From Octopus vulgaris (taxonomy: Eukaryota): DNA of 64,000 nucleotides. Shown here in pieces: positions 1 through 64,000 of this stretch. The stretch spans positions 50,034,001 to 50,098,000 of the forward strand of contig OX597828.1 in the NCBI GenBank assembly GCA_951406725.2. The letters run 5' to 3'. The notes beneath the pieces were generated by a model. That model searched no databases and was not told the DNA's origin. It worked only from the letters and a program-made list of their open reading frames with translations. Position 1 is the first letter of the stretch. Every line of letters begins with the position of its first letter. A program made the position numbers and the translations under genes.

Positions 1-237
1 AACTTAATGGTATCTGAACTCGAAACGTAAAGAACCGGAACAAATGCTTCAAGGTATTTTGTCTGACAAGCCAATTAATGAGCATCTGTTTGTCTGATCG
101 ATTGGAGATAGCAGCTAAATCTCCTTCATGCCACACTATTTTCAAGAAAGAGGGCCACATTGGATAATGTAGAGCTCTATGTGTGTGTGTGTGTGTGTGT
201 ATATATACATACATATTTATATATATATATATATATA

Positions 238-617
238 CACTACCGTCAGAAATTAATTAGCACCCTTGATTTGCTCTTCACTCAAGGTATGTGCTGTCAC
301 CTAGTGGCCATATCTCGAACTATTGCTTTGTTGCGAGTTCACTGTTGCGCAGAACGATGACGTAACTTTGTTTGCAGAGCAGTTTGAGAGTCTACAGCCT
401 TATGATGTTGACATAGCAGTGCAACAACAACTTGGAGTGCGGATGCAGACAAATCTTCCTTTGTTTAATAGATATAGGTAGCGCCTCGCAAGGACCGAAA
501 TCACACCATACTAATTTTTCTCATAGCGTAAGCTGTTTTGAACAGCTCATAGGTTAATTGATTTAACCTATTTAATGTAGAAATTTGAGAAGTGCTAATT
601 AATTTCTGACGCAAGTG
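238..617. mobile_element. Tc1/mariner-type MITE
   Basis: Terminal inverted repeats CACTACCGTCAGAAATTAATTAGCAC / GTGCTAATTAATTTCTGACGCAAGTG, TA on both sides, no ORF. Confidence 0.7.
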
Positions 618-635
618 TAAATATATATATATATA

Positions 636-1037
636 GGCACAGGAGTGGCTGTGTGGTAAGTAGCTTGCTAACTAACCACATGGTTCCGGGTTCAGTCCCA
701 CTGCGTGGCATCTTGGGCAAGTGTCTTCTGCTATAGCCCTGGGCCGACCAATGCCTTGTGAGTGGATTTGGTAGACGGAAACTGAAAGAAGCCTGTCGTA
801 TATATGTATATATATATATATATGTATGTGTGTTTGTGTGTCTGTGTTTGTTCCCCTAGCATTGCTTGACAACCGATGCTGGTGTGTTTACGTCCCCGTC
901 ACTTAGCGGTTCGGCAAAAAGAGACCGATAGAATAAGTACTGGGCTTACAAAAAGAATAAGTCCTGGGGTCGAGTTGCTCGACTAAAGGCGGTGCTCCAG
1001 CATGGCCGCAGTCAAATGACTGAAACAAGTAAAAGAG
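636..1037 (+). mobile_element. tRNA-derived SINE, family A (internal (TA)n(TG)n microsatellite)
   Basis: A/B-box head TGGCTGTGTGGT...GGTTCAGTCC, CORE-like TTGGGCAAGT, A-rich tail. Similar copies at 13557-13775(-), 17773-18167(+), 23414-23803(-), 31865-32212(-), 51981-52370(+), 61289-61440(+), 62219-62614(-). Confidence 0.85.
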
Positions 1038-1270
1038 TTAAAGAGTTAAAAGAGTTATATGTGTGTGTGTGTTTGTGCCCCCACCCAACATCGCTTGACA
1101 ACTGATGCTGGTGTGTTTCCCTCCCTGTAACTTAGCGGTTTGGCAAAAGAGACTGAATGACTAAGTACTAGGCTTACAAACAATAAGTCCTGGGGTCGAT
1201 TTGCTTGACTAAAGGCGGTGCTCCAGCATGGCTTCAGTCAAAACGACTGAAACAAGAGTATATATATATA

Positions 1271-2067
1271 GGGTGCAGTGGGTAAATCAGTGCTATTTTA
1301 TACTTTTAATTTCACACATGCGCATTGTTTGTTTTTGGTTTTGGTTTTGTTGACTACACAGTATAGTAGGGACAGTTGGGCACCCTCTGTGAGAAAAGCA
1401 GCACCATGACGCAATTCACCAATTTACTCTGCCAGGAATTTGGAAACAACATGCTGTGCTGCTTGATATTCATACTGGAAGCTCCAATATGAAAAGATGG
1501 TGAACATACAGAACAACCATTGGCTTGCTGTGCCCCCCAAACATGTAGAGTGAAAGTGATAAAAATCAAACATCCAGTCAACATCATGGTATTTGGAGTG
1601 ATCATTAGTGATGGTGACATTATACCTCTATTCATCTTCCCACACAGCCTCATACACAATATGTATGTGCCTGGAGGAGGTAGTGCTGCCCTGGCACAAG
1701 AGTCAGACAATTTATGTGACCATATTACCCTTAACATCTGGCCTCCTAACTCCCCAGACAGCAACCCGCTTGATTGGTATGTGTAGGGTGCTGTTGAGTG
1801 AGAGACCAACAAAACTCTTTGTGACACCACAGATGAACTAAAGGCAAGGATTATGGCAGCATTCACCAACTTAAATAAAGTGACTGTCCAAAAGAGTTCC
1901 AGGAGATTCCGAAGTTGTCTAGAGGCTGTGGTTAAATCAATGGCGATTTTACTGAATAAATTTAGTATTTCAAGATATTTTTATGTAATTTTGGTAAATA
2001 TATCTGTTAAAGCTTCAGTGTCATTTTCATTTTTGCATAATTTAGATGACAATATATTCACTGCACG
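1271..2067 (+). mobile_element. Decayed Tc1/mariner-superfamily (maT-like) transposon
   Basis: Peptide fragments HPVNIMVFGVIISDGDIIPLFIF and WPPNSPDSNPLDWYV; imperfect TIRs GTGCAGTGGGTAAAT / ATATATTCACTGCAC. Confidence 0.7.
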
Positions 2068-2364
2068 TAGAAAGTTACCCTCCCAGGCACAAGTCCGGGC
2101 AAGGTTGTTTATGGGAGACCAGCAGTCGCCCATGCATATCGGCCTTCCCTCTCCACGCCACCAATGTTATCCAAGGGAAAGGTAAAGGCCAATGCAGCTT
2201 GGCACCTGTGATGTCGCAACTCATTTCTACAGCTGAGTGAACTGGAGCAACGTGAAATAAAGTGTCTTGTTCAAGAACACAACACTCAGCCTGGTCTGGG
2301 ATTCAAACTCACAACCTTACGATCGTAAGCTCGATGCGCTAACCACTGAGCTATGCGCCTTCAC
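2068..2364 (-). mobile_element. tRNA-derived SINE, family E
   Basis: Minus-strand head GGCGCATAGCTCAGTGGTTAG...GTTTGAATCCC. Second copy at 57625-57937(-) with TSD AATGTAACTACT; a related head at 63630-63779(-). Confidence 0.75.
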
Positions 2365-2384
2365 TTAAGTATATATATGTGTGT

Positions 2385-2935
2385 CATCATCATCATTGTT
2401 TAACGTCCGCTTTCCATGCTAGCATGGGTTGGACGATTTTGACTGAGGGCTGGCAAACCAGATGGCTGCACCAGGCTCCAATCTTGATCTGGCAGAGTTT
2501 CTACAACTGGATGCCCTTTCTAACGCCAACCACTCCGAGAGTGTAGTGGGTGCGTTTTACGTGCCACCGGCACAGCGGCCAGTCAGGTGGTACTGGCAAC
2601 GACCTCACTCGAATCTTTTTACACGTTCCACCGGCACAGGTGCCAGTGAAGCGACGTTGGTAATGATCACACGGCGAGCTGGCAGAAACGTTAGCACGCC
2701 GGGCGAAATGCTTAGCGGTATTTCGTCTGTGTTACGTTGTGAGTTCAAATTCCGTCGAGGTCGACTTTGCCTTTCATCCTTTCGGGGTCGATAAATTAAG
2801 TACCAGTTACGAACTGGGGTCGATGTAATCGACTTAATACCTATGTCTGTCCTTGTTTGTTCCCTCTATGTTTAGCCCCTTGTGGGTAGTAAAGAAAAAG
2901 AAATAGAAATATGTAATGATCACGCTCGAATGGTG
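2385..2935 (-). mobile_element. 5'-truncated RTE-clade LINE 3' end (family D), interrupted by SINE B
   Basis: (GAT)n tail and GGAAGGGCATCC core. The nested SINE B at 2673-2911 is flanked by the repeat GTAATGATCAC. Confidence 0.7.
2673..2911 (+). mobile_element. SINE family B (Nin/Deu-domain type)
   Basis: Head GGCGAGCTGGCAGAAACGTTAG, conserved GCCTTTCATCCTTTCGGGGTCGATAAATTAAGTACCAG domain. Copies at 6190-6332(-), 10598-10829(-, 15-bp TSD GAGAGGCCAGATATA), 12181-12410(-), 22527-22730(+), 55965-56362(-), 59858-60640(+). Confidence 0.8.
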
Positions 2936-3423
2936 ACATACACATACATATATATATATTTATATATATATTAGTTTGGAAAATTCTTCCAAAATGATGA
3001 GCTGGTCATGGCTGGAATGTCTTTGATCATATATCTGCTGAATCAGGGTCGATCAGGGGTTAAACCACAGCAACAAAGTGTGACACATGAACATAATTTA
3101 ACAGAGGGATTTTGCAATCTTTTTATAAATCTTTTTCTTAGTATGATTAACAACTATTTTTTTTGTTTATTTTGTTTACCTTTTGGTATGCAAATCATTC
3201 ACACTTCACTAACGACAACTGACACGGTGTTGTGTTACTACTAACACACCTCATACTAACCAACAACCATGCCTAAATCACTATGATTAAGAAAACAAAG
3301 AAGTGTTAAGTCCTGTTACAGATAGAACGGCCAATGGTTTGCAAGAAGAATGGAATGTATGACAGTTGGTGTACACATTTCATTTCCTTTTCATTTGATT
3401 TAATCACTGATCTGTAAACCACC

Positions 3424-3488
3424 AATCAACAGCAGCAGCAGCAGTAGCAGCAGCAACAGCAACAACAACAACAACTGCAGCAACAGCG
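3424..3488 (+). repeat. (CAG)n/(CAA)n trinucleotide microsatellite
   Basis: Direct reading of the sequence. Confidence 0.9.
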
Positions 3489-4146
3489 GTGGAGGCGCAA
3501 TGGCCCAATGGTTAGGGCAGCGGACTCGTGGTCGGAGGATCACGGTTTCAATTCCCAGACAGGGCGTTGTGTGTGTTTATTGAGCGAAAATACCTAAAGA
3601 TCCACGATGCTCCAGCAGGGGTGATCCCTGTTGACCAGGTGGTGACCCCTGTTGTACTCATTCCCTTCAACTTTCTCTCACTCTTTCTTCCTGTTTCTTG
3701 TCCCCGACTTCCTATGCAACCTCTGAGCCTGGATGCGTATTCAACCATCTATCGATGCTCTCGGTGTCGGGGGTGGGTTGGGTTGACCTGCTTTCTCTTC
3801 TGCGGGTCTTATGAATAGCAAAGGACAAAAAAAAAAGAAAAAAAAGAAAGAAAGAAAAGAAAGCAGCAACAGCAATGACAACAACAATAACAACTCTTTT
3901 TCTTTTTTTCTTTTTTGCCAGATATCTAACAATCTGTCATTCTGCTGTTCTTTCTCAATATTTTATCTCAGCAATGATTTATAACATTAACACAAGGTCA
4001 CATGTTTTGGAGGAGGTGGGGAGTGGAAGGGAAAAGCTGTTGATATTTAGAATTTCACTCCCTGTAGGAAAGCAGTGCTCATGATGTTCTTTTACAGAAC
4101 CTCAAAGACTTGGGGGGAAGGAGGGAGGGAAAGAATCCTTTAATTT

Positions 4147-4546
4147 CATGCTGGTGGGCACGTAAAAAGCACCATTTGAGCATGATTGTTACCAGCGTTG
4201 CCACACTGGCACTTGTGCCAGTAACACGTGAACAAGACATTCGAGTGAGATCGTTGCCAGTGCCACTGGAATGACACCTGTGCAGGTGGCACGTAACAAA
4301 CACCATTTCGAATGTGGCCGTTGCCAGTACCGCCAGACTGGCCCTCATACAGGTGGCACGTAAAAGCACCCACTACACTCTCAGAGTGGTTGGCGTTAGG
4401 AAGGGCATCCAGCTGTAGAAACTCTGCCAGATCAGATTGGAGCCTGGCGCAGCCATCTGGTTCGCCAGTCCTCTGTCAAATCGTCCAACCCATGCTAGCA
4501 TGGAAAGCGGACGTTAAACGATGATGATGATGATGATGATGATGAT
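4147..4546 (+). mobile_element. RTE-clade LINE 3' UTR (family D) with ~60-bp subrepeats
   Basis: Ends in CCATGCTAGCATGGAAAGCGGACGTTAAAC(GAT)n. Further copies at 8118-8303, 12903-13377, 16426-16608, 24145-24545, 24655-24962, 28050-28225, 30450-30656, 52964-53465. Confidence 0.75.
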
Positions 4547-5121
4547 ACTTATTTATCCACATTTAAAAAAATTAAACATGTAGTATCTTGTAGTTTCAAG
4601 ATTTTGAAGATATGATCGTTTATTTTTATAATGACATTGTAGGGTAGGTGTGAGTAGGTGGATCTGGACAGTTTGATAATAAAACAGGTAGAATATTTGG
4701 GCCAGATATAACTGGCTTAAATGCTAAAAGGTTAAACAAGAGACTCAGCTCAAATTCTTGCACAAGAATGAACTCTTCCACTAAAGGCAATGGTGTTAAA
4801 CTACTGCCTTAATCTGGACAATGGATTAAGTCTTATATCCATAGATCCCAATACATTGATTGGTATTATTTAGTCAGTTTCCTGAGGATGAAATGCAAAG
4901 TAGATAGCTGAGCAGTTAAGTAGATTATTATGTAAGCATGTAGTTTCAGGTTCAAAACACTTCAAGGCACCGTGGGCATTTATGTGTTAGGAAGGGCATC
5001 CAGCTGTAGAAACACTGCCAGATCAGACTGGAACCTGGTGCAGCCTCCTGGCTTCCCAGACCAACACACGCCAGCATGGAAAACTGACATTAAACGATGA
5101 TGATGTACGTATGTATATATG

Positions 5122-5507
5122 GTGGAGGCGCAATGGCCCAGTGGTTAGGGCAGCGGACTCGCGGTCATAGGATCGCGATTTCGATTCCCAGACCGGGCGT
5201 TGTGAGTGTTTATTGAGCGAAAACACCTAAAAGCTCCACGAGGCTCCGGCAGGGCATGGTGGTAATCCCTGCTGTACTCTTTCACCACAACTTTCTCTCA
5301 CTCTTTCTTCCTGTTTCTGTTGTACCTGTATTTCAAAGGGCCGGCCTTGTCACTCTCTGTGTCACGCTGAATATCTCCGAGAACTACGTTAAGGGTACAC
5401 GTGTCTGTGGAGTGCTCAGCCAATTACACGTTAATTTCACGAGCAGGCTGTTCCGTTGATTCAGATCAACTGGAACCCTCATCGTCGTAACCGACGGAGT
5501 GCTTCCA
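5122..5507 (+). mobile_element. tRNA-derived SINE, family C
   Basis: Head GGAGGCGCAATGGCCCAGTGGTTAGGGCAGC...TTCGATTCCC. Copies at 3489-3692(+), 50698-51075(+), 57072-57405(-), 60829-61209(-), 61643-62030(+), several with 11-14-bp TSDs (e.g. TCCTTATTGGT, ATTAAAACAAAAC). Confidence 0.85.
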
Positions 5508-6083
5508 TTCCATATGCTAGCATGGGTTGGACTGTTCGACTGGGGTCTGGGAAGCTAGGAGGCTGCACCAGGCTCCAGTCTGATCTGGTAGTGTTTCTAC
5601 AGCTAGATGCCCTTCCTAATGCCAACCACTCTGAGACTGTAGTGGGTGCTTTTTATGTTCCACTGGCACAGGGGCCAGAGGGGGCTGGCAACGAGCACGA
5701 TCATCTGGTGCTTTTTATGTGCCACTGGCACAGAAGCCAGTCAAGGCGGCACTGGCATTGGCCACATTCAGATGATGCTTTTTATGTGCCACCTGCACAG
5801 GGACCACATCTACAATTTCCATTTAATTTTGACTTTGATGTACTTGACTCAATAGGTCTCCTCAAGCATGGCATGTCACCCTACGATCCAAGGTACTTTT
5901 GAGTGGGCTGGTTTTACGACACTGGTGTAGGTTACAGCCGTGAGCTCATTTTATTTGCCGGGTCTTCTCAGTCACAGCATATTTCCAGAGGTCTCAGTCT
6001 TTTGTCATTGCCTCTGTGAGGCCCAACGTTCGAAGGTCATGCTTCACCACCTCATCCCATGTCTTCCTGGGTCTCCCTCTACC
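5508..6083 (-). mobile_element. RTE-clade LINE fragment: ORF C-terminus plus 3' UTR
   Basis: Minus-strand translation GRGRPRKTWDEVVKHDLRTLGLTEAMTKD*DLWKYAV, a typical RTE C-terminus, runs directly into the family D 3' sequence. This identifies family D as LINE 3' ends. Confidence 0.75.
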
Positions 6084-6112
6084 AGGAAGAAATGAGATGA
6101 TACATATCTATA

Positions 6113-8112
6113 TATTGGGTCAGCTCATAAATAATGTCGTTTTTTTCATACTTCTTTTACTTTTCAAAATTAAGATAAACGAAGTTGTGCTTCACTGGTA
6201 CTTAATTTATCGACCCCGAAAGGACGAAACGTAAAGTTGACCTCTGCAGAATTTGAACTCAGAATTTAGTGCTGGTAAAATACCACTAAGTATTTTGCCC
6301 AGGGTGCTAACGATTCTGCCAGCTCACTGCCTAATAATATATAATGATAATAATGAAATTATTCTGTAGTGTGCTCAGGTGCATTACAACTTATCAAAGG
6401 TGCATGTATAGTACATAGAACTATGTACAAATGTCAAGAAAGTGAACAGTGTAAGAGTCATGATATACATGTGTGCATACATATGGAGCGGGGGACATAT
6501 CAGGTGTAGTGTTGGCAAATTTTAGAAAGCAGAGGTTTTAAAGGATGCAATGTCTTGGCTGCTGACAACTGATGCAGGTAGTTTGCTCAAGGTGGTTGTT
6601 GGCAGGATGGTCAATAATTTTGTGAATGTTTACCAAGTCAGTTGCCAGACGTCAGAGCTTCAATGTATCCATGCCCAGGGAAGCAAGGCATTCAGAGTAT
6701 GGTAGATGCCTGATGAAGGGGATTTGATTGGTTGCACCTCTCTGAACAGTTTCCAGGAAGTCAATGTTCTGAGAAAGATAGGGGTTCCAGACTGGTGATG
6801 CAAATTCCAAGTGTGGCTGCATCATAGCCATATACAGCCTTAAATAGACAGCTGGAGAGCAGCTGACAAAGACCTTGCTGAGTGATGCTTGGACACACTT
6901 GGTCTTCTTGACAATTTTAGAGATGTGCTTTGTCCAGCACAAATCGCTGCTGCTAGTATACTCTCCTTCATTTTCTACAATGCTCTTCCATCTATCTGGT
7001 AGGCTTCCAAAATTCACTTGTCCATGATGAAAACTACTCCTCCAGTACTGTTCTGACCGTGTCTGCAGAATTTATATTTTTTCCGTCCAAATGATTTTGA
7101 AGACTGTGGAATAAATGATAATCAGATGGGGCAATGTCCAGTGAATATAATGGATGGGGCATCGTTTCCCATTCAAACTGCTCCAGCTTTTGGAATGTCA
7201 TCCTTGCTGTATGTGGCTGAGCATTGTCTTGATGGAAGTACATCTTTTGTCTTGAAACCAAAGATGGTTGTTTTCCTTCTAGCGCTAACTTAAGTCACAC
7301 AAGCTGCTTGCAGTAGCTCTCCTTTGTTATAGTTTGGTTTGGGTTTAAAAGTTCAAAGTGAACTAAACATTTCATATCCTATCAAACAGATAACAACAAC
7401 TTACATGGGTGAAGACCTTCAGTTTGGAGTGATGGTGTTTTTTCTTTCCCTATCTCTATCTTTGGTGCTTGACATTTTTATAGAGAACCCATTTCTCATC
7501 ACCAGTCACTATTCGGTCCAAAACAGGTTCATTTGTGAGACATGACAGCAAAGAAGAGCACACATTCGCTCTCTGTACATGATTAGACTTGGAAAGTTTG
7601 TGAGGAACCCACTGACCCAATTTGCTGACTTTTCCAATGGCCCGCAGGTGTTGATGAATGGTTGAATGACCAAATCTAAGCTTCTCTGCTAGTTCCTCAA
7701 CAATTACAATGGGATTTTGCTCCACTAGTGTTTGCAAGACGTCTTTGTTGAGCTCTACAGATCTTTCAAGAGGTGGCTCATCCTCTTGGCTGTAGTTTCC
7801 AACTCAGAATTTCTGGGACCACCGTTGATACTGGCTTATGCTTATTGTCCAATCCCCATATACTGCATTAATATTCCTCACACTTTCCGTTGTGTTGTTG
7901 CCTTTATTGAACTCATAAAACAAAATATGCCAAATATGTTCCTTTGTCACTTCCATTATAGCTTTGAAAAAATAACTGTTAAAATCAAACTGCAGTCTTC
8001 ACAACTTGCATTATGAATATATTCAAGGTAAAATTACTACCTGCTTTTATAGAGAGTTAATGCAGGTAGTTTATCCCGTCCACTCTGACTTTATTTATGG
8101 GATGACCCAATT
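6113..8112 (-). mobile_element. Full-length decayed mariner (D,D34D) with nested SINE B and CR1
   Basis: TIRs ATTGGGTCAGCTCATAAATAA / TTATTTATGGGATGACCCAAT; transposase motifs WVPHKLS, IVTGDEKWVLY, HQDNAQPH, YSLDIAPSDYHLF; probable ATG at 7956; broken frame. Confidence 0.85.
6333..6953 (-). mobile_element. CR1-clade LINE 3' fragment
   Basis: PHLEFASPVWNPY...LETVQRGAT, (TAT)n tail; same family as 37267-40645. Confidence 0.8.
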
Positions 8113-8959
8113 ATATATACACGTAAAAAGCACCCACTACACTCACGGAGTGGTTGGCGTTAGGAAAGGCATCCAGCCGTAGAAACACTGCCAGATTTGA
8201 CTGGGCCTGATGAAGCCTTCTGGCTTCACAGACCCCAGTAGAACCGTCCAACCCATGCTAGCATGGAAAACGGATGCTAAACGACGATGATGATGATGAT
8301 GATAAAATGAGATAGGGGTTGAAAATTCAAGCCACCATGGGATAACATATATCCAATATACTGCTAGAGAGGTACCCAACAAGACTAATACATAAATGTT
8401 AAAAATTGCCATGCAATTAATTCATCTACTGTATTATGTGGGCAAAGGTAAAAATATTACCGTATATATATATATATACACACAAACACACACACAGGTA
8501 TGTATCTGCATTGGAACACTCCTTCTACACTCACATTGCTTAAGACATTTACTTAAAAAAAAAATTGGCCTTTTCTTTGCCAAGGAAGTCTTCTATTAAC
8601 CTTCTCTAGCTTTTGACTCACCCCCAAAATATCCTGTTTCTGTTAAGTGATTTGTTAATCTGTTAGACTGGGTTCATTTTTGCATTAAGATCGGCATCCA
8701 ACCATAGAAACCATGCCAAAGCAGACACTGGAGCTCGATGCTGACCCCTGGCTTGTTGTATAACAACAATACTAGTAATAATAATAATAAATAGAATCGA
8801 AAATATATATATATATATATATATATGTAAATAAAAAAAAAAAATATATATATATATCTACATATATATATATACATATAGATATATATCTACATATATA
8901 CATATATATAGCTATTTATTTCTATTAGTTTATTTATCTGTGTATTTATTATGTTTTCA

Positions 8960-9913
8960 GGATCCTCTATTGTCATATGTTGTGGTGTGTGCTATTGCTC
9001 CATTCTAGTTTTCTATTCAGGCTAGGTTTATTTTCTATTATGTCTGTAGCTTCTGTAATTTGTCTAATTGTTGCATCTGATCTATGTGTGGATAATATTT
9101 TAATGTCTATGTTATTGATTGATCCCCCGTGTTGGTATAGAATCGATGTGCTTTTACCTTCCTTGAGTTGTCTCCAATGCTCATTTACCCGCTCTCCTAT
9201 GCTTCTTGCCGTTTCCCCTATGTATGTCGTTGTCTTGTTACTGCATCATCCCTCTATACATCTTATACTATAGACTACATTTCTGGCTTTACAGTTTGTT
9301 TGTGGGCTAAATCTACATACAGTACAGTACTTATCCGTACAGGGGTTCTACTAAAAGGATAGGTTCTACCAATTATAGATTTGATAGGGTTGCCTGGCTT
9401 TTCAACAACCTTAATTCTTAGCTTAATTTTGTCTAGGGTCCTTCTAAAGCGGTACGCCAGTTCACCTCCAGGGGTGGTGTCAACGAACATGACACTCTGG
9501 TATTTATGGCTATCATACCAAGAGTTGGCCTTCCCTATTTTCTTTTTTGTCCTTTCTATAGTGTTCCATGACTTGTTCCTATAGAGTGGGCAAATTCCTA
9601 TCATTACATAATATATTATCAAATTTCTTAATGGCTCCTTTGTATACTCTGATCCTTTCTTTATGGCTGTAACCTGAGAACTGCATGCAGTGAATGAAAT
9701 ATTGTATGTGTCTCTTTAACTCTGTAGGCTCGCAAATGCGTGACACATTTCTCATTATTCTGACGAGGTCTGCCATCAAAATATTGAATTTGGCATTGTC
9801 CGCAATGGCTGAGTTCCGGTGGATCAAGTATTTTGAGGCCATAGGTTTGGCATAGTATGAATGAAGGATTTGGGTTTTATTATTCACATTTTCTAGCCAG
9901 AGTTCGGTGTCTA
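8960..9913 (-). mobile_element. Penelope-like element fragment (RT C-terminal part and GIY-YIG endonuclease)
   Basis: [45 protein letters not shown]...TYIGETARSIGERVNEH; frameshifted. Confidence 0.8.
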
Positions 9914-9914
9914 G

Positions 9915-9990
<76 letters not shown>

Positions 9991-10031
9991 TATATACATA
10001 TAAATATATACATATAAATATATACATATAA

Positions 10032-10092
<61 letters not shown>
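9914..10092. repeat. (TA)n microsatellite
   Basis: Direct reading of the sequence. Confidence 0.95.
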
Positions 10093-10095
<3 letters not shown>

Positions 10096-10140
10096 TCATC
10101 GTTTAACGTTCGTTTTCCATGCTAGCATGGGTTGGACAGT

Positions 10141-10172
<32 letters not shown>

Positions 10173-12715
10173 AACACACACACAGGTATGTATCTGCATT
10201 GGAACACTCCTTCTACACTCACATTGCTTAAGACATTTACTTAAAAAAAAAAATTGGCCTTTTCTTTGCCAAGGAAGTCTTCTATTAACCTTCTCTAGCT
10301 TTTGACCCACCCCCAAAATATCCTGTTTCTGTTCATTCCTTTGCTACTACAATCGTCATCGTTTCTCTGAACTCTATAACTCCCACCCCCTGCCACTACC
10401 CCGCCCCCATCAACTTCACACCTTCTTTGATGAAGGCGTTAACTCTCTAGCATTCAGGTCACTCTGTCAAATTTAATGCATATTCATTTACATTATTTTG
10501 AATCAATCCTGCATTACCTTGTAGCTTTGAGATTTCAATGATATGATTGTTTATTATTAGACTGCTATTGTAGGGTAGGTGTGAGAGGCCAGATATATGT
10601 TTCTTTACTGCCCACAAGGGGCTAAACATAGAGGGGACAAACAAGGACAGACAAAGGGATTAAGTCAATTACATCGGCCCCAGTGCGTAACTGGTACTTT
10701 ATTTATCGACCTCGAAAGGATGAAAGGCAAAGTTGACCTTGGCAGAGTTTGAACTCAGAACGTAATGACAGACGAAATACCGCTAAGCATTTTGCCCAGC
10801 GCGCTAATGTTTCTGCCAGCTCGCCGCCTAGAGAGGCCAGATATAGCGAGCTTGGGCATAAGACAAGTAGAACATTTGGGCCTGGTATGGTCAGTTTAAC
10901 CCTGTAGCATTGAAACTGGTCATAAAGTTCCGCCTGTTTTATGTTTAAGTCGGTTAGATCTGGCCTCTTACACCTATGCTGCAATGTTATTCTAAACAAT
11001 CGCATCGTCAAAATCCCAGAGCAGCAAGGCAGTGCATGATTGCTTCAAGACAATGTGAAGAAATGACTATTACATTTCACAAAATAATCCAAATGCTAAA
11101 GAATTAAATAACATTTCATTGTTATTGGTTACTGAAAATATAACTTACAATCTGTTAAGTGATTTGTTAATCTGTTAGACTGGGTTCATTTTTGCATTAA
11201 GATCGGCATCCAACCATAGAAACCATGCCAAAGCAGACACTGGAGCTCGATGCTGACCCCTGGCTTGTTGGATCCTATCGAGCTATCCAACTAATACTAG
11301 TAGACGTATTTGACTACCGCCCACCCACAAAAGTTCAAGCCATTTTTGCCTGTAGTAGAAAGGGTTATTAGTGAGAATGGTGGACTGGTTTCACTGTGTT
11401 TCTTTTGAGTTCAACTTTACAATTCATTTCTCTGGAGTTGATAAAATAAAGTACTAAAGTAGTTGTAATCAAATATGTCTCCTTTGAAATAGTTGGCCTT
11501 GAACTAAACTTTGAAAGAAGTATTTATAATTCAAGCCATATCAGAGAAAGCATCTGTCTTACTTCTTCTAAATAGCCTGGAAACAAAACCAAAACATTTC
11601 TGTCAAATATTAACTTTCAGTTTTCACAAACCATTGTGATATCTTATACTGGCATGAGAACTCGTATTTATAAGTGAAATTATATGCGGTGGCTTTCATT
11701 TTTTCAAGGTCTTTATTGATGAAGGATAACTTCCTTTTCCCTGATCAGTGATGCATTTCAATGGATGATAAACTCTGCTGATTTTATAGAGTGAAAGGCA
11801 TTAGCAGAATGAGTAAGAATCAAAGCTGGTAATAGATACAATTTATTTAACATTAACTGCAATTGAAACATGCAACCGAGATCCATATACACTAAAACAC
11901 TCACCTCATTTAAAGACATAACTGAAATAAGATGTCACACTAGGTTCCTTACTGTCACAATGACTGTTACTAGAGGCAGTCATAGTACTTTAGTTATTGT
12001 CACACAGACCTGACATAATGGTTTCAAAATTTGATTACATCAACCCTGTGCTCAACTGTTACTTATTTTACCAACTTCCAAAAGAATGAAAGGTAAAGTT
12101 GACTGTGGTAGAATTTGAACCCAGAATGTAAAGACAGACAAAATGCCACCAAGCACTTTACCTCGTGTGCTAATGATTCTTATTTCTTTACTACCCACAA
12201 GGGGCTAAACATAGAGGAGACAAACAAGGACAGACAAAGGGATTAAGTCGATTACATCGACCCCAGTATGTAACTGGTACTTAATTTATCGACTCCGAAA
12301 GGATGAAAGGCAAAGTCAACCTCGGCAGAATTTGAACTCAGAACATAACGGCAGACGAAATTCCGCTAAGCATTTCGCCCGGTGTGCTAACGTTTCAGCC
12401 AGCTCGCCACCTCGTGTGCTAATGACTCTGCCAGCTCACTGCTTTACACAGACTTATAAAACCTGATCACAATTACTGTTATTTTTGTCAATCATAGTCA
12501 CAAGTTGCAACAGAAGGAATGGGACAAGCTACTACCTCATTATTGCAAGCCAGTTGTTCATGAAATGCAGTATAAAATAATATTTAAATATATTACTGAT
12601 GATATTAATTGTAAGAGTACAGAAGTGAGGTTTGATGGAACAAGTAAAGGATGTGGGGCTACAGCAACCCAAGGGTAAACTGAATCCTCCAATGGTAGAC
12701 TAACAAGTTGAACAA

Positions 12716-13394
12716 TTAATCCTTTTGCATTTAAACCAGCCATATCCAACCCGAATATTCTACTTGTCTTATGTTCAAACCAGCCACACCTGGCCTTTCA
12801 CACTTACCAGGCCACTCTAAAAATAAACAGTCACATCATCAAATTCTCAAAGCTACAAGACAATGCATGATGAACTCAAACCAATGTGAATAAATATTAC
12901 ATTTAATGTCCGCTTTCCATGCTAGCATGGGTTGGACGATTTGACTGAGGTCTGGCGAACCAGACTCCAATCTGATCTGGCAGAGTTTCTACAGCTGGAT
13001 GCCCTTCCTAACGCCAACCACTCCGAGAGTGTAGCGGGTGCTTTTACATGCCACCGGCATGAGGGCCAGTTTGGTTGTACTGGCAACGGCCACGCCCAAA
13101 TGGTGGTTTTTATGTGCCACCTGCACAGGAGCCAGTCCAGCGGCACTGGCGACGATCTCGCTTGAATGCTTCACGTGCCACCAGCACAAATACTAGAAAG
13201 GTGACGCGGTAACGATCACGCTCAAATGGTGTGTTTAATGTGCCATCGGCATGGAGGCCAGCTTGTTGCTCTGGCAATGATCATGCTTGGATGGTACTCT
13301 TAGCGCTCCACTAGCACGGATGCCAGTCACCGAGTTTGATTTTGACTTCGATTTCACTTGCCTCAACTGGTCTTCCTGAATGCTAAAGGGTTAA
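12716..13394. mobile_element. piggyBac-like (TTAA) MITE with nested RTE 3' end
   Basis: Ends TTAATCCTTTTGCATT / AATGCTAAAGGGTTAA. Related copies at 4546-4735, 10439-10900, 10896-11107. Confidence 0.6.
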
Positions 13395-14370
13395 GACATT
13401 CTTCACAATGGAGAAGTCTCCCAAGTTGTGAAAGGATTTTATGGAGTTGTTGGTGAGTGGATCAGCTGGCAGTGATTCTGAAACTGATAAATGCCAGAAG
13501 CCAGCTTCAAGTATTTGCAGCTTCCATCCCTATTAATAGCTAAGACATTGGAGCAATGTAAACACATCAACACCAGTAGCCAAGCAGTCGTGAGGGACAA
13601 ACACAGACATATATACGACAGTCTTCTTTCAGCTTCTATCAACCAAATCCACTCACAAGGATTTGGTTGGCCTGAGGCTATAGTAGAAGACACCAGCCCA
13701 AGGTACCACGCCGCAGGAGTGAACCTGAAACCATGTGGTTGGGAAGCAAACTTCTTACCACACAGCCATGCTTGCACATAGAACTACAATTTTTGTTTCT
13801 TCATTAGGATTTTGGATGAATTGAAAACGTTCTTAATTTTATCAAAGATGGCAGTTTGGTAGAATTATTCGAAGGTTGAATTCAATGACTAACAATATTT
13901 TTTCCTCTGCCCTGAGTTCGACCCAACAAACCCTAAGTCAACTGTCTTTTGCCCTTTTAAGACTGTAAAGAAAAAAAAAATCCTACCAACCTAGGGTGGT
14001 GAATTGACAGAATTGTAAGAATAGTGGACCATATGCCTTTTGGTATTTTTCAGATCCTTCGCGTCCTGAGTTCAAATATTGCTATGGTCTACTTGGATGG
14101 CAGATTTAAATTCTCACTATTTTTGACATCATCACCCGGCACCCTGGGGTACCTTTAATTAGCAGAGTTCATTCTGTTGTCTACATTCAGGTGAGGAGAA
14201 TAATTTAAGCGTTCCTTCGTCTGTCCTTCTTGCTAAAATGTCTTGGAGGCATTGCAGAAGCTGATTAGCAGTTTTCACTTCTGACAATGTGGAAAAAAAA
14301 AAAAGATAAAGAAAGTCCTCCTCACAGTAGCCTCCCCTCCATAGGAAACTACTGAGCTCGCTCACTAGTT

Positions 14371-14779
14371 GGATCGGATCTTTTCGGTTTGAACGGCAGT
14401 TTTTTAATATAATTTCCACGTAACTAAACACTTTTAAACTTCGTATACTGGTAGAATGTGTTTATAAAACATCTTTTTCTCTTGGCTTTATTGAGAAAAT
14501 TCTATAGTGTGTAAGATTTGTTTTTTTTTTTCTTCAATTTCAACCAATCAGTGACGTCTATTGAGTTAAAAAGCATTCCGTGCCGTATGAATATGTTCCT
14601 CGTTTAAGAAACAGATTGGGTTTATTTACATTTGTGAAGAAAAAAAAAAGATACCCTTCCCCCACCCCTAACCCTAAAAGAGATTGAAATGCAATAGATC
14701 GATTCTAGGGTCATAATTATGGGTGACAATTTCATATGACACCGCTAGAAAAAAACTGCCGTTCAAACCGAAAAGATCC
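14371..14779. mobile_element. Merlin-like MITE with internal telomere-like TAACCC motifs
   Basis: ~29-bp TIR GGATCTTTTCGGTTTGAACGGCAGTTTTT; near-perfect 8-bp flanking repeat CACTAGTT/CACTAGAT. Copies at 54846-55267 and 58250-58662. Confidence 0.75.
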
Positions 14780-15339
14780 CACTAGATTACCTCAGGTACT
14801 TTCAGCAAGAAGAATTTTAAATATAAATTCAGTACAATTCTGTTTTAATATGGAGAAAATAAGCCAAAAAAATCACCTCGCAGCGCCACCTATCCAAACT
14901 GTAAGATTCAAGCATTTCAGAATGACTATCTCCTCTTCAGTCACAGAATATGCCGCGAGTAGATAAGAGATTGAGTGTCTCTCCTATGGTATTCAGTGCT
15001 TTTGCTCAAAGATACCAAACTAATACATGTAATGGAGTATTCATTAAAACAGACTAAGGGAGATAACTCTAGTTATCAGTGAGGAATGTAACAGACGTCG
15101 ATTAATTTTACTTTTACATTTAATATTTTTGGATTTTAACTACAATCTTCTCTCGCCACCAGAAAACGAAATCGAAATCAACCAGTTTAGGGATTATAAA
15201 AATATTCTTATGAAAGTTCGCTGCACGGAAAAAGTGAAAATAGTGATACGGCTAGATTAAATAGGAGAGCATTTAAAATTCAGTAATTTAACAAAGATGC
15301 CATTAAGTTATTGTTTAACACTTGAAATAATCAGTTAAG

Positions 15340-15499
15340 GGCGATCCTTCGGTATAGGTACCGAAGTGGCTTTGTTTACATTTCTGAAGAGAACAGAAAC
15401 CCTTTTCTCCCACCCCTAACCATAACCCTCCACATATATATAAAAAACACTTTCTTGAAATGTATCCTGTACTTCCGGTACCTATACCGAAGTTACGCC
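15340..15499. mobile_element. Short Merlin-like MITE
   Basis: GGCG...CGCC termini, TIR core CTTCGGTATAGGTACCG, exact 8-bp TSD CAGTTAAG, internal CCCCTAACC. Degenerate copy at 16977-17112. Confidence 0.7.
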
Positions 15500-16390
15500 C
15501 AGTTAAGTAGGCAATTTATAGAGAGTTTGAAATAAAGTGTTTTAATGCACAAAAACTACTGCTTTATTAAATCTCTCTTGTAAACTAATTCCAGATCCTC
15601 ACATAAAGATCAGACTTGAAGGGTTTGCCAATGTCCCAAAGTAAAGGTTCTCAACCCATTTTGTCCCTTGGAGTCACAAATGACCCCCCCCCAAATATTT
15701 ATTTTTCAATATACTACTTATTTTGATGTCAGCAGATAATGATTAAAAAATAAAGGACGTCATTTTACATAGGCTCTTGTACGCAATCGGGAGTACAAAC
15801 TGAAAAGGAAAAAAAAAAAAACCCCGAAATAAACGGTCTTATGAATGAAAGTTTGGTAATTGCGTTTATTTACACCATGCGACACTTATGAGATCAACGT
15901 GTTGTCTATCGAAAGAGTGCTCTTTGGTACAAGTAAATGCCGATGAAATCATTTCAAACCTTTCCGATTTCCCTTATCAAAAGGGCTAGAACTTGTGCAA
16001 CAATCTGACAAGTTATTGTCACCCGGGAAGAGGATTTTTTACGCTCAAGAAAGAGAGTGTATTTGATAGAAATTGTTGAAATATATATGTACTTCAGATG
16101 AGTAGCAAATTGTGGAAGACGGTATTCAATGCGCTTGGATCCAGTTAGCTTGAGTCACAAAATCTGCTGCCTTTTAAAATGAAGTAAAAAATCTGAAAAT
16201 TTGTCATATTAAACATTCATTTCTTATTCAGGTAGTCCTTCAGTATGGAAGATTTAAAACAGTAAATAAAAATTAAAGGGAAAATAAATAAGTCTACTTA
16301 CTGTTAAACAGACACTGGATATAGCAACCAAAAAGTGAACAAATGTCTTTATTTTCTCTCTGTGTGTGTATGCATGTATATAATGTGTGC

Positions 16391-16427
<37 letters not shown>

Positions 16428-17925
16428 TGCCGGTGGCATGTAAAATCACCCACTACACTCTCGGAGTGGTTGGCGTTAGGAAGGGCATCCAGCTGTAGAA
16501 ACTCTGCCAGATCAGATTGGTGTCTGGTGCAGCCATCTGGTTCGCCAGACCCCAGTCAAATCGTCCAACCCATGCTAGCATGGAAAGCGGACGTTAAACG
16601 ATGATGATATATATATATTTATGTGTGTGTGTGTGTATATATATATATTTATATATTCAATTAGATTGAGTTATTTGTTGTTAAGGTTTGCCTCTATATG
16701 GCATATAGTTTTATTTTTGAAAATGTCCACTGAAATTCTTTGTATTAATTTTCCTCAAGAACAAGTTTCATGAATTTGATGTGAATTGCAATAAATTGAA
16801 CGTACAAATCATTACCTGATTCACTTTATAAGACAGAGTGGTATGGAGGAATTCTGTACCGAAGAGAAAGACATTTCTTCATTTTTTGGTTGCAACATCC
16901 AGTGTCTGCTCGCATACTGAAGGATTATCCTTATTCATTTGAACCAAAGAATTTATCGAGAAAAAAATATGGCAAAGGCGATCCTTCGGCATTGGTACAG
17001 TAAGTGGCTTTGTTTACATATCTGAAGATAACAGAAACCCTTTTCTCCCACCCCTAACCCCCCATATATAAAAAAAAACCCACTTTCTTAAAATTTATCC
17101 GGTACCTATACACTTTGGCAAAAATGTTACAGACGTTTCAAAATCGAAAAACTGTCTATTTTAATTTCGTTTTTGGATAAACTTTTGTTGTAGCGATCGG
17201 TGTCAACTTTAAGGTTGTACCCTGTGTGATCTGTTCATTGTAGGTTTCTAAATTAAAACAAAAAATTAAATTCATAGAACCAAACTATAAAGTCAGATTT
17301 TAATTTTTTGTTGTTGTTATATTAATATATCTGTCTGTACTTGTTTGGGTAAATTTTTACAAGTGGACCCGCATTAGCAGCTATTTGTGATAACGCCGGG
17401 TACTTTATCGCAAATAGCTGTTACGTGGTAGCAGGGCGTGTTAGAAATAGCAGCCAAATCTTTCCTTTTCTGGGTTCAAGGAAACTTCGCGGTCTCCCAG
17501 ATGCACTGGTTTGGTCATGTAACTTAGATGGATACCGACAGCTCTAAAAAGAAGTACTGTTTACTCTATATCAAAAGCACCCACTGTAAAATGGTTGGCA
17601 TTAGGAAGGGCATCCAGCCATAAAAACCAAACCGTGCCAGCATGGAAAACAGATGCTAAAATATGACGATGATGAAATCTTATAATTTACTCTGCAGAAT
17701 ATTATGAGTATCATGCAATGTGTAGTAGAGCTGGTATAAGTTACATAGTGATAGTTCTTATGAATAAATGCATGGTAAGTAGCTTGTTTACCAACCACAT
17801 GGTTCTGGGTTCAGTCCCACTGCGTGGCACCTTGGGCAAGTGTCTTCTACTATAGCCTCGGGCCGACCAAAGCCTTGTGAGTGGATTTGGTAGACGGAAA
17901 CTGAAAGAAGCCTGTCGTATGTATG

Positions 17926-17958
<33 letters not shown>

Positions 17959-18955
17959 TTGTGTGTCTGTGTTTGTCCCCCTAGCATTGCTTGACAACCG
18001 ATGCTGGTGTGTTTACGTCCCTGTCACTTAGCAGTTCGGCAAAAAAGAGACCGATAGAATAAGTACTGGGCTTACAAAGAATAAGTCCCGGGGTCGAGTT
18101 GCTCGATTAAAGGCGGTGCTCCAGCATGGCCGCAGTCAAATGACTGAAACAAGTAAAAGAAAAAGAATATAAGAAAACCTCTATGTGGTCGTCAACCTGC
18201 TAGAAATAGCAGCCATCTCATCTACTGCTTTAGAAAATGAATGATGTATTGGTTATGCATGTTTTCACGCAAGACGCAGTAATTCCCTATTTTAACGTAA
18301 ATTTTGAAAACTTAATTGTATGTGTTAAGGAACAATATCCTATGTAAATATTTTTGATAACATTTTTTTAATATAATCTTTGAAATATATCATATAATCG
18401 TGGGATAATTAAAATATTTTTAATTTGTTTAAATTTGCCTTTTTTAAAAACTTGTGAACCATTCTCTACATAAAAATTTAAGTTAAAACGATGATGATGA
18501 TGATGATGGAAGAACTGTGGTTATAGGTCAGTTGGATAAATGTTTACTTAGGGTTAAACAACATCAATAATAATAATATGGCAGTCTTGTACTAAAACTG
18601 GTGTTTACTAATTTTAGTAAAAGATTAACTGTATTTGTGATTCTAAATTTCCCATCCACACAGACTGAAAAGGGAGAAAGCAATTTCAAAATATTTTTCA
18701 TTTAATAAAATATAAATTAATTAGTACATTTGAGTAATCTTGAAATAAGTACTTAGCAATCAAAGATAGTGTAAATAAAAATTAATTGTTAGTTTTTCTC
18801 ATCACACGCCACTAATACAAACACTACCATATCGTTAAGACACCACCTATTGATTTTGTCCTCTCATTTGATTCCAATTGTTCAATGACCCAAGTGTCTT
18901 AATTTTGGCACACGGGAATGTAAATGCATTACTGGTCACTCAGTGCATGTGGTCA

Positions 18956-19393
18956 TCTCTCTCTATATAAACGGCAGTTTGTCTGTCTGTCAGGTTGTAC
19001 CCTCACCCGGACCACGGCTTTCAACCGATTCTGATGAAACTTTACACACACATAGCCCAATGTCATAATTCAAAACTAACGCAGCGAAAATTTTGAAAAG
19101 TTCCCCCAGTTCTGAACAAATCGATAAATTCGACATGGGGTCGAGAATCTAAGCTTTTTATATGCAACACATTTTCTGGGCTGTTCACGCGTTGGGAGGC
19201 GCAATGATGTTTTCATGTTTTCGCCCAAAGGGACAGTTAGGGACATCGTATACACAGAAGTATTCGAGTGAAGAGAAGACATTGCAACCTACACATGCGC
19301 TTTCGTTCCCTAGAGGGAAAGGACCAGATTGGGATTAGTCGTTGCCTACTAGGGGCTCTTGCATACCCGGGCAACGCCGGGCTATGCTGCTAG
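18956..19393 (+). mobile_element. Non-autonomous Helitron
   Basis: 5' TC, 3' hairpin CCCGGGCAACGCCGGG followed by CTAG, inserted between A and T with no TSD. Confidence 0.8.
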
Positions 19394-19869
19394 TATCGGT
19401 TTAAGTGTGTGTATTACTGGTCATCTCGCGTGTACACGACTCAGTGTTGATCAGGTGTCTTAGTGATTCTATGTGCTTGTGTGAGTTGCTGGTCATTTCG
19501 GACATGTATACATGAATATCCCCGAATCGACCGCGGTCGAGCAGGCCAATAATGAAAAGCACCCAAGGATTCAATCCTGAGTCCTTTCCTTACTTAAGAC
19601 GGGAAGATGTGATTTGAGAAAAAATTCGACAATTATTTCAAATACAATCAAAGGGGATGGTCACTTGGAAGAGTCCTGTAGGAGAGGGAAAACATATATT
19701 GGATTATCACTCAACGGCACTGCTGTGATAGAAACCTTAAAACCATAAGGAAGGGGTGTCTATACAGCCACTCAGCCTTCCGAAAATAGCAGCCTAATCC
19801 CTCTAAAAACACATTCTACCAATTTAAAAAGGGAAGAGGACGTGTGTATGTGTTTCCGATATATTATAC

Positions 19870-20102
19870 GGTACTACTAGCGAACAGTGGTCCCGGTGCG
19901 CGCACACGCGTTAGCTAGTCGTGACTAGTCGATCCTACAACGACTACTTAGCAAAGTAAATAAAACACAAAACAAATAATTTTTTTACACAAAGTAACTA
20001 AATTTGTTAAACAAAGTAAATAACACACAAAAACACAAAGGATCGACTAGTCATGACTAGCTAGCGCGGATGCGCGAGTAGGCGTGTTCGCTAGTAGTTA
20101 CC
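19870..20102. mobile_element. Foldback MITE (GGTA(A)CT termini, Merlin-like)
   Basis: Outer IR GGTACTACTAGCGAACA / TGTTCGCTAGTAGTTACC; inner IR TAGCTAGTCGTGACTAGTCGATCCT / AGGATCGACTAGTCATGACTAGCTA. Confidence 0.6.
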
Positions 20103-20507
20103 ATATACCTTAAACAAAATTTGGATGGTCACGGATGGAATGAATAACATAGATAAGCCCAATCAAAACTGCTTCGGGCTTAAACAATTTTTTCCAACTA
20201 TTCTGACGTATAATTTAGTTTTATCATGAGCAACATATTGGAACCAAATGGCTCGAAACCGAAACACCCACCACCAAAGAAAATAAAAGACCCCCCCCTG
20301 AATGTCGGAGTGGAATCATAAAAAGAAAACACGTTACATTGTAAATAACCAAGTGCTCCAACATGGCCAGAGATTAGTTGGTAGAACAGATTAAAGAATG
20401 AACAATAAAAAGCTAAACAATAACAATTTTAAGAAGCGAAAGAATGCCATAAAATCACATAAACTCAAATATATTTAGCATTTTGTGTATAAAATATTCC
20501 AAGAAAT

Positions 20508-21581
20508 TCAGTTTTTCCGGGAAAGTCTTACTTCGTCTTTTACACAAACAAATCGAGGATTTTTGGTAACTTTTTTAGTAAAAGTTGCGCGGAGTTTATC
20601 ATTTGACTTAGCATGTCCTCCTTGAGCAAGATACTCGGCCATCACTTTTTTACCAACCTTTTTCATACTCATTTTCTGATCTTCTTTAGTTTTAAGAACC
20701 GATACAATAGTTTCTTCCCAATCGAACTTGATTTTCTTCGATTTCCTTTCTGGTTCTTCCACCTCCTCCTCCTCTTCTTCATCGTCGTTCACATTTATTC
20801 CTTCTTCGTTTTCTTTTTCGTCATTCTCTTTCCTTTTCTTGGAATACTCAACCGTTTCCATTTCCTCGTGTTTCCGTTTCTTCGATTTCTTCTTCTTTTT
20901 CTCCTCCGTTTCATCACATTCCATTGCCTCACCATTATTATTATTATTACTCTCATCTTCCACATTTACATCAATCATTTTCCGACGATCTTTTTTCTCT
21001 TTCTTGTTTTGCTTTTCAGAACGTTTCGCCTTCTTTTCTCGTTTACTTTCCTTTTTCCTTTTATCTTCATCGATTTCATCATCAACGGACTTTTCCTCAA
21101 CATTTGTCACGCTGGTTTCATCCTCTTTTCCATCAACTTCCTTACTTTCCGATGCATTTTCACTCATCAATATATCCCAGATTTCTTTTACCAACCATTG
21201 ATCACGAACCCGTAAACTGTTCTGTAGAAAGTTCTCAAACTTGGCCTGTTTCCTGGGAATGTTTGGATAATCTTTGAGTCTCTCCAGTAAGTTGCGAATG
21301 CTCGGCTTCGAGTTGCTTTTGTCGATGGCCGTTTGTACTTTCTGAAGCCAGGCATCTTGCTTGACTTCTCCCTTGTTTTGAGCCGGACGAGCTTTATAAT
21401 CTTTACCAGAATATTTCTCTTCTTCGCTGATACATTTGATGTGACTATTGAAGTCGTCGCCCCAAAATTCTTTGTTGCAGTCCAGACAAGACACCATACT
21501 CATCCGGCATCGGCTGTAATGTTTATTTACTTGGTTTTTCTTCAGTGATTCACCACAGTTAGAACAACTAAAGAATACCAT
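20508..21581 (-). CDS. LYAR: Cell growth-regulating nucleolar protein LYAR (357 aa, single-exon CDS)
   Basis: N-terminus MVFFSCSNCGESLKKNQVNKHYSRC...SCLDCNKEFWGDDFNSHIKCISEEEKYSG has two C2HC LYAR zinc fingers. Also NIPRKQAKFENF, a Lys/Glu-rich middle, and a C-terminal KFDWEETI...NPRF domain. Start placed at the ATG at 21581 (context GTCAAAATGG), not the ORF-track GTG. Confidence 0.93.
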   Translation of the reverse strand: MVFFSCSNCGESLKKNQVNKHYSRCRMSMVSCLDCNKEFWGDDFNSHIKCISEEEKYSGKDYKARPAQNKGEVKQDAWLQKVQTAIDKSNSKPSIRNLLERLKDYPNIPRKQAKFENFLQNSLRVRDQWLVKEIWDILMSENASESKEVDGKEDETSVTNVEEKSVDDEIDEDKRKKESKREKKAKRSEKQNKKEKKDRRKMIDVNVEDESNNNNNGEAMECDETEEKKKKKSKKRKHEEMETVEYSKKRKENDEKENEEGINVNDDEEEEEEVEEPERKSKKIKFDWEETIVSVLKTKEDQKMSMKKVGKKVMAEYLAQGGHAKSNDKLRATFTKKVTKNPRFVCVKDEVRLSRKN

Positions 21582-22733
21582 TTTGACCGTTAAATTTTCT
21601 TGTAAAAGTGAAATCAGTTCCAGGCGCCAACTTTCAAACACGTTGGATGACCGGTGCCACACCAAACTACTTCCTCATTCAATAATATCCAGGAAACAAA
21701 ATACAAAATAAAAAATTACAACTAAATTGGTGGGTGGATCCCGTAATAATAATAAAAACAATAACAACAAAATAATAAAATCGCGAAGAGTATGAATATA
21801 TTTTAATTCTGCAATTATACGAGTTAACCTGGTAATTAAATGAAATTGATTATCAATTAGATTGGCGCCATGTGACCCCCAACCGGTGTTAAACAGAAGC
21901 ACATGTCCTCCTCAGTATGAATAGATGTCCAACGTTTTAAATATTTTTGTTAAAGTATTTAAGTAAGTATTTATGTTTATATTTAGAATAATATAGCTGG
22001 TAATATCTGGCTATATAATATACAATATATCTGGCTATAGCTGTTAATATCTTTGGAATAATTACTGTGTATTGCTGGTCCCATTATTCATTTTAATTTC
22101 ATTATTATATACTTTTAATGATAAATTGAAACAATATTTAACACTAAATATTAAATTAAAAATAATTTATGTTTATATTTTGAAGGAGAATAATTCTAAA
22201 AGGTCACGAAGTTTTCTTTTTAATTATTTGTATTTTGTGTTAATCAGGGGTGGGTAAAGTTTTTAGTGTGGCGGGCAAAAATTTCCAATGTAAAAGGTCC
22301 GCAAGCAGACTCCAAGTTCTAACTCTTATATCTGTGAAAATCTTGTATATATCTATGTATAATTCGATATACATTAATAAAGATAACTTTGACACATTAA
22401 ATTAACGCGTAACACCTTCCTTAACGCCACCACTGACTTTGGGACGTTTATATTACTTATGTGGTATTATATATATTTTAGCTACTGTAGTAGGGTCTCA
22501 AGGGGATGGTATTTTGCCTTTCATAAAGGCGGCAAGCTGGCAGAGTGGTTAGCACGTCGGGCGAAATGCTTAGCGGTATTTCGTCTGCCGTTACGTTGTG
22601 AGTTCAAATTCCGCCGAGGTCGACTTTGTAATTCATCTCTTCGGGGTAGATAAATTAAGTAGCAGTTGCGTACTGGGATGGATCTAATTGACTGGCTCCC
22701 TTTCCCAAAATTTCGGGCCTTGTGCCTGTGGGA

Positions 22734-22781
22734 TGACGTCAGCAGCTGGGTGCGTTGACCGGAAGCTGGGGCAACCGGAAG
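22734..22781 (+). promoter_or_regulatory. Putative METTL6 / bidirectional promoter module
   Basis: Perfect CRE TGACGTCA (22734-22741) and two ETS cores CCGGAAG (22759, 22775) in a GC-rich non-repeat patch. Confidence 0.5.
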
Positions 22782-22946
22782 GGGCAGTGGTAAATTGGGC
22801 CTTTCCAACGTGGGTCGTCCAGTTGACAAGACGTGTGAGGACGTCGCTAAGTGTTTGGGTGAGCAGCTGCTATCTTTAGTGTTCGGGTCGGGGCTGTGTC
22901 GAAGGACTAGTTACCACTGGAGGGTCTCCATCACGAGGAAGAGAAG
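22780..22946 (+). other. METTL6: Probable METTL6 non-coding exon 1 (start approximate)
   Basis: Strong donor AAG|GTAGGT at 22946/7. The ATG exon is preceded by a polypyrimidine tract and AG ending at 25191, so an upstream exon is expected. Confidence 0.5.
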
Positions 22947-25193
22947 GTAGGTGTCTTTATATTCAAATCGCGCACTCACCACAGTGCCTAGAGCAGAAAA
23001 GATTATTTTATCATAGTTATTTTTTCGCCCAACAAATTCCTGTGAGATTTGGCTGTTTACCTCCCACTCGTATCGTTTCTAGCCTGTGGATAGCCTGCTT
23101 GAAGACCAAGGCCGTAGAATCGGGAGAGGATTTTTTTGAAATATTACAAACAATTTTTTTTTTCAGAATCATAGTCTCCGTATTTTTCAGGGCCAATACA
23201 ATTTCGCATCTCTCCTTGAAAAATGCATTTTTTAAAAATATATTTTTTCAGATTCCTACAATTTAGATGTCGGAGATTCCGATTCTGAAATAAAAGTGGC
23301 AAAAATCGCAACTTCAAAATTTCAATTACGGCACATTAGGCGTCCGTAATGCATGTTCTTCGAAAGGTATTTTGCGTAATGCCATTTTCGCATAATTACA
23401 CCTATTACACTCTCTCTTTTACTGGTTTCAGTCATTTGACTGCGGCCATGCTGGAGCACCGCCTTTAATCGAGCAACTCGACACCGGAACTTATTCTTTT
23501 GTAAGCCCAGTACTTATTCTATCGGTCTCTTTTTGCCGAACCGCTAGGTAACGGGGACATAAACACACCAGCATCGGTTGTCAAGCAATGCTAGGGGGAC
23601 AAACACACACACGCATATATATATATATATATACATATATACGACGGGCTTCTTTCAGTCTCCGTCTACCAAATCCACTCACAAAGCTTTGGTTGGCCAG
23701 AGGCTATAGTAGAAGACACTTGCCCAAGGTGCCACGCAGTGGGATTGAACCCGGAACCGTGTGGTTGGTAAACAAGCTACTTACCACACAGCCACTCCTG
23801 CGCCTATTTTTCCTCCATTTTTTTTTACCCAGGTCAGAAACTGGAATTTTACCGATATCTTCCCCCACCCCTGACTTTGGATGATCATGCCAAATCAGAC
23901 TGGACTCTGGTGCAGCCCTCAGCTTACCTGCCCTGGTCAAATTGTCCAGTCCATTCCAGCATGGACAATGGACGTTAAATGATGATGACGACGACGAAGT
24001 TTGTGTGAATAACAAAATAGGAATTTTGAAAAAAAAAAATCTATAAAACACGTTTATAAACATTAAATGGATATGAGGGTCCACCAGAATGAAATAATAA
24101 TCAAGGGGGTCCATAGATAAAAGATGGTTGAGAACCACTGGTCTATCATCATCATCGTTTAACGTCCGCTTTCCATGCTAGCATGGGTTGGACGAATGAC
24201 TGAGGGCTGGCGAACCAGATGGCTGCACCAGGCTTCAGTCTTGATCTGGCAGAGTTTCTACAGCTGGATGCCCTTCCTAACGCCAACCACTCCAAAAGTA
24301 TAGTGGGTGCTTTTACATACCACCGGCACGGGACCAGTCAGGCGGTATGGCAACGACCTCGCCTAAATCTTTTACACATGCCACCGGCACAGGTGCCAGT
24401 AAGGCAATGCTGGTAACGATCACACTCGAATGGTATCTTTTACGTGCCACTGGCACGGAGGCCAGATAGCCGCTCTGGCAACGATCACGCTCGGATGGTG
24501 CTCTTGAAGGCGACGCTGGTAACAATCACGTTTGAATGGTGCCTAGTTGGAAAGCTTTGCTGCATGCTGTCACCAGTTTTCTTGCCAGGGGAGGTTTATT
24601 TTTCATTCACTCAACACCATAAAAATCACAACTAAGCATTCTCAGACTCTCAAAATCATCGTTTAACGTCCGTTCTCCATGCTAGCATGGGTTGGGCGGT
24701 TCGACCGGGGATCTGGGAAGCCAGAAGGCTGCACCAGGCTCCGGTCTTATCTGGCAATGTTTCTACAGCTGGATGCCCTTCCTAACGCCAACCACTCCGT
24801 GAGTGTAGTGGGTGCTTTTTATGTGCCACCTGCACTGGTGCCAGGCGAGGCTGGCAACGGCCACGGTCGGATTGGTGCATTTTACGTGCCACCGGCACGG
24901 AAGCCAGTCTAGGCGCCACTGGCTTCGGCCACGATTCGGATGGTGCTTTTTACGTGCCACCAAATTTATTTTGTTTCATATGAAACCTTCCCTGCAGCAA
25001 ATAATAGTGTACATATGGTAATGGCAATGGTGGTGTCATCTTCACTGGTGTTGTTGAAGGTGTGTTTGTCTGGATTATGGAAGAAGCAGCAGAATTAAAT
25101 AGAGTCGAAAAAATTTGCATCCACAGTTCCCACTCTAATTTACATTTGTTCTTCAGTTTTTAAGTTAACATTTTCTTTTTTTTCTTTCAAGGT

Positions 25194-25439
25194 ATGCTTG
25201 AAACTAATTCAGTTTCGAGTGAAGACACTGAAATATCTTCCTATACTTTGTCACCAGAAGACATTGCTAAATTAGAAAAAGATCAGAAACTGGTGTCTGA
25301 ATTCAAACAAAATAAATTTGAAAGAGATGCTTGCAAAAATTGGGATTTGTTTTATAAACGGAACACAACAAAATTTTTTAAAGACCGACATTGGACAACT
25401 CGAGAATTCAAAGACTTGTTAAATGAATCAGATTCTCAT
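25194..25439 (+). CDS. METTL6: tRNA N3-methylcytidine methyltransferase METTL6, coding exon 1
   Basis: KNWDLFYKRNTTKFFKDRHWTTREF motif; donor CAT|GTAAGA; phase 0. Confidence 0.92.
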
Positions 25440-25499
25440 GTAAGACAGGTTTTTTTTCTTTTTTAAATTCTTATTTCTGATTCCTGTTTTGTTATACAA

Positions 25500-25692
25500 A
25501 AGATACCTTGATGAATTGCCATGAAACCACCTCAATTCTGGGAAGAGGGTATTTTCAAGTTAAAGGAAAAATGGAGACTCATTGTGCAACAAAATGTTTC
25601 ATATTTGGTTTATTAAAAATGTAATGGCAAGTATTTATTGACCTTTTTCCTTCCTTTAAAAATCGGCACAGACTTTCCGGACAACCCAATAT
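25500..25692 (+). mobile_element. Mariner 3' end fragment (intronic)
   Basis: KPPQFWEEGIFKLKEKWRLIVQQN followed by a TIR-like end CTTTCCGGACAACCCAATA. Confidence 0.6.
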
Positions 25693-26119
25693 TTTCATAA
25701 TGCAGTCAGTTTATTGACATGTGGGAGACTTTGAGGCACTATAATGTTTTGGTCTGATTGTGTCTCTTCTGTCAAAGCTTTCTCTGGATCAATGAAGTAA
25801 ACAACTGAAGGCTGAGTGTGTTATGAATATACAGTATCCGAAGGGTGGAGGTGTTCCCTGAAAAGGAAATACAACAGTGATTAACACATTCACATTGGAA
25901 TCTATTGCAACATAAGTACGAATCTGCATCATTTCTTTGATTCTTACTCTTCTGCATGTCCATGGTAATTTCTTATTGGTTTGGCAGCCATCAACATACA
26001 TCAGCAAACGGCTTTGCTGATTTCTATAAACAAGAGCATTTCATCTCTGGATTCTCCAAAGGCAGAATACAACAGCAATTTTTACGTTTGAAAGTGCCAG
26101 AATGTATTAAAAATGGATG

Positions 26120-26330
26120 TACGAGGTGGGTGCTGAAAAGTTTGTGTTGTGAAAGGCCTGGTTGGAGGCTCAACCTTCCGAGTTCTTTTATAGAGTTTAG
26201 AAAAACTGAAGGACTGCCGCAGTTAGTCTGTGAATGTGAGAGAGGAATACGTTGGATAATATTATAATTAACTGATTCTCCTGTATTTTCTTTCACCCCA
26301 AACCAGGAACTTTCCATCACCCCCCCCACA
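26120..26330. mobile_element. Mariner-type MITE
   Basis: TACGAGG...GCTGAAAAGTT / AACTTTCCATCACCCC ends; second copy at 56396-56628. Confidence 0.6.
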
Positions 26331-26395
26331 TATGTCATTGAAGAAATTAAAACTTATCTTATTTTATTTGAATTTCCTCAATTTCTTTCCAACAG

Positions 26396-26512
26396 AAGAC
26401 AGCATTGGAGGTTGGTTGTGGTGTTGGCAATTTCTTGTTTCCACTGCTACAAGAAACCAGTTTGTTCTTCTATGCCTGTGACTTTTCGAAACGAGCTGTA
26501 GAATTCGTTAAG
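26396..26512 (+). CDS. METTL6: METTL6 coding exon 2 (SAM-binding motif I)
   Basis: [39 protein letters not shown]; CAG| acceptor, |GTAAAA donor; 117 nt. Not in the ORF track. Confidence 0.92.
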
Positions 26513-26902
26513 GTAAAATTTTTAATTATTATTTTTTCACATGTGTAACATAACTCTTGTAAATGGACTTTGAATTCACACTTCACTAATTGTATCAGTT
26601 GATTGAATCAAATCCAGTACTGACTTGTATTTTATTTTATCAATACTGGAAAAATGAAATATAAACTTGACCATGGCTGGATTTGAACTCAGAATGTAAA
26701 AGGAGGACTAAATCTTAAAAGCATGTTTTCTGCTGTTCTTCCGAGTTTGCCAATCAACTACCTATATAATGGGAGACAACTCATACAATATTCGCAATAG
26801 GGATGTAAAGATTATATGATAGTTTTACATCAGTTTTTCCAGGCTGGCATGAATTGGGTGAGTTTTCTCAGACAAATACTTTTCATGTTGTCAACCCATT
26901 TA

Positions 26903-27400
26903 ATAATAATAATAATAATGAAATTATTGTATACAGTGCTCAGGTGCACCACAACTTGTCAGAAAGTGCGTATAGAGTATATGCAGTAATGTACAAATGT
27001 CTGGAAAGCGAACAATGTAAGTCAGATACATGCTTGTGTGTGTATGGAGGGGAGAAAATCAGGTGTAGTGTTGGCGAATCTCAGGAAGCATGGAAGTTTT
27101 GAAGGATGAAGTGCTCCGACAACTAACAACCGATGCCAGCAGTTTATTCCATGCTTCAGCGTGTGTATGGAGGGGAGAAAATCAGGTGTAGTGTTGGCGA
27201 ATCTCAGGAAGCATGGAAGTTTTGAAGGATGAAGTGCTCCGACAACTAACAACCGATGCCAGCAGTTTGTTCCATGCTTCAGCAACTCTCAGCGTGAAAA
27301 AATGTTTCCTAAAGTCATGGGAGCTGTGTTGTTTTCTGACTTTGTAAACATGTCCACGGGTGTTAGACGGGTGGAGTTTGAAAAGGTGCTCAGAGTTAGA
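26903..27400 (-). mobile_element. CR1 3' end with internal 124-bp tandem duplication
   Basis: NTRGHVYKVRKQH...RKHFFTLRVAEAWNKL; (TAT)n tail; 27037-27160 repeated at 27161-27284. Confidence 0.8.
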
Positions 27401-27707
27401 CATGCAGGGACACTGTGTACCCATTCTAAAACTGCATAAATATTTTAATATTAGTAAAGTATTTTTTACTGCATCTTTGGGCCAATGAATGCCTTGTGAA
27501 TGAATTTAACAGATGGAAACTATTACAGCTCATCAGCATGGAAGATGGATGTTTAAAGGTGACAATGATGATGACATGTATGTGTGAATATGTTTTTATG
27601 GTTAATATTGTTCAACAACCAGCATTGGTTTATTTACGTCCCTGTCACTTGCGTCATTAATTAACAATGAACATGTTATTTGTATTATTTTGTTGTTTTT
27701 TTTTCAG

Positions 27708-27878
27708 CAAAATGAATATTATGATGAGAAAAGATGCAAAGTATTTGAGTGTGATATAACTGAAGATGATTTGATGGCCCACATCCCATCCCAGTCTGTT
27801 GATATTGTTTCATTAATTTTTGTCTTATCATCAATCCATCCTGATAAGATGCTCAAGTGTTTACAGAACATAAAGAAG
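27708..27878 (+). CDS. METTL6: METTL6 coding exon 3
   Basis: QNEYYDEKRCKVFECDIT...VDIVSLIFVLSSIHPDKM; AG/GT boundaries; 171 nt. Confidence 0.92.
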
Positions 27879-28593
27879 GTAAAACAAAAGTTTTTCATAA
27901 GTGGTAGTTGTGGTGGTGATGTTACTGGCAGTGGTGTTTACACTAGCTGCCAGCTAAAAATATTTCTAAATCATGCATGTACCTTCATAAATTGTGCAAA
28001 TAATGTTTAGATTGACTTTCTTGATGAACACTAATAATAGAAAATAAAATCATGTAAAAGCACCCACTACTCTCTCGGAATGATTGGTGTTAGGAAGGGC
28101 ATCCAGCTGTAGAAACATTGCCAGATCAGATTGGAGCCTGGTGCGGCCTCCTGACTTGCTAGTCCCCAGTCAAACCGTCAAACCTACGCCAGTATGGAAA
28201 ACAGACATTAAATGATGATGATGATTATATATATATATATATATATGAATAAATGAAAGAATGGAGTCGAACGAAGATGTTAACAAAATTCCTTTACTCT
28301 CGACACATGTTTCGAAGACAGCATATTTTCATTCCATGCTGACGATAAACATAGGATAATTCATTCACCTACTTATATATATATGTAGATATACATTTAT
28401 GTTTAGATATACATATATATGTAGATATACATATCTATATACATTTGTTTGTATAGATGTACATGCACATACAAACTATACATACAATAACACAAGACTC
28501 ATGGACACACGTTTAACTGTATACAAACATTTCCTAATTTTATTTGGTTTATCATGCAATTACAAAACTTGTCTGTCTGTCTGTATGTCACAG

Positions 28594-28735
28594 GTAATCA
28601 AACCCGGTGGTTGCCTTCTATTCCGAGATTATGGTCTCCATGACTATGCCATGTTACGTTTTGCACCCGGTCACAAATTAGCAGAAAATTTCTATGTACG
28701 GCAAGATGGCACTCGGGCGTATTATTTCTCAACAG
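28594..28735 (+). CDS. METTL6: METTL6 coding exon 4
   Basis: VIKPGGCLLFRDYGLHDYAMLRF...ENFYVRQDGTRAYYFST; donor G|GTAAG, phase 1. Confidence 0.92.
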
Positions 28736-28973
28736 GTAAGCTACTCTACATTCCTCTGCTACAGATAGGATGAATGTGATGTTTTTATATGATCAGGGAT
28801 CTATGCTATATTGTAGATATTATACAGTACCAACTATTGTATTTTGTAAATATTACATATAGTACACAGCTATAGTATGTCTGTGTGTCTGTTGAACAGC
28901 TGCTGTCACGTGTTTGATGAATTCGGTTATCAGCTGAGTCTTTCGTGAATATTGCCCCGCCACCTTCCTTTAA

Positions 28974-29196
28974 CCCTTTCGTTACCATATTTCTTTTGAG
29001 ATGCTCTGTGTTTCTTTCAATTAATTTTAAATACAACAAAGAATTTAATAAGATAACTTAGTTATCATTCAGCTAGTGTTAGGAACATAAATTGTGACTA
29101 AGGTTTGGTGGAAGATTTTAATTCAAAACTTAAGAAAACAAAGACATTTGTACTACAGAGCCAGAGCCGGTTTCAGCTGGATTGATATCGAAAGGG
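28974..29196. mobile_element. piggyBac-like MITE
   Basis: TTAA|CCCTTTCG...CGAAAGGG|TTAA. Confidence 0.8.
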
Positions 29197-29200
29197 TTAA

Positions 29201-30450
29201 CTGGGAAGGCAAGGCAGTTTTCGTTGTACTGGTGGTTGCTACCCACACTGCCATATGCACAGCTGGTAAAACAGCTTTACCAGGAAATGAAAGAGCATCA
29301 GCAACCAACAAGCCAGTCCAACTAAATGACATCACCATCAGCACTACCAAGAATAGAAACAACACCATCACAACCTACATCTATAGAAGCACCAAACGAA
29401 GAAGAGTAAAACAAAAAGACTTATACTCCACCCCCCAAAAACCCATACACCACATCCCAACTGTCACCAACTATCTATCTATCCGCTCAATTGAAGTTGA
29501 CTCTTGGTTACTCAATGGATCAGTGTTCTCCAGTCAGTTCTATCCTGGGTCGCTTCTTTCAGATTAGCTTACACTTTTAATCCATAGAGTACATTGGCCA
29601 AGATTCTGGGGTAGGTGACCAGGTCTTTCCCCAGGCCAGAGCCGTTTAGCCAGCATACTTACCATTTGCCGCTGCCACCCCCAGCACCACGGTGAGGGGA
29701 ACAGTTGGACTTTGAAGGGGGCACTAACCAACACCAACAACAAAATCAGCATTAACACACTCAGAAATAGACCCCTATATCCTTCCCCTGCCAGTTTCTG
29801 ATTCCTCCCACATGTCATCCGATGAAGGTGACATGGAGGAATGGCAAGTGGCTGCAGGTGGAAGGAGAAAAAGGGGGAAAAAAAGAATAGAGAAGCAAAC
29901 AAACAAAGCAGAGTGGTTCACCACTCCCAAAACCAAAACACCCACACAAAACAAAAGCATTAACACAAACACAGAAACACAATGAATCCACAATGCTGAC
30001 AGCAATAAACACAAACAATTCAAACACCAGAAGACAATGTCAAAACATCCTACATGTGACACAAAACACATACAACACACTGAAATCTCTCTATCCTGAT
30101 GCAGTAGGGAGATTTCAAATGTACTTATCAAAAGAATATATTCAAAAACCTCCTGAGAGAAAATTCCGAGGTGGAGAACAACCTACTTTCGAACAGTAAG
30201 GACCTATGGACAATCAACAGAGATCCCTGGCCTGGCAATGCTATAAGGAAGCATTGTCTGTTTGGGATAAGTTCTACAGGCACAGTTCGAGAAACACTGG
30301 ACCAACTTGCCCAGAGCGACGAAACCATTCTGCATGCACTCATGTAGTGTCCAACCATTTCAGACTTGTGGGCTTATGTCGAACAGCTGCTGTCATGTGT
30401 AGGACGAATTTGGTTATCGGCCGAGTCCCTTGTGAATATTGCCCTGCAGC
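29201..30450 (+). mobile_element. Decayed Tx1/L1-like LINE relic (ORF1-like remnant plus ORF2 C-terminal zinc finger)
   Basis: RSLAWQCYKEAL...GPTCP / SDETILHALM*CPTISDLWAYVEQLL; the same motif recurs at 28890-28968. Confidence 0.55.
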
Positions 30451-30797
30451 CTGACTGGCCCCTGTGCCGGTGGCATGTAGAAGCACCCACTACACTCTCG
30501 AAGTGGTTGGTGTTAGGAAGGGCATCCAGCTGTAGTAAACTCTGCCAGATCAAGATTGGAGCCTGGTGCAGCCATCTGGTTCGCCAGCCCTCAGTCAAAC
30601 CGTCCAACCCATGCTAGCATGGAAAGTGGACGTTAAACAACGACGATGATGATGATACACACACACACACAAACAGCTGTTGTACATTGTAGAATTATAT
30701 TTAGCACAGTATGGTACAGTATATAGTATAGTATATACTATAGTACAGTATATGCTGACACCTTTAATATTAAAGCTATTCTTTCTTTCTTTTTCAG

Positions 30798-30943
30798 AGT
30801 TTATTGAACATTTACTGTGTGATGCTGGTTATGATATCCGTCAACTCCATTATGTGAAACGGGAGACTGTCAACAAGAAAGAAGGGCTTTGTGTACCACG
30901 TATATTTGTACAAGGGAAGTTCATGGTGACAACATCTTCTTGA
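30798..30943 (+). CDS. METTL6: METTL6 terminal coding exon
   Basis: (E)FIEHLLCDAGY...YVKRETVNKKEGLCVPRIFVQGKF...TGA; frame fits the phase-1 donor; total protein 273 aa. Confidence 0.9.
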
Positions 30944-30977
30944 AGTTTGTGTGTGTGTTGCGGGGTGTCTTTTTGTA

Positions 30978-31489
30978 CCGTAAATCCTCGAGTATAGTCC
31001 GCCCTTAAGTATAATATGCAGGGTATTTTTAGGGGGCTGTACCTCTGAAAAACTGAAACCTTGTTTATAATACGCACCCCTTCTCTAAATTGAGTCAAGG
31101 AGGTGTACATAATGTCCTTGGTTTGTAAAAATGTATACGGTAACGTCGTTTATTAGTATTGTATATATAACATAATGCAAACGTGTAGCTTTTTTGTGCA
31201 TTTTGTTTGCAGAAAATAAAGAAATAACAGTAATAACGTTTAATAAATGTTGCTTACTGCAAGTTATGGATGATTCTTTTATGACTTCATTGCTTTCAGG
31301 CTTAGCTTAAGGTATTTTCGCGCCCGACATCACAAAATGCGTCTGAATAAACATTGCCGGACAGCAAATAGAGACTCGGACATTGCTTAGAAAATAATTT
31401 TCATTTTTAACTGCGTATATAGTACGCACTCGGGATTTTGACCCTTAAATTTTGGGGAAAAAATGCGGATTATACTTGAGGATTTACGG
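30978..31489. mobile_element. pogo/Tigger-like MITE in the METTL6 3' region
   Basis: TA|CCGTAAATCCTCGAGTATA...TATACTTGAGGATTTACGG|TA; related inverted copy at ~59190-59707. Confidence 0.75.
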
Positions 31490-34228
31490 TATTTCTGCTT
31501 GGTTACATCATCTTAAGGTTCTCTGTGGGTGTATATATATCATTGTCATCATCACATTAACATCTACTTTTCCATGCTTGCATGTGTCAGACAGAGTTTA
31601 TTGAGACAGATTTTCTACAGCTCGATGCCATAATTGTTGTCAACCCTCTCCTTTTTTTCAAACAGGGTAATATTTCCCTCCATGATGAAACATGTTTTCA
31701 CAGAAATTTGGAAGTGAATTTACACTACTTGTATGACAATTATTTACAGCTATCATGTGATGTCAAAATAAGGGGACACAAAAATACACTCACACACCCA
31801 CAACTCTGACTGCCCCCTCCCTCCGCCGACTGATCTTGGTCGGTGTTTGTGGACACTACGCTTACTCTTTTACTTGTTTCAGTCACTTGACTGTGGCCAT
31901 GCTGGAGCACTGCCTTTAGTGGAGCAAATTGACCCCAGGACTTATTCTTTGTAAGCCTATTACTTATTCTATCGGTCACTTTTGCCGAACTGCTAAGTTA
32001 TGGGGATGTAAACACACCAGCATCGGTTAAGCGATGTTGGGGGGACAAACATAGACACTCACACATACGTATATATATACACACACACACATATATACGA
32101 TGGGTTTCTGTCTACCAAATCCACTCATGAGGGCTATAGTAGAAGACACTTGCCCAAGGTGCCACGCAGTGGGACTGAACCCGGAACCAAGTGGTTGGTA
32201 AGCAAGCTACTTTATTTTATTAAATTTGCCATAAAGGCAATACAGAGAGGGGACACTACAACACATGTGGGGACATATAACATTAAAAAATAAAATATGA
32301 TATAATTAATGAACATGAAAATGCACATGAAGAACAAATTAAAATATGATAAATATGATATTATGAAGAGTGTGCTACTCACCCCACACTGAGTAACACA
32401 ACTCGCTGTCTCTGGGTCCTGAGTCCCTTTTTCTCGTTTCATCCAATCCTTTTCCCCTTTTCACTGTCACTTAAAGATAACATTCTCTCTGTCATGCATT
32501 CATATCCTTTTTCATCGGGAGGGGGGTCTTCTAAATTTTGTGGTATCTGGTCTTTCTTTTTCTTTTTTTCTTGAGGGGAAATGGGGGTGGGTGGGTTTGG
32601 TGTCTGTATGGGGAGGGTGGGTCTGAGTGGTCTTGGGTGGGATGGGGTTGGACTGGGGTACCACATCATACTCAGTGTCTTTTCTTTTTTCCTCTTTCTC
32701 CTTTTGCATTCTGCAATTTTCCATTCTTCCTCTTTTTTATCGTTTCCTTCGTCTATTTTGTCTTCCTCTCTTTTCTCTTCTGTCTCCGCAACTATATCCT
32801 CAGCCATAATTCTTCGTAGAGGGCAGTATGCTCTAATCTGGCCCTTTTGGCCACATTTAAAGCAACGTGGTACTCTGCCCTCTACCCACACCCTCAGCAC
32901 GATTTCCCCCTGCATCACAGTCTCTGCCAAGTTCTCGAGTTGTCCCTCCTCCGTCTGAATAATTAATTCGAGCGTCCTTCCTTTCCACCCTCCTTCTTCC
33001 ATTTCCGTGGCCTGGAGGACAGCCACTTCCTCTTCACTTCCAATGAGGACGGCTGCCACAACCCAAGCCACATTTATATCAGGCGGAATTCCTTCTACCC
33101 TTATCTTGGAAGTCCTTCTTCCAAGATACGTGGGTAGAAGGACCATTTCCTTCGTCTTTACCGTTTTACCCACCAGCCTCCTTGCCTCCTCCTCTTCTAA
33201 ACTGGACTACCATTGTCCCATATTGGCATCCTCTTGTCATGTATATTACTCCGTTGGATTCCTCCTTTACTGCCTTTTCTATTTTCTCTATTTCTATTAG
33301 GTCGACCGTCTTACTCTTTATCGAGTAATAATAATAATAATAGTTGTGTACAGTGCTCAGGTGCACTACAACTCATCTAAAGTGTATGTATAGTACATAG
33401 GGTAATGTACAAGCGTCAGGAAAAGAACAGTGCATGAGTCATGACATACACGTATGAGTATGGAAGGGGGACAATCAGTTGTAGTTTCGGCGGATTTCGG
33501 AAAGCATGAGGGCCTTAAAAGATGCAGTGTCATGGCAGTCAACAACTGACGCAGGCAGTTTATTCCATGTTTCTGAAAGTCATGGGAGCTGTGTTGTTTT
33601 CTGACTTTGTAGGCATGTCCACGTGTGTTGGACACATGGAGATCAAAAAGGTGTTCAGTGTTGTTGTTGGTGAGGTGGTTGATAACTTGGTGGGTGTTTA
33701 CCAAGTCCATCGCCAGACGCTGGAGCTTCAGTGAATCCATGCCCAGGGAAACAAGGCGCTCAGATTATGGTAGGTCTCTGATAGAGGGTATGTGTTTGGT
33801 TACACGTCTCTGAACAGATTCCAGGAGGTCAATGTTCTGAGCAAGATAGGGGTTCCGAACTGATGATGCGAATTCCAATAGATGGCTGGAGAGCGGCTAA
33901 CAAAAGTCCTGCTGAGTGATGCCAAGACACCCTCGGCCTTCTTGACAATTTTAGAGATATGCTTTGTCCAACGCAAATCACTGCTGACAGTGATGCCTAG
34001 GTCACACTCGCAAGAGGATCTCTTGGTATCAGTGTTATGGAGGGAGTATGTGGACGCAGGGTTTTTTCTCCCAAAACGCATGGTGGTACACTTGTCCACA
34101 GCCAGTTTCAGTTGCCAGTCTGTGATCCATTGCTGCATTGTGTCTAGGTCTGATTGCAGGAAAGAGTTGTAGACATCAGGATCTGTCCTCTTGATTTCAA
34201 GGTACAGCTTGATGTTGTCTGCATATTT

Positions 34229-34328
34229 NNNNNNNNNNNNNNNNNNNNNNNNNNNNNNNNNNNNNNNNNNNNNNNNNNNNNNNNNNNNNNNNNNNNNNNN
34301 NNNNNNNNNNNNNNNNNNNNNNNNNNNN
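34229..34328. other. 100-N scaffold gap flanked by a 3.84-kb overlap duplication
   Basis: 30388-34228 is repeated at 34329-38170 with only a few small indels in low-complexity runs. The repeat includes a second copy of the METTL6 last exon (34739-34884). Confidence 0.9.
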
Positions 34329-36152
34329 TGCTGTCATGTGTAGGACGAATTTGGTTATCGGCCGAGTCCCTTGTGAATATTGCCCTGCAGCCTGACTGGC
34401 CCCTGTGCCGGTGGCATGTAGAAGCACCCACTACACTCTCGAAGTGGTTGGTGTTAGGAAGGGCATCCAGCTGTAGTAAACTCTGCCAGATCAAGATTGG
34501 AGCCTGGTGCAGCCATCTGGTTCGCCAGCCCTCAGTCAAACCGTCCAACCCATGCTAGCATGGAAAGTGGACGTTAAACAACGACGATGATGATGATACA
34601 CACACACACACAAACAGCTGTTGTACATTGTAGAATTATATTTAGCACAGTATGGTACAGTATATAGTATAGTATATACTATAGTACAGTATATGCTGAC
34701 ACCTTTAATATTAAAGCTATTCTTTCTTTCTTTTTCAGAGTTTATTGAACATTTACTGTGTGATGCTGGTTATGATATCCGTCAACTCCATTATGTGAAA
34801 CGGGAGACTGTCAACAAGAAAGAAGGGCTTTGTGTACCACGTATATTTGTACAAGGGAAGTTCATGGTGACAACATCTTCTTGAAGTTTGTGTGTGTGTT
34901 GCGGGGTGTCTTTTTGTACCGTAAATCCTCGAGTATAGTCCGCCCTTAAGTATAATATGCAGGGTATTTTTAGGGGCTGTACCTCTGAAAAACTGAAACC
35001 TTGTTTATAATACGCACCCCTTCTCTAAATTGAGTCAAGGAGGTGTACATAATGTCCTTGGTTTGTAAAAATGTATACGGTAACGTCGTTTATTAGTATT
35101 GTATATATAACATAATGCAAACGTGTAGCTTTTTTGTGCATTTTGTTTGCAGAAAATAAAGAAATAACAGTAATAACGTTTAATAAATGTTGCTTACTGC
35201 AAGTTATGGATGATTCTTTTATGACTTCATTGCTTTCAGGCTTAGCTTAAGGTATTTTCGCGCCCGACATCACAAAATGCGTCTGAATAAACATTGCCGG
35301 ACAGCAAATAGAGACTCGGACATTGCTTAGAAAATAATTTTCATTTTTAACTGCGTATATAGTACGCACTCGGGATTTTGACCCTTAAATTTTGGGGAAA
35401 AAATGCGGATTATACTTGAGGATTTACGGTATTTCTGCTTGGTTACATCATCTTAAGGTTCTCTGTGGGTGTATATATATCATTGTCATCATCACATTAA
35501 CATCTACTTTTCCATGCTTGCATGTGTCAGACAGAGTTTATTGAGACAGATTTTCTACAGCTCGATGCCATAATTGTTGTCAACCCTCTCCTTTTTTTCA
35601 AACAGGGTAATATTTCCCTCCATGATGAAACATGTTTTCACAGAAATTTGGAAGTGAATTTACACTACTTGTATGACAATTATTTACAGCTATCATGTGA
35701 TGTCAAAATAAGGGGACACAAAAATACACTCACACACCCACAACTCTGACTGCCCCCTCCCTCCGCCGACTGATCTTGGTCGGTGTTTGTGGACACTACG
35801 CTTACTCTTTTACTTGTTTCAGTCACTTGACTGTGGCCATGCTGGAGCACTGCCTTTAGTGGAGCAAATTGACCCCAGGACTTATTCTTTGTAAGCCTAT
35901 TACTTATTCTATCGGTCACTTTTGCCGAACTGCTAAGTTATGGGGATGTAAACACACCAGCATCGGTTAAGCGATGTTGGGGGGACAAACATAGACACTC
36001 ACACATACGTATATATATACACACACACACATATATACGATGGGTTTCTGTCTACCAAATCCACTCATGAGGGCTATAGTAGAAGACACTTGCCCAAGGT
36101 GCCACGCAGTGGGACTGAACCCGGAACCAAGTGGTTGGTAAGCAAGCTACTT

Positions 36153-37266
36153 TATTTTATTAAATTTGCCATAAAGGCAATACAGAGAGGGGACACTACA
36201 ACACATGTGGGGACATATAACATTAAAAAATAAAATATGATATAATTAATGAACATGAAAATGCACATGAAGAACAAATTAAAATATGATAAATATGATA
36301 TTATGAAGAGTGTGCTACTCACCCCACACTGAGTAACACAACTCGCTGTCTCTGGGTCCTGAGTCCCTTTTTCTCGTTTCATCCAATCCTTTTCCCCTTT
36401 TCACTGTCACTTAAAGATAACATTCTCTCTGTCATGCATTCATATCCTTTTTCATCGGGAGGGGGGTCTTCTAAATTTTGTGGTATCTGGTCTTTCTTTT
36501 TCTTTTTTTCTTGAGGGGAAATGGGGGTGGGTGGGTTTGGTGTCTGTATGGGGAGGGTGGGTCTGAGTGGTCTTGGGTGGGATGGGGTTGGACTGGGGTA
36601 CCACATCATACTCAGTGTCTTTTCTTTTTTTCCTCTTTCTCTCTTTTGCATTCTGCAATTTTCCATTCTTCCTCTTTTTTATCGTTTCCTTCGTCTATTT
36701 TGTCTTCCTCTCTTTTCTCTTCTGTCTCCGCAACTATATCCTCAGCCATAATTCTTCGTAGAGGGCAGTATGCTCTAATCTGGCCCTTTTGGCCACATTT
36801 AAAGCAACGTGGTACTCTGCCCTCTACCCACACCCTCAGCACGATTTCCCCCTGCATCACAGTCTCTGCCAAGTTCTCGAGTTGTCCCTCCTCCGTCTGA
36901 ATAATTAATTCGAGCGTCCTTCCTTTCCACCCTCCTTCTTCCATTTCCGTGGCCTGGAGGACAGCCACTTCCTCTTCACTTCCAATGAGGACGGCTGCCA
37001 CAACCCAAGCCACATTTATATCAGGCGGAATTCCTTCTACCCTTATCTTGGAAGTCCTTCTTCCAAGATACGTGGGTAGAAGGACCATTTCCTTCGTCTT
37101 TACCGTTTTACCCACCAGCCTCCTTGCCTCCTCCTCTTCTAAACTGGACTACCATTGTCCCATATTGGCATCCTCTTGTCATGTATATTACTCCGTTGGA
37201 TTCCTCCTTTACTGCCTTTTCTATTTTCTCTATTTCTATTAGGTCGACCGTCTTACTCTTTATCGA
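36153..37266 (-). mobile_element. Tx1/L1-like element: ORF1 fragment joined to a 3' UTR and A-rich tail, no ORF2 (artefactual copy at 32213-33324)
   Basis: LLPTYLGRRTSKIRVEGIPP...VEGRVPRCFKCGQKGQIRAYC (zinc knuckle); ends TTTAATAAAATA next to the TSD. Confidence 0.75.
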
Positions 37267-40200
37267 GTAATAATAATAATAATAGTTGTGTACAGTGCTC
37301 AGGTGCACTACAACTCATCTAAAGTGTATGTATAGTACATAGGGTAATGTACAAGCGTCAGGAAAAGAACAGTGCATGAGTCATGACATACACGTATGAG
37401 TATGGAAGGGGGACAATCAGTTGTAGTTTCGGCGGATTTCGGAAAGCATGAGGGCCTTAAAAGATGCAGTGTCATGGCAGTCAACAACTGACGCAGGCAG
37501 TTTATTCCATGTTTCTGAAAGTCATGGGAGCTGTGTTGTTTTCTGACTTTGTAGGCATGTCCACGTGTGTTGGACACATGGAGATCAAAAAGGTGTTCAG
37601 TGTTGTTGTTGGTGAGGTGGTTGATAACTTGGTGGGTGTTTACCAAGTCCATCGCCAGACGCTGGAGCTTCAGTGAATCCATGCCCAGGGAAACAAGGCG
37701 CTCAGATTATGGTAGGTCTCTGATAGAGGGTATGTGTTTGGTTACACGTCTCTGAACAGATTCCAGGAGGTCAATGTTCTGAGCAAGATAGGGGTTCCGA
37801 ACTGATGATGCGAATTCCAATAGATGGCTGGAGAGCGGCTAACAAAAGTCCTGCTGAGTGATGCCAAGACACCCTCGGCCTTCTTGACAATTTTAGAGAT
37901 ATGCTTTGTCCAACGCAAATCACTGCTGACAGTGATGCCTAGGTCACACTCGCAAGAGGATCTCTTGGTATCAGTGTTATGGAGGGAGTATGTGGACGCA
38001 GGGTTTTTTCTCCCAAAACGCATGGTGGTACACTTGTCCACAGCCAGTTTCAGTTGCCAGTCTGTGATCCATTGCTGCATTGTGTCTAGGTCTGATTGCA
38101 GGAAAGAGTTGTAGACATCAGGATCTGTCCTCTTGATTTCAAGGTACAGCTTGATGTTGTCTGCATATTTCAATACTGTGGCATTCTTTAAATAGGGAAC
38201 TATGTCATTAATGTATGCTATAAACAAGAGGGGCCCAAGAACAGATCCCTGTGGTACACCCGATGACATCTCATATGGTGTAGAATGCTGTCCTAGAACT
38301 GTGACTACCTCCTTTCGGCTGAGAACGAAGGATTTCAACCAGTTAAAAAGATCATCCCTCACACCCATTGCAGAGTTCACCATAAGCCTTTTGTGTGGCA
38401 CAGAATTAAAAGCCTTAGCAAAGTCAAGGTAGACAACATCCACCCATGAGCCACTGTCAGTAATCTGAGTAATGTCCTCAAGGAACTCGACAAGCTGATC
38501 ACTGCAGCTGGAGTTAGGGACAAATCCATATTGTGAGGGTCGGATGAGACTGTGAGAGTTCCAGAAGTTCCAAAGTGTTTCTCTGACACACGATTCCATC
38601 AGTTTTGCAATACAGCTAGTGAGACTGACTGGGCGATAGTTGACAGGTGATGTGCGGTCGCCCTTTTTGAACAGAGGAATGACACTGGCAGTTTTCCACT
38701 GCTCCGGAGTAGCACCATTGTTGAGACAGTACTGGAAAAAAATAGAAAGCTGGTGTGAAAGGAAGTACCTGCCATGTTTGAGAAGCAGGTGTGTAATGCC
38801 ATCAAGACCAGGGGAGGCATAGTTGCGCTTATTTTGAAGGTGACGTCGCAGCATTGCAGGTGTAAATTCCATAGTTGTTATGGAATTTGCTGTTAGAGAT
38901 GGTGAAGATGGTACATTTTGATTTTCAACTGTGAATATGCTTGCATAGCACTTGGCAATGAGTTCTGCACATTCCTTGGGATTGTCAGTGATCTGGCTTG
39001 TGTGAGGGTTGCGAAGAGGGCCCACTGGAGAGTGAGGTCTCTGCTTCGAATGCACATATTTCCAGAAAACCTTGCTGTCAGGATTGGCTGCTATGCACTG
39101 TTCAAATTCAAGCACTGCTTTTTTGTCACTTGCTTGAGATGGTTGGAAGATTTATTCCGTTTTTTCCTGTTGGTGTCTGATTTATGCAACTTGTATTCCC
39201 GTTCAGCAGTCCGACGTTCCTTCCTGGCAAGTCGGACCGCTGAAGTTTCCCAAATTGCACTTTTGGACAGTTCTTATTTTTCTGTTTACGTGGCACTGAT
39301 GCTGCACATACAGCCCATATTGAGTCCAGGATACTCTGGAGTATAGTATTCACATCTCCAGAGTTGTAGAATTCACGCCAGTTTGGGTGCTGTAATTCAG
39401 TGTGGTACAGGTTCCAATCGAAGGAAGCAGATTGGAGATGGTTCAGGTTTTTGTTGTTGCCCACAAGAGCCAGATTGGTGATAATCATAGCATGATCAGA
39501 GTCACCTAGAGGTTCCTCCGTAGTACAATTGATAACCGCTTCAGGAGTTGTGGTGAAGAGCAGGTCCAAGGTGTTGTCGCCTCTTGTTGGAGAGGTGACT
39601 ACTTGTGACCAGTTTGAGTCCAGTACAAGCTCAACGAAATCGTTTGCACTCTGTGGCCAATGGAAGGTTTCCCAATTGATCTCAGGATGATTGAAGTCGC
39701 CTGCAATAAAAACATAAGTGGCTGTTTTCCTGGCAGCAGCTCGGAGTATATCGCAAAGCTGTGTGTCTTGACGGTAATTTGGGGGACGATAAACAATGCC
39801 AAGCAGGTGTGTTGACATGGTCATACGTACGTCACAGAAAAAAACTTCTTGTGATTCATTCAAATCAGCGCAAGGAATTACCGAAAAATTTGAACGAACG
39901 TAGACCATCACACCACCACCACGGCGGTTAATGCGGTCCTTGCGGAAAAGGTTGTACCCAGTAATATTGAAAACCCCATCACAGAGTAAGGAATGTGCCC
40001 ATGTTTCCGTGACTGTGATGAAGTCAGGGTCAATACTTCTGACATAGGAGTTGAACAGATGTATTTTGTTGCATAAACTGCGAGCATTTAAGGACAACAA
40101 TTTGTACCCTGCTTGCAGTTTATGATGGTGTGTAGAGGATGGCAGGTTGTTCTGGTTTAGTTTCCCAGAGTTGCTGTAGTTTTTTTTCCATTTTCAGTTA

Positions 40201-40645
40201 TTGTGGGTAGGGAGCACTCAGACCAGTTGTTATCTCTCTTCCACGTTTCACCAGTCTTAACAAATCTCCAGATTTGTCCATCCTCACAAAGACTGAAACT
40301 TTCTTGTAGAGCTGAGTTCCGGTTCAGGGAAGCCGCTACACGTAGCTTCGGACGTACATCGGGTGGTAAGCCTGGGCGTGTTCGGAAGGTAGTCCGATTT
40401 TGACACCCAGCTTTAACTGAGTATGCTATGAGGTTACCTCAGCGTGGTCTGAAAAAGACAGCTTGATGAGCCGGGGTTTTGGGCCAGGTCGTCCAAGGCG
40501 GAGAGCACCCGTTGGGGGAACGCAGCCTAGGTCTTTGGCTGAGTTGGCAGCAAATGCCTGAAGACCAGCCATGTCTTCTGGTACCCCAATGGCAATAACT
40601 TCGTGGGTAGCAGAATCCGCGGTCTTCTCTGTTTTTAAATGCGGA
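37267..40645 (-). mobile_element. CR1-clade LINE, complete but inactivated ORF2 plus ORF1 end
   Basis: APE endonuclease SLNARSL, ITVTETW, GDFN, DLLF, SDH; RT NYRPVSLTS, YLDFAKAF, GVPQGSVLGPLLF, YADN (catalytic YADD mutated); frameshifts; (TAT)n tail at 37267-37283. Confidence 0.9.
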
Positions 40646-43600
40646 AAGAGGTACAGATGTGGTAATGGTCCAGTACCATATATTAGTATGCTTGCATTGG
40701 TCATTGTTAGGCTACCATTGTCTTTCTATGGCAGTCTCCTAAGAAATCTGGTGTGTTCCAGACACTCAGAGAAGGCTTGGATCCTATCTTTCTCGAAAGG
40801 GTTATTAATAATGTAACTGTTCTTTTATGATGTCATCTTTTTGGTCAATATTTAAAAATAGATTTTGTCTTCTATAGATAGAATTGGTTTGTGGTTGAGG
40901 AAATTTCCTTCATTTGGTATAAAGCATCCCTCCCATTGCCTGATGGAATGGTTCCCATTTCTCATATATTGGTAAGTTATAGTGCTTGGGTTGGGGACAA
41001 ATCTTGCTTTGTCTTTTCTTTTAACATTTGACTTCTCTCCAGGATGATTTTCCAGGTATTTCGGCGATGCTGCTGATTGGGTTGGGGTCCAGGGCTTTGT
41101 ATTTAGGAGCATTATGGGCCTCCCTCAGGAACTCTGTACACTTTCTTTGAGGTTGCTCAATCTTCCAGATTTTGCTTCACCTAGCAGTATTTTGATGAGT
41201 CCTTGGTCAATTGAGCCCTTTTGTTTTTTTCATCTCATATGGTGTAGAATGCTGTCCTAGAACTGTGACTACCTCCTTTCGGCTGAGAACGAAGGATTTC
41301 AACCAGTTAAAAAGATCATCCCTCACACCCATTGCAGAGTTCACCATAAGCCTTTTGTGTGGCACAGAATTAAAAGCCTTAGCAAAGTCAAGGTAGACAA
41401 CATCCACCCATGAGCCACTGTCAGTGATCTGAGTAATGTCCTCAAGGAACTCGACAAGCTGATCACTGCAGCTGGAGTTAGGGACAAATCCATATTGTGA
41501 GGGTCGGATGAGACTGTGAGAGTTCCAGAAGTTCCAAAGTGTTTCTCTGACACACGATTCCATCAGTTTTGCAATACAGCTAGTGAGACTGACTGGGCGA
41601 TAGTTGACAGGTGATGTGCGGTCGCCCTTTTTGAACAGAGGAATGACACTGGCAGTTTTCCACTGCTCCGGAGTAGCACCATTGTTGAGACAGTACTGGA
41701 AAAAAATAGAAAGCTGGTGTGAAAGGAAGTACCTGCCATGTTTGAGAAGCAGGTGTGTAATGCCATCAAGACCAGGGGAGGCATAGTTGCGCTTATTTTG
41801 AAGGTGACGTCGCAGCATTGCAGGTGTAAATTCCATAGTTGTTATGGAATTTGCTGTTAGAGATGGTGAAGATGGTACATTTTGATTTTCAACTGTGAAT
41901 ATGCTTGCATAGCACTTGGCAATGAGTTCTGCACATTCCTTGGGATTGTCAGTGATCTGGCTTGTGTGAGGGTTGCGAAGAGGGCCCACTGGAGAGTGAG
42001 GTCTCTGCTTCGAATGCACATATTTCCAGAAAACCTTGCTGTCAGGATTGGCTGCTATGCACTGTTCAAATTCAAGCACTGCTTTTTTTGTCACTTGCTT
42101 GAGATGGTTGGAAGATTTATTCCGTTTTTTCCTGTTGGTGTCTGATTTATGCAACTTGTATTCCCGTTCAGCAGTCCGACGTTCCTTCCTGGCAAGTCGG
42201 ACCGCTGAAGTTTCCCAAATTGCACTTTTGGACAGTTCTTATTTTTCTGTTTACGTGGCACTGATGCTGCACATACAGCCCATATTGAGTCCAGGATACT
42301 CTGGAGTATAGTATTCACATCTCCAGAGTTGTAGAATTCACGCCAGTTTGGGTGCTGTAATTCAGTGTGGTACAGGTTCCAATCGAAGGAAGCAGATTGG
42401 AGATGGTTCAGGTTTTTGTTGTTGCCCACAAGAGCCAGATTGGTGATAATCATAGCATGATCAGAGTCACCTAGAGGTTCCTCCGTAGTACAATTGATAA
42501 CCGCTTCAGGAGTTGTGGTGAAGAGCAGGTCCAAGGTGTTGTCGCCTCTTGTTGGAGAGGTGACTACTTGTGACCAGTTTGAGTCCAGTACAAGCTCAAC
42601 GAAATCGTTTGCACTCTGTGGCCAATGGAAGGTTTCCCAATTGATCTCAGGATGATTGAAGTCGCCTGCAATAAAAACATAAGTGGCTGTTTTCCTGGCA
42701 GCAGCTCGGAGTATATCGCAAAGCTGTGTGTCTTGACGGTAATTTGGGGGACGATAAACAATGCCAAGCAGGTGTGTTGACATGGTCATACGTACGTCAC
42801 AGAAAAAAACTTCTTGTGATTCATTCAAATCAGCGCAAGGAATTACCGAAAAATTTGAACGAACGTAGACCATCACACCACCACCACGGCGGTTAATGCG
42901 GTCCTTGCGGAAAAGGTTGTACCCAGTAATATTGAAAACCCCATCACAGAGTAAGGAATGTGCCCATGTTTCCGTGACTGTGATGAAGTCAGGGTCAATA
43001 CTTCTGACATAGGAGTTGAACAGATGTATTTTGTTGCATAAACTGCGAGCATTTAAGGACAACAATTTGTACCCTGCTTGCAGTTTATGATGGTGTGTAG
43101 AGGATGGCAGGTTGTTCTGGTTTAGTTTCCCAGAGTTGCTGTAGTTTTTTTTCCATTTTCAGTTATTGTGGGTAGGGAGCACTCAGACCAGTTGTTATCT
43201 CTCTTCCACGTTTCACCAGTCTTAACAAATCTCCAGATTTGTCCATCCTCACAAAGACTGAAACTTTCTTGTAGAGCTGAGTTCCGGTTCAGGGAAGCCG
43301 CTACACGTAGCTTCGGACGTACATCGGGTGGTAAGCCTGGGCGTGTTCGGAAGGTAGTCCGATTTTGACACCCAGCTTTAACTGAGTATGCTATGAGGTT
43401 ACCTCAGCGTGGTCTGAAAAAGACAGCTTGATGAGCCGGGGTTTTGGGCCAGGTCGTCCAAGGCGGAGAGCACCCGTTGGGGGAACGCAGCCTAGGTCTT
43501 TGGCTGAGTTGGCAGCAAATGCCTGAAGACCAGCCATGTCTTCTGGTACCCCAATGGCAATAACTTCGTGGGTAGCAGAATCCGCGGTCTTCTCTGTTTT

Positions 43601-45340
43601 TAAATGCGGAAAGAGGTACAGATGTGGTAATGGTCCAGTACCATATATTAGTATGCTTGCATTGGTCATTGTTAGGCTACCATTGTCTTTCTATGGCAGT
43701 CTCCTAAGAAATCTGGTGTGTTCCAGACACTCAGAGAAGGCTTGGATCCTATCTTTCTCGAAAGGGTTATTAATAATGTAACTGTTCTTTTATGATGTCA
43801 TCTTTTTGGTCAATATTTAAAAATAGATTTTGTCTTCTATAGATAGAATTGGTTTGTGGTTGAGGAAATTTCCTTCATTTGGTATAAAGCATCCCTCCCA
43901 TTGCCTGATGGAATGGTTCCCATTTCTCATATATTGGTAAGTTATAGTGCTTGGGTTGGGGACAAATCTTGCTTTGTCTTTTCTTTTAACATTTGACTTC
44001 TCTCCAGGATGATTTTCCAGGTATTTCGGCGATGCTGCTGATTGGGTTGGGGTCCAGGGCTTTGTATTTAGGAGCATTATGGGCCTCCCTCAGGAACTCT
44101 GTACACTTTCTTTGAGGTTGCTCAATCTTCCAGATTTTGCTTCACCTAGCAGTATTTTGATGAGTCCTTGGTCAATTGAGCCCTTTTGTTTTTTTCATCT
44201 CATATGGTGTAGAATGCTGTCCTAGAACTGTGACTACCTCCTTTCGGCTGAGAACGAAGGATTTCAACCAGTTAAAAAGATCATCCCTCACACCCATTGC
44301 AGAGTTCACCATAAGCCTTTTGTGTGGCACAGAATTAAAAGCCTTAGCAAAGTCAAGGTAGACAACATCCACCCATGAGCCACTGTCAGTGATCTGAGTA
44401 ATGTCCTCAAGGAACTCGACAAGCTGATCACTGCAGCTGGAGTTAGGGACAAATCCATATTGTGAGGGTCGGATGAGACTGTGAGAGTTCCAGAAGTTCC
44501 AAAGTGTTTCTCTGACACACGATTCCATCAGTTTTGCAATACAGCTAGTGAGACTGACTGGGCGATAGTTGACAGGTGATGTGCGGTCGCCCTTTTTGAA
44601 CAGAGGAATGACACTGGCAGTTTTCCACTGCTCCGGAGTAGCACCATTGTTGAGACAGTACTGGAAAAAAATAGAAAGCTGGTGTGAAAGGAAGTACCTG
44701 CCATGTTTGAGAAGCAGGTGTGTAATGCCATCAAGACCAGGGGAGGCATAGTTGCGCTTATTTTGAAGGTGACGTCGCAGCATTGCAGGTGTAAATTCCA
44801 TAGTTGTTATGGAATTTGCTGTTAGAGATGGTGAAGATGGTACATTTTGATTTTCAACTGTGAATATGCTTGCATAGCACTCGGCAATGAGTTCTGCACA
44901 TTCCTTGGGATTGTCAGTGATCTGGCTTGTGTGAGGGTTGCGAAGAGGGCCCACTGGAGAGTGAGGTCTCTGCTTCGAATGCACATATTTCCAGAAAACC
45001 TTGCTGTCAGGATTGGCTGCTATGCACTGTTCAAATTCAAGCACTGCTTTTTTTGTCACTTGCTTGAGATGGTTGGAAGATTTATTCCGTTTTTTCCTGT
45101 TGTTGTCTGATTTATGCAACTTGTATTCCCGTTCAGCAGTCCGACGTTCCTTCCTGGCAAGTCGGACTGCTGAAGTTTCCCAAATTGCACTTTTGGACAG
45201 TTCTTATTTTTCTGTTTACGTGGCACTGATGCTGCACATACAGCCCATATTGAGTCCAGGATACTCTGGAGTATAGTATTCACATCTCCAGAGTTGTAGA
45301 ATTCACACCAGTTTGGGTGCTGTAATTCAGTGTGGTACAG
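38267..45340 (-). repeat. Tandem array of a 2965-bp CR1+Hero unit (about 2.4 copies)
   Basis: Units start at 38267, 41231 and 44196; identical junction TTTTTTT|CATCTCATATGG at 41231 and 44196. Confidence 0.9.
40646..41230 (-). mobile_element. Highly decayed Hero/NeSL-type (RLE-clade) RT fragment; repeated at 43611-44195
   Basis: IKILLGEAKSGRL, EGCFIPNE, SIEDKIYF, FSECLEHT, YG..PH resemble Hero RT motifs; several stops. Confidence 0.6.
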
Positions 45341-46281
45341 TGTTAATGCGTGGTCGGCCCACTTTCTTGGAGCGATGGACTTTTTTAGGTAGAATCCTCA
45401 CCCTACTTCTAATTAGTGAGTGGTCTGTGTCACAATCCGCGCTGTGGTAACTGCGGGTCAATAGAGTAGAATTCAGGAAGGATCTCCATGTAATGATGAG
45501 ATCCAGCTGATGCCAGTGGTGAGATCTTGGATGTCTCCAAGATGCCTTGTGGGATGGCTTGTTGGTAAAGAATGTGTTTGTGATGCACAGGTTGTGGTAT
45601 GTGCAGAATTCGAGTAGTCTCTGACCATTGTCATTCATGTTGCCAATATCAAAGTGTCCAACACAAATGGGCCACGAATCATGGTCAGATCCCACGCGAG
45701 CGTTAAAATCCCCTAGAAGGTAGATATTTTCAGTCGTTAGTATATTTTCTATGACACAGTTGAGATCTTTGTAGAACTGGTCCTTGGTCTCCTCTGAGCT
45801 GTAGAGAGTGGGAGCATAGATGCTGAGTAGATGTACTGAGCCAGAAGAAGTCGAGAGGATACGCTCACTGCCTCCTGATGGTGGTTCTAGAGGAGAGTAA
45901 TGAGTCTCTCACTGCAAAGCCAAGACCATGCTGATGAGGTTCTTCTGGATCGCTTCCCTGCCAAAAGAAGGTGAAATCCTGTTCTTTGAGTTTGCTGTTT
46001 GAGGGGAGTCTTGTTTCCTGCAGTCCAGCAATGTCTATGTTAAGCCTCTTTAGTTCACAGTCAATGATGGCTGTCTTTCTTGTGTCTTCAGCCCTGAGTA
46101 GGTCATCAGATATGCCAGGGCACATGGTCCTGACATTCCAGCTTGCTAACCACAGGACTGGTGGTTTCTTGTCTTTTAATTGTTTTCCTGGTGCAGAGGT
46201 TGCAGGCCATTTTTCAAGTCAAATTCTTCACTCCAAGCACCCAATGAAGCAGGCGGCCTGTGGTGGGTCAGCACCTTATTA
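45341..46281 (-). mobile_element. RTE-clade LINE 5' part with APE endonuclease
   Basis: LASWNVRTMCPG, DIAGLQETRL, SIYAPTL, LGDFNARVG, SWRHPRSHHWHQLDLII, SADCDTDH. Confidence 0.85.
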
Positions 46282-46580
46282 AATTTAGCTTGGTCTAAAT
46301 GGACCAGTGCCCCACCTTTGCCAGAATCATTATCAAACTCTTCTACAGTGTAGCGTATAAGATGAAGATTATCCTGGATGGCTCTGCCAGGGACTGCACA
46401 GGTTTGTGCCTTCCCGATCAGGTCATCCATGACATGTGTCAATCTTTTTCCTAACACTTTGGCCAAAATCTTCATCTCCGCGTTCAGCAGCATGATGGGC
46501 CTAAAATTGTGTATCCTATCCCCCTTGTCCAGGTCCTTCTTGACCAGCGTCACCACTCCCTGGCACACAGAGCTATCTCC
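46282..46580 (-). mobile_element. Tx1/L1-clade RT fragment
   Basis: NFRPIMLLNAEMKILAKVL...QTCAVPGRAIQDNLHLIR...LVHLDQAK. Confidence 0.85.
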
Positions 46581-47640
46581 CACTCTGTCTCTTCTTTATT
46601 TTCACTGTCATTTTCTTCTCTGCTTTCTTCCTCTGTTTTTTCCATCCTCTGTAGTTTCGTCTTCCAAGTCTTCTTCAATGTTCTCCTCTTTTTCTTTTTC
46701 TTCACCATTTTTGCATTCGGACCTAACATGGCCCTTCTTTCCACATTTAAAACACCTGAGTTTTCTACCCACCACCATGACTACTAACTTCGTATACATT
46801 GTATCTCTGACCTCTGGAATTTTTTCTAGGGTCATAGGCTCTGCTTGGATCAGCATTTTTATTATCTGGCCAAGCCAGACTGTGTCTTCTGTTACTTCCA
46901 CAGAAAGAAGTGTTATTTCTTCTAGGTCGTACAGTACTGCCGCTACTAGCCATTTGGCATTAACCTCCGGTGGTACACAGCTTATCTTTATTTGGGAGGT
47001 TCTCCTCTCCATATAAATCGGCAACAGTACCACCTCATCCGTTCGCAGCAGCTCCACAGAACACTTTTGCACCTGTTCCACTGTTGACATCCTCACTTCA
47101 ACAGTTGCATATCTTTTTCCTCTGGCCAAATATTTGATGTCTTTCCAAATTGGCCTTAAACATTTTTCTACATTTTTGTCATTTACATAGTCAATTCTTT
47201 TCTTTTCAACGTTATATGTTTTGAACACTACAGTCCTTTCGAGTGCATCATCAATGATGCTATGAGGAGGGGCCACCTTTCGTTAATGCCTCTTTTAAGC
47301 GTTTGTTTGCAACTCCAACCTTTATTTCGGTCCCTTCTTTTGTTAATAGCTCTTGGTGTGCCTTCAAATTGGTTGTATCAGTTTTCCTTGAGTTTCCACC
47401 AGCGGCAGCCGCAAAGCTCCTTATTGGTTCCTCCCCAGTTGCAAGGCTGGGCGCGTCAGTATTCCTTCTGCTCACTACGGAATCCTTGCTGGTACTTGGC
47501 ACTGAAGATACACTCTCCCTACACACGACAGTACCTTCCATTGTGTAAAAACACAAATAAATACAGTAAAACGTTTCCCCGCACGGGGGAATTAAAACAG
47601 ATTTTGCTTCAAAACAAGCAATAAACAGTTCCTTTGTTTT
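46581..47640 (-). mobile_element. Tx1-like ORF1 (second subfamily) with partial 5' UTR
   Basis: ATG near 47542; ERTVVFKTY...LLPIYMERRTSQIKI...CFKCGKKGHVRSEC (CCHC); one frameshift. Confidence 0.8.
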
Positions 47641-50600
47641 GGATTCGAGGTGCTGGTTTAAAACCAGTCTCTTGGCCTTCACCTGAGATGCACTGCCAGT
47701 TCGCATTGCTTCCTCTAAGTCCTTAACTAATTCTGATCCCCTGCTAACCTCTCTAGCTACTACACTTATGCTATATCTAATAGACTCGTATCTAATGGCT
47801 CGCTTGAGGGCATACCACCATTTGTTGTTAATAATGGATCCTCTGAATCAGGTCTCTGAATCAGTAACCTAATCCTATCTCTGTACTCCTTAATTGCCAA
47901 AAGGGACGTATTAAGTTTCCAGTAGCCAGGACCTCTATGTAACTTATCTATGTCTAGCCTACAGCTGACCATCTTGTGATCACTGTAGCTTACCATGTGA
48001 AGCTGTGGACTCCTAGCTATTTTTCTATCTGCTTTTCTAATTAATATTCTATCTATATACGACCTGAAAGATCCGTTGCTGTTTGACCATGTCCTCAATG
48101 GAGCGTTCGGATGTACCAGTCTATATGGGTCTACCAGCTATAAATGTCTTAGTAGATCCTGGAAGCAAGTATTTCCTCTCCTATCAGTTCGCGAGCCTCC
48201 ACAGTCTACCCGCGCATCGTAAACTGTGTTGAAGTCTCCTTGTATAGCTAAAGGATATGATGTACTAAGAAACTTTTCTAGGTTCCGAAAATATTCGCTT
48301 TGTTCCCCTGAAGTGTGAGGTGCGTAAACCGCAACCAGTCTGATTTTCTTACAGCTGCTGAACATCAAGTCAACGACGACCAGCCTACCTTCTGGATCTG
48401 AAAAAATCTACTTTTTCTCAGAAACCCGGTTCTTTTTGCAGAGGACCGACACCCTACTTCCGCTGGGCGGACGGCTCGGAGAGACAATCCTCTTGCAACC
48501 GCCAAACAGCAGGAGCAGATCTCTTGGCCCTTTTAACCAGGTTTCTGTGGCAACAATAACATCTAAATCCTGTGACCTGATGTCATTTAGGAAGCACCCT
48601 TGCTTCTAGCTCGACATCAGACCACGCACATTTATGCACCCTACTTGAATGCGAGACATCACCTACCTTAATCGGTCTTCTTTATTTTCTCGGCAGCTCG
48701 TGGGGTAAAATTCCGGCATACTTTGTCCACTAGTGAACCATGTAGGTCGTGTCATGGTCCGAATATGCTGGACTTATGTACGTTTCTTAGGATATTAAAG
48801 TTCCTTTTGTCTACTTTGTATGTTTCAACATTATTTGGTAGATTTTTGTGTGTTTGGCATTTCTGTGCCAGTGTGTTATTGTCCAGATCTTTCATGAGTC
48901 TGTCATTTTTTGTCGACCGCCATGTACACTGTTTCAGGAGATGTAAAGGACATATCTTCTTCTGAGGAAGATTCTCCTGAACTTGGTGAAGGGTTGGACG
49001 AGGAGGTGGAGCCTTGGAGGGGTGGGAATTGTTCATCGTTGAGGGGTGAGGGTGGTTGTGGTGGGTTAGATGGGTGGGGCTTCACTTTTTTTCTTTTTGT
49101 GGGGAACCATGGTGGGGTGGGTTTGTTTTTCCTTGTGTGTTTGCTGTGTTCTTTTTCTTGTTTGTGCTTGGGTTGGGTGGGAATAAATCTTCGTTCCTTC
49201 ACTTGGGTTTTTTTTCTCTGTCTCACCGGGGTGAACTCCTCTTCTCTTTGTTCTTGCCTGAGTTCCTGGTGTTTTTTACTTTCTTTTTGTCTTCTCTCTT
49301 CCGCTTCCTTCTTTTTTTCCTCCTCCTCTTTTTTCTGGGTGGGGCATTTGGCTCGAATGTGACCTTTCTCGCCACATTCATAGCACCTAGGTTTTCTACC
49401 CTCTACCAGCACTCGCAACGTAATCTCCTCACTGAAGTTTATGTTTTCAATGATCTCTTTGAGAGTTTCCGGACTTGCTTGAATTGTGATTTCAAGGCTC
49501 TGACCCCGCCAGTTTTGTTTCAGAACTCTCGTCACCTCGATGATGGTGATTTTATCCTCTAGCTCCATTATTAAAGCTGGAAGTAACCACTCCACATTAA
49601 TCTCTGGCGGAATTTCCTCTATTTTCACTTTGGCGGAATTTCCTCTATTTTCACTTTGGCCGTTCTTCTGCCTAGGTATGTTGGCAAAAGTATGATATCG
49701 TTCTTATTGGCTTTAACGAGTGAAATTTTGCCTTCTTCTCGTCTTTGTAATAAACCACTATTGTGGCATATTTCTTCCCACAAGTGATATAATCTATGTC
49801 ACCCCAAATAGCTTGGAGGCACCTCTCTGCCTGTTCAGTGGTGACTTTTTCTATCTTTTTATCCTTTATTATGAAGGATTTGTACACGATGATTCTTTCC
49901 TGTGTCTGTTTCAGGATATCACTTGGGAGGGCGGCCTTGGCATCGGTCCCCTCCCTCTTGTACATATTTTTGTATTTCATGTAGTCGCACTCATTTAGGT
50001 TTAAAACCTCTTGCTTTTGGCCAGCTGCAGCTGCAAACTTTACTGTTTTTTCCCCGTTGCTTGACTCTTCACTGATCTGTTTGTTCTTTTCGGAAGCTGA
50101 TTTCCCACTGGTTTGCATATTCTTTTCAAAATCGGTTCCAGCAGATTTTTCATAAGTTTCTTGGTTCTTTTCAGAATCGGTTTTAACTGATTTTTCACAA
50201 ATTTGTTTTTCCATGGTTTTTCCAGAGGATGAACCTCTAACAGATGAAATAGATGCCATTTCTACTGAGATCATTTTTTTCTGCCAAAGCCACTATGTCT
50301 TCAGTATCCATTTTTGGGTTTTTTTTTTTTTAAGAAAGAAAGAATATATTTTTGTGTAAAATCACAAATGAAGCACTTTTCCCCTCCTTATGGAGAGGAA
50401 CAACAGTTTTTTTTGTCTGTTCCAAGACAGACACACAAGTCAACAACCAACAAAATTCAATTAAACACAACTTACTTCAACAATCCAAAAACGAGAAATG
50501 ACGGTTCGACGTGACTTTACTTCTCTTCAGATTTTCAACACCAGGGGAGGGTGAGATCTTTATATCCCCACCCTCTTCTTTTGTTCTCTCAAAAAGCTCA

Positions 50601-50645
50601 AGAGAGCTTCTCCGTTTCAATAACAATATCTATTGAAGACACAGC
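47641..50645 (-). mobile_element. Tx1-like LINE (third subfamily): 5' UTR, ORF1 (50274-~48670), ORF2 endonuclease (48659-~47645), 3'-truncated
   Basis: ORF1 CYECGEKGHIRAKC; ORF2 MSRIQVGCINVRGL...VATET, VAVYAP, GDFN, SYIDRILI, SDH, GPGYWKLNTSLL; stops and frameshifts. Confidence 0.85.
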
Positions 50646-51290
50646 GGCTACTGCCGTGAACTTTTTTGCTGGCTCATGCAGCTGGTTCTTTTCTTGGGTG
50701 GAGGCGCAATGGCCCAGTAGTTAGGGCAGCGGTCGTAGGATCGCGGTTTCGATTCCCAGACCGGGTGTTGTGAGTGTTTATTGAGCGAAAACACCTAAAG
50801 CTCCACAAGGCTCCGGCAGGGATGGTGGTGGTCCCTGCTGTACTCTTTCACCACAACTTTCTCTCACTCTTCCTGTTTCTGTTGTACCTGTATTTCAAAG
50901 GGCCGGCCTTGTCACTCTCTGTGTCACGTTGAATATCCCCGAGAATTACGTTAAGGGTACACGTGTCTGTGGAGTGCTCAGCCACTTACATGTTAATTTC
51001 ACGAGCAGGCTGTTCCATTGATCGGATCAACCGGAACCCTCATCGTCGTAGCCGACGGAGTGCTTCCATCCATCCATCTTTTCTTGGGTTATTTCGACTG
51101 ACATATTTGTTTGAAATAAATGAAACAATTCAATCCCTGAAAAAGGGAAACCTATAATTTTTTAACTTTTTTTTCCCTCTTAATGAGGACAACAGTTCAA
51201 ATGCCGCCCCTGCTGGTGGGTGAGACGTAGCAACAAAGCCTGCGACATTCGAAATTAATTTTTTTTTTTTCACACAATAATATAATATAG

Positions 51291-51521
51291 TGTTATATTT
51301 CGGAATGGTCATATTGCCAGTTTAGCCAATAAAAACACACGCACTATATATTTGGTGTTACTTTGCTTCAGCGTTATTTATGTTTTACATTAATCTTAAT
51401 CTTATTTCGGCCAGATTAAGATTAATGTAAAAAAATAACACTGAAGCAAAGTAACACCAAATATATAGTGCGTGTGTTTTTATTGGCTAAACTGGCAAAA
51501 TGACCATTCCGAAATATAACA
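51291..51521. repeat. Near-perfect ~110-bp inverted repeat (long hairpin, ~10-nt loop)
   Basis: 51291-51402 is the reverse complement of 51413-51521 with few mismatches. Confidence 0.9.
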
Positions 51522-52453
51522 ATATCTGTTTCAACACGACTTCACATAAAAAAATCTTGCACAACAAATATTTAAACGTACTAATATAATATAGAATCCC
51601 CCAAAACAGGAAACCTATAATATTTTTTTCCTCACAACGAGGACAACAGTTCAAATCTTGCCCACGCTAGTTGCAGATGCCACAATAGAGCCTACAATGG
51701 CTAAAATTAAATTTTTTTTTTTTTTTTCCACAATAATAAATTGTTTATCCCCAAAAACGGGAAACCTATAATATTTTTTTTTTTCCTCTTAATGAGGATA
51801 ACAGTTCAAATGCCACCCCCGCTGGGGGTGGGGGGGGGGGGCATGGCAATAAAGCCTACAATGGCTTTAATAAGTTAAATATTAATAGTATTAATAATTT
51901 CAATATTTCAACAATTACTTTCTCCTGTCACCGGAAAAAAGCACAAAAATTTTCAAAGTTCACGAAAATATTCAACAATAGGCGCAGGAGTGGCTGTGTG
52001 GTAAGTATCTTGCTAATCAACCACATGGTTCTGGGTTCAGTCCCACTGCATGGCATCTTGGGCAAGTGTCTTCTGCTATAGCCCCGGGCTGACCAATACC
52101 TTGTGAGTGGATTTGGTAGATGGAAACTGAAAGAAGTCTCGTATATATATATATGTATGTGTGTGTGTGTGTGTTTGTTAGTGTGTTTGTCCCCCTAGCA
52201 TTGCTTGACAACCGATGCTGGTGTGTTTATGTCCCCGTTACTTAGCGGTTTGGCAAAAGGGACCGATAGAATAAGTACTGGGCTTACAAAAGAATAAGTC
52301 CCGGGGTCAAGTTGCTCGATTAAAGGCGGTGCTCCAGCATGGCCGCAGTCAAATGACTGAAACAAGTAACAGAACAGAAAAATAGAAAAATTATCCACGT
52401 GCAACAAAATGTTTGACTCACCGCTAAAAAAAGACGTCCGTCTACGACAAACA

Positions 52454-52489
52454 TAAGCAAGCTACTTACCACACAGCCACTCCTATGCC
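52454..52489 (-). mobile_element. Displaced 5' head of the SINE A copy at 35805-36152, including the 14-bp TSD
   Basis: TAAGCAAGCTACTTACCACACAGCCACTCCTATGCC supplies exactly the part missing from the SINE that ends at 36152. Confidence 0.75.
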
Positions 52490-53819
52490 AATTATTCGGA
52501 ATTGTATTAAAAAAAAATTGTATTTCGAGTTAATTGTAGATAAATTTTAACAACAAAATCTAACATGGACTCCTGTTGAGAAGTACTGGTCTGATCCATG
52601 GGAGCATGGAAATTCAAATCCAGAATGAACAAACGAATGTTGATTTCACTGAAAAAGTTCCTGTCTATTATCAGCATCAAACTAAATTAATATAAATGTT
52701 ATATTCGTTATGCAACTATAATTTATGTACCGAGTATGTTCAATAAAGGAACCCTTCTGGTTATTAAATTTTATACTCCCACTATATCAATGCAAAATCT
52801 TCTTTCATTGCTGTAATAAAATCCTTAATTTAATTCAAAACCGCTTGGCTTTCTTCCTTCAAAATTTGTTTTCTGTAAGTTTCCATTTCTAATTCTTTGT
52901 GTAACTTTAGCTTTGGAAGAATTGTACATTTGGTTCTTGTTAAATGATAGATTTTCAAATGAAATCATCATCATCATCATTTAACGTCCGCTTTCCATGC
53001 TAGCATGGGTTGGACGAATGACTGAGGGCTGGCGAACCAAGTGGCTGCACCAGGCTCCAGTCTTGATCTGGTAGAGTTTCTACAGCTGGATGCCCTTCCT
53101 AACGCCAACCACTCCGAGAGTGTAGTGGGTGCTTTTTATGTGCCACCGGCATGGGGCCAGTCAGGTGATACTGTCAATGATCTTGAATCTCTTATACATG
53201 CCACCAGCACAGGTGCCAGTGAGGTGACGCTGGTAACGATCATGCTCGAATGGTGCCTTTTACGTGCCACCGGCACGGAGGCCAGATAGCCGCTCTGGCA
53301 ACAATCACGCTTGGATGGTGCTCTTAATACCCTACTAGCACGGGTCTTGAGTGCCAGTAAGGCAACACTGGTAACGATCACGCTCGAATGGTGCCTTTTA
53401 GGTGCCATTGGTACTGAAGCCAGTTAGCCGCTCTGTCAATGGTCACACTCGTATGGTGCTCTTTGCACAACGTCTGATGTTGTTTAGGGCAACGTGAAGA
53501 TGGAGTCAGATCTTGGCAGCGGAATTTTAGTGATGCTGATTGAGAGCATCCTAAATGCGAAAGGTGGATAGGGTTAGGTAGGTGTTGTAGTGGGACTAGG
53601 GAGAAAATACATGTGGTATTGAGGGTGCTATTTTAGGAGGAAGAATATTTTGGGATGTTAAATTATGGTTGACTGAAGAAAACAGAAGTTTGATCAGGGG
53701 AAACTGATCAAAAAAATTGTGAAACGAATAGTATTTAATTGACAGCATAGGGTGAAGAGAAGTGACGATGGGATTCAGATCATCTAATATAATAACGAGA
53801 GCACTTGTTTTCATATAAT

Positions 53820-54230
53820 TGTATGGTCGGGTCGTTGGCGACTAAACCGGCAACCCCACCAAGCTTGCTTGGTGAGGAGGGTGTTTATTGGACACCCTGC
53901 AGGATAAAAGCAAAACCCGTCAAAGGGCGGAGGAACTCTTGAGAGTCAACGGCCATCCAATAAATGTCTTAAGGCTGCATCATGCGCGGAGACATAGAAA
54001 TAATCGGATTGAATACCCGATCGCGCGATTAAATCATTGGGGGTGAAGGACTCCTAGCCTTTGTTAGGGCATCCTTCTAAGAGAAGGTAATTCAGGTAAC
54101 TGGGATAACTCTGACATAAAACCTGTGGCTCAGTGGTTACCGATGATGTTGACTTGTTCTTCTTTTCGGATTATGGCTGCTGTTGCTTAGTGATTGGGAT
54201 TGACTCAGTGCACAGCCATTCCACACTTTA
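53820..54230 (+). mobile_element. RTE-like 5' UTR-derived repeat
   Basis: CTAGCCTTTG...GAGAAGG...ACTCTGACATAAAACC resembles recalled RTE 5' UTR motifs; no ORF. Confidence 0.4.
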
Positions 54231-54799
54231 AAAAAAGAGAGAAAGTAGTAATTCAGTGAAGGAGTAGTGAGAGTAATAGCCCTGACAGAGAGAGAGAGAA
54301 AGAGAAAGGAAGTGGTAAAGAGCGCGTCGTGTATCTTGTTTTTCTCAGTCACAAAATACGACTGAGAAAGGAAGGGGTGATAGATGAATGACGAAGGAAG
54401 GGGTGAAAAAGAAAAGCAGCGTTTTAACTTTGTGTGTGTATGTAAACGGGAAGTGTGTGTGTGTGCAATGGGAATGGGATGGTAAACGTTTAACGTCGAA
54501 AAGAAAAATCAAACAGCGTTTCAAATCTGTTAACGTGTGCAAAATTAAATATTAGTTACCTCCCTTTTTAATCAATGCTGTTTTTATGGTCGAAAGTTAT
54601 TTCCCTTGCACTAGTCTTTGCGTCTTGACGAAATTAGTTTTAAAAAAATAGTTGCTGCGGTTAATTTACTTTTTTCTTAATTTCCCTCCATCTTTAAACT
54701 AAGACACTAGGATCCAAGTAATAATGAATTCACTATATTTTTTATTGAAACAGTTTATTGAAATAAATGTTTTAAAACTATAGAATAAGGTAAACTCTT

Positions 54800-55650
54800 A
54801 TAAGTCGGATGTAGAGGGTTCGTTGGACACAATGTGAAACTAGTGGGATCTTTTCAGTTTGAACGGCAGCTTTTTCTAGCGGTGTCATATGAAATTGTCA
54901 CCCATAACTATGACCCTAGTATCGATCTATTGCATTTCAATCTGTTTTAGGGTTAGGGTTAGTTAGGGGTGGGGGAAGGGTATCTTTTTTTCTTCACAAA
55001 TGTAAATAAACCCAATCTGTTTCTTAAACGAGGGACATATTCATACGGCACAAAATGCTTTTTAACTCAATAGACGTCACTGATTGGTTGAAATTGCAAA
55101 AATTGAAGAAGAAAACAACAACAAATATCTTACAAACTATAGAATGTTCTCAATAAAGCCAAAAGAAAAAGATGTTTTATAAACACATTCTACCAGTATA
55201 CGAAGTTTAAAAGTGTTTAGTTACCTAGAAACTATGTTAAAAACTGCCGTTCAAACCGAAAAGATCCAACGACTGTTGTAATCGTTAGGCCAAATTCATC
55301 GTAAGGTAAATACCACCATGACCGATATCCAAACTACAGTGGAGAAGGCTAGCCACTGGATTTGGTTAAAAAGAGACGATGAGCGACGGCTACAGAAATA
55401 TTGAGCTATATTTAATAACCAGTTGATCTAGCAAGCGGGGCCTCATATCAGTGAGGCATGGGGCGGGGGTAGCCGGTGCGCATTGATGCCGTCGAGAGGT
55501 TGGCCCCCGAAACGGCGCGCATTCTCTCCTGATGACCCCATACACTTGCTGGATTCCGGTATGCAGAGTTCTCGACTGGGGTAGCACTTGTATGTGCAAG
55601 TTGTTTGCAAGACATTTTTACAGTGGCCGAACAGACAGGTAAACGATACA
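54800..55650 (+). mobile_element. Hero-type RLE retrotransposon 3' end, interrupted by a Merlin-like MITE
   Basis: VGCRGFVG (RLE motif) before the MITE; VEKASHWIWLKRDD C-terminus after it; GC-rich 3' UTR. Confidence 0.65.
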
Positions 55651-58600
55651 TGTCAACAGCTTACGAAATCAAATACGAGAGGCTAAAGTAATTCTTGTGA
55701 ATGAATAGTCGAGAGAATCCTGCCTTAAAGGTACATGTAGATTAAATAATATAGCCAATCATAGTATTTGGATAATTAAACGATTTCCTATGCGATTGCT
55801 TGCTTACTCATGGCACAGAATGCGCATGATTAAAAGTACAATGTGACTTTATAATAGATAAAAGTCACCAGGATGGAATAGAAGAGTAGAAAAGTAAATT
55901 AAATATTGATATTCTACGGGGCGAAGAAGTAAAATAACCTAGTCGGCAGCAGTTAACTCTTCTTATTTCTTTACTGTCCACAAGGAGCTAAACCTTGAAG
56001 GGACAGATAAACGGATTAAGTCGATTACATCGGCTCCAGTGCGTAACTGGTACTTAATTTATCGATCCCGAAAGGATGAAAGGCAAAGTCGATCTCGGTG
56101 GAATTTGAACTCAGAACGTAACGGCAGACGAAATACCTATTTCTTTACTACCCACAAGGGGATAAACACAGAGGGGACAAACAAGGACAGACAAACGGAT
56201 TAAGTCGATTATATCGACCCCAGTGCGTAACTGGTACTTATTTAATCGACCCCGAAAGGATGAAAGGCAAAGTCGACCTCGGCGGAATTTGAATGTAGTG
56301 GCAGACGAAATATCGCAATGCGTTTCGCCCGGCGTGCTAACGTTTCTGCCAACTCGCCGCCTTAACTCTTCTTGAAAAATCAGTTGTATAGCTTGTACGA
56401 GGGATTGCCGAAAAGTTCTTGTCTTTAAGGATGTCGCGAAAGGCCAGGTTAGAGACCTACCTTCCGAGTTCTTTTACAGAACTAAAATGAAAAAACCCAA
56501 AAAACCCGAAGGACCTCTGCAATAACTACGTGAACCTGAGAAGGAAATATGTTGAATAAAATAACGATTAACTGACCCTCCTGTTTTTTCTTTTACCCCA
56601 AACCAGGAACTTTTCAGCACCAATTCCTATGAATAATTAAACACAACAATTAGTGAAGAAACCCAACTGAAAATACTCGAATTCTTCAAACACAAAATAT
56701 CTGCTTTAAATATTAGATTAAACAAGGTATGGTATGCGAAAGAAACAGTTCGCTTAAGGCTGCATCTTTGAAAATCAGCAGAAAGTGTACTGGGTAATAC
56801 GCAGTGAGGAGTAGACGAAATACCAAAGAAAATGTTAGGGACTTTTTCGAAACTCATTTTTGAGAACGAAGCCAGGAACAATAATTGGTCAGAATACGTG
56901 TTTGAGGCTTGTCTTAGATTTGGTAAATGGGGAAGTTCTGATATTGACGTTTTATAGCGTTTTAAACTTTTGATGGTCTGCTGTTTGAAATTACTGCACT
57001 GTCAGGTAGCGTTCATGTTTAGAATCCTCTTAAACATCCAGGACAAGGTACCTAGTTAGTTCCTTATTGGTGGAAGCACTCCGTCGGTTACGACGATGAG
57101 GGTTCCGGTTGATCCGAATCAACGGAACAGCCTACACAGACAAGTGTACCCTTAACGTAGTTCTCGGGGATATTCAGCGTGACACAGAGAATGACAAGGC
57201 CGGCCCTTTGAAATACAGGTACAACAGAAACAGGAAGTAAGAGTGAGAGAACGTTGTGGTGAAAGAGTACAGCAGGGATCACCACCATCCCCTGCCGGAG
57301 CCTCGTGGAGCTTTAGGTGTTTTCGCTCAATAAACACTCACAACGCCTGGTCTGGGAATCGAAATCGCGAGTCCGCTGCCCTAACCACTGGGCCATTGCG
57401 CCTCCTTCCTTATTGGTAGAACAGCAATGATTCCCAAGGAAATATTTTGGGTTAACCCATTTAACGACTACCCCAACATTGTCTGCTAGAAATCTGTAGA
57501 CTTTTCTCGAAAATATTCTATTACACAGTTGAACGTTTACCAGAAACCAATGACAAATGCGATATGATTTCTTTCGAACAGAATGGGTGTATGATTAACC
57601 CCTACAAATGTAACTACTGTTGCTGCTGAGACCCCTTCGGTCATGACTGACCATGGGATTGCACCTAGAAAATTACCCTCCTAGGCACAAGTCCGGGCAA
57701 GGTTGTTTATGGAAGACCAGCAGTCGCCCATGCATACCAGCCTCCCCTCTCCACGCCACCGATGTTGCCCAAGGGAAAGGCAAAGGCCGATACAGCTTGG
57801 CACCTATGACGTCGCAACTCATTTCTACGGCTGAGTGAACTTGTCTTGCTCAAGACAAGAGCACAACACGCAGGGATTCGAACTCACAACCTCCCGATCG
57901 TAAGCTCGACGCTCTAACCACTGAGCCATGCGCCTTCTCAATGTAACTACTAGCTTCTTGTGAATAAAATAGTAATGGATATGTGACATGACACAAGAAG
58001 AACCTGGATCACATGCCTAGAACGATTACAAGAAGGTCTTGCTTTGGTCACCAATGGAAGAACATCAGTTTGACGATATCATGGCGAAGTTAAGTGAAGC
58101 AATAATGAAAAAGTGGTGGATAGTTCTTACGGTCGTCAACAAAACTGTAACTAAGTTTGAGCCACACGGATATCTACTGGAATATTCTAAGAGCACAATA
58201 TTTTTGGCATCTTTTCATTTTTAATTTAAGTTAGCTAATAAAAACAATGGGATCTTTTCGGTTTGAACGGCAGTTTTTTTCTAGCGGTGTCATATGAAAT
58301 TGTCACCCATAGTTATAACCCTAGTATCGATCTATTGCATTTCAATCTGTTTTAGGGTTAGGGGTGGGGAAAGGGTATCTTTTTTTCTTCAGAAATGTAA
58401 ATAAACCCAATCTGTTTCTTAAACGAGGGACATATTCATACGGCACAGAATGTTTTTTTTAACCTCATATTGACGTCATTGATTGGTTGAAATTGCAGAA
58501 ATTGCAGAAAAAACAACAAATATCTTACAAACAATAGAATTTTCTCAATAAAGCTAAGAAAAAAAGATGTTTTATAAACGCATTCTACCAGTATACGAAG

Positions 58601-59857
58601 TTTAAAAGTGTTTAGTTACGTGGAAATTATTTTTAAAAACTGCCGTTCAAACCGAAAGATCCAAAGCAATAGAAAAATAAAAACGAACATTGGATACTAC
58701 ATAGGGAAAGGAAGATTAATTTCACTGACCATCCTAAAATTCTATGCTGCGAATGGTCTCCAGTTTTAGATTCGCCTCAGTATTGTGAAGGAGTTTAGCA
58801 ACTGATGGTCTCCAATTGTAGATTCTGCTTAGGAGTGTAAAGTAGTTTAGCGATGACATTAATGTCTTCTTTGGAATGGAAAATTGCTAGAAACTGATAA
58901 TAAAACAAACCCGAATAATCAACTGAGTGGTTGATTTGTGATTCAAGAGAAGGGAGATAATACAGCAGTTGGATAATTCTGCGCTCTTCAGATATTTGGC
59001 TTTACATGAGAAAAGTGAAGTTGTGTGTGAAAGTAGTACGAATGAAAGTGTGAAATTAATATTTTGGTACAGTAAAAAAAATAACAAGAAGAAAAAAAAG
59101 CTCAAAATAAGCAAACAAATAAACAAGCAAAAATCTGCATCATTGAAACGTTTTTACTGATTGCAGTAATTAGACAGCACTGTAGAAGTATAATCCGTAT
59201 AATCCGCATCCCCCCCCCCCAAATTTCGAGATCAAAATCCCTAGTGCGTACTATATACGAGGTTAAAAATGAAAAAAATATTTTCTAAGCAATGTCCGAG
59301 TCTCTATTTGCTGTCCGGCAATGTTTATTCAGACGCATTTTATGATGCCGGGCGCGAAAATACCTTCAGCTAAGCCTGAAAGCAATGAAGTCATAAAAGA
59401 ATCATCCATAACTTGTGGTAAGTAACATTTATTAAAATAAAAGTATTTAGAACACAGAATAACATGTAACAAAAACAATTTGCAAACATATTTACATTCC
59501 CTTATAACTGTTAAGAACATTACCATTATTGTAATGCGCATGCGCGGATGTGTTTCTTCGACTAGGTGCTGCTGGCTTAATTATGCACGACTCAAGTTAG
59601 AGAAGGGGTGCGTATTAAACACGAGGTTTAGGTTTTTCAGAAGTACCTCCCACTAAAAATCCCCTGCGTATTATATTCAAGGGCGAGCTATACTCGAGGA
59701 TTTACGGTACTTAAATAACCATTTGTGTTTCATATTTAATGTGTATGCACCACTTAAAGACATGATGCTGTAGCATGTTACCCATGAAAACAATGTTTTG
59801 TAGTTCTGGTACTTTTGTTTTCCTGGCATTAACCATAGTACTTAAGACCCCAAAGAA

Positions 59858-60456
59858 GGCAGCGAGCTGGCAGACAGTTAGCATGCCGGGCGAAATGCTT
59901 TGTGGTATTACGTCTGCCGTTACGTTCTGAGTTCAAATTCCGCCGAGGTCGACTTTGCCTTTCATCCTTTCGGGGTCGATTAAATAAGTACCAGTTACGC
60001 ACTGGGGTCGATATAATCGACTTAATCCGTTTGTCTGTCCTTGTTTGTCTCCTCTGTGTTTAGCCCCTTGTGGGTAGTAAAGAAATAGGTATTTCGTCTG
60101 CCGTTACGTTCTGAGTTCAAATTCCGCCGAGGTCGACTTTGCCTTTCATCCTTTCGGGGTCGATTAAATAAGTACCAGTTACGCTCTTGGGTCGATATAA
60201 TCGACTTAATCCGTTTGTCTGTCCTTGTTTGTCTCCTCTGTGTTTAGCCCCTTGTGGGTAGTAAAGAAATAGGTATTTCGTCTGCCGTTACATTCTGAGT
60301 TCAAATTCCGCCGAGGTCGACTTTGCCTTTCATCCTTTCAGGGTCGATTAAATAAGTACAAGTTACACACTGGGGTCAATATAATCGACTTAATCCCTTT
60401 GTCTGTCCTTGTTTGTTCCCTCTATGTTTAGCCCCTTGTGGACAGTAAAGAAATAA
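59858..60456 (+). repeat. Head-to-tail SINE B trimer, 184-bp period
   Basis: One head, then units starting at 59904, 60088 and 60272. Confidence 0.9.
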
Positions 60457-62414
60457 GAATTGTTAGTACGCCGCACAAAATGATTAGCGGCATTTCGTTC
60501 GTCTTTACATTCTTAGTTCAAATTCTGCCGAGGTCGGCTTCGTGTTTCATCCTATTGGGGTCGATGAAATAAGTACCAGTTGAGCACTGGGGTTGATGTA
60601 ATCGACTTAGCCCCCTACCCTGAACTTGTTGGCCTTACAAGTTGAAATCAATATTATTCCCAAAGTGCCGATGATCACATGTACACCTGTTCTTAGATGC
60701 TACATTTTTGAGACCTCTATCTCGAAGTGCTTGTATTTACTTAACTTTCCAAACGTCTTCACAGAGGTGTTGCAGGTTCTAAAAATCAGAAAATTACAAT
60801 AGGAGCACCGTTAAAAGTAGTAGTAGTTGGAGCACTCCGTCGGTTGCGACGATGAGGGTCCCAGCTAATACAATCAACGGAACAGCTTGCTCGTGATATT
60901 AACGTGCAAGTGGCTGAGCACTCCACAGACACGTGTACCCTTAACGTAGTTCTCGAGGAGATTCAGCGTGACACAGAGTGTGACAAGGCTGGCCCTTTGA
61001 AATACAGGTACAAGAGAAACAGGAAGAAAGAGCGAGAGAAAGTTGTGGTGAAAGAGTACAGCAGGGATCACCACCATCCCCTGCCGGAGCCTCGTGGAGC
61101 TTTAGACGTTTTCGCTCAATAAACACTCACAACGCCCAGTCTGGGAATCGAAACCGCGATCCTCCGACCGCGAGTCCGCTGCCCTAACCACTGGGCCATT
61201 GCGCTTCCACTACCGTTAAAAGTATTTAGGGGTAGACAAAACCGATAAGATACAATACCCAGGGATTTAAAAAAAAGGGTGCATAATAGGCGTAGGTGTG
61301 GCTGTGTGGTAAGAAGTTTGCTTCCCAATCACATGGTTCTGGATTCAGCCCCACTTCGTAGCACCTTGGCCAAGTGTCTTCTACTATAGTCCCAGGCCGA
61401 CCAAAGCCTTGTAAATGGATTTGTTAGACAGAAAGAAGCCCTTCATAATAGATACACACACACACACACACAGACGCACGCATACACACACTGCAGTCGA
61501 TGTCATAGACTTAAACCTTCCTAGAACTTGCTGGCTTTGTGCCAAAATTTGAAACCAATATTACTTCTTTAGAATATAAGGGAGGCCACTAAATACCACA
61601 AAAACAGGCCGATGTTCTACCGACTAATATTAAAACAAAACGTGGAGGCACAATGGCCCAGTGGTTAGGGCAGCGGACTCGCGGTCATAGGATCGCGGTT
61701 TCGATTCCCAGACCGGGCGTTGTGAGTGTTTATTGAGCGAAAACACCTAAAGCTCCTCGAGGCTCCGGCAGGGGATGGTGGTGATCCCTGCTGTACTCTT
61801 TCACCACAACTTTCTCTCACTCTTACTTCCTGTTTCTGTTGTACCCGTATTTCAAAGGGCCGGCCTTGTCACTCTCTGTGTCACGCTGAATATCCCCGAG
61901 AACTACGTTAAGGGTGCACGTGTCTGTGGAGTGCTCAGCCACTTACACGTTAATTTCACGAGCAGGCTGTTCCGTTGATTCGGATCAACCGGAACCCTCG
62001 TCGTCGTAACCGACGGAGTGCTTCCATCCCCATTAAAACAAAACAAAACAAACAAAAAGAAAAACGAACTATATTCCAGAAATAAGATGATAGGGATAAA
62101 TACACTAATTATCTCAGTCATAAAGTGCAGCTTCGGTATAATGTATTAGAGGTTTGAGGAACCCCTAACTGAGGTGGAAAATGGAAATAGCAGCTAGGTC
62201 CTGCGATTATACCCTTTTACTCTTTTACTTGTTTCAGTCATTTGACTGCGGCCATGCTGGAGCACCGCCTTTAATCGAGCAACTCAACTTATTCTTTTTG
62301 TAAGCCCAGTACTTATTTTATCGGTCTCTTTTGCCGAACCGCTAAGTTACGGGGACATAAGCACACCAGCATCGGTTGTCAAGCAATGCTAGGGGGACAA
62401 ACACAGACACACAA

Positions 62415-62451
<37 letters not shown>

Positions 62452-63796
62452 CGACGGGCTTCTTTCAGCTTCCGTCTACCAAATCCACTCACAAAGCTTT
62501 GGTCGGCCCGAGGCTATAGTAGAAGACACTTGCTTAAGGTGCTACGCAGTGGGACTGAACCCGGAACTATGTGGTTGGTAAACAAGCTACTTACCACACA
62601 GTCACTCCTACGCCTTGTTTCTAAGTGGAAGAGGTTCTTTAACCTTTAACACACTGGATTTTCTCTAGAATCGTTTCCTTTACTTCAGGGGAGAGAACTC
62701 ATACGATGACATAATGCGCCTACAGATATTTGTTTTCATGCCTGTATTTTGATACCATCCCTTAACTTCTCTTGTGTCTCCTGAAAGGTGGTGTCAATGG
62801 CTTAACACTACCACTAGACATGTTGTCTGCCTCTAGTTAAGTCGAATATGCTGCAAACATTCCAGCAAAGTTTGTAGTTTGAGGATACTTTTCTTTCCCG
62901 CCCTTCAGCCAACATCAGAGGCCCTGTAAAAGGTCAAGTCGTTGACCTCTCTCTTGACTAAATGCATGAGATCTAAAATATCTACTAATTCAATAATTTT
63001 TGATGTCTTATTACCAGGATCGAAAATATCCTCTTCAAATATAATGATTTTTTCCTTTTAATAAACTTGCATTAATTATATCAGTTATTAATATCTCATA
63101 CAGTTATTAATCTTTTATACAGCAACGACTTAATTTTCACTTTCTTGTGCATTTGAAAACATCATTTTATTCTAGTACATTAATTTTATTTTCAAATGAA
63201 TCAAACGAATTTTTTAATTGTATACGAAAAATTAATTACAAGTTCGGAAGATTAGTGAAGTCTATGTGTTGTAAGGAGTGTAGAATATGGCATTTCGTCG
63301 CTCTGGTTCTGTGTCTGAGAATAAGGAAACACGGTCGGAATCACTGAGACAGCGAAGTGTGCTTGATGATGTGAGAGGCGAGAAGTTAATGAAGTGTAAG
63401 GAGCAAAGGAAAAAGGCCAAATATTTAAACAGAAGGATCACTCAATACTTTTAGTAGAGTAAATTTTATTAAACTTTTATATGGAGAAAGTTGCCAGTGA
63501 CTTTGAAGTACTGACTAGCTCAGAGTTAATTCATGTATATATAAATAAATAATAAATGCACCCTTTTAAAGCATAGCCAGGCTCATGGGCCCGGTTTCTC
63601 GGTTTATATGGAGTATGTGTTCTCGCAGCGTTACTCACTTTTGCCAGCTGAGTGAACTGGAGGAACGTGAAATGAAGTGTTTTGCCCAAGAACACAACGC
63701 GTCGCCCGGTCCAGGAATCGAAACCACAATCTTACGATCATGGTGCTGACACCCAAACCACTAAGCCACGCTCCTCCACCATATATATATATATAT

Positions 63797-64000
63797 AATT
63801 TCGCCAATCTCTTTCTTGGCTACATTGAGGCCCAAGTGTTCTCCCAGTTCTCTGGGCCGACCCCCGAACTATACGGTCGCTATATCGACGACTGTGTAGG
63901 TGCCACCTCCCTTTCCCGGGAACTTCTCGGCCAATTCATCTCTTTCCTTTCCAACTTTCACCCCTCTCTTCAATTCACCTCCACCATCTCCAACACCTCT
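63797..64000 (+). mobile_element. Penelope-like element RT fragment (runs off the window)
   Basis: Open frame NFANLFLGYIEAQVFSQFSGPTPELYGRYIDDCVGATS...NFHPSLQFT with the YIDD catalytic motif; starts at a (TA)n run. Confidence 0.85.

Follow-up and report, generated by a model that had tools for sequence, protein, structure and literature searches.

A block of co-oriented LINE fragments within a split SINE of Octopus vulgaris: one chained reverse-transcription episode or many steps?

The window analysed here, a 64,000-nucleotide stretch of the Octopus vulgaris genome, contains a block of LINE fragments from several lineages set between two identical 14-bp sequences, and raises the question whether this block was built by one chained copying event or in many steps. 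The question is unsettled. The reading towards which we lean, tentatively and with less than even confidence, is that a single Tx1-primed reverse-transcription episode, in which the template changed several times, brought most of the pieces together, and that local remodelling followed; it leads stepwise build-up only narrowly.

The block measures 16,301 bp between the two perfect 14-mers, which start at 36139 and 52454 and allow no extension on either side, and about 13.3 kb without an internal tandem unit, in agreement with the length originally predicted for the block before its duplication. The 14-mers divide one copy of the repeat family SINE A, as had been proposed: the body begins at about family position 23 and the head runs to about position 36 on the same strand, giving complementary halves that overlap by exactly 14 nt. 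The halves are equally diverged, with 2 of 26 sites changed in the head and 26 of 296 (8.8%) off the window consensus in the body. The proposal that other SINE A copies differ at this site is correct in that none of the seven others in the window has the exact 14-mer, but at both of its variable positions it has the letter that most copies, or the largest share of them, have in the family; the 14-mer is near the SINE A consensus and hence not diagnostic of a copy, so that it is by geometry that the pair qualifies as a single target-site duplication (TSD) of 7-20 bp. No convincing TSD of SINE A itself was found in five copies examined, and the halves therefore cannot be paired by a TSD of their own. 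Scanning the block for the 14-mer with up to two mismatches gave a single match, within the inner SINE A. Pattern searches for the SINE head in metagenome contigs and for the SINE body in viral contigs gave no matches.

Table 1. Features of the block and its surroundings, in window coordinates
Feature	Position	Strand	Evidence or remark
Probable assembly overlap: copy of 34329-38170, and 100-N gap	30388..34328	.	
METTL6 last coding exon (context)	34741..34878	+	phmmer match to METTL6 structures, E 5e-11
Host SINE A body, 5'-truncated near family position 23	35802..36152	-	
14-bp direct repeat, 3' (tail) end copy	36139..36152	.	
Tx1-like Z: 5'-truncated ORF1 (37263-36379), ~220-nt 3' UTR, 11-nt A-rich end	36153..37266	-	
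CR1b (copy C), CR1-like: ORF1 end, endonuclease, RT, (ATT)n tail	37267..40629	-	Pfam RVT_1, Exo_endo_phos
Hero-like RT fossil, second copy	40630..41230	-	
Extra tandem unit (copy B, ~2,964 bp): Hero fossil 44195-43595 and CR1 43594-41231	41231..44195	-	
CR1a (copy A): endonuclease end to mid-RT	44196..45340	-	
RTE-like 5' UTR piece and endonuclease, cut right after the domain	45341..46283	-	
Tx1/L1-like RT piece, 97 codons	46284..46574	-	
Tx1-like Y: ~95-nt 5' UTR, ORF1 with zinc knuckle, C-terminus cut	46575..47640	-	
Tx1-like X: 5' UTR, ORF1 (frameshifts, 26-bp duplication), endonuclease (3 stops), linker	47641..50699	-	
SINE B, nested, 13-bp TSD (50687-50699 / 51077-51089)	50700..51076	+	
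5' part: three monomers of 85-150 bp, palindromic MITE-like element, SINE A	51077..52453	.	
Palindromic MITE-like element	51287-51525		
Inner SINE A	51981-52373	+	19/324 sites (5.9%) off consensus
14-bp direct repeat, 5' end copy	52454..52467	.	
Host SINE A head, 36 bp	52454..52489	-	

The LINE pieces represent three Tx1-like subfamilies, one RTE-like, one CR1-like and one Hero-like lineage, all on the minus strand; open reading frames and domains bore out the order and shared orientation first proposed for them. None is an intact element, and of the eight inner junctions in 13.3 kb (the extra unit left out) just one has a native LINE tail. The clade names Tx1, RTE, CR1 and Hero are partly our own assignments from motifs. 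X, Y, Z and the RT piece fit the Tx1/L1 clade (an ORF1 with CCHC; an ORF2 with endonuclease, RT and zf-RVT), within which we provisionally take them to be Tx1 rather than L1. A domain search found zf-CCHC in the ORF1 of X and of Y, and relatives of the RT piece contain PF03372 (3 of 6) and PF13966 (5 of 6). X was said to end with its endonuclease; the X|Y junction lies near 47641, beyond the X ORF2 linker. Z, whose protein is 40-42% identical to those of X and of Y, has a HAL1-like build with ORF1 running straight into the 3' UTR, and is not a continuation of the X, Y, RTE or Hero pieces. No ORF2 remnant was found in Z (its best score was reached in 23 of 200 shuffles), and the A tail ascribed to it is an A-rich end of only 11 nt, on the priming side of this ORF1-only piece. 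A protein search with X ORF1 gave no matches, nor did a search of metagenome contigs for the pattern of the Z 3' end or an exact search of the protein collection with four open reading frames of the window (0 of 4).

The build and (ATT)n tail of the CR1 piece were seen directly, the tail resembling two other CR1-like 3' ends in the window; the clade is presumably CR1, by its motifs. The RTE piece contains an endonuclease domain, and one Atlas cluster was named CFDP2-like (score 0.96); as CFDP2 carries an RTE endonuclease, the piece is presumably RTE. The Hero piece is 38-45% identical to six relatives, five of which are 58-71% alike (P0010 is 95% like P0003). Five of its seven matches have the same RT motifs (E 2.5e-5 to 6.7e-4) and none is named; the longest has RVT_1 and lacks an AP endonuclease. 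The piece itself lacks the C-terminal nuclease part and is provisionally called Hero from its RT motifs; a protein search with a sub-piece gave no matches, and the PDB nothing useful. At the junction of the RTE and RT pieces (46284/46283) the end of homology and a contig end agree, and the reading frame suggests a microhomology of 2-3 nt at the RTE|CR1a junction, native continuation being available for the CR1 side of two junctions. Splicing was considered as a source of the junctions and rejected: one fits a plus-strand GT/AG, and CR1a|Hero does not. Repeated site-specific insertion was rejected for want of inner TSDs.

The stretch upstream of X, described earlier as about 1.8 kb of non-LINE DNA, contains two SINEs opposite in orientation to the LINE pieces, a palindromic MITE-like element, for which Rfam gave only four sub-threshold miRNA matches, and three monomers that are 70-84% alike; it resembles old genomic DNA into which SINEs have inserted. 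The statement that internal TSDs are absent applies to the LINE pieces, but not to SINE B, whose 13-bp TSD is perfect. SINEs are far commoner than LINE fragments in the flanks, with about 36 SINE/MITE-like repeats in 43.7 kb (~0.8 per kb outside the block), and none lies in the 11.6 kb of LINE sequence, where 9.5 were expected (P ~7e-5, by manual count), which argues against slow neutral nesting. The probability that six independent pieces would be co-oriented is 0.005-0.14, depending on the assumed target motif.

CR1a and CR1b have a frameshift in common and differ by 5 substitutions in 1,144 sites (0.44%) and one indel, a gap comparable to the allele-level difference between sequencing runs (0.2-0.6%, as sums over the listed pieces). 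At least one pair of junctions may therefore post-date the founding of the block, to judge from this similarity, which argues against one founding event for all junctions. Copy B is a recombinant of A and C (A-type at 41426, C-type at four sites in 41917-42342), on which ground rolling-circle copying of a 2,964-nt unit was rejected; the tandem repeat is 99.9% identical within the block and looks like the product of a recent unequal crossover. From contig depth there is a hint that the unit differs in number between individuals.

Contigs of four public sequencing runs, from four studies, were compared with the window over 42377-55500 (13,124 bases); runs X1, X2 and X5 are DNA-like, and X4 is guessed to be RNA. 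The Y|RT junction is crossed in all four runs and, among the listed pieces, the X|Y and CR1a|Hero junctions are bridged in one of the four; in every run contigs go 22-49 letters past CR1a|Hero and about 30 past Hero|CR1b. At the right end, contigs stop within the SINE head. One X2 contig, at 46440, has 148 letters that do not align. Depths of junction contigs are close to those of the comparison contigs: 80 and 96 against 48-65 in X1, 26 and 20 against 11-28 in X2, and 4-6 against 3-10 in X5. Unbroken contigs extend over Hero (653-683 nt, in 3 of 4 runs) and X ORF1 (1,802 nt), which argues against a near-identical donor for either; donor loci were not visible at 92%, by a contig-derived summed depth of about one copy. 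A surviving donor of Hero would be expected, and a paralogue of 90% identity or more should usually break contigs. Thus the tested inner joins are real, and there reflect neither misassembly nor a composite family; with junction contigs at about single-copy depth and contigs unbroken over Hero and X ORF1, the idea of a composite family with recurring junctions, or of a whole composite transcript as a family, lost its support. Summed depth, a rough guide only, gives single-copy equivalents in the three DNA-like runs of ~1 for X ORF1, ~8-13 for Y ORF1, and 80-240 for CR1 ORF1 as against 1,100-3,100 for CR1 RT. The block is a single locus without sign of spreading, a dead insertion that may be transcribed. 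In run X4, 74 million letters yielded 12-20x contigs over single-copy parts in 43565-50162, ~16-27-fold richer than in the DNA runs relative to SINE A depth; this is a hint of expression from a strandless run picked by its match to this stretch, and the absence of listed X4 contigs from the 5' part and flank carries no weight as evidence.

On the reading that we tentatively prefer, a Tx1/L1-type enzyme, to judge from the ends of the insertion, would have cut one strand within the SINE A head and started synthesis from the A-rich end of the ORF1-only Tx1-like Z RNA. From there the reverse transcriptase would have moved to other sense RNAs that carried LINE sequence, either by jumping or because the RNAs had been ligated beforehand: a dead CR1 copy's tail, transcribed through from neighbouring DNA that held the Hero fossil; the RTE 5' fragment; Tx1 Y with the RT piece; and Tx1 X together with the genomic DNA upstream of it. 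Joining of the ends would have left the 14-bp TSD. CR1a would afterwards have been derived or homogenised locally from CR1b, a step partly demonstrated, and unequal crossover between the two, largely demonstrated, would have added the extra unit. The templates would number about five to six. The original prediction of some seven RNAs in one event agrees with a TSD-bounded, co-oriented block from several clades, but its count of independent templates is too high, CR1a being a near-copy and Hero a fossil. Evidence for one episode comes from the perfect repeat with its complementary SINE halves and adjoining A-rich end; the rarity of native tails at the junctions; pieces that are mostly 5' parts (UTR, ORF1, endonuclease), genomically rare by summed depth; the depth of the junction contigs; and the precedent of three-template and two-RNA insertions in the literature. 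Against it stand a Hero fossil for which no surviving donor was seen, an X and a 5' part that look older than the rest, and the assumption it makes that the captured RNAs were almost exclusively LINEs.

The ages of the pieces were compared by their stop codons, counts that are biased low by setting the ends of ORF segments by eye around frameshifts. Pooled stop density in the non-Hero pieces corresponds to 1.4% decay (0.4-3.7%), which is compatible with one age. Under equal decay Hero and X ORF2 deviate, and the remaining pieces fit one age: Hero shows 3-4 stops over 199 codons, compared with 4 over 2,740 codons of the other pieces (P 0.0007-0.006), which indicates that it was long dead, and X ORF2 has 3 in 335 against 1 in 2,405 in the rest (P 0.006). 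Together with one more stop in the C-terminal extension of X ORF1 and the divergence of the inner SINE A, this may point to a greater age for X and the 5' part. Decay of templates before insertion could explain such differences.

Build-up in place, which the original prediction did not consider in a form with deletions, is somewhat less probable than one episode and fits the age data about equally well. An older Tx1 X, with Hero as transduced flank, would have made the TSD; SINEs would have entered the 5' part, and Y, RTE, Z and CR1 would have arrived later, nested or at the same site, with several deletions removing 3' halves, one of them with a 1.1-kb filler copied from nearby CR1b. The older X, Hero and 5' part and the missing donors are accounted for, local remodelling is demonstrably under way, and the A-richness of the sense strand makes co-orientation more probable, up to 0.14. 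This scenario would call for a hot spot, or for selection in favour of an antisense piRNA trap that METTL6 read-through supplies; every LINE piece is antisense to METTL6, and insect piRNAs are reported to arise from read-through traps downstream of genes and from antisense 3' UTR insertions. Yet four to five long LINE insertions and about four deletions within 12 kb would have left no SINE and no internal TSD for any LINE piece, and a block edge that is sharp at the TSD, the repeat pair having stayed perfect through 6-9% decay (P 0.07-0.18). LINEs alone were caught, though they make up 2,533 of 10,988 recently active TE insertions in O. vulgaris (PMC13282606, Table 1). Serial nesting is recognised by retained 3' tails with the host half beyond, and one inner tail was found; later deletions could have erased the other signs.

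Assembly elsewhere, followed by retroposition of the whole as a ~13-kb RNA ending at Z or by movement as DNA, with loss of the donor, is improbable. One lost donor would cover all missing relatives, mixed ages are expected, and the TSD and A-rich end are compatible; however, the junctions are at about single copy in three DNA-like runs, no donor is seen at 92%, a complete 13-kb cDNA is unusual, and the question of how the donor was built is merely shifted. It is very unlikely that the repeat pair is coincidental, head and body coming from two SINE A copies and the block being a rearranged LINE graveyard. The 14-mer's closeness to the consensus, the 5' truncation of two of the seven other copies at similar positions and the extreme abundance of SINE A (~3-5 x 10^5 single-copy equivalents of depth) make coincidence easier, but a lone 36-bp head on the same strand, a 14-bp overlap and an A-rich LINE end on the body have a chance of ~1-2% by rough estimate, and the halves are equally diverged. 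Sequences at 30388-34228 and 34329-38170, on either side of the gap, differ by three single-base indels and no substitutions, and the former includes a third 14-mer (32199) and a second METTL6 last exon (~30800-30937); this repeat is most likely an unmerged contig overlap. Misassembly of repeats from different loci is the least probable explanation of all, in spite of the scaffold gap and 3.8-kb overlap 1.8 kb from the left end, the near-identical tandem repeat inside, and two ends and four inner junctions without an outside bridge, given the bridging of Y|RT in every run and of X|Y and CR1a|Hero in one, and the assembly of the left junctions twice, once on each side of the gap.

If most of the block arose in one event, a natural LINE insertion has combined, across clades, roughly double the number of templates seen in the published three-part chimeras; RNAs from LINEs of several clades come together in one compartment; and a route exists for distant lineages to swap 5' UTRs, ORF1s and endonucleases. 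If it arose stepwise, it may be an example, in a cephalopod, of a young antisense trap that lies behind a housekeeping gene. A far more speculative proposal, to which we give little credence, is that sense LINE fragments of four clades (for example piRNA-slicing products) were strung together by Tx1 RT in one germline particle and landed antisense behind METTL6, where read-through of the host gene would now yield one transcript against six LINE families, so that a small piRNA source would have been born in one step and have since spread in the species. METTL6 and the SINE halves make the locus easy to recognise.

The published LINE chimeras compared here join at most three templates. The closest are tripartite retrogenes, WEIRD/Mg-SINE/MGL of Magnaporthe, with 14-bp repeats, and B2/U6/L1 of mouse (PMC2104539), which resemble the block in having co-oriented transcript pieces between short direct repeats with a LINE 3' end at the tail. 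Those retrogenes combine three templates, the 3'-most being a coding LINE, whereas the block has at least five pieces, from four LINE lineages, in 13 kb, and includes nested SINEs, a fossil and a 3' piece that has ORF1 only. Bipartite L1 chimeras, U6/L1 among them, and de novo two-RNA insertions (10.1101/2025.02.02.635956, PMC11702581) are, like the block, unique and non-propagating, and two RNAs in the same orientation are taken as a sign of template switching, or of ligation of the RNAs ahead of reverse transcription (PMC11702581); their partners are small RNAs, Alu and mRNAs, mostly with two templates, whereas in the block nearly every partner is a LINE 5' part. LTR-mediated retrocopies (PMC5131818) parallel the present reading in having more than two switches per cDNA and templates cut anywhere, but are LTR-flanked, with microsimilarity measured, and no LTRs were seen in the block. 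An engineered insert (PMC6500023) was set aside as not relevant.

Tandem transposable elements (10.1101/158386) are likewise co-oriented, and gain copies by unequal exchange, as the 2,964-bp unit appears to have done; they are ascribed to double insertion at one site, their junctions keep a TSD or an unbroken tail, and one family usually supplies the copies, unlike the block with its one inner tail and no inner LINE TSD. HAL1 (half-L1, PMC5753468) resembles Z in passing from ORF1 directly into a 3' UTR and A-rich end; Z differs in being Tx1-like, and may represent either a family or a single deletion. Clusters that make piRNAs by read-through, and 3' UTR traps in antisense (10.1101/2022.08.22.504762, PMC13226689), hold several families antisense to an upstream host gene and just downstream of it, and the block, 1.2 kb beyond the METTL6 stop with its transposable-element pieces antisense to that plus-strand gene, has the same arrangement. 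In contrast to such clusters the block, for which a piRNA role is only a candidate one, lies within a single TSD and contains LINE pieces alone.

The multi-LINE block (36139-52467) is a real, unusual structure at a single locus. It begins 1.2 kb beyond the stop codon of METTL6 and points toward that gene, upstream of which an ORF encoding LYAR lies on the opposite strand. Judged by its SINE sequences, the window is octopus-like.

The original prediction placed one 14-mer at both ends of the block, and its copies do start at 36139 and 52454. A third copy (32199) is present because 30388-34228 repeats 34329-38170 across a 100-N gap, with no substitutions and three single-base indels; judged from the sequence, 30388-34328 is probably an unmerged contig overlap. 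Within this overlap stand second copies of the METTL6 last exon, of the host SINE body, of Z and of the CR1 3' end, which could mislead gene annotation. The predicted splitting of a SINE A copy fits as well: head and body lie on the same strand, share 14 family positions as overlap and are similarly diverged (body 26/296 sites, head 2/26). The supposed specificity of the 14-mer stands insofar as the exact word is missing from all seven other SINE A copies, but it is near the column consensus, and its identity is therefore no proof that both halves are one SINE A copy. No convincing TSD was found for SINE A copies (n=5), whereas four of five SINE B copies have TSDs of 12-13 bp; thus the TSD reading of the block rests on geometry, and on geometric grounds the case for the 14-bp pair as its TSD is strong. 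The A-rich tail ascribed to Z is present but just 11 nt long.

The table gives the pieces in minus-strand order starting at 52453, under partly provisional names of the clades to which we take the LINE pieces to belong; the Hero and CR1 unit is present once more as a 2,964-bp repeat. At E 0.01 none of the three endonuclease pieces matches another; together with the Hero-like RT, this makes at least four lineages. No trace of ORF2 was found in Z, which could belong to a HAL1-like non-autonomous Tx1 family in octopus. Both SINEs of the 5' DNA are antisense to the LINE pieces; SINE A there is 5.9% off consensus, and SINE B carries its own 13-bp TSD, which corrects the claim that the block has no internal TSDs. 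Sequences resembling a GC box, a TATA box and a GT donor lie in the X 5' UTR (50500-50600, minus), possibly the promoter of a sense transcript. Where RTE meets CR1a (45341/45340), the ORFs join no more than about one codon away from the equivalent position past the endonuclease's last motif, a match at one of eight junctions that is probably chance.

Features of the window and pieces of the block, with in-frame stops
Feature	Position	Strand	Details
LYAR ORF	20511-21674	minus	388 codons; zf-LYAR
METTL6-like earlier exons	near 25192, 26397, 27709, 28596	plus	read by eye; region 25192-34878
Tandem repeat, 123 bp	27038-27283		inside intronic CR1 3' end
METTL6 last coding exon	34741-34878	plus	
Old-looking 5' DNA	first 1.75 kb		three monomers, palindrome, SINE A, SINE B
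Tx1-like X	ends ~47641	minus	ORF1 0 stops in 441 codons; ORF2 3 in 335
Tx1-like Y	ends ~46575	minus	0 in 317
Tx1-like RT piece	ends 46284	minus	0 in 97
RTE-like 5' piece	ends 45341	minus	0 in 268
CR1a	ends 44196	minus	0 in 377
Hero-like piece	ends ~43595	minus	4 in 199 (3 in clearly aligned parts)
CR1b, from ORF1 on	(ATT)n tail ~37267	minus	1 in 991
Tx1-like Z	36153-37266	minus	ORF1 and 3' UTR; 0 in 291
Tandem repeat, 138 bp	53213-53463		inside second SINE-like repeat
Tandem repeat, 184 bp	59904-60455		inside SINE-like repeat

Stop density sets apart Hero (P 0.0007-0.006) and X ORF2 (P 0.006); the C-terminal extension of X ORF1 has one additional stop, and pooled decay of the non-Hero pieces is 1.4% (0.4-3.7%). 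In the RT core Hero is 38-45% identical to six relatives, five of which are 58-71% alike mutually. Between CR1a and CR1b, which have a frameshift in common, 5 of 1,144 sites differ, while CR1a differs from high-depth family contigs at 10/464 and 15/265 positions. The block thus has at least three time layers: the Hero fossil and old 5' DNA, the young LINE pieces, and a recent local duplication.

Contigs of four public runs from four studies (X1, X2 and X4 carry the label organism A, X5 that of organism B) were aligned to 42377-55500, with eight pieces listed per run, out of about 490,000, and a junction was counted as bridged by at least 31 letters on each side. Among the pieces listed, Y-RT is bridged in all four runs, and X-Y and CR1a-Hero in one (X4); at CR1a-Hero, contigs of the other three continue past the junction into CR1 by 22, 30 and 30 letters. 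At Hero-CR1b, contigs of all four runs begin at 43565, which we read as contigs running 30 letters into a high-copy repeat; the coordinate of this junction is partly derived from that start. No listed piece within 42377-55500 bridges RT-RTE, RTE-CR1a or the right block end. X1, with one mismatch in 3,185 listed single-copy letters, may be the source of the window sequence; the other runs differ from the window by 0.2-0.6% (summed over listed pieces), so the inner junctions are common to different individuals. In the X2 contig crossing Y-RT, 148 letters beyond 46440 are unlike the window and may come from another allele, from inserted DNA or from a second sequence context.

Junction contigs are at near single-copy depth, which rules against the suggested composite element family with recurring junctions. 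Unbroken contigs cover Hero (653-683 nt, three of four runs) and X ORF1 (1,802 nt, X1); a 90% paralogue, expected to share 2.3 and 6.9 31-letter runs respectively, should usually break them, and thus no young, copied donor of those parts is visible. Summed X1 depth is 9,000-26,000 over the X endonuclease and linker (47633-48946) and about 80-120 over X ORF1 (48947-50260), reflecting either fast ORF1 evolution or a hidden ORF1/ORF2 junction.

The extra Hero and CR1 unit (copy B, 41231-44195) has the letter of copy A (CR1a) at 41426 and those of copy C (CR1b) at four sites from 41917, a pattern that unequal crossover between CR1a and CR1b would leave; a loop made by the assembler would give an identical picture. 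Contig depth, a weak measure, over Hero is 96 in X1, where three single-copy contigs of the block have 60-65, but 20 versus 20-26 in X2 and 4-6 versus 3-9 in X5, which hints that the unit is real on one X1 haplotype. CR1 letters private to the window (44255, 44304) have depths of about 203-207 (X1) and 50 (X2), somewhat above what copies A, B and C account for; a sibling CR1 copy may exist.

The likelihoods given here to mechanisms are judgements, not computed odds. We tentatively favour one chained episode that would have laid down most of the block, with later remodelling in place. Consistent with this are the eight junctions in 13.3 kb with a native tail at just one, the lack of SINEs in 11.6 kb (9.5 expected), the mostly 5' parts, and the single TSD and orientation, although co-orientation is weaker evidence than it appears (P up to 0.14); the fossil without a donor, signs of greater age for X and the probable origin of CR1a as a local copy argue against it. 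Stepwise growth, only a little less probable, agrees with the ages but requires LINEs to have inserted and deletions to have occurred many times with no SINE arriving, and so calls for a hot spot or selection. That the block was copied whole from a lost donor is unlikely, and a chance repeat of the 14-mer is quite improbable given the geometry. Misassembly is hardly credible, with Y-RT bridged in all four runs.

In the open literature, outside subscription papers and Repbase, no description of the locus was found, nor of a chain of LINEs from four clades enclosed by a single TSD. Published sources describe families of RTE, CR1, L1-Tx1 and Hero recently active in O. vulgaris (PMC13282606), HAL1 (PMC5753468), piRNA clusters of molluscs (PMC6128900), and piRNA traps by read-through and in a 3' UTR (10.1101/2022.08.22.504762, PMC13226689). 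They likewise include double insertions (10.1101/158386), LTR retrocopies with multiple switches (PMC5131818), a catalogue of human L1 chimeras (10.1101/2025.02.02.635956), nine de novo two-RNA L1 insertions (PMC11702581) and a three-template chimera inside 14-bp repeats (PMC2104539). Serial template jumping in vitro is reportedly the subject of two further papers (PMC8594491, PMC8857657). If one event built the block, it would be a chimeric LINE insertion in a new form.
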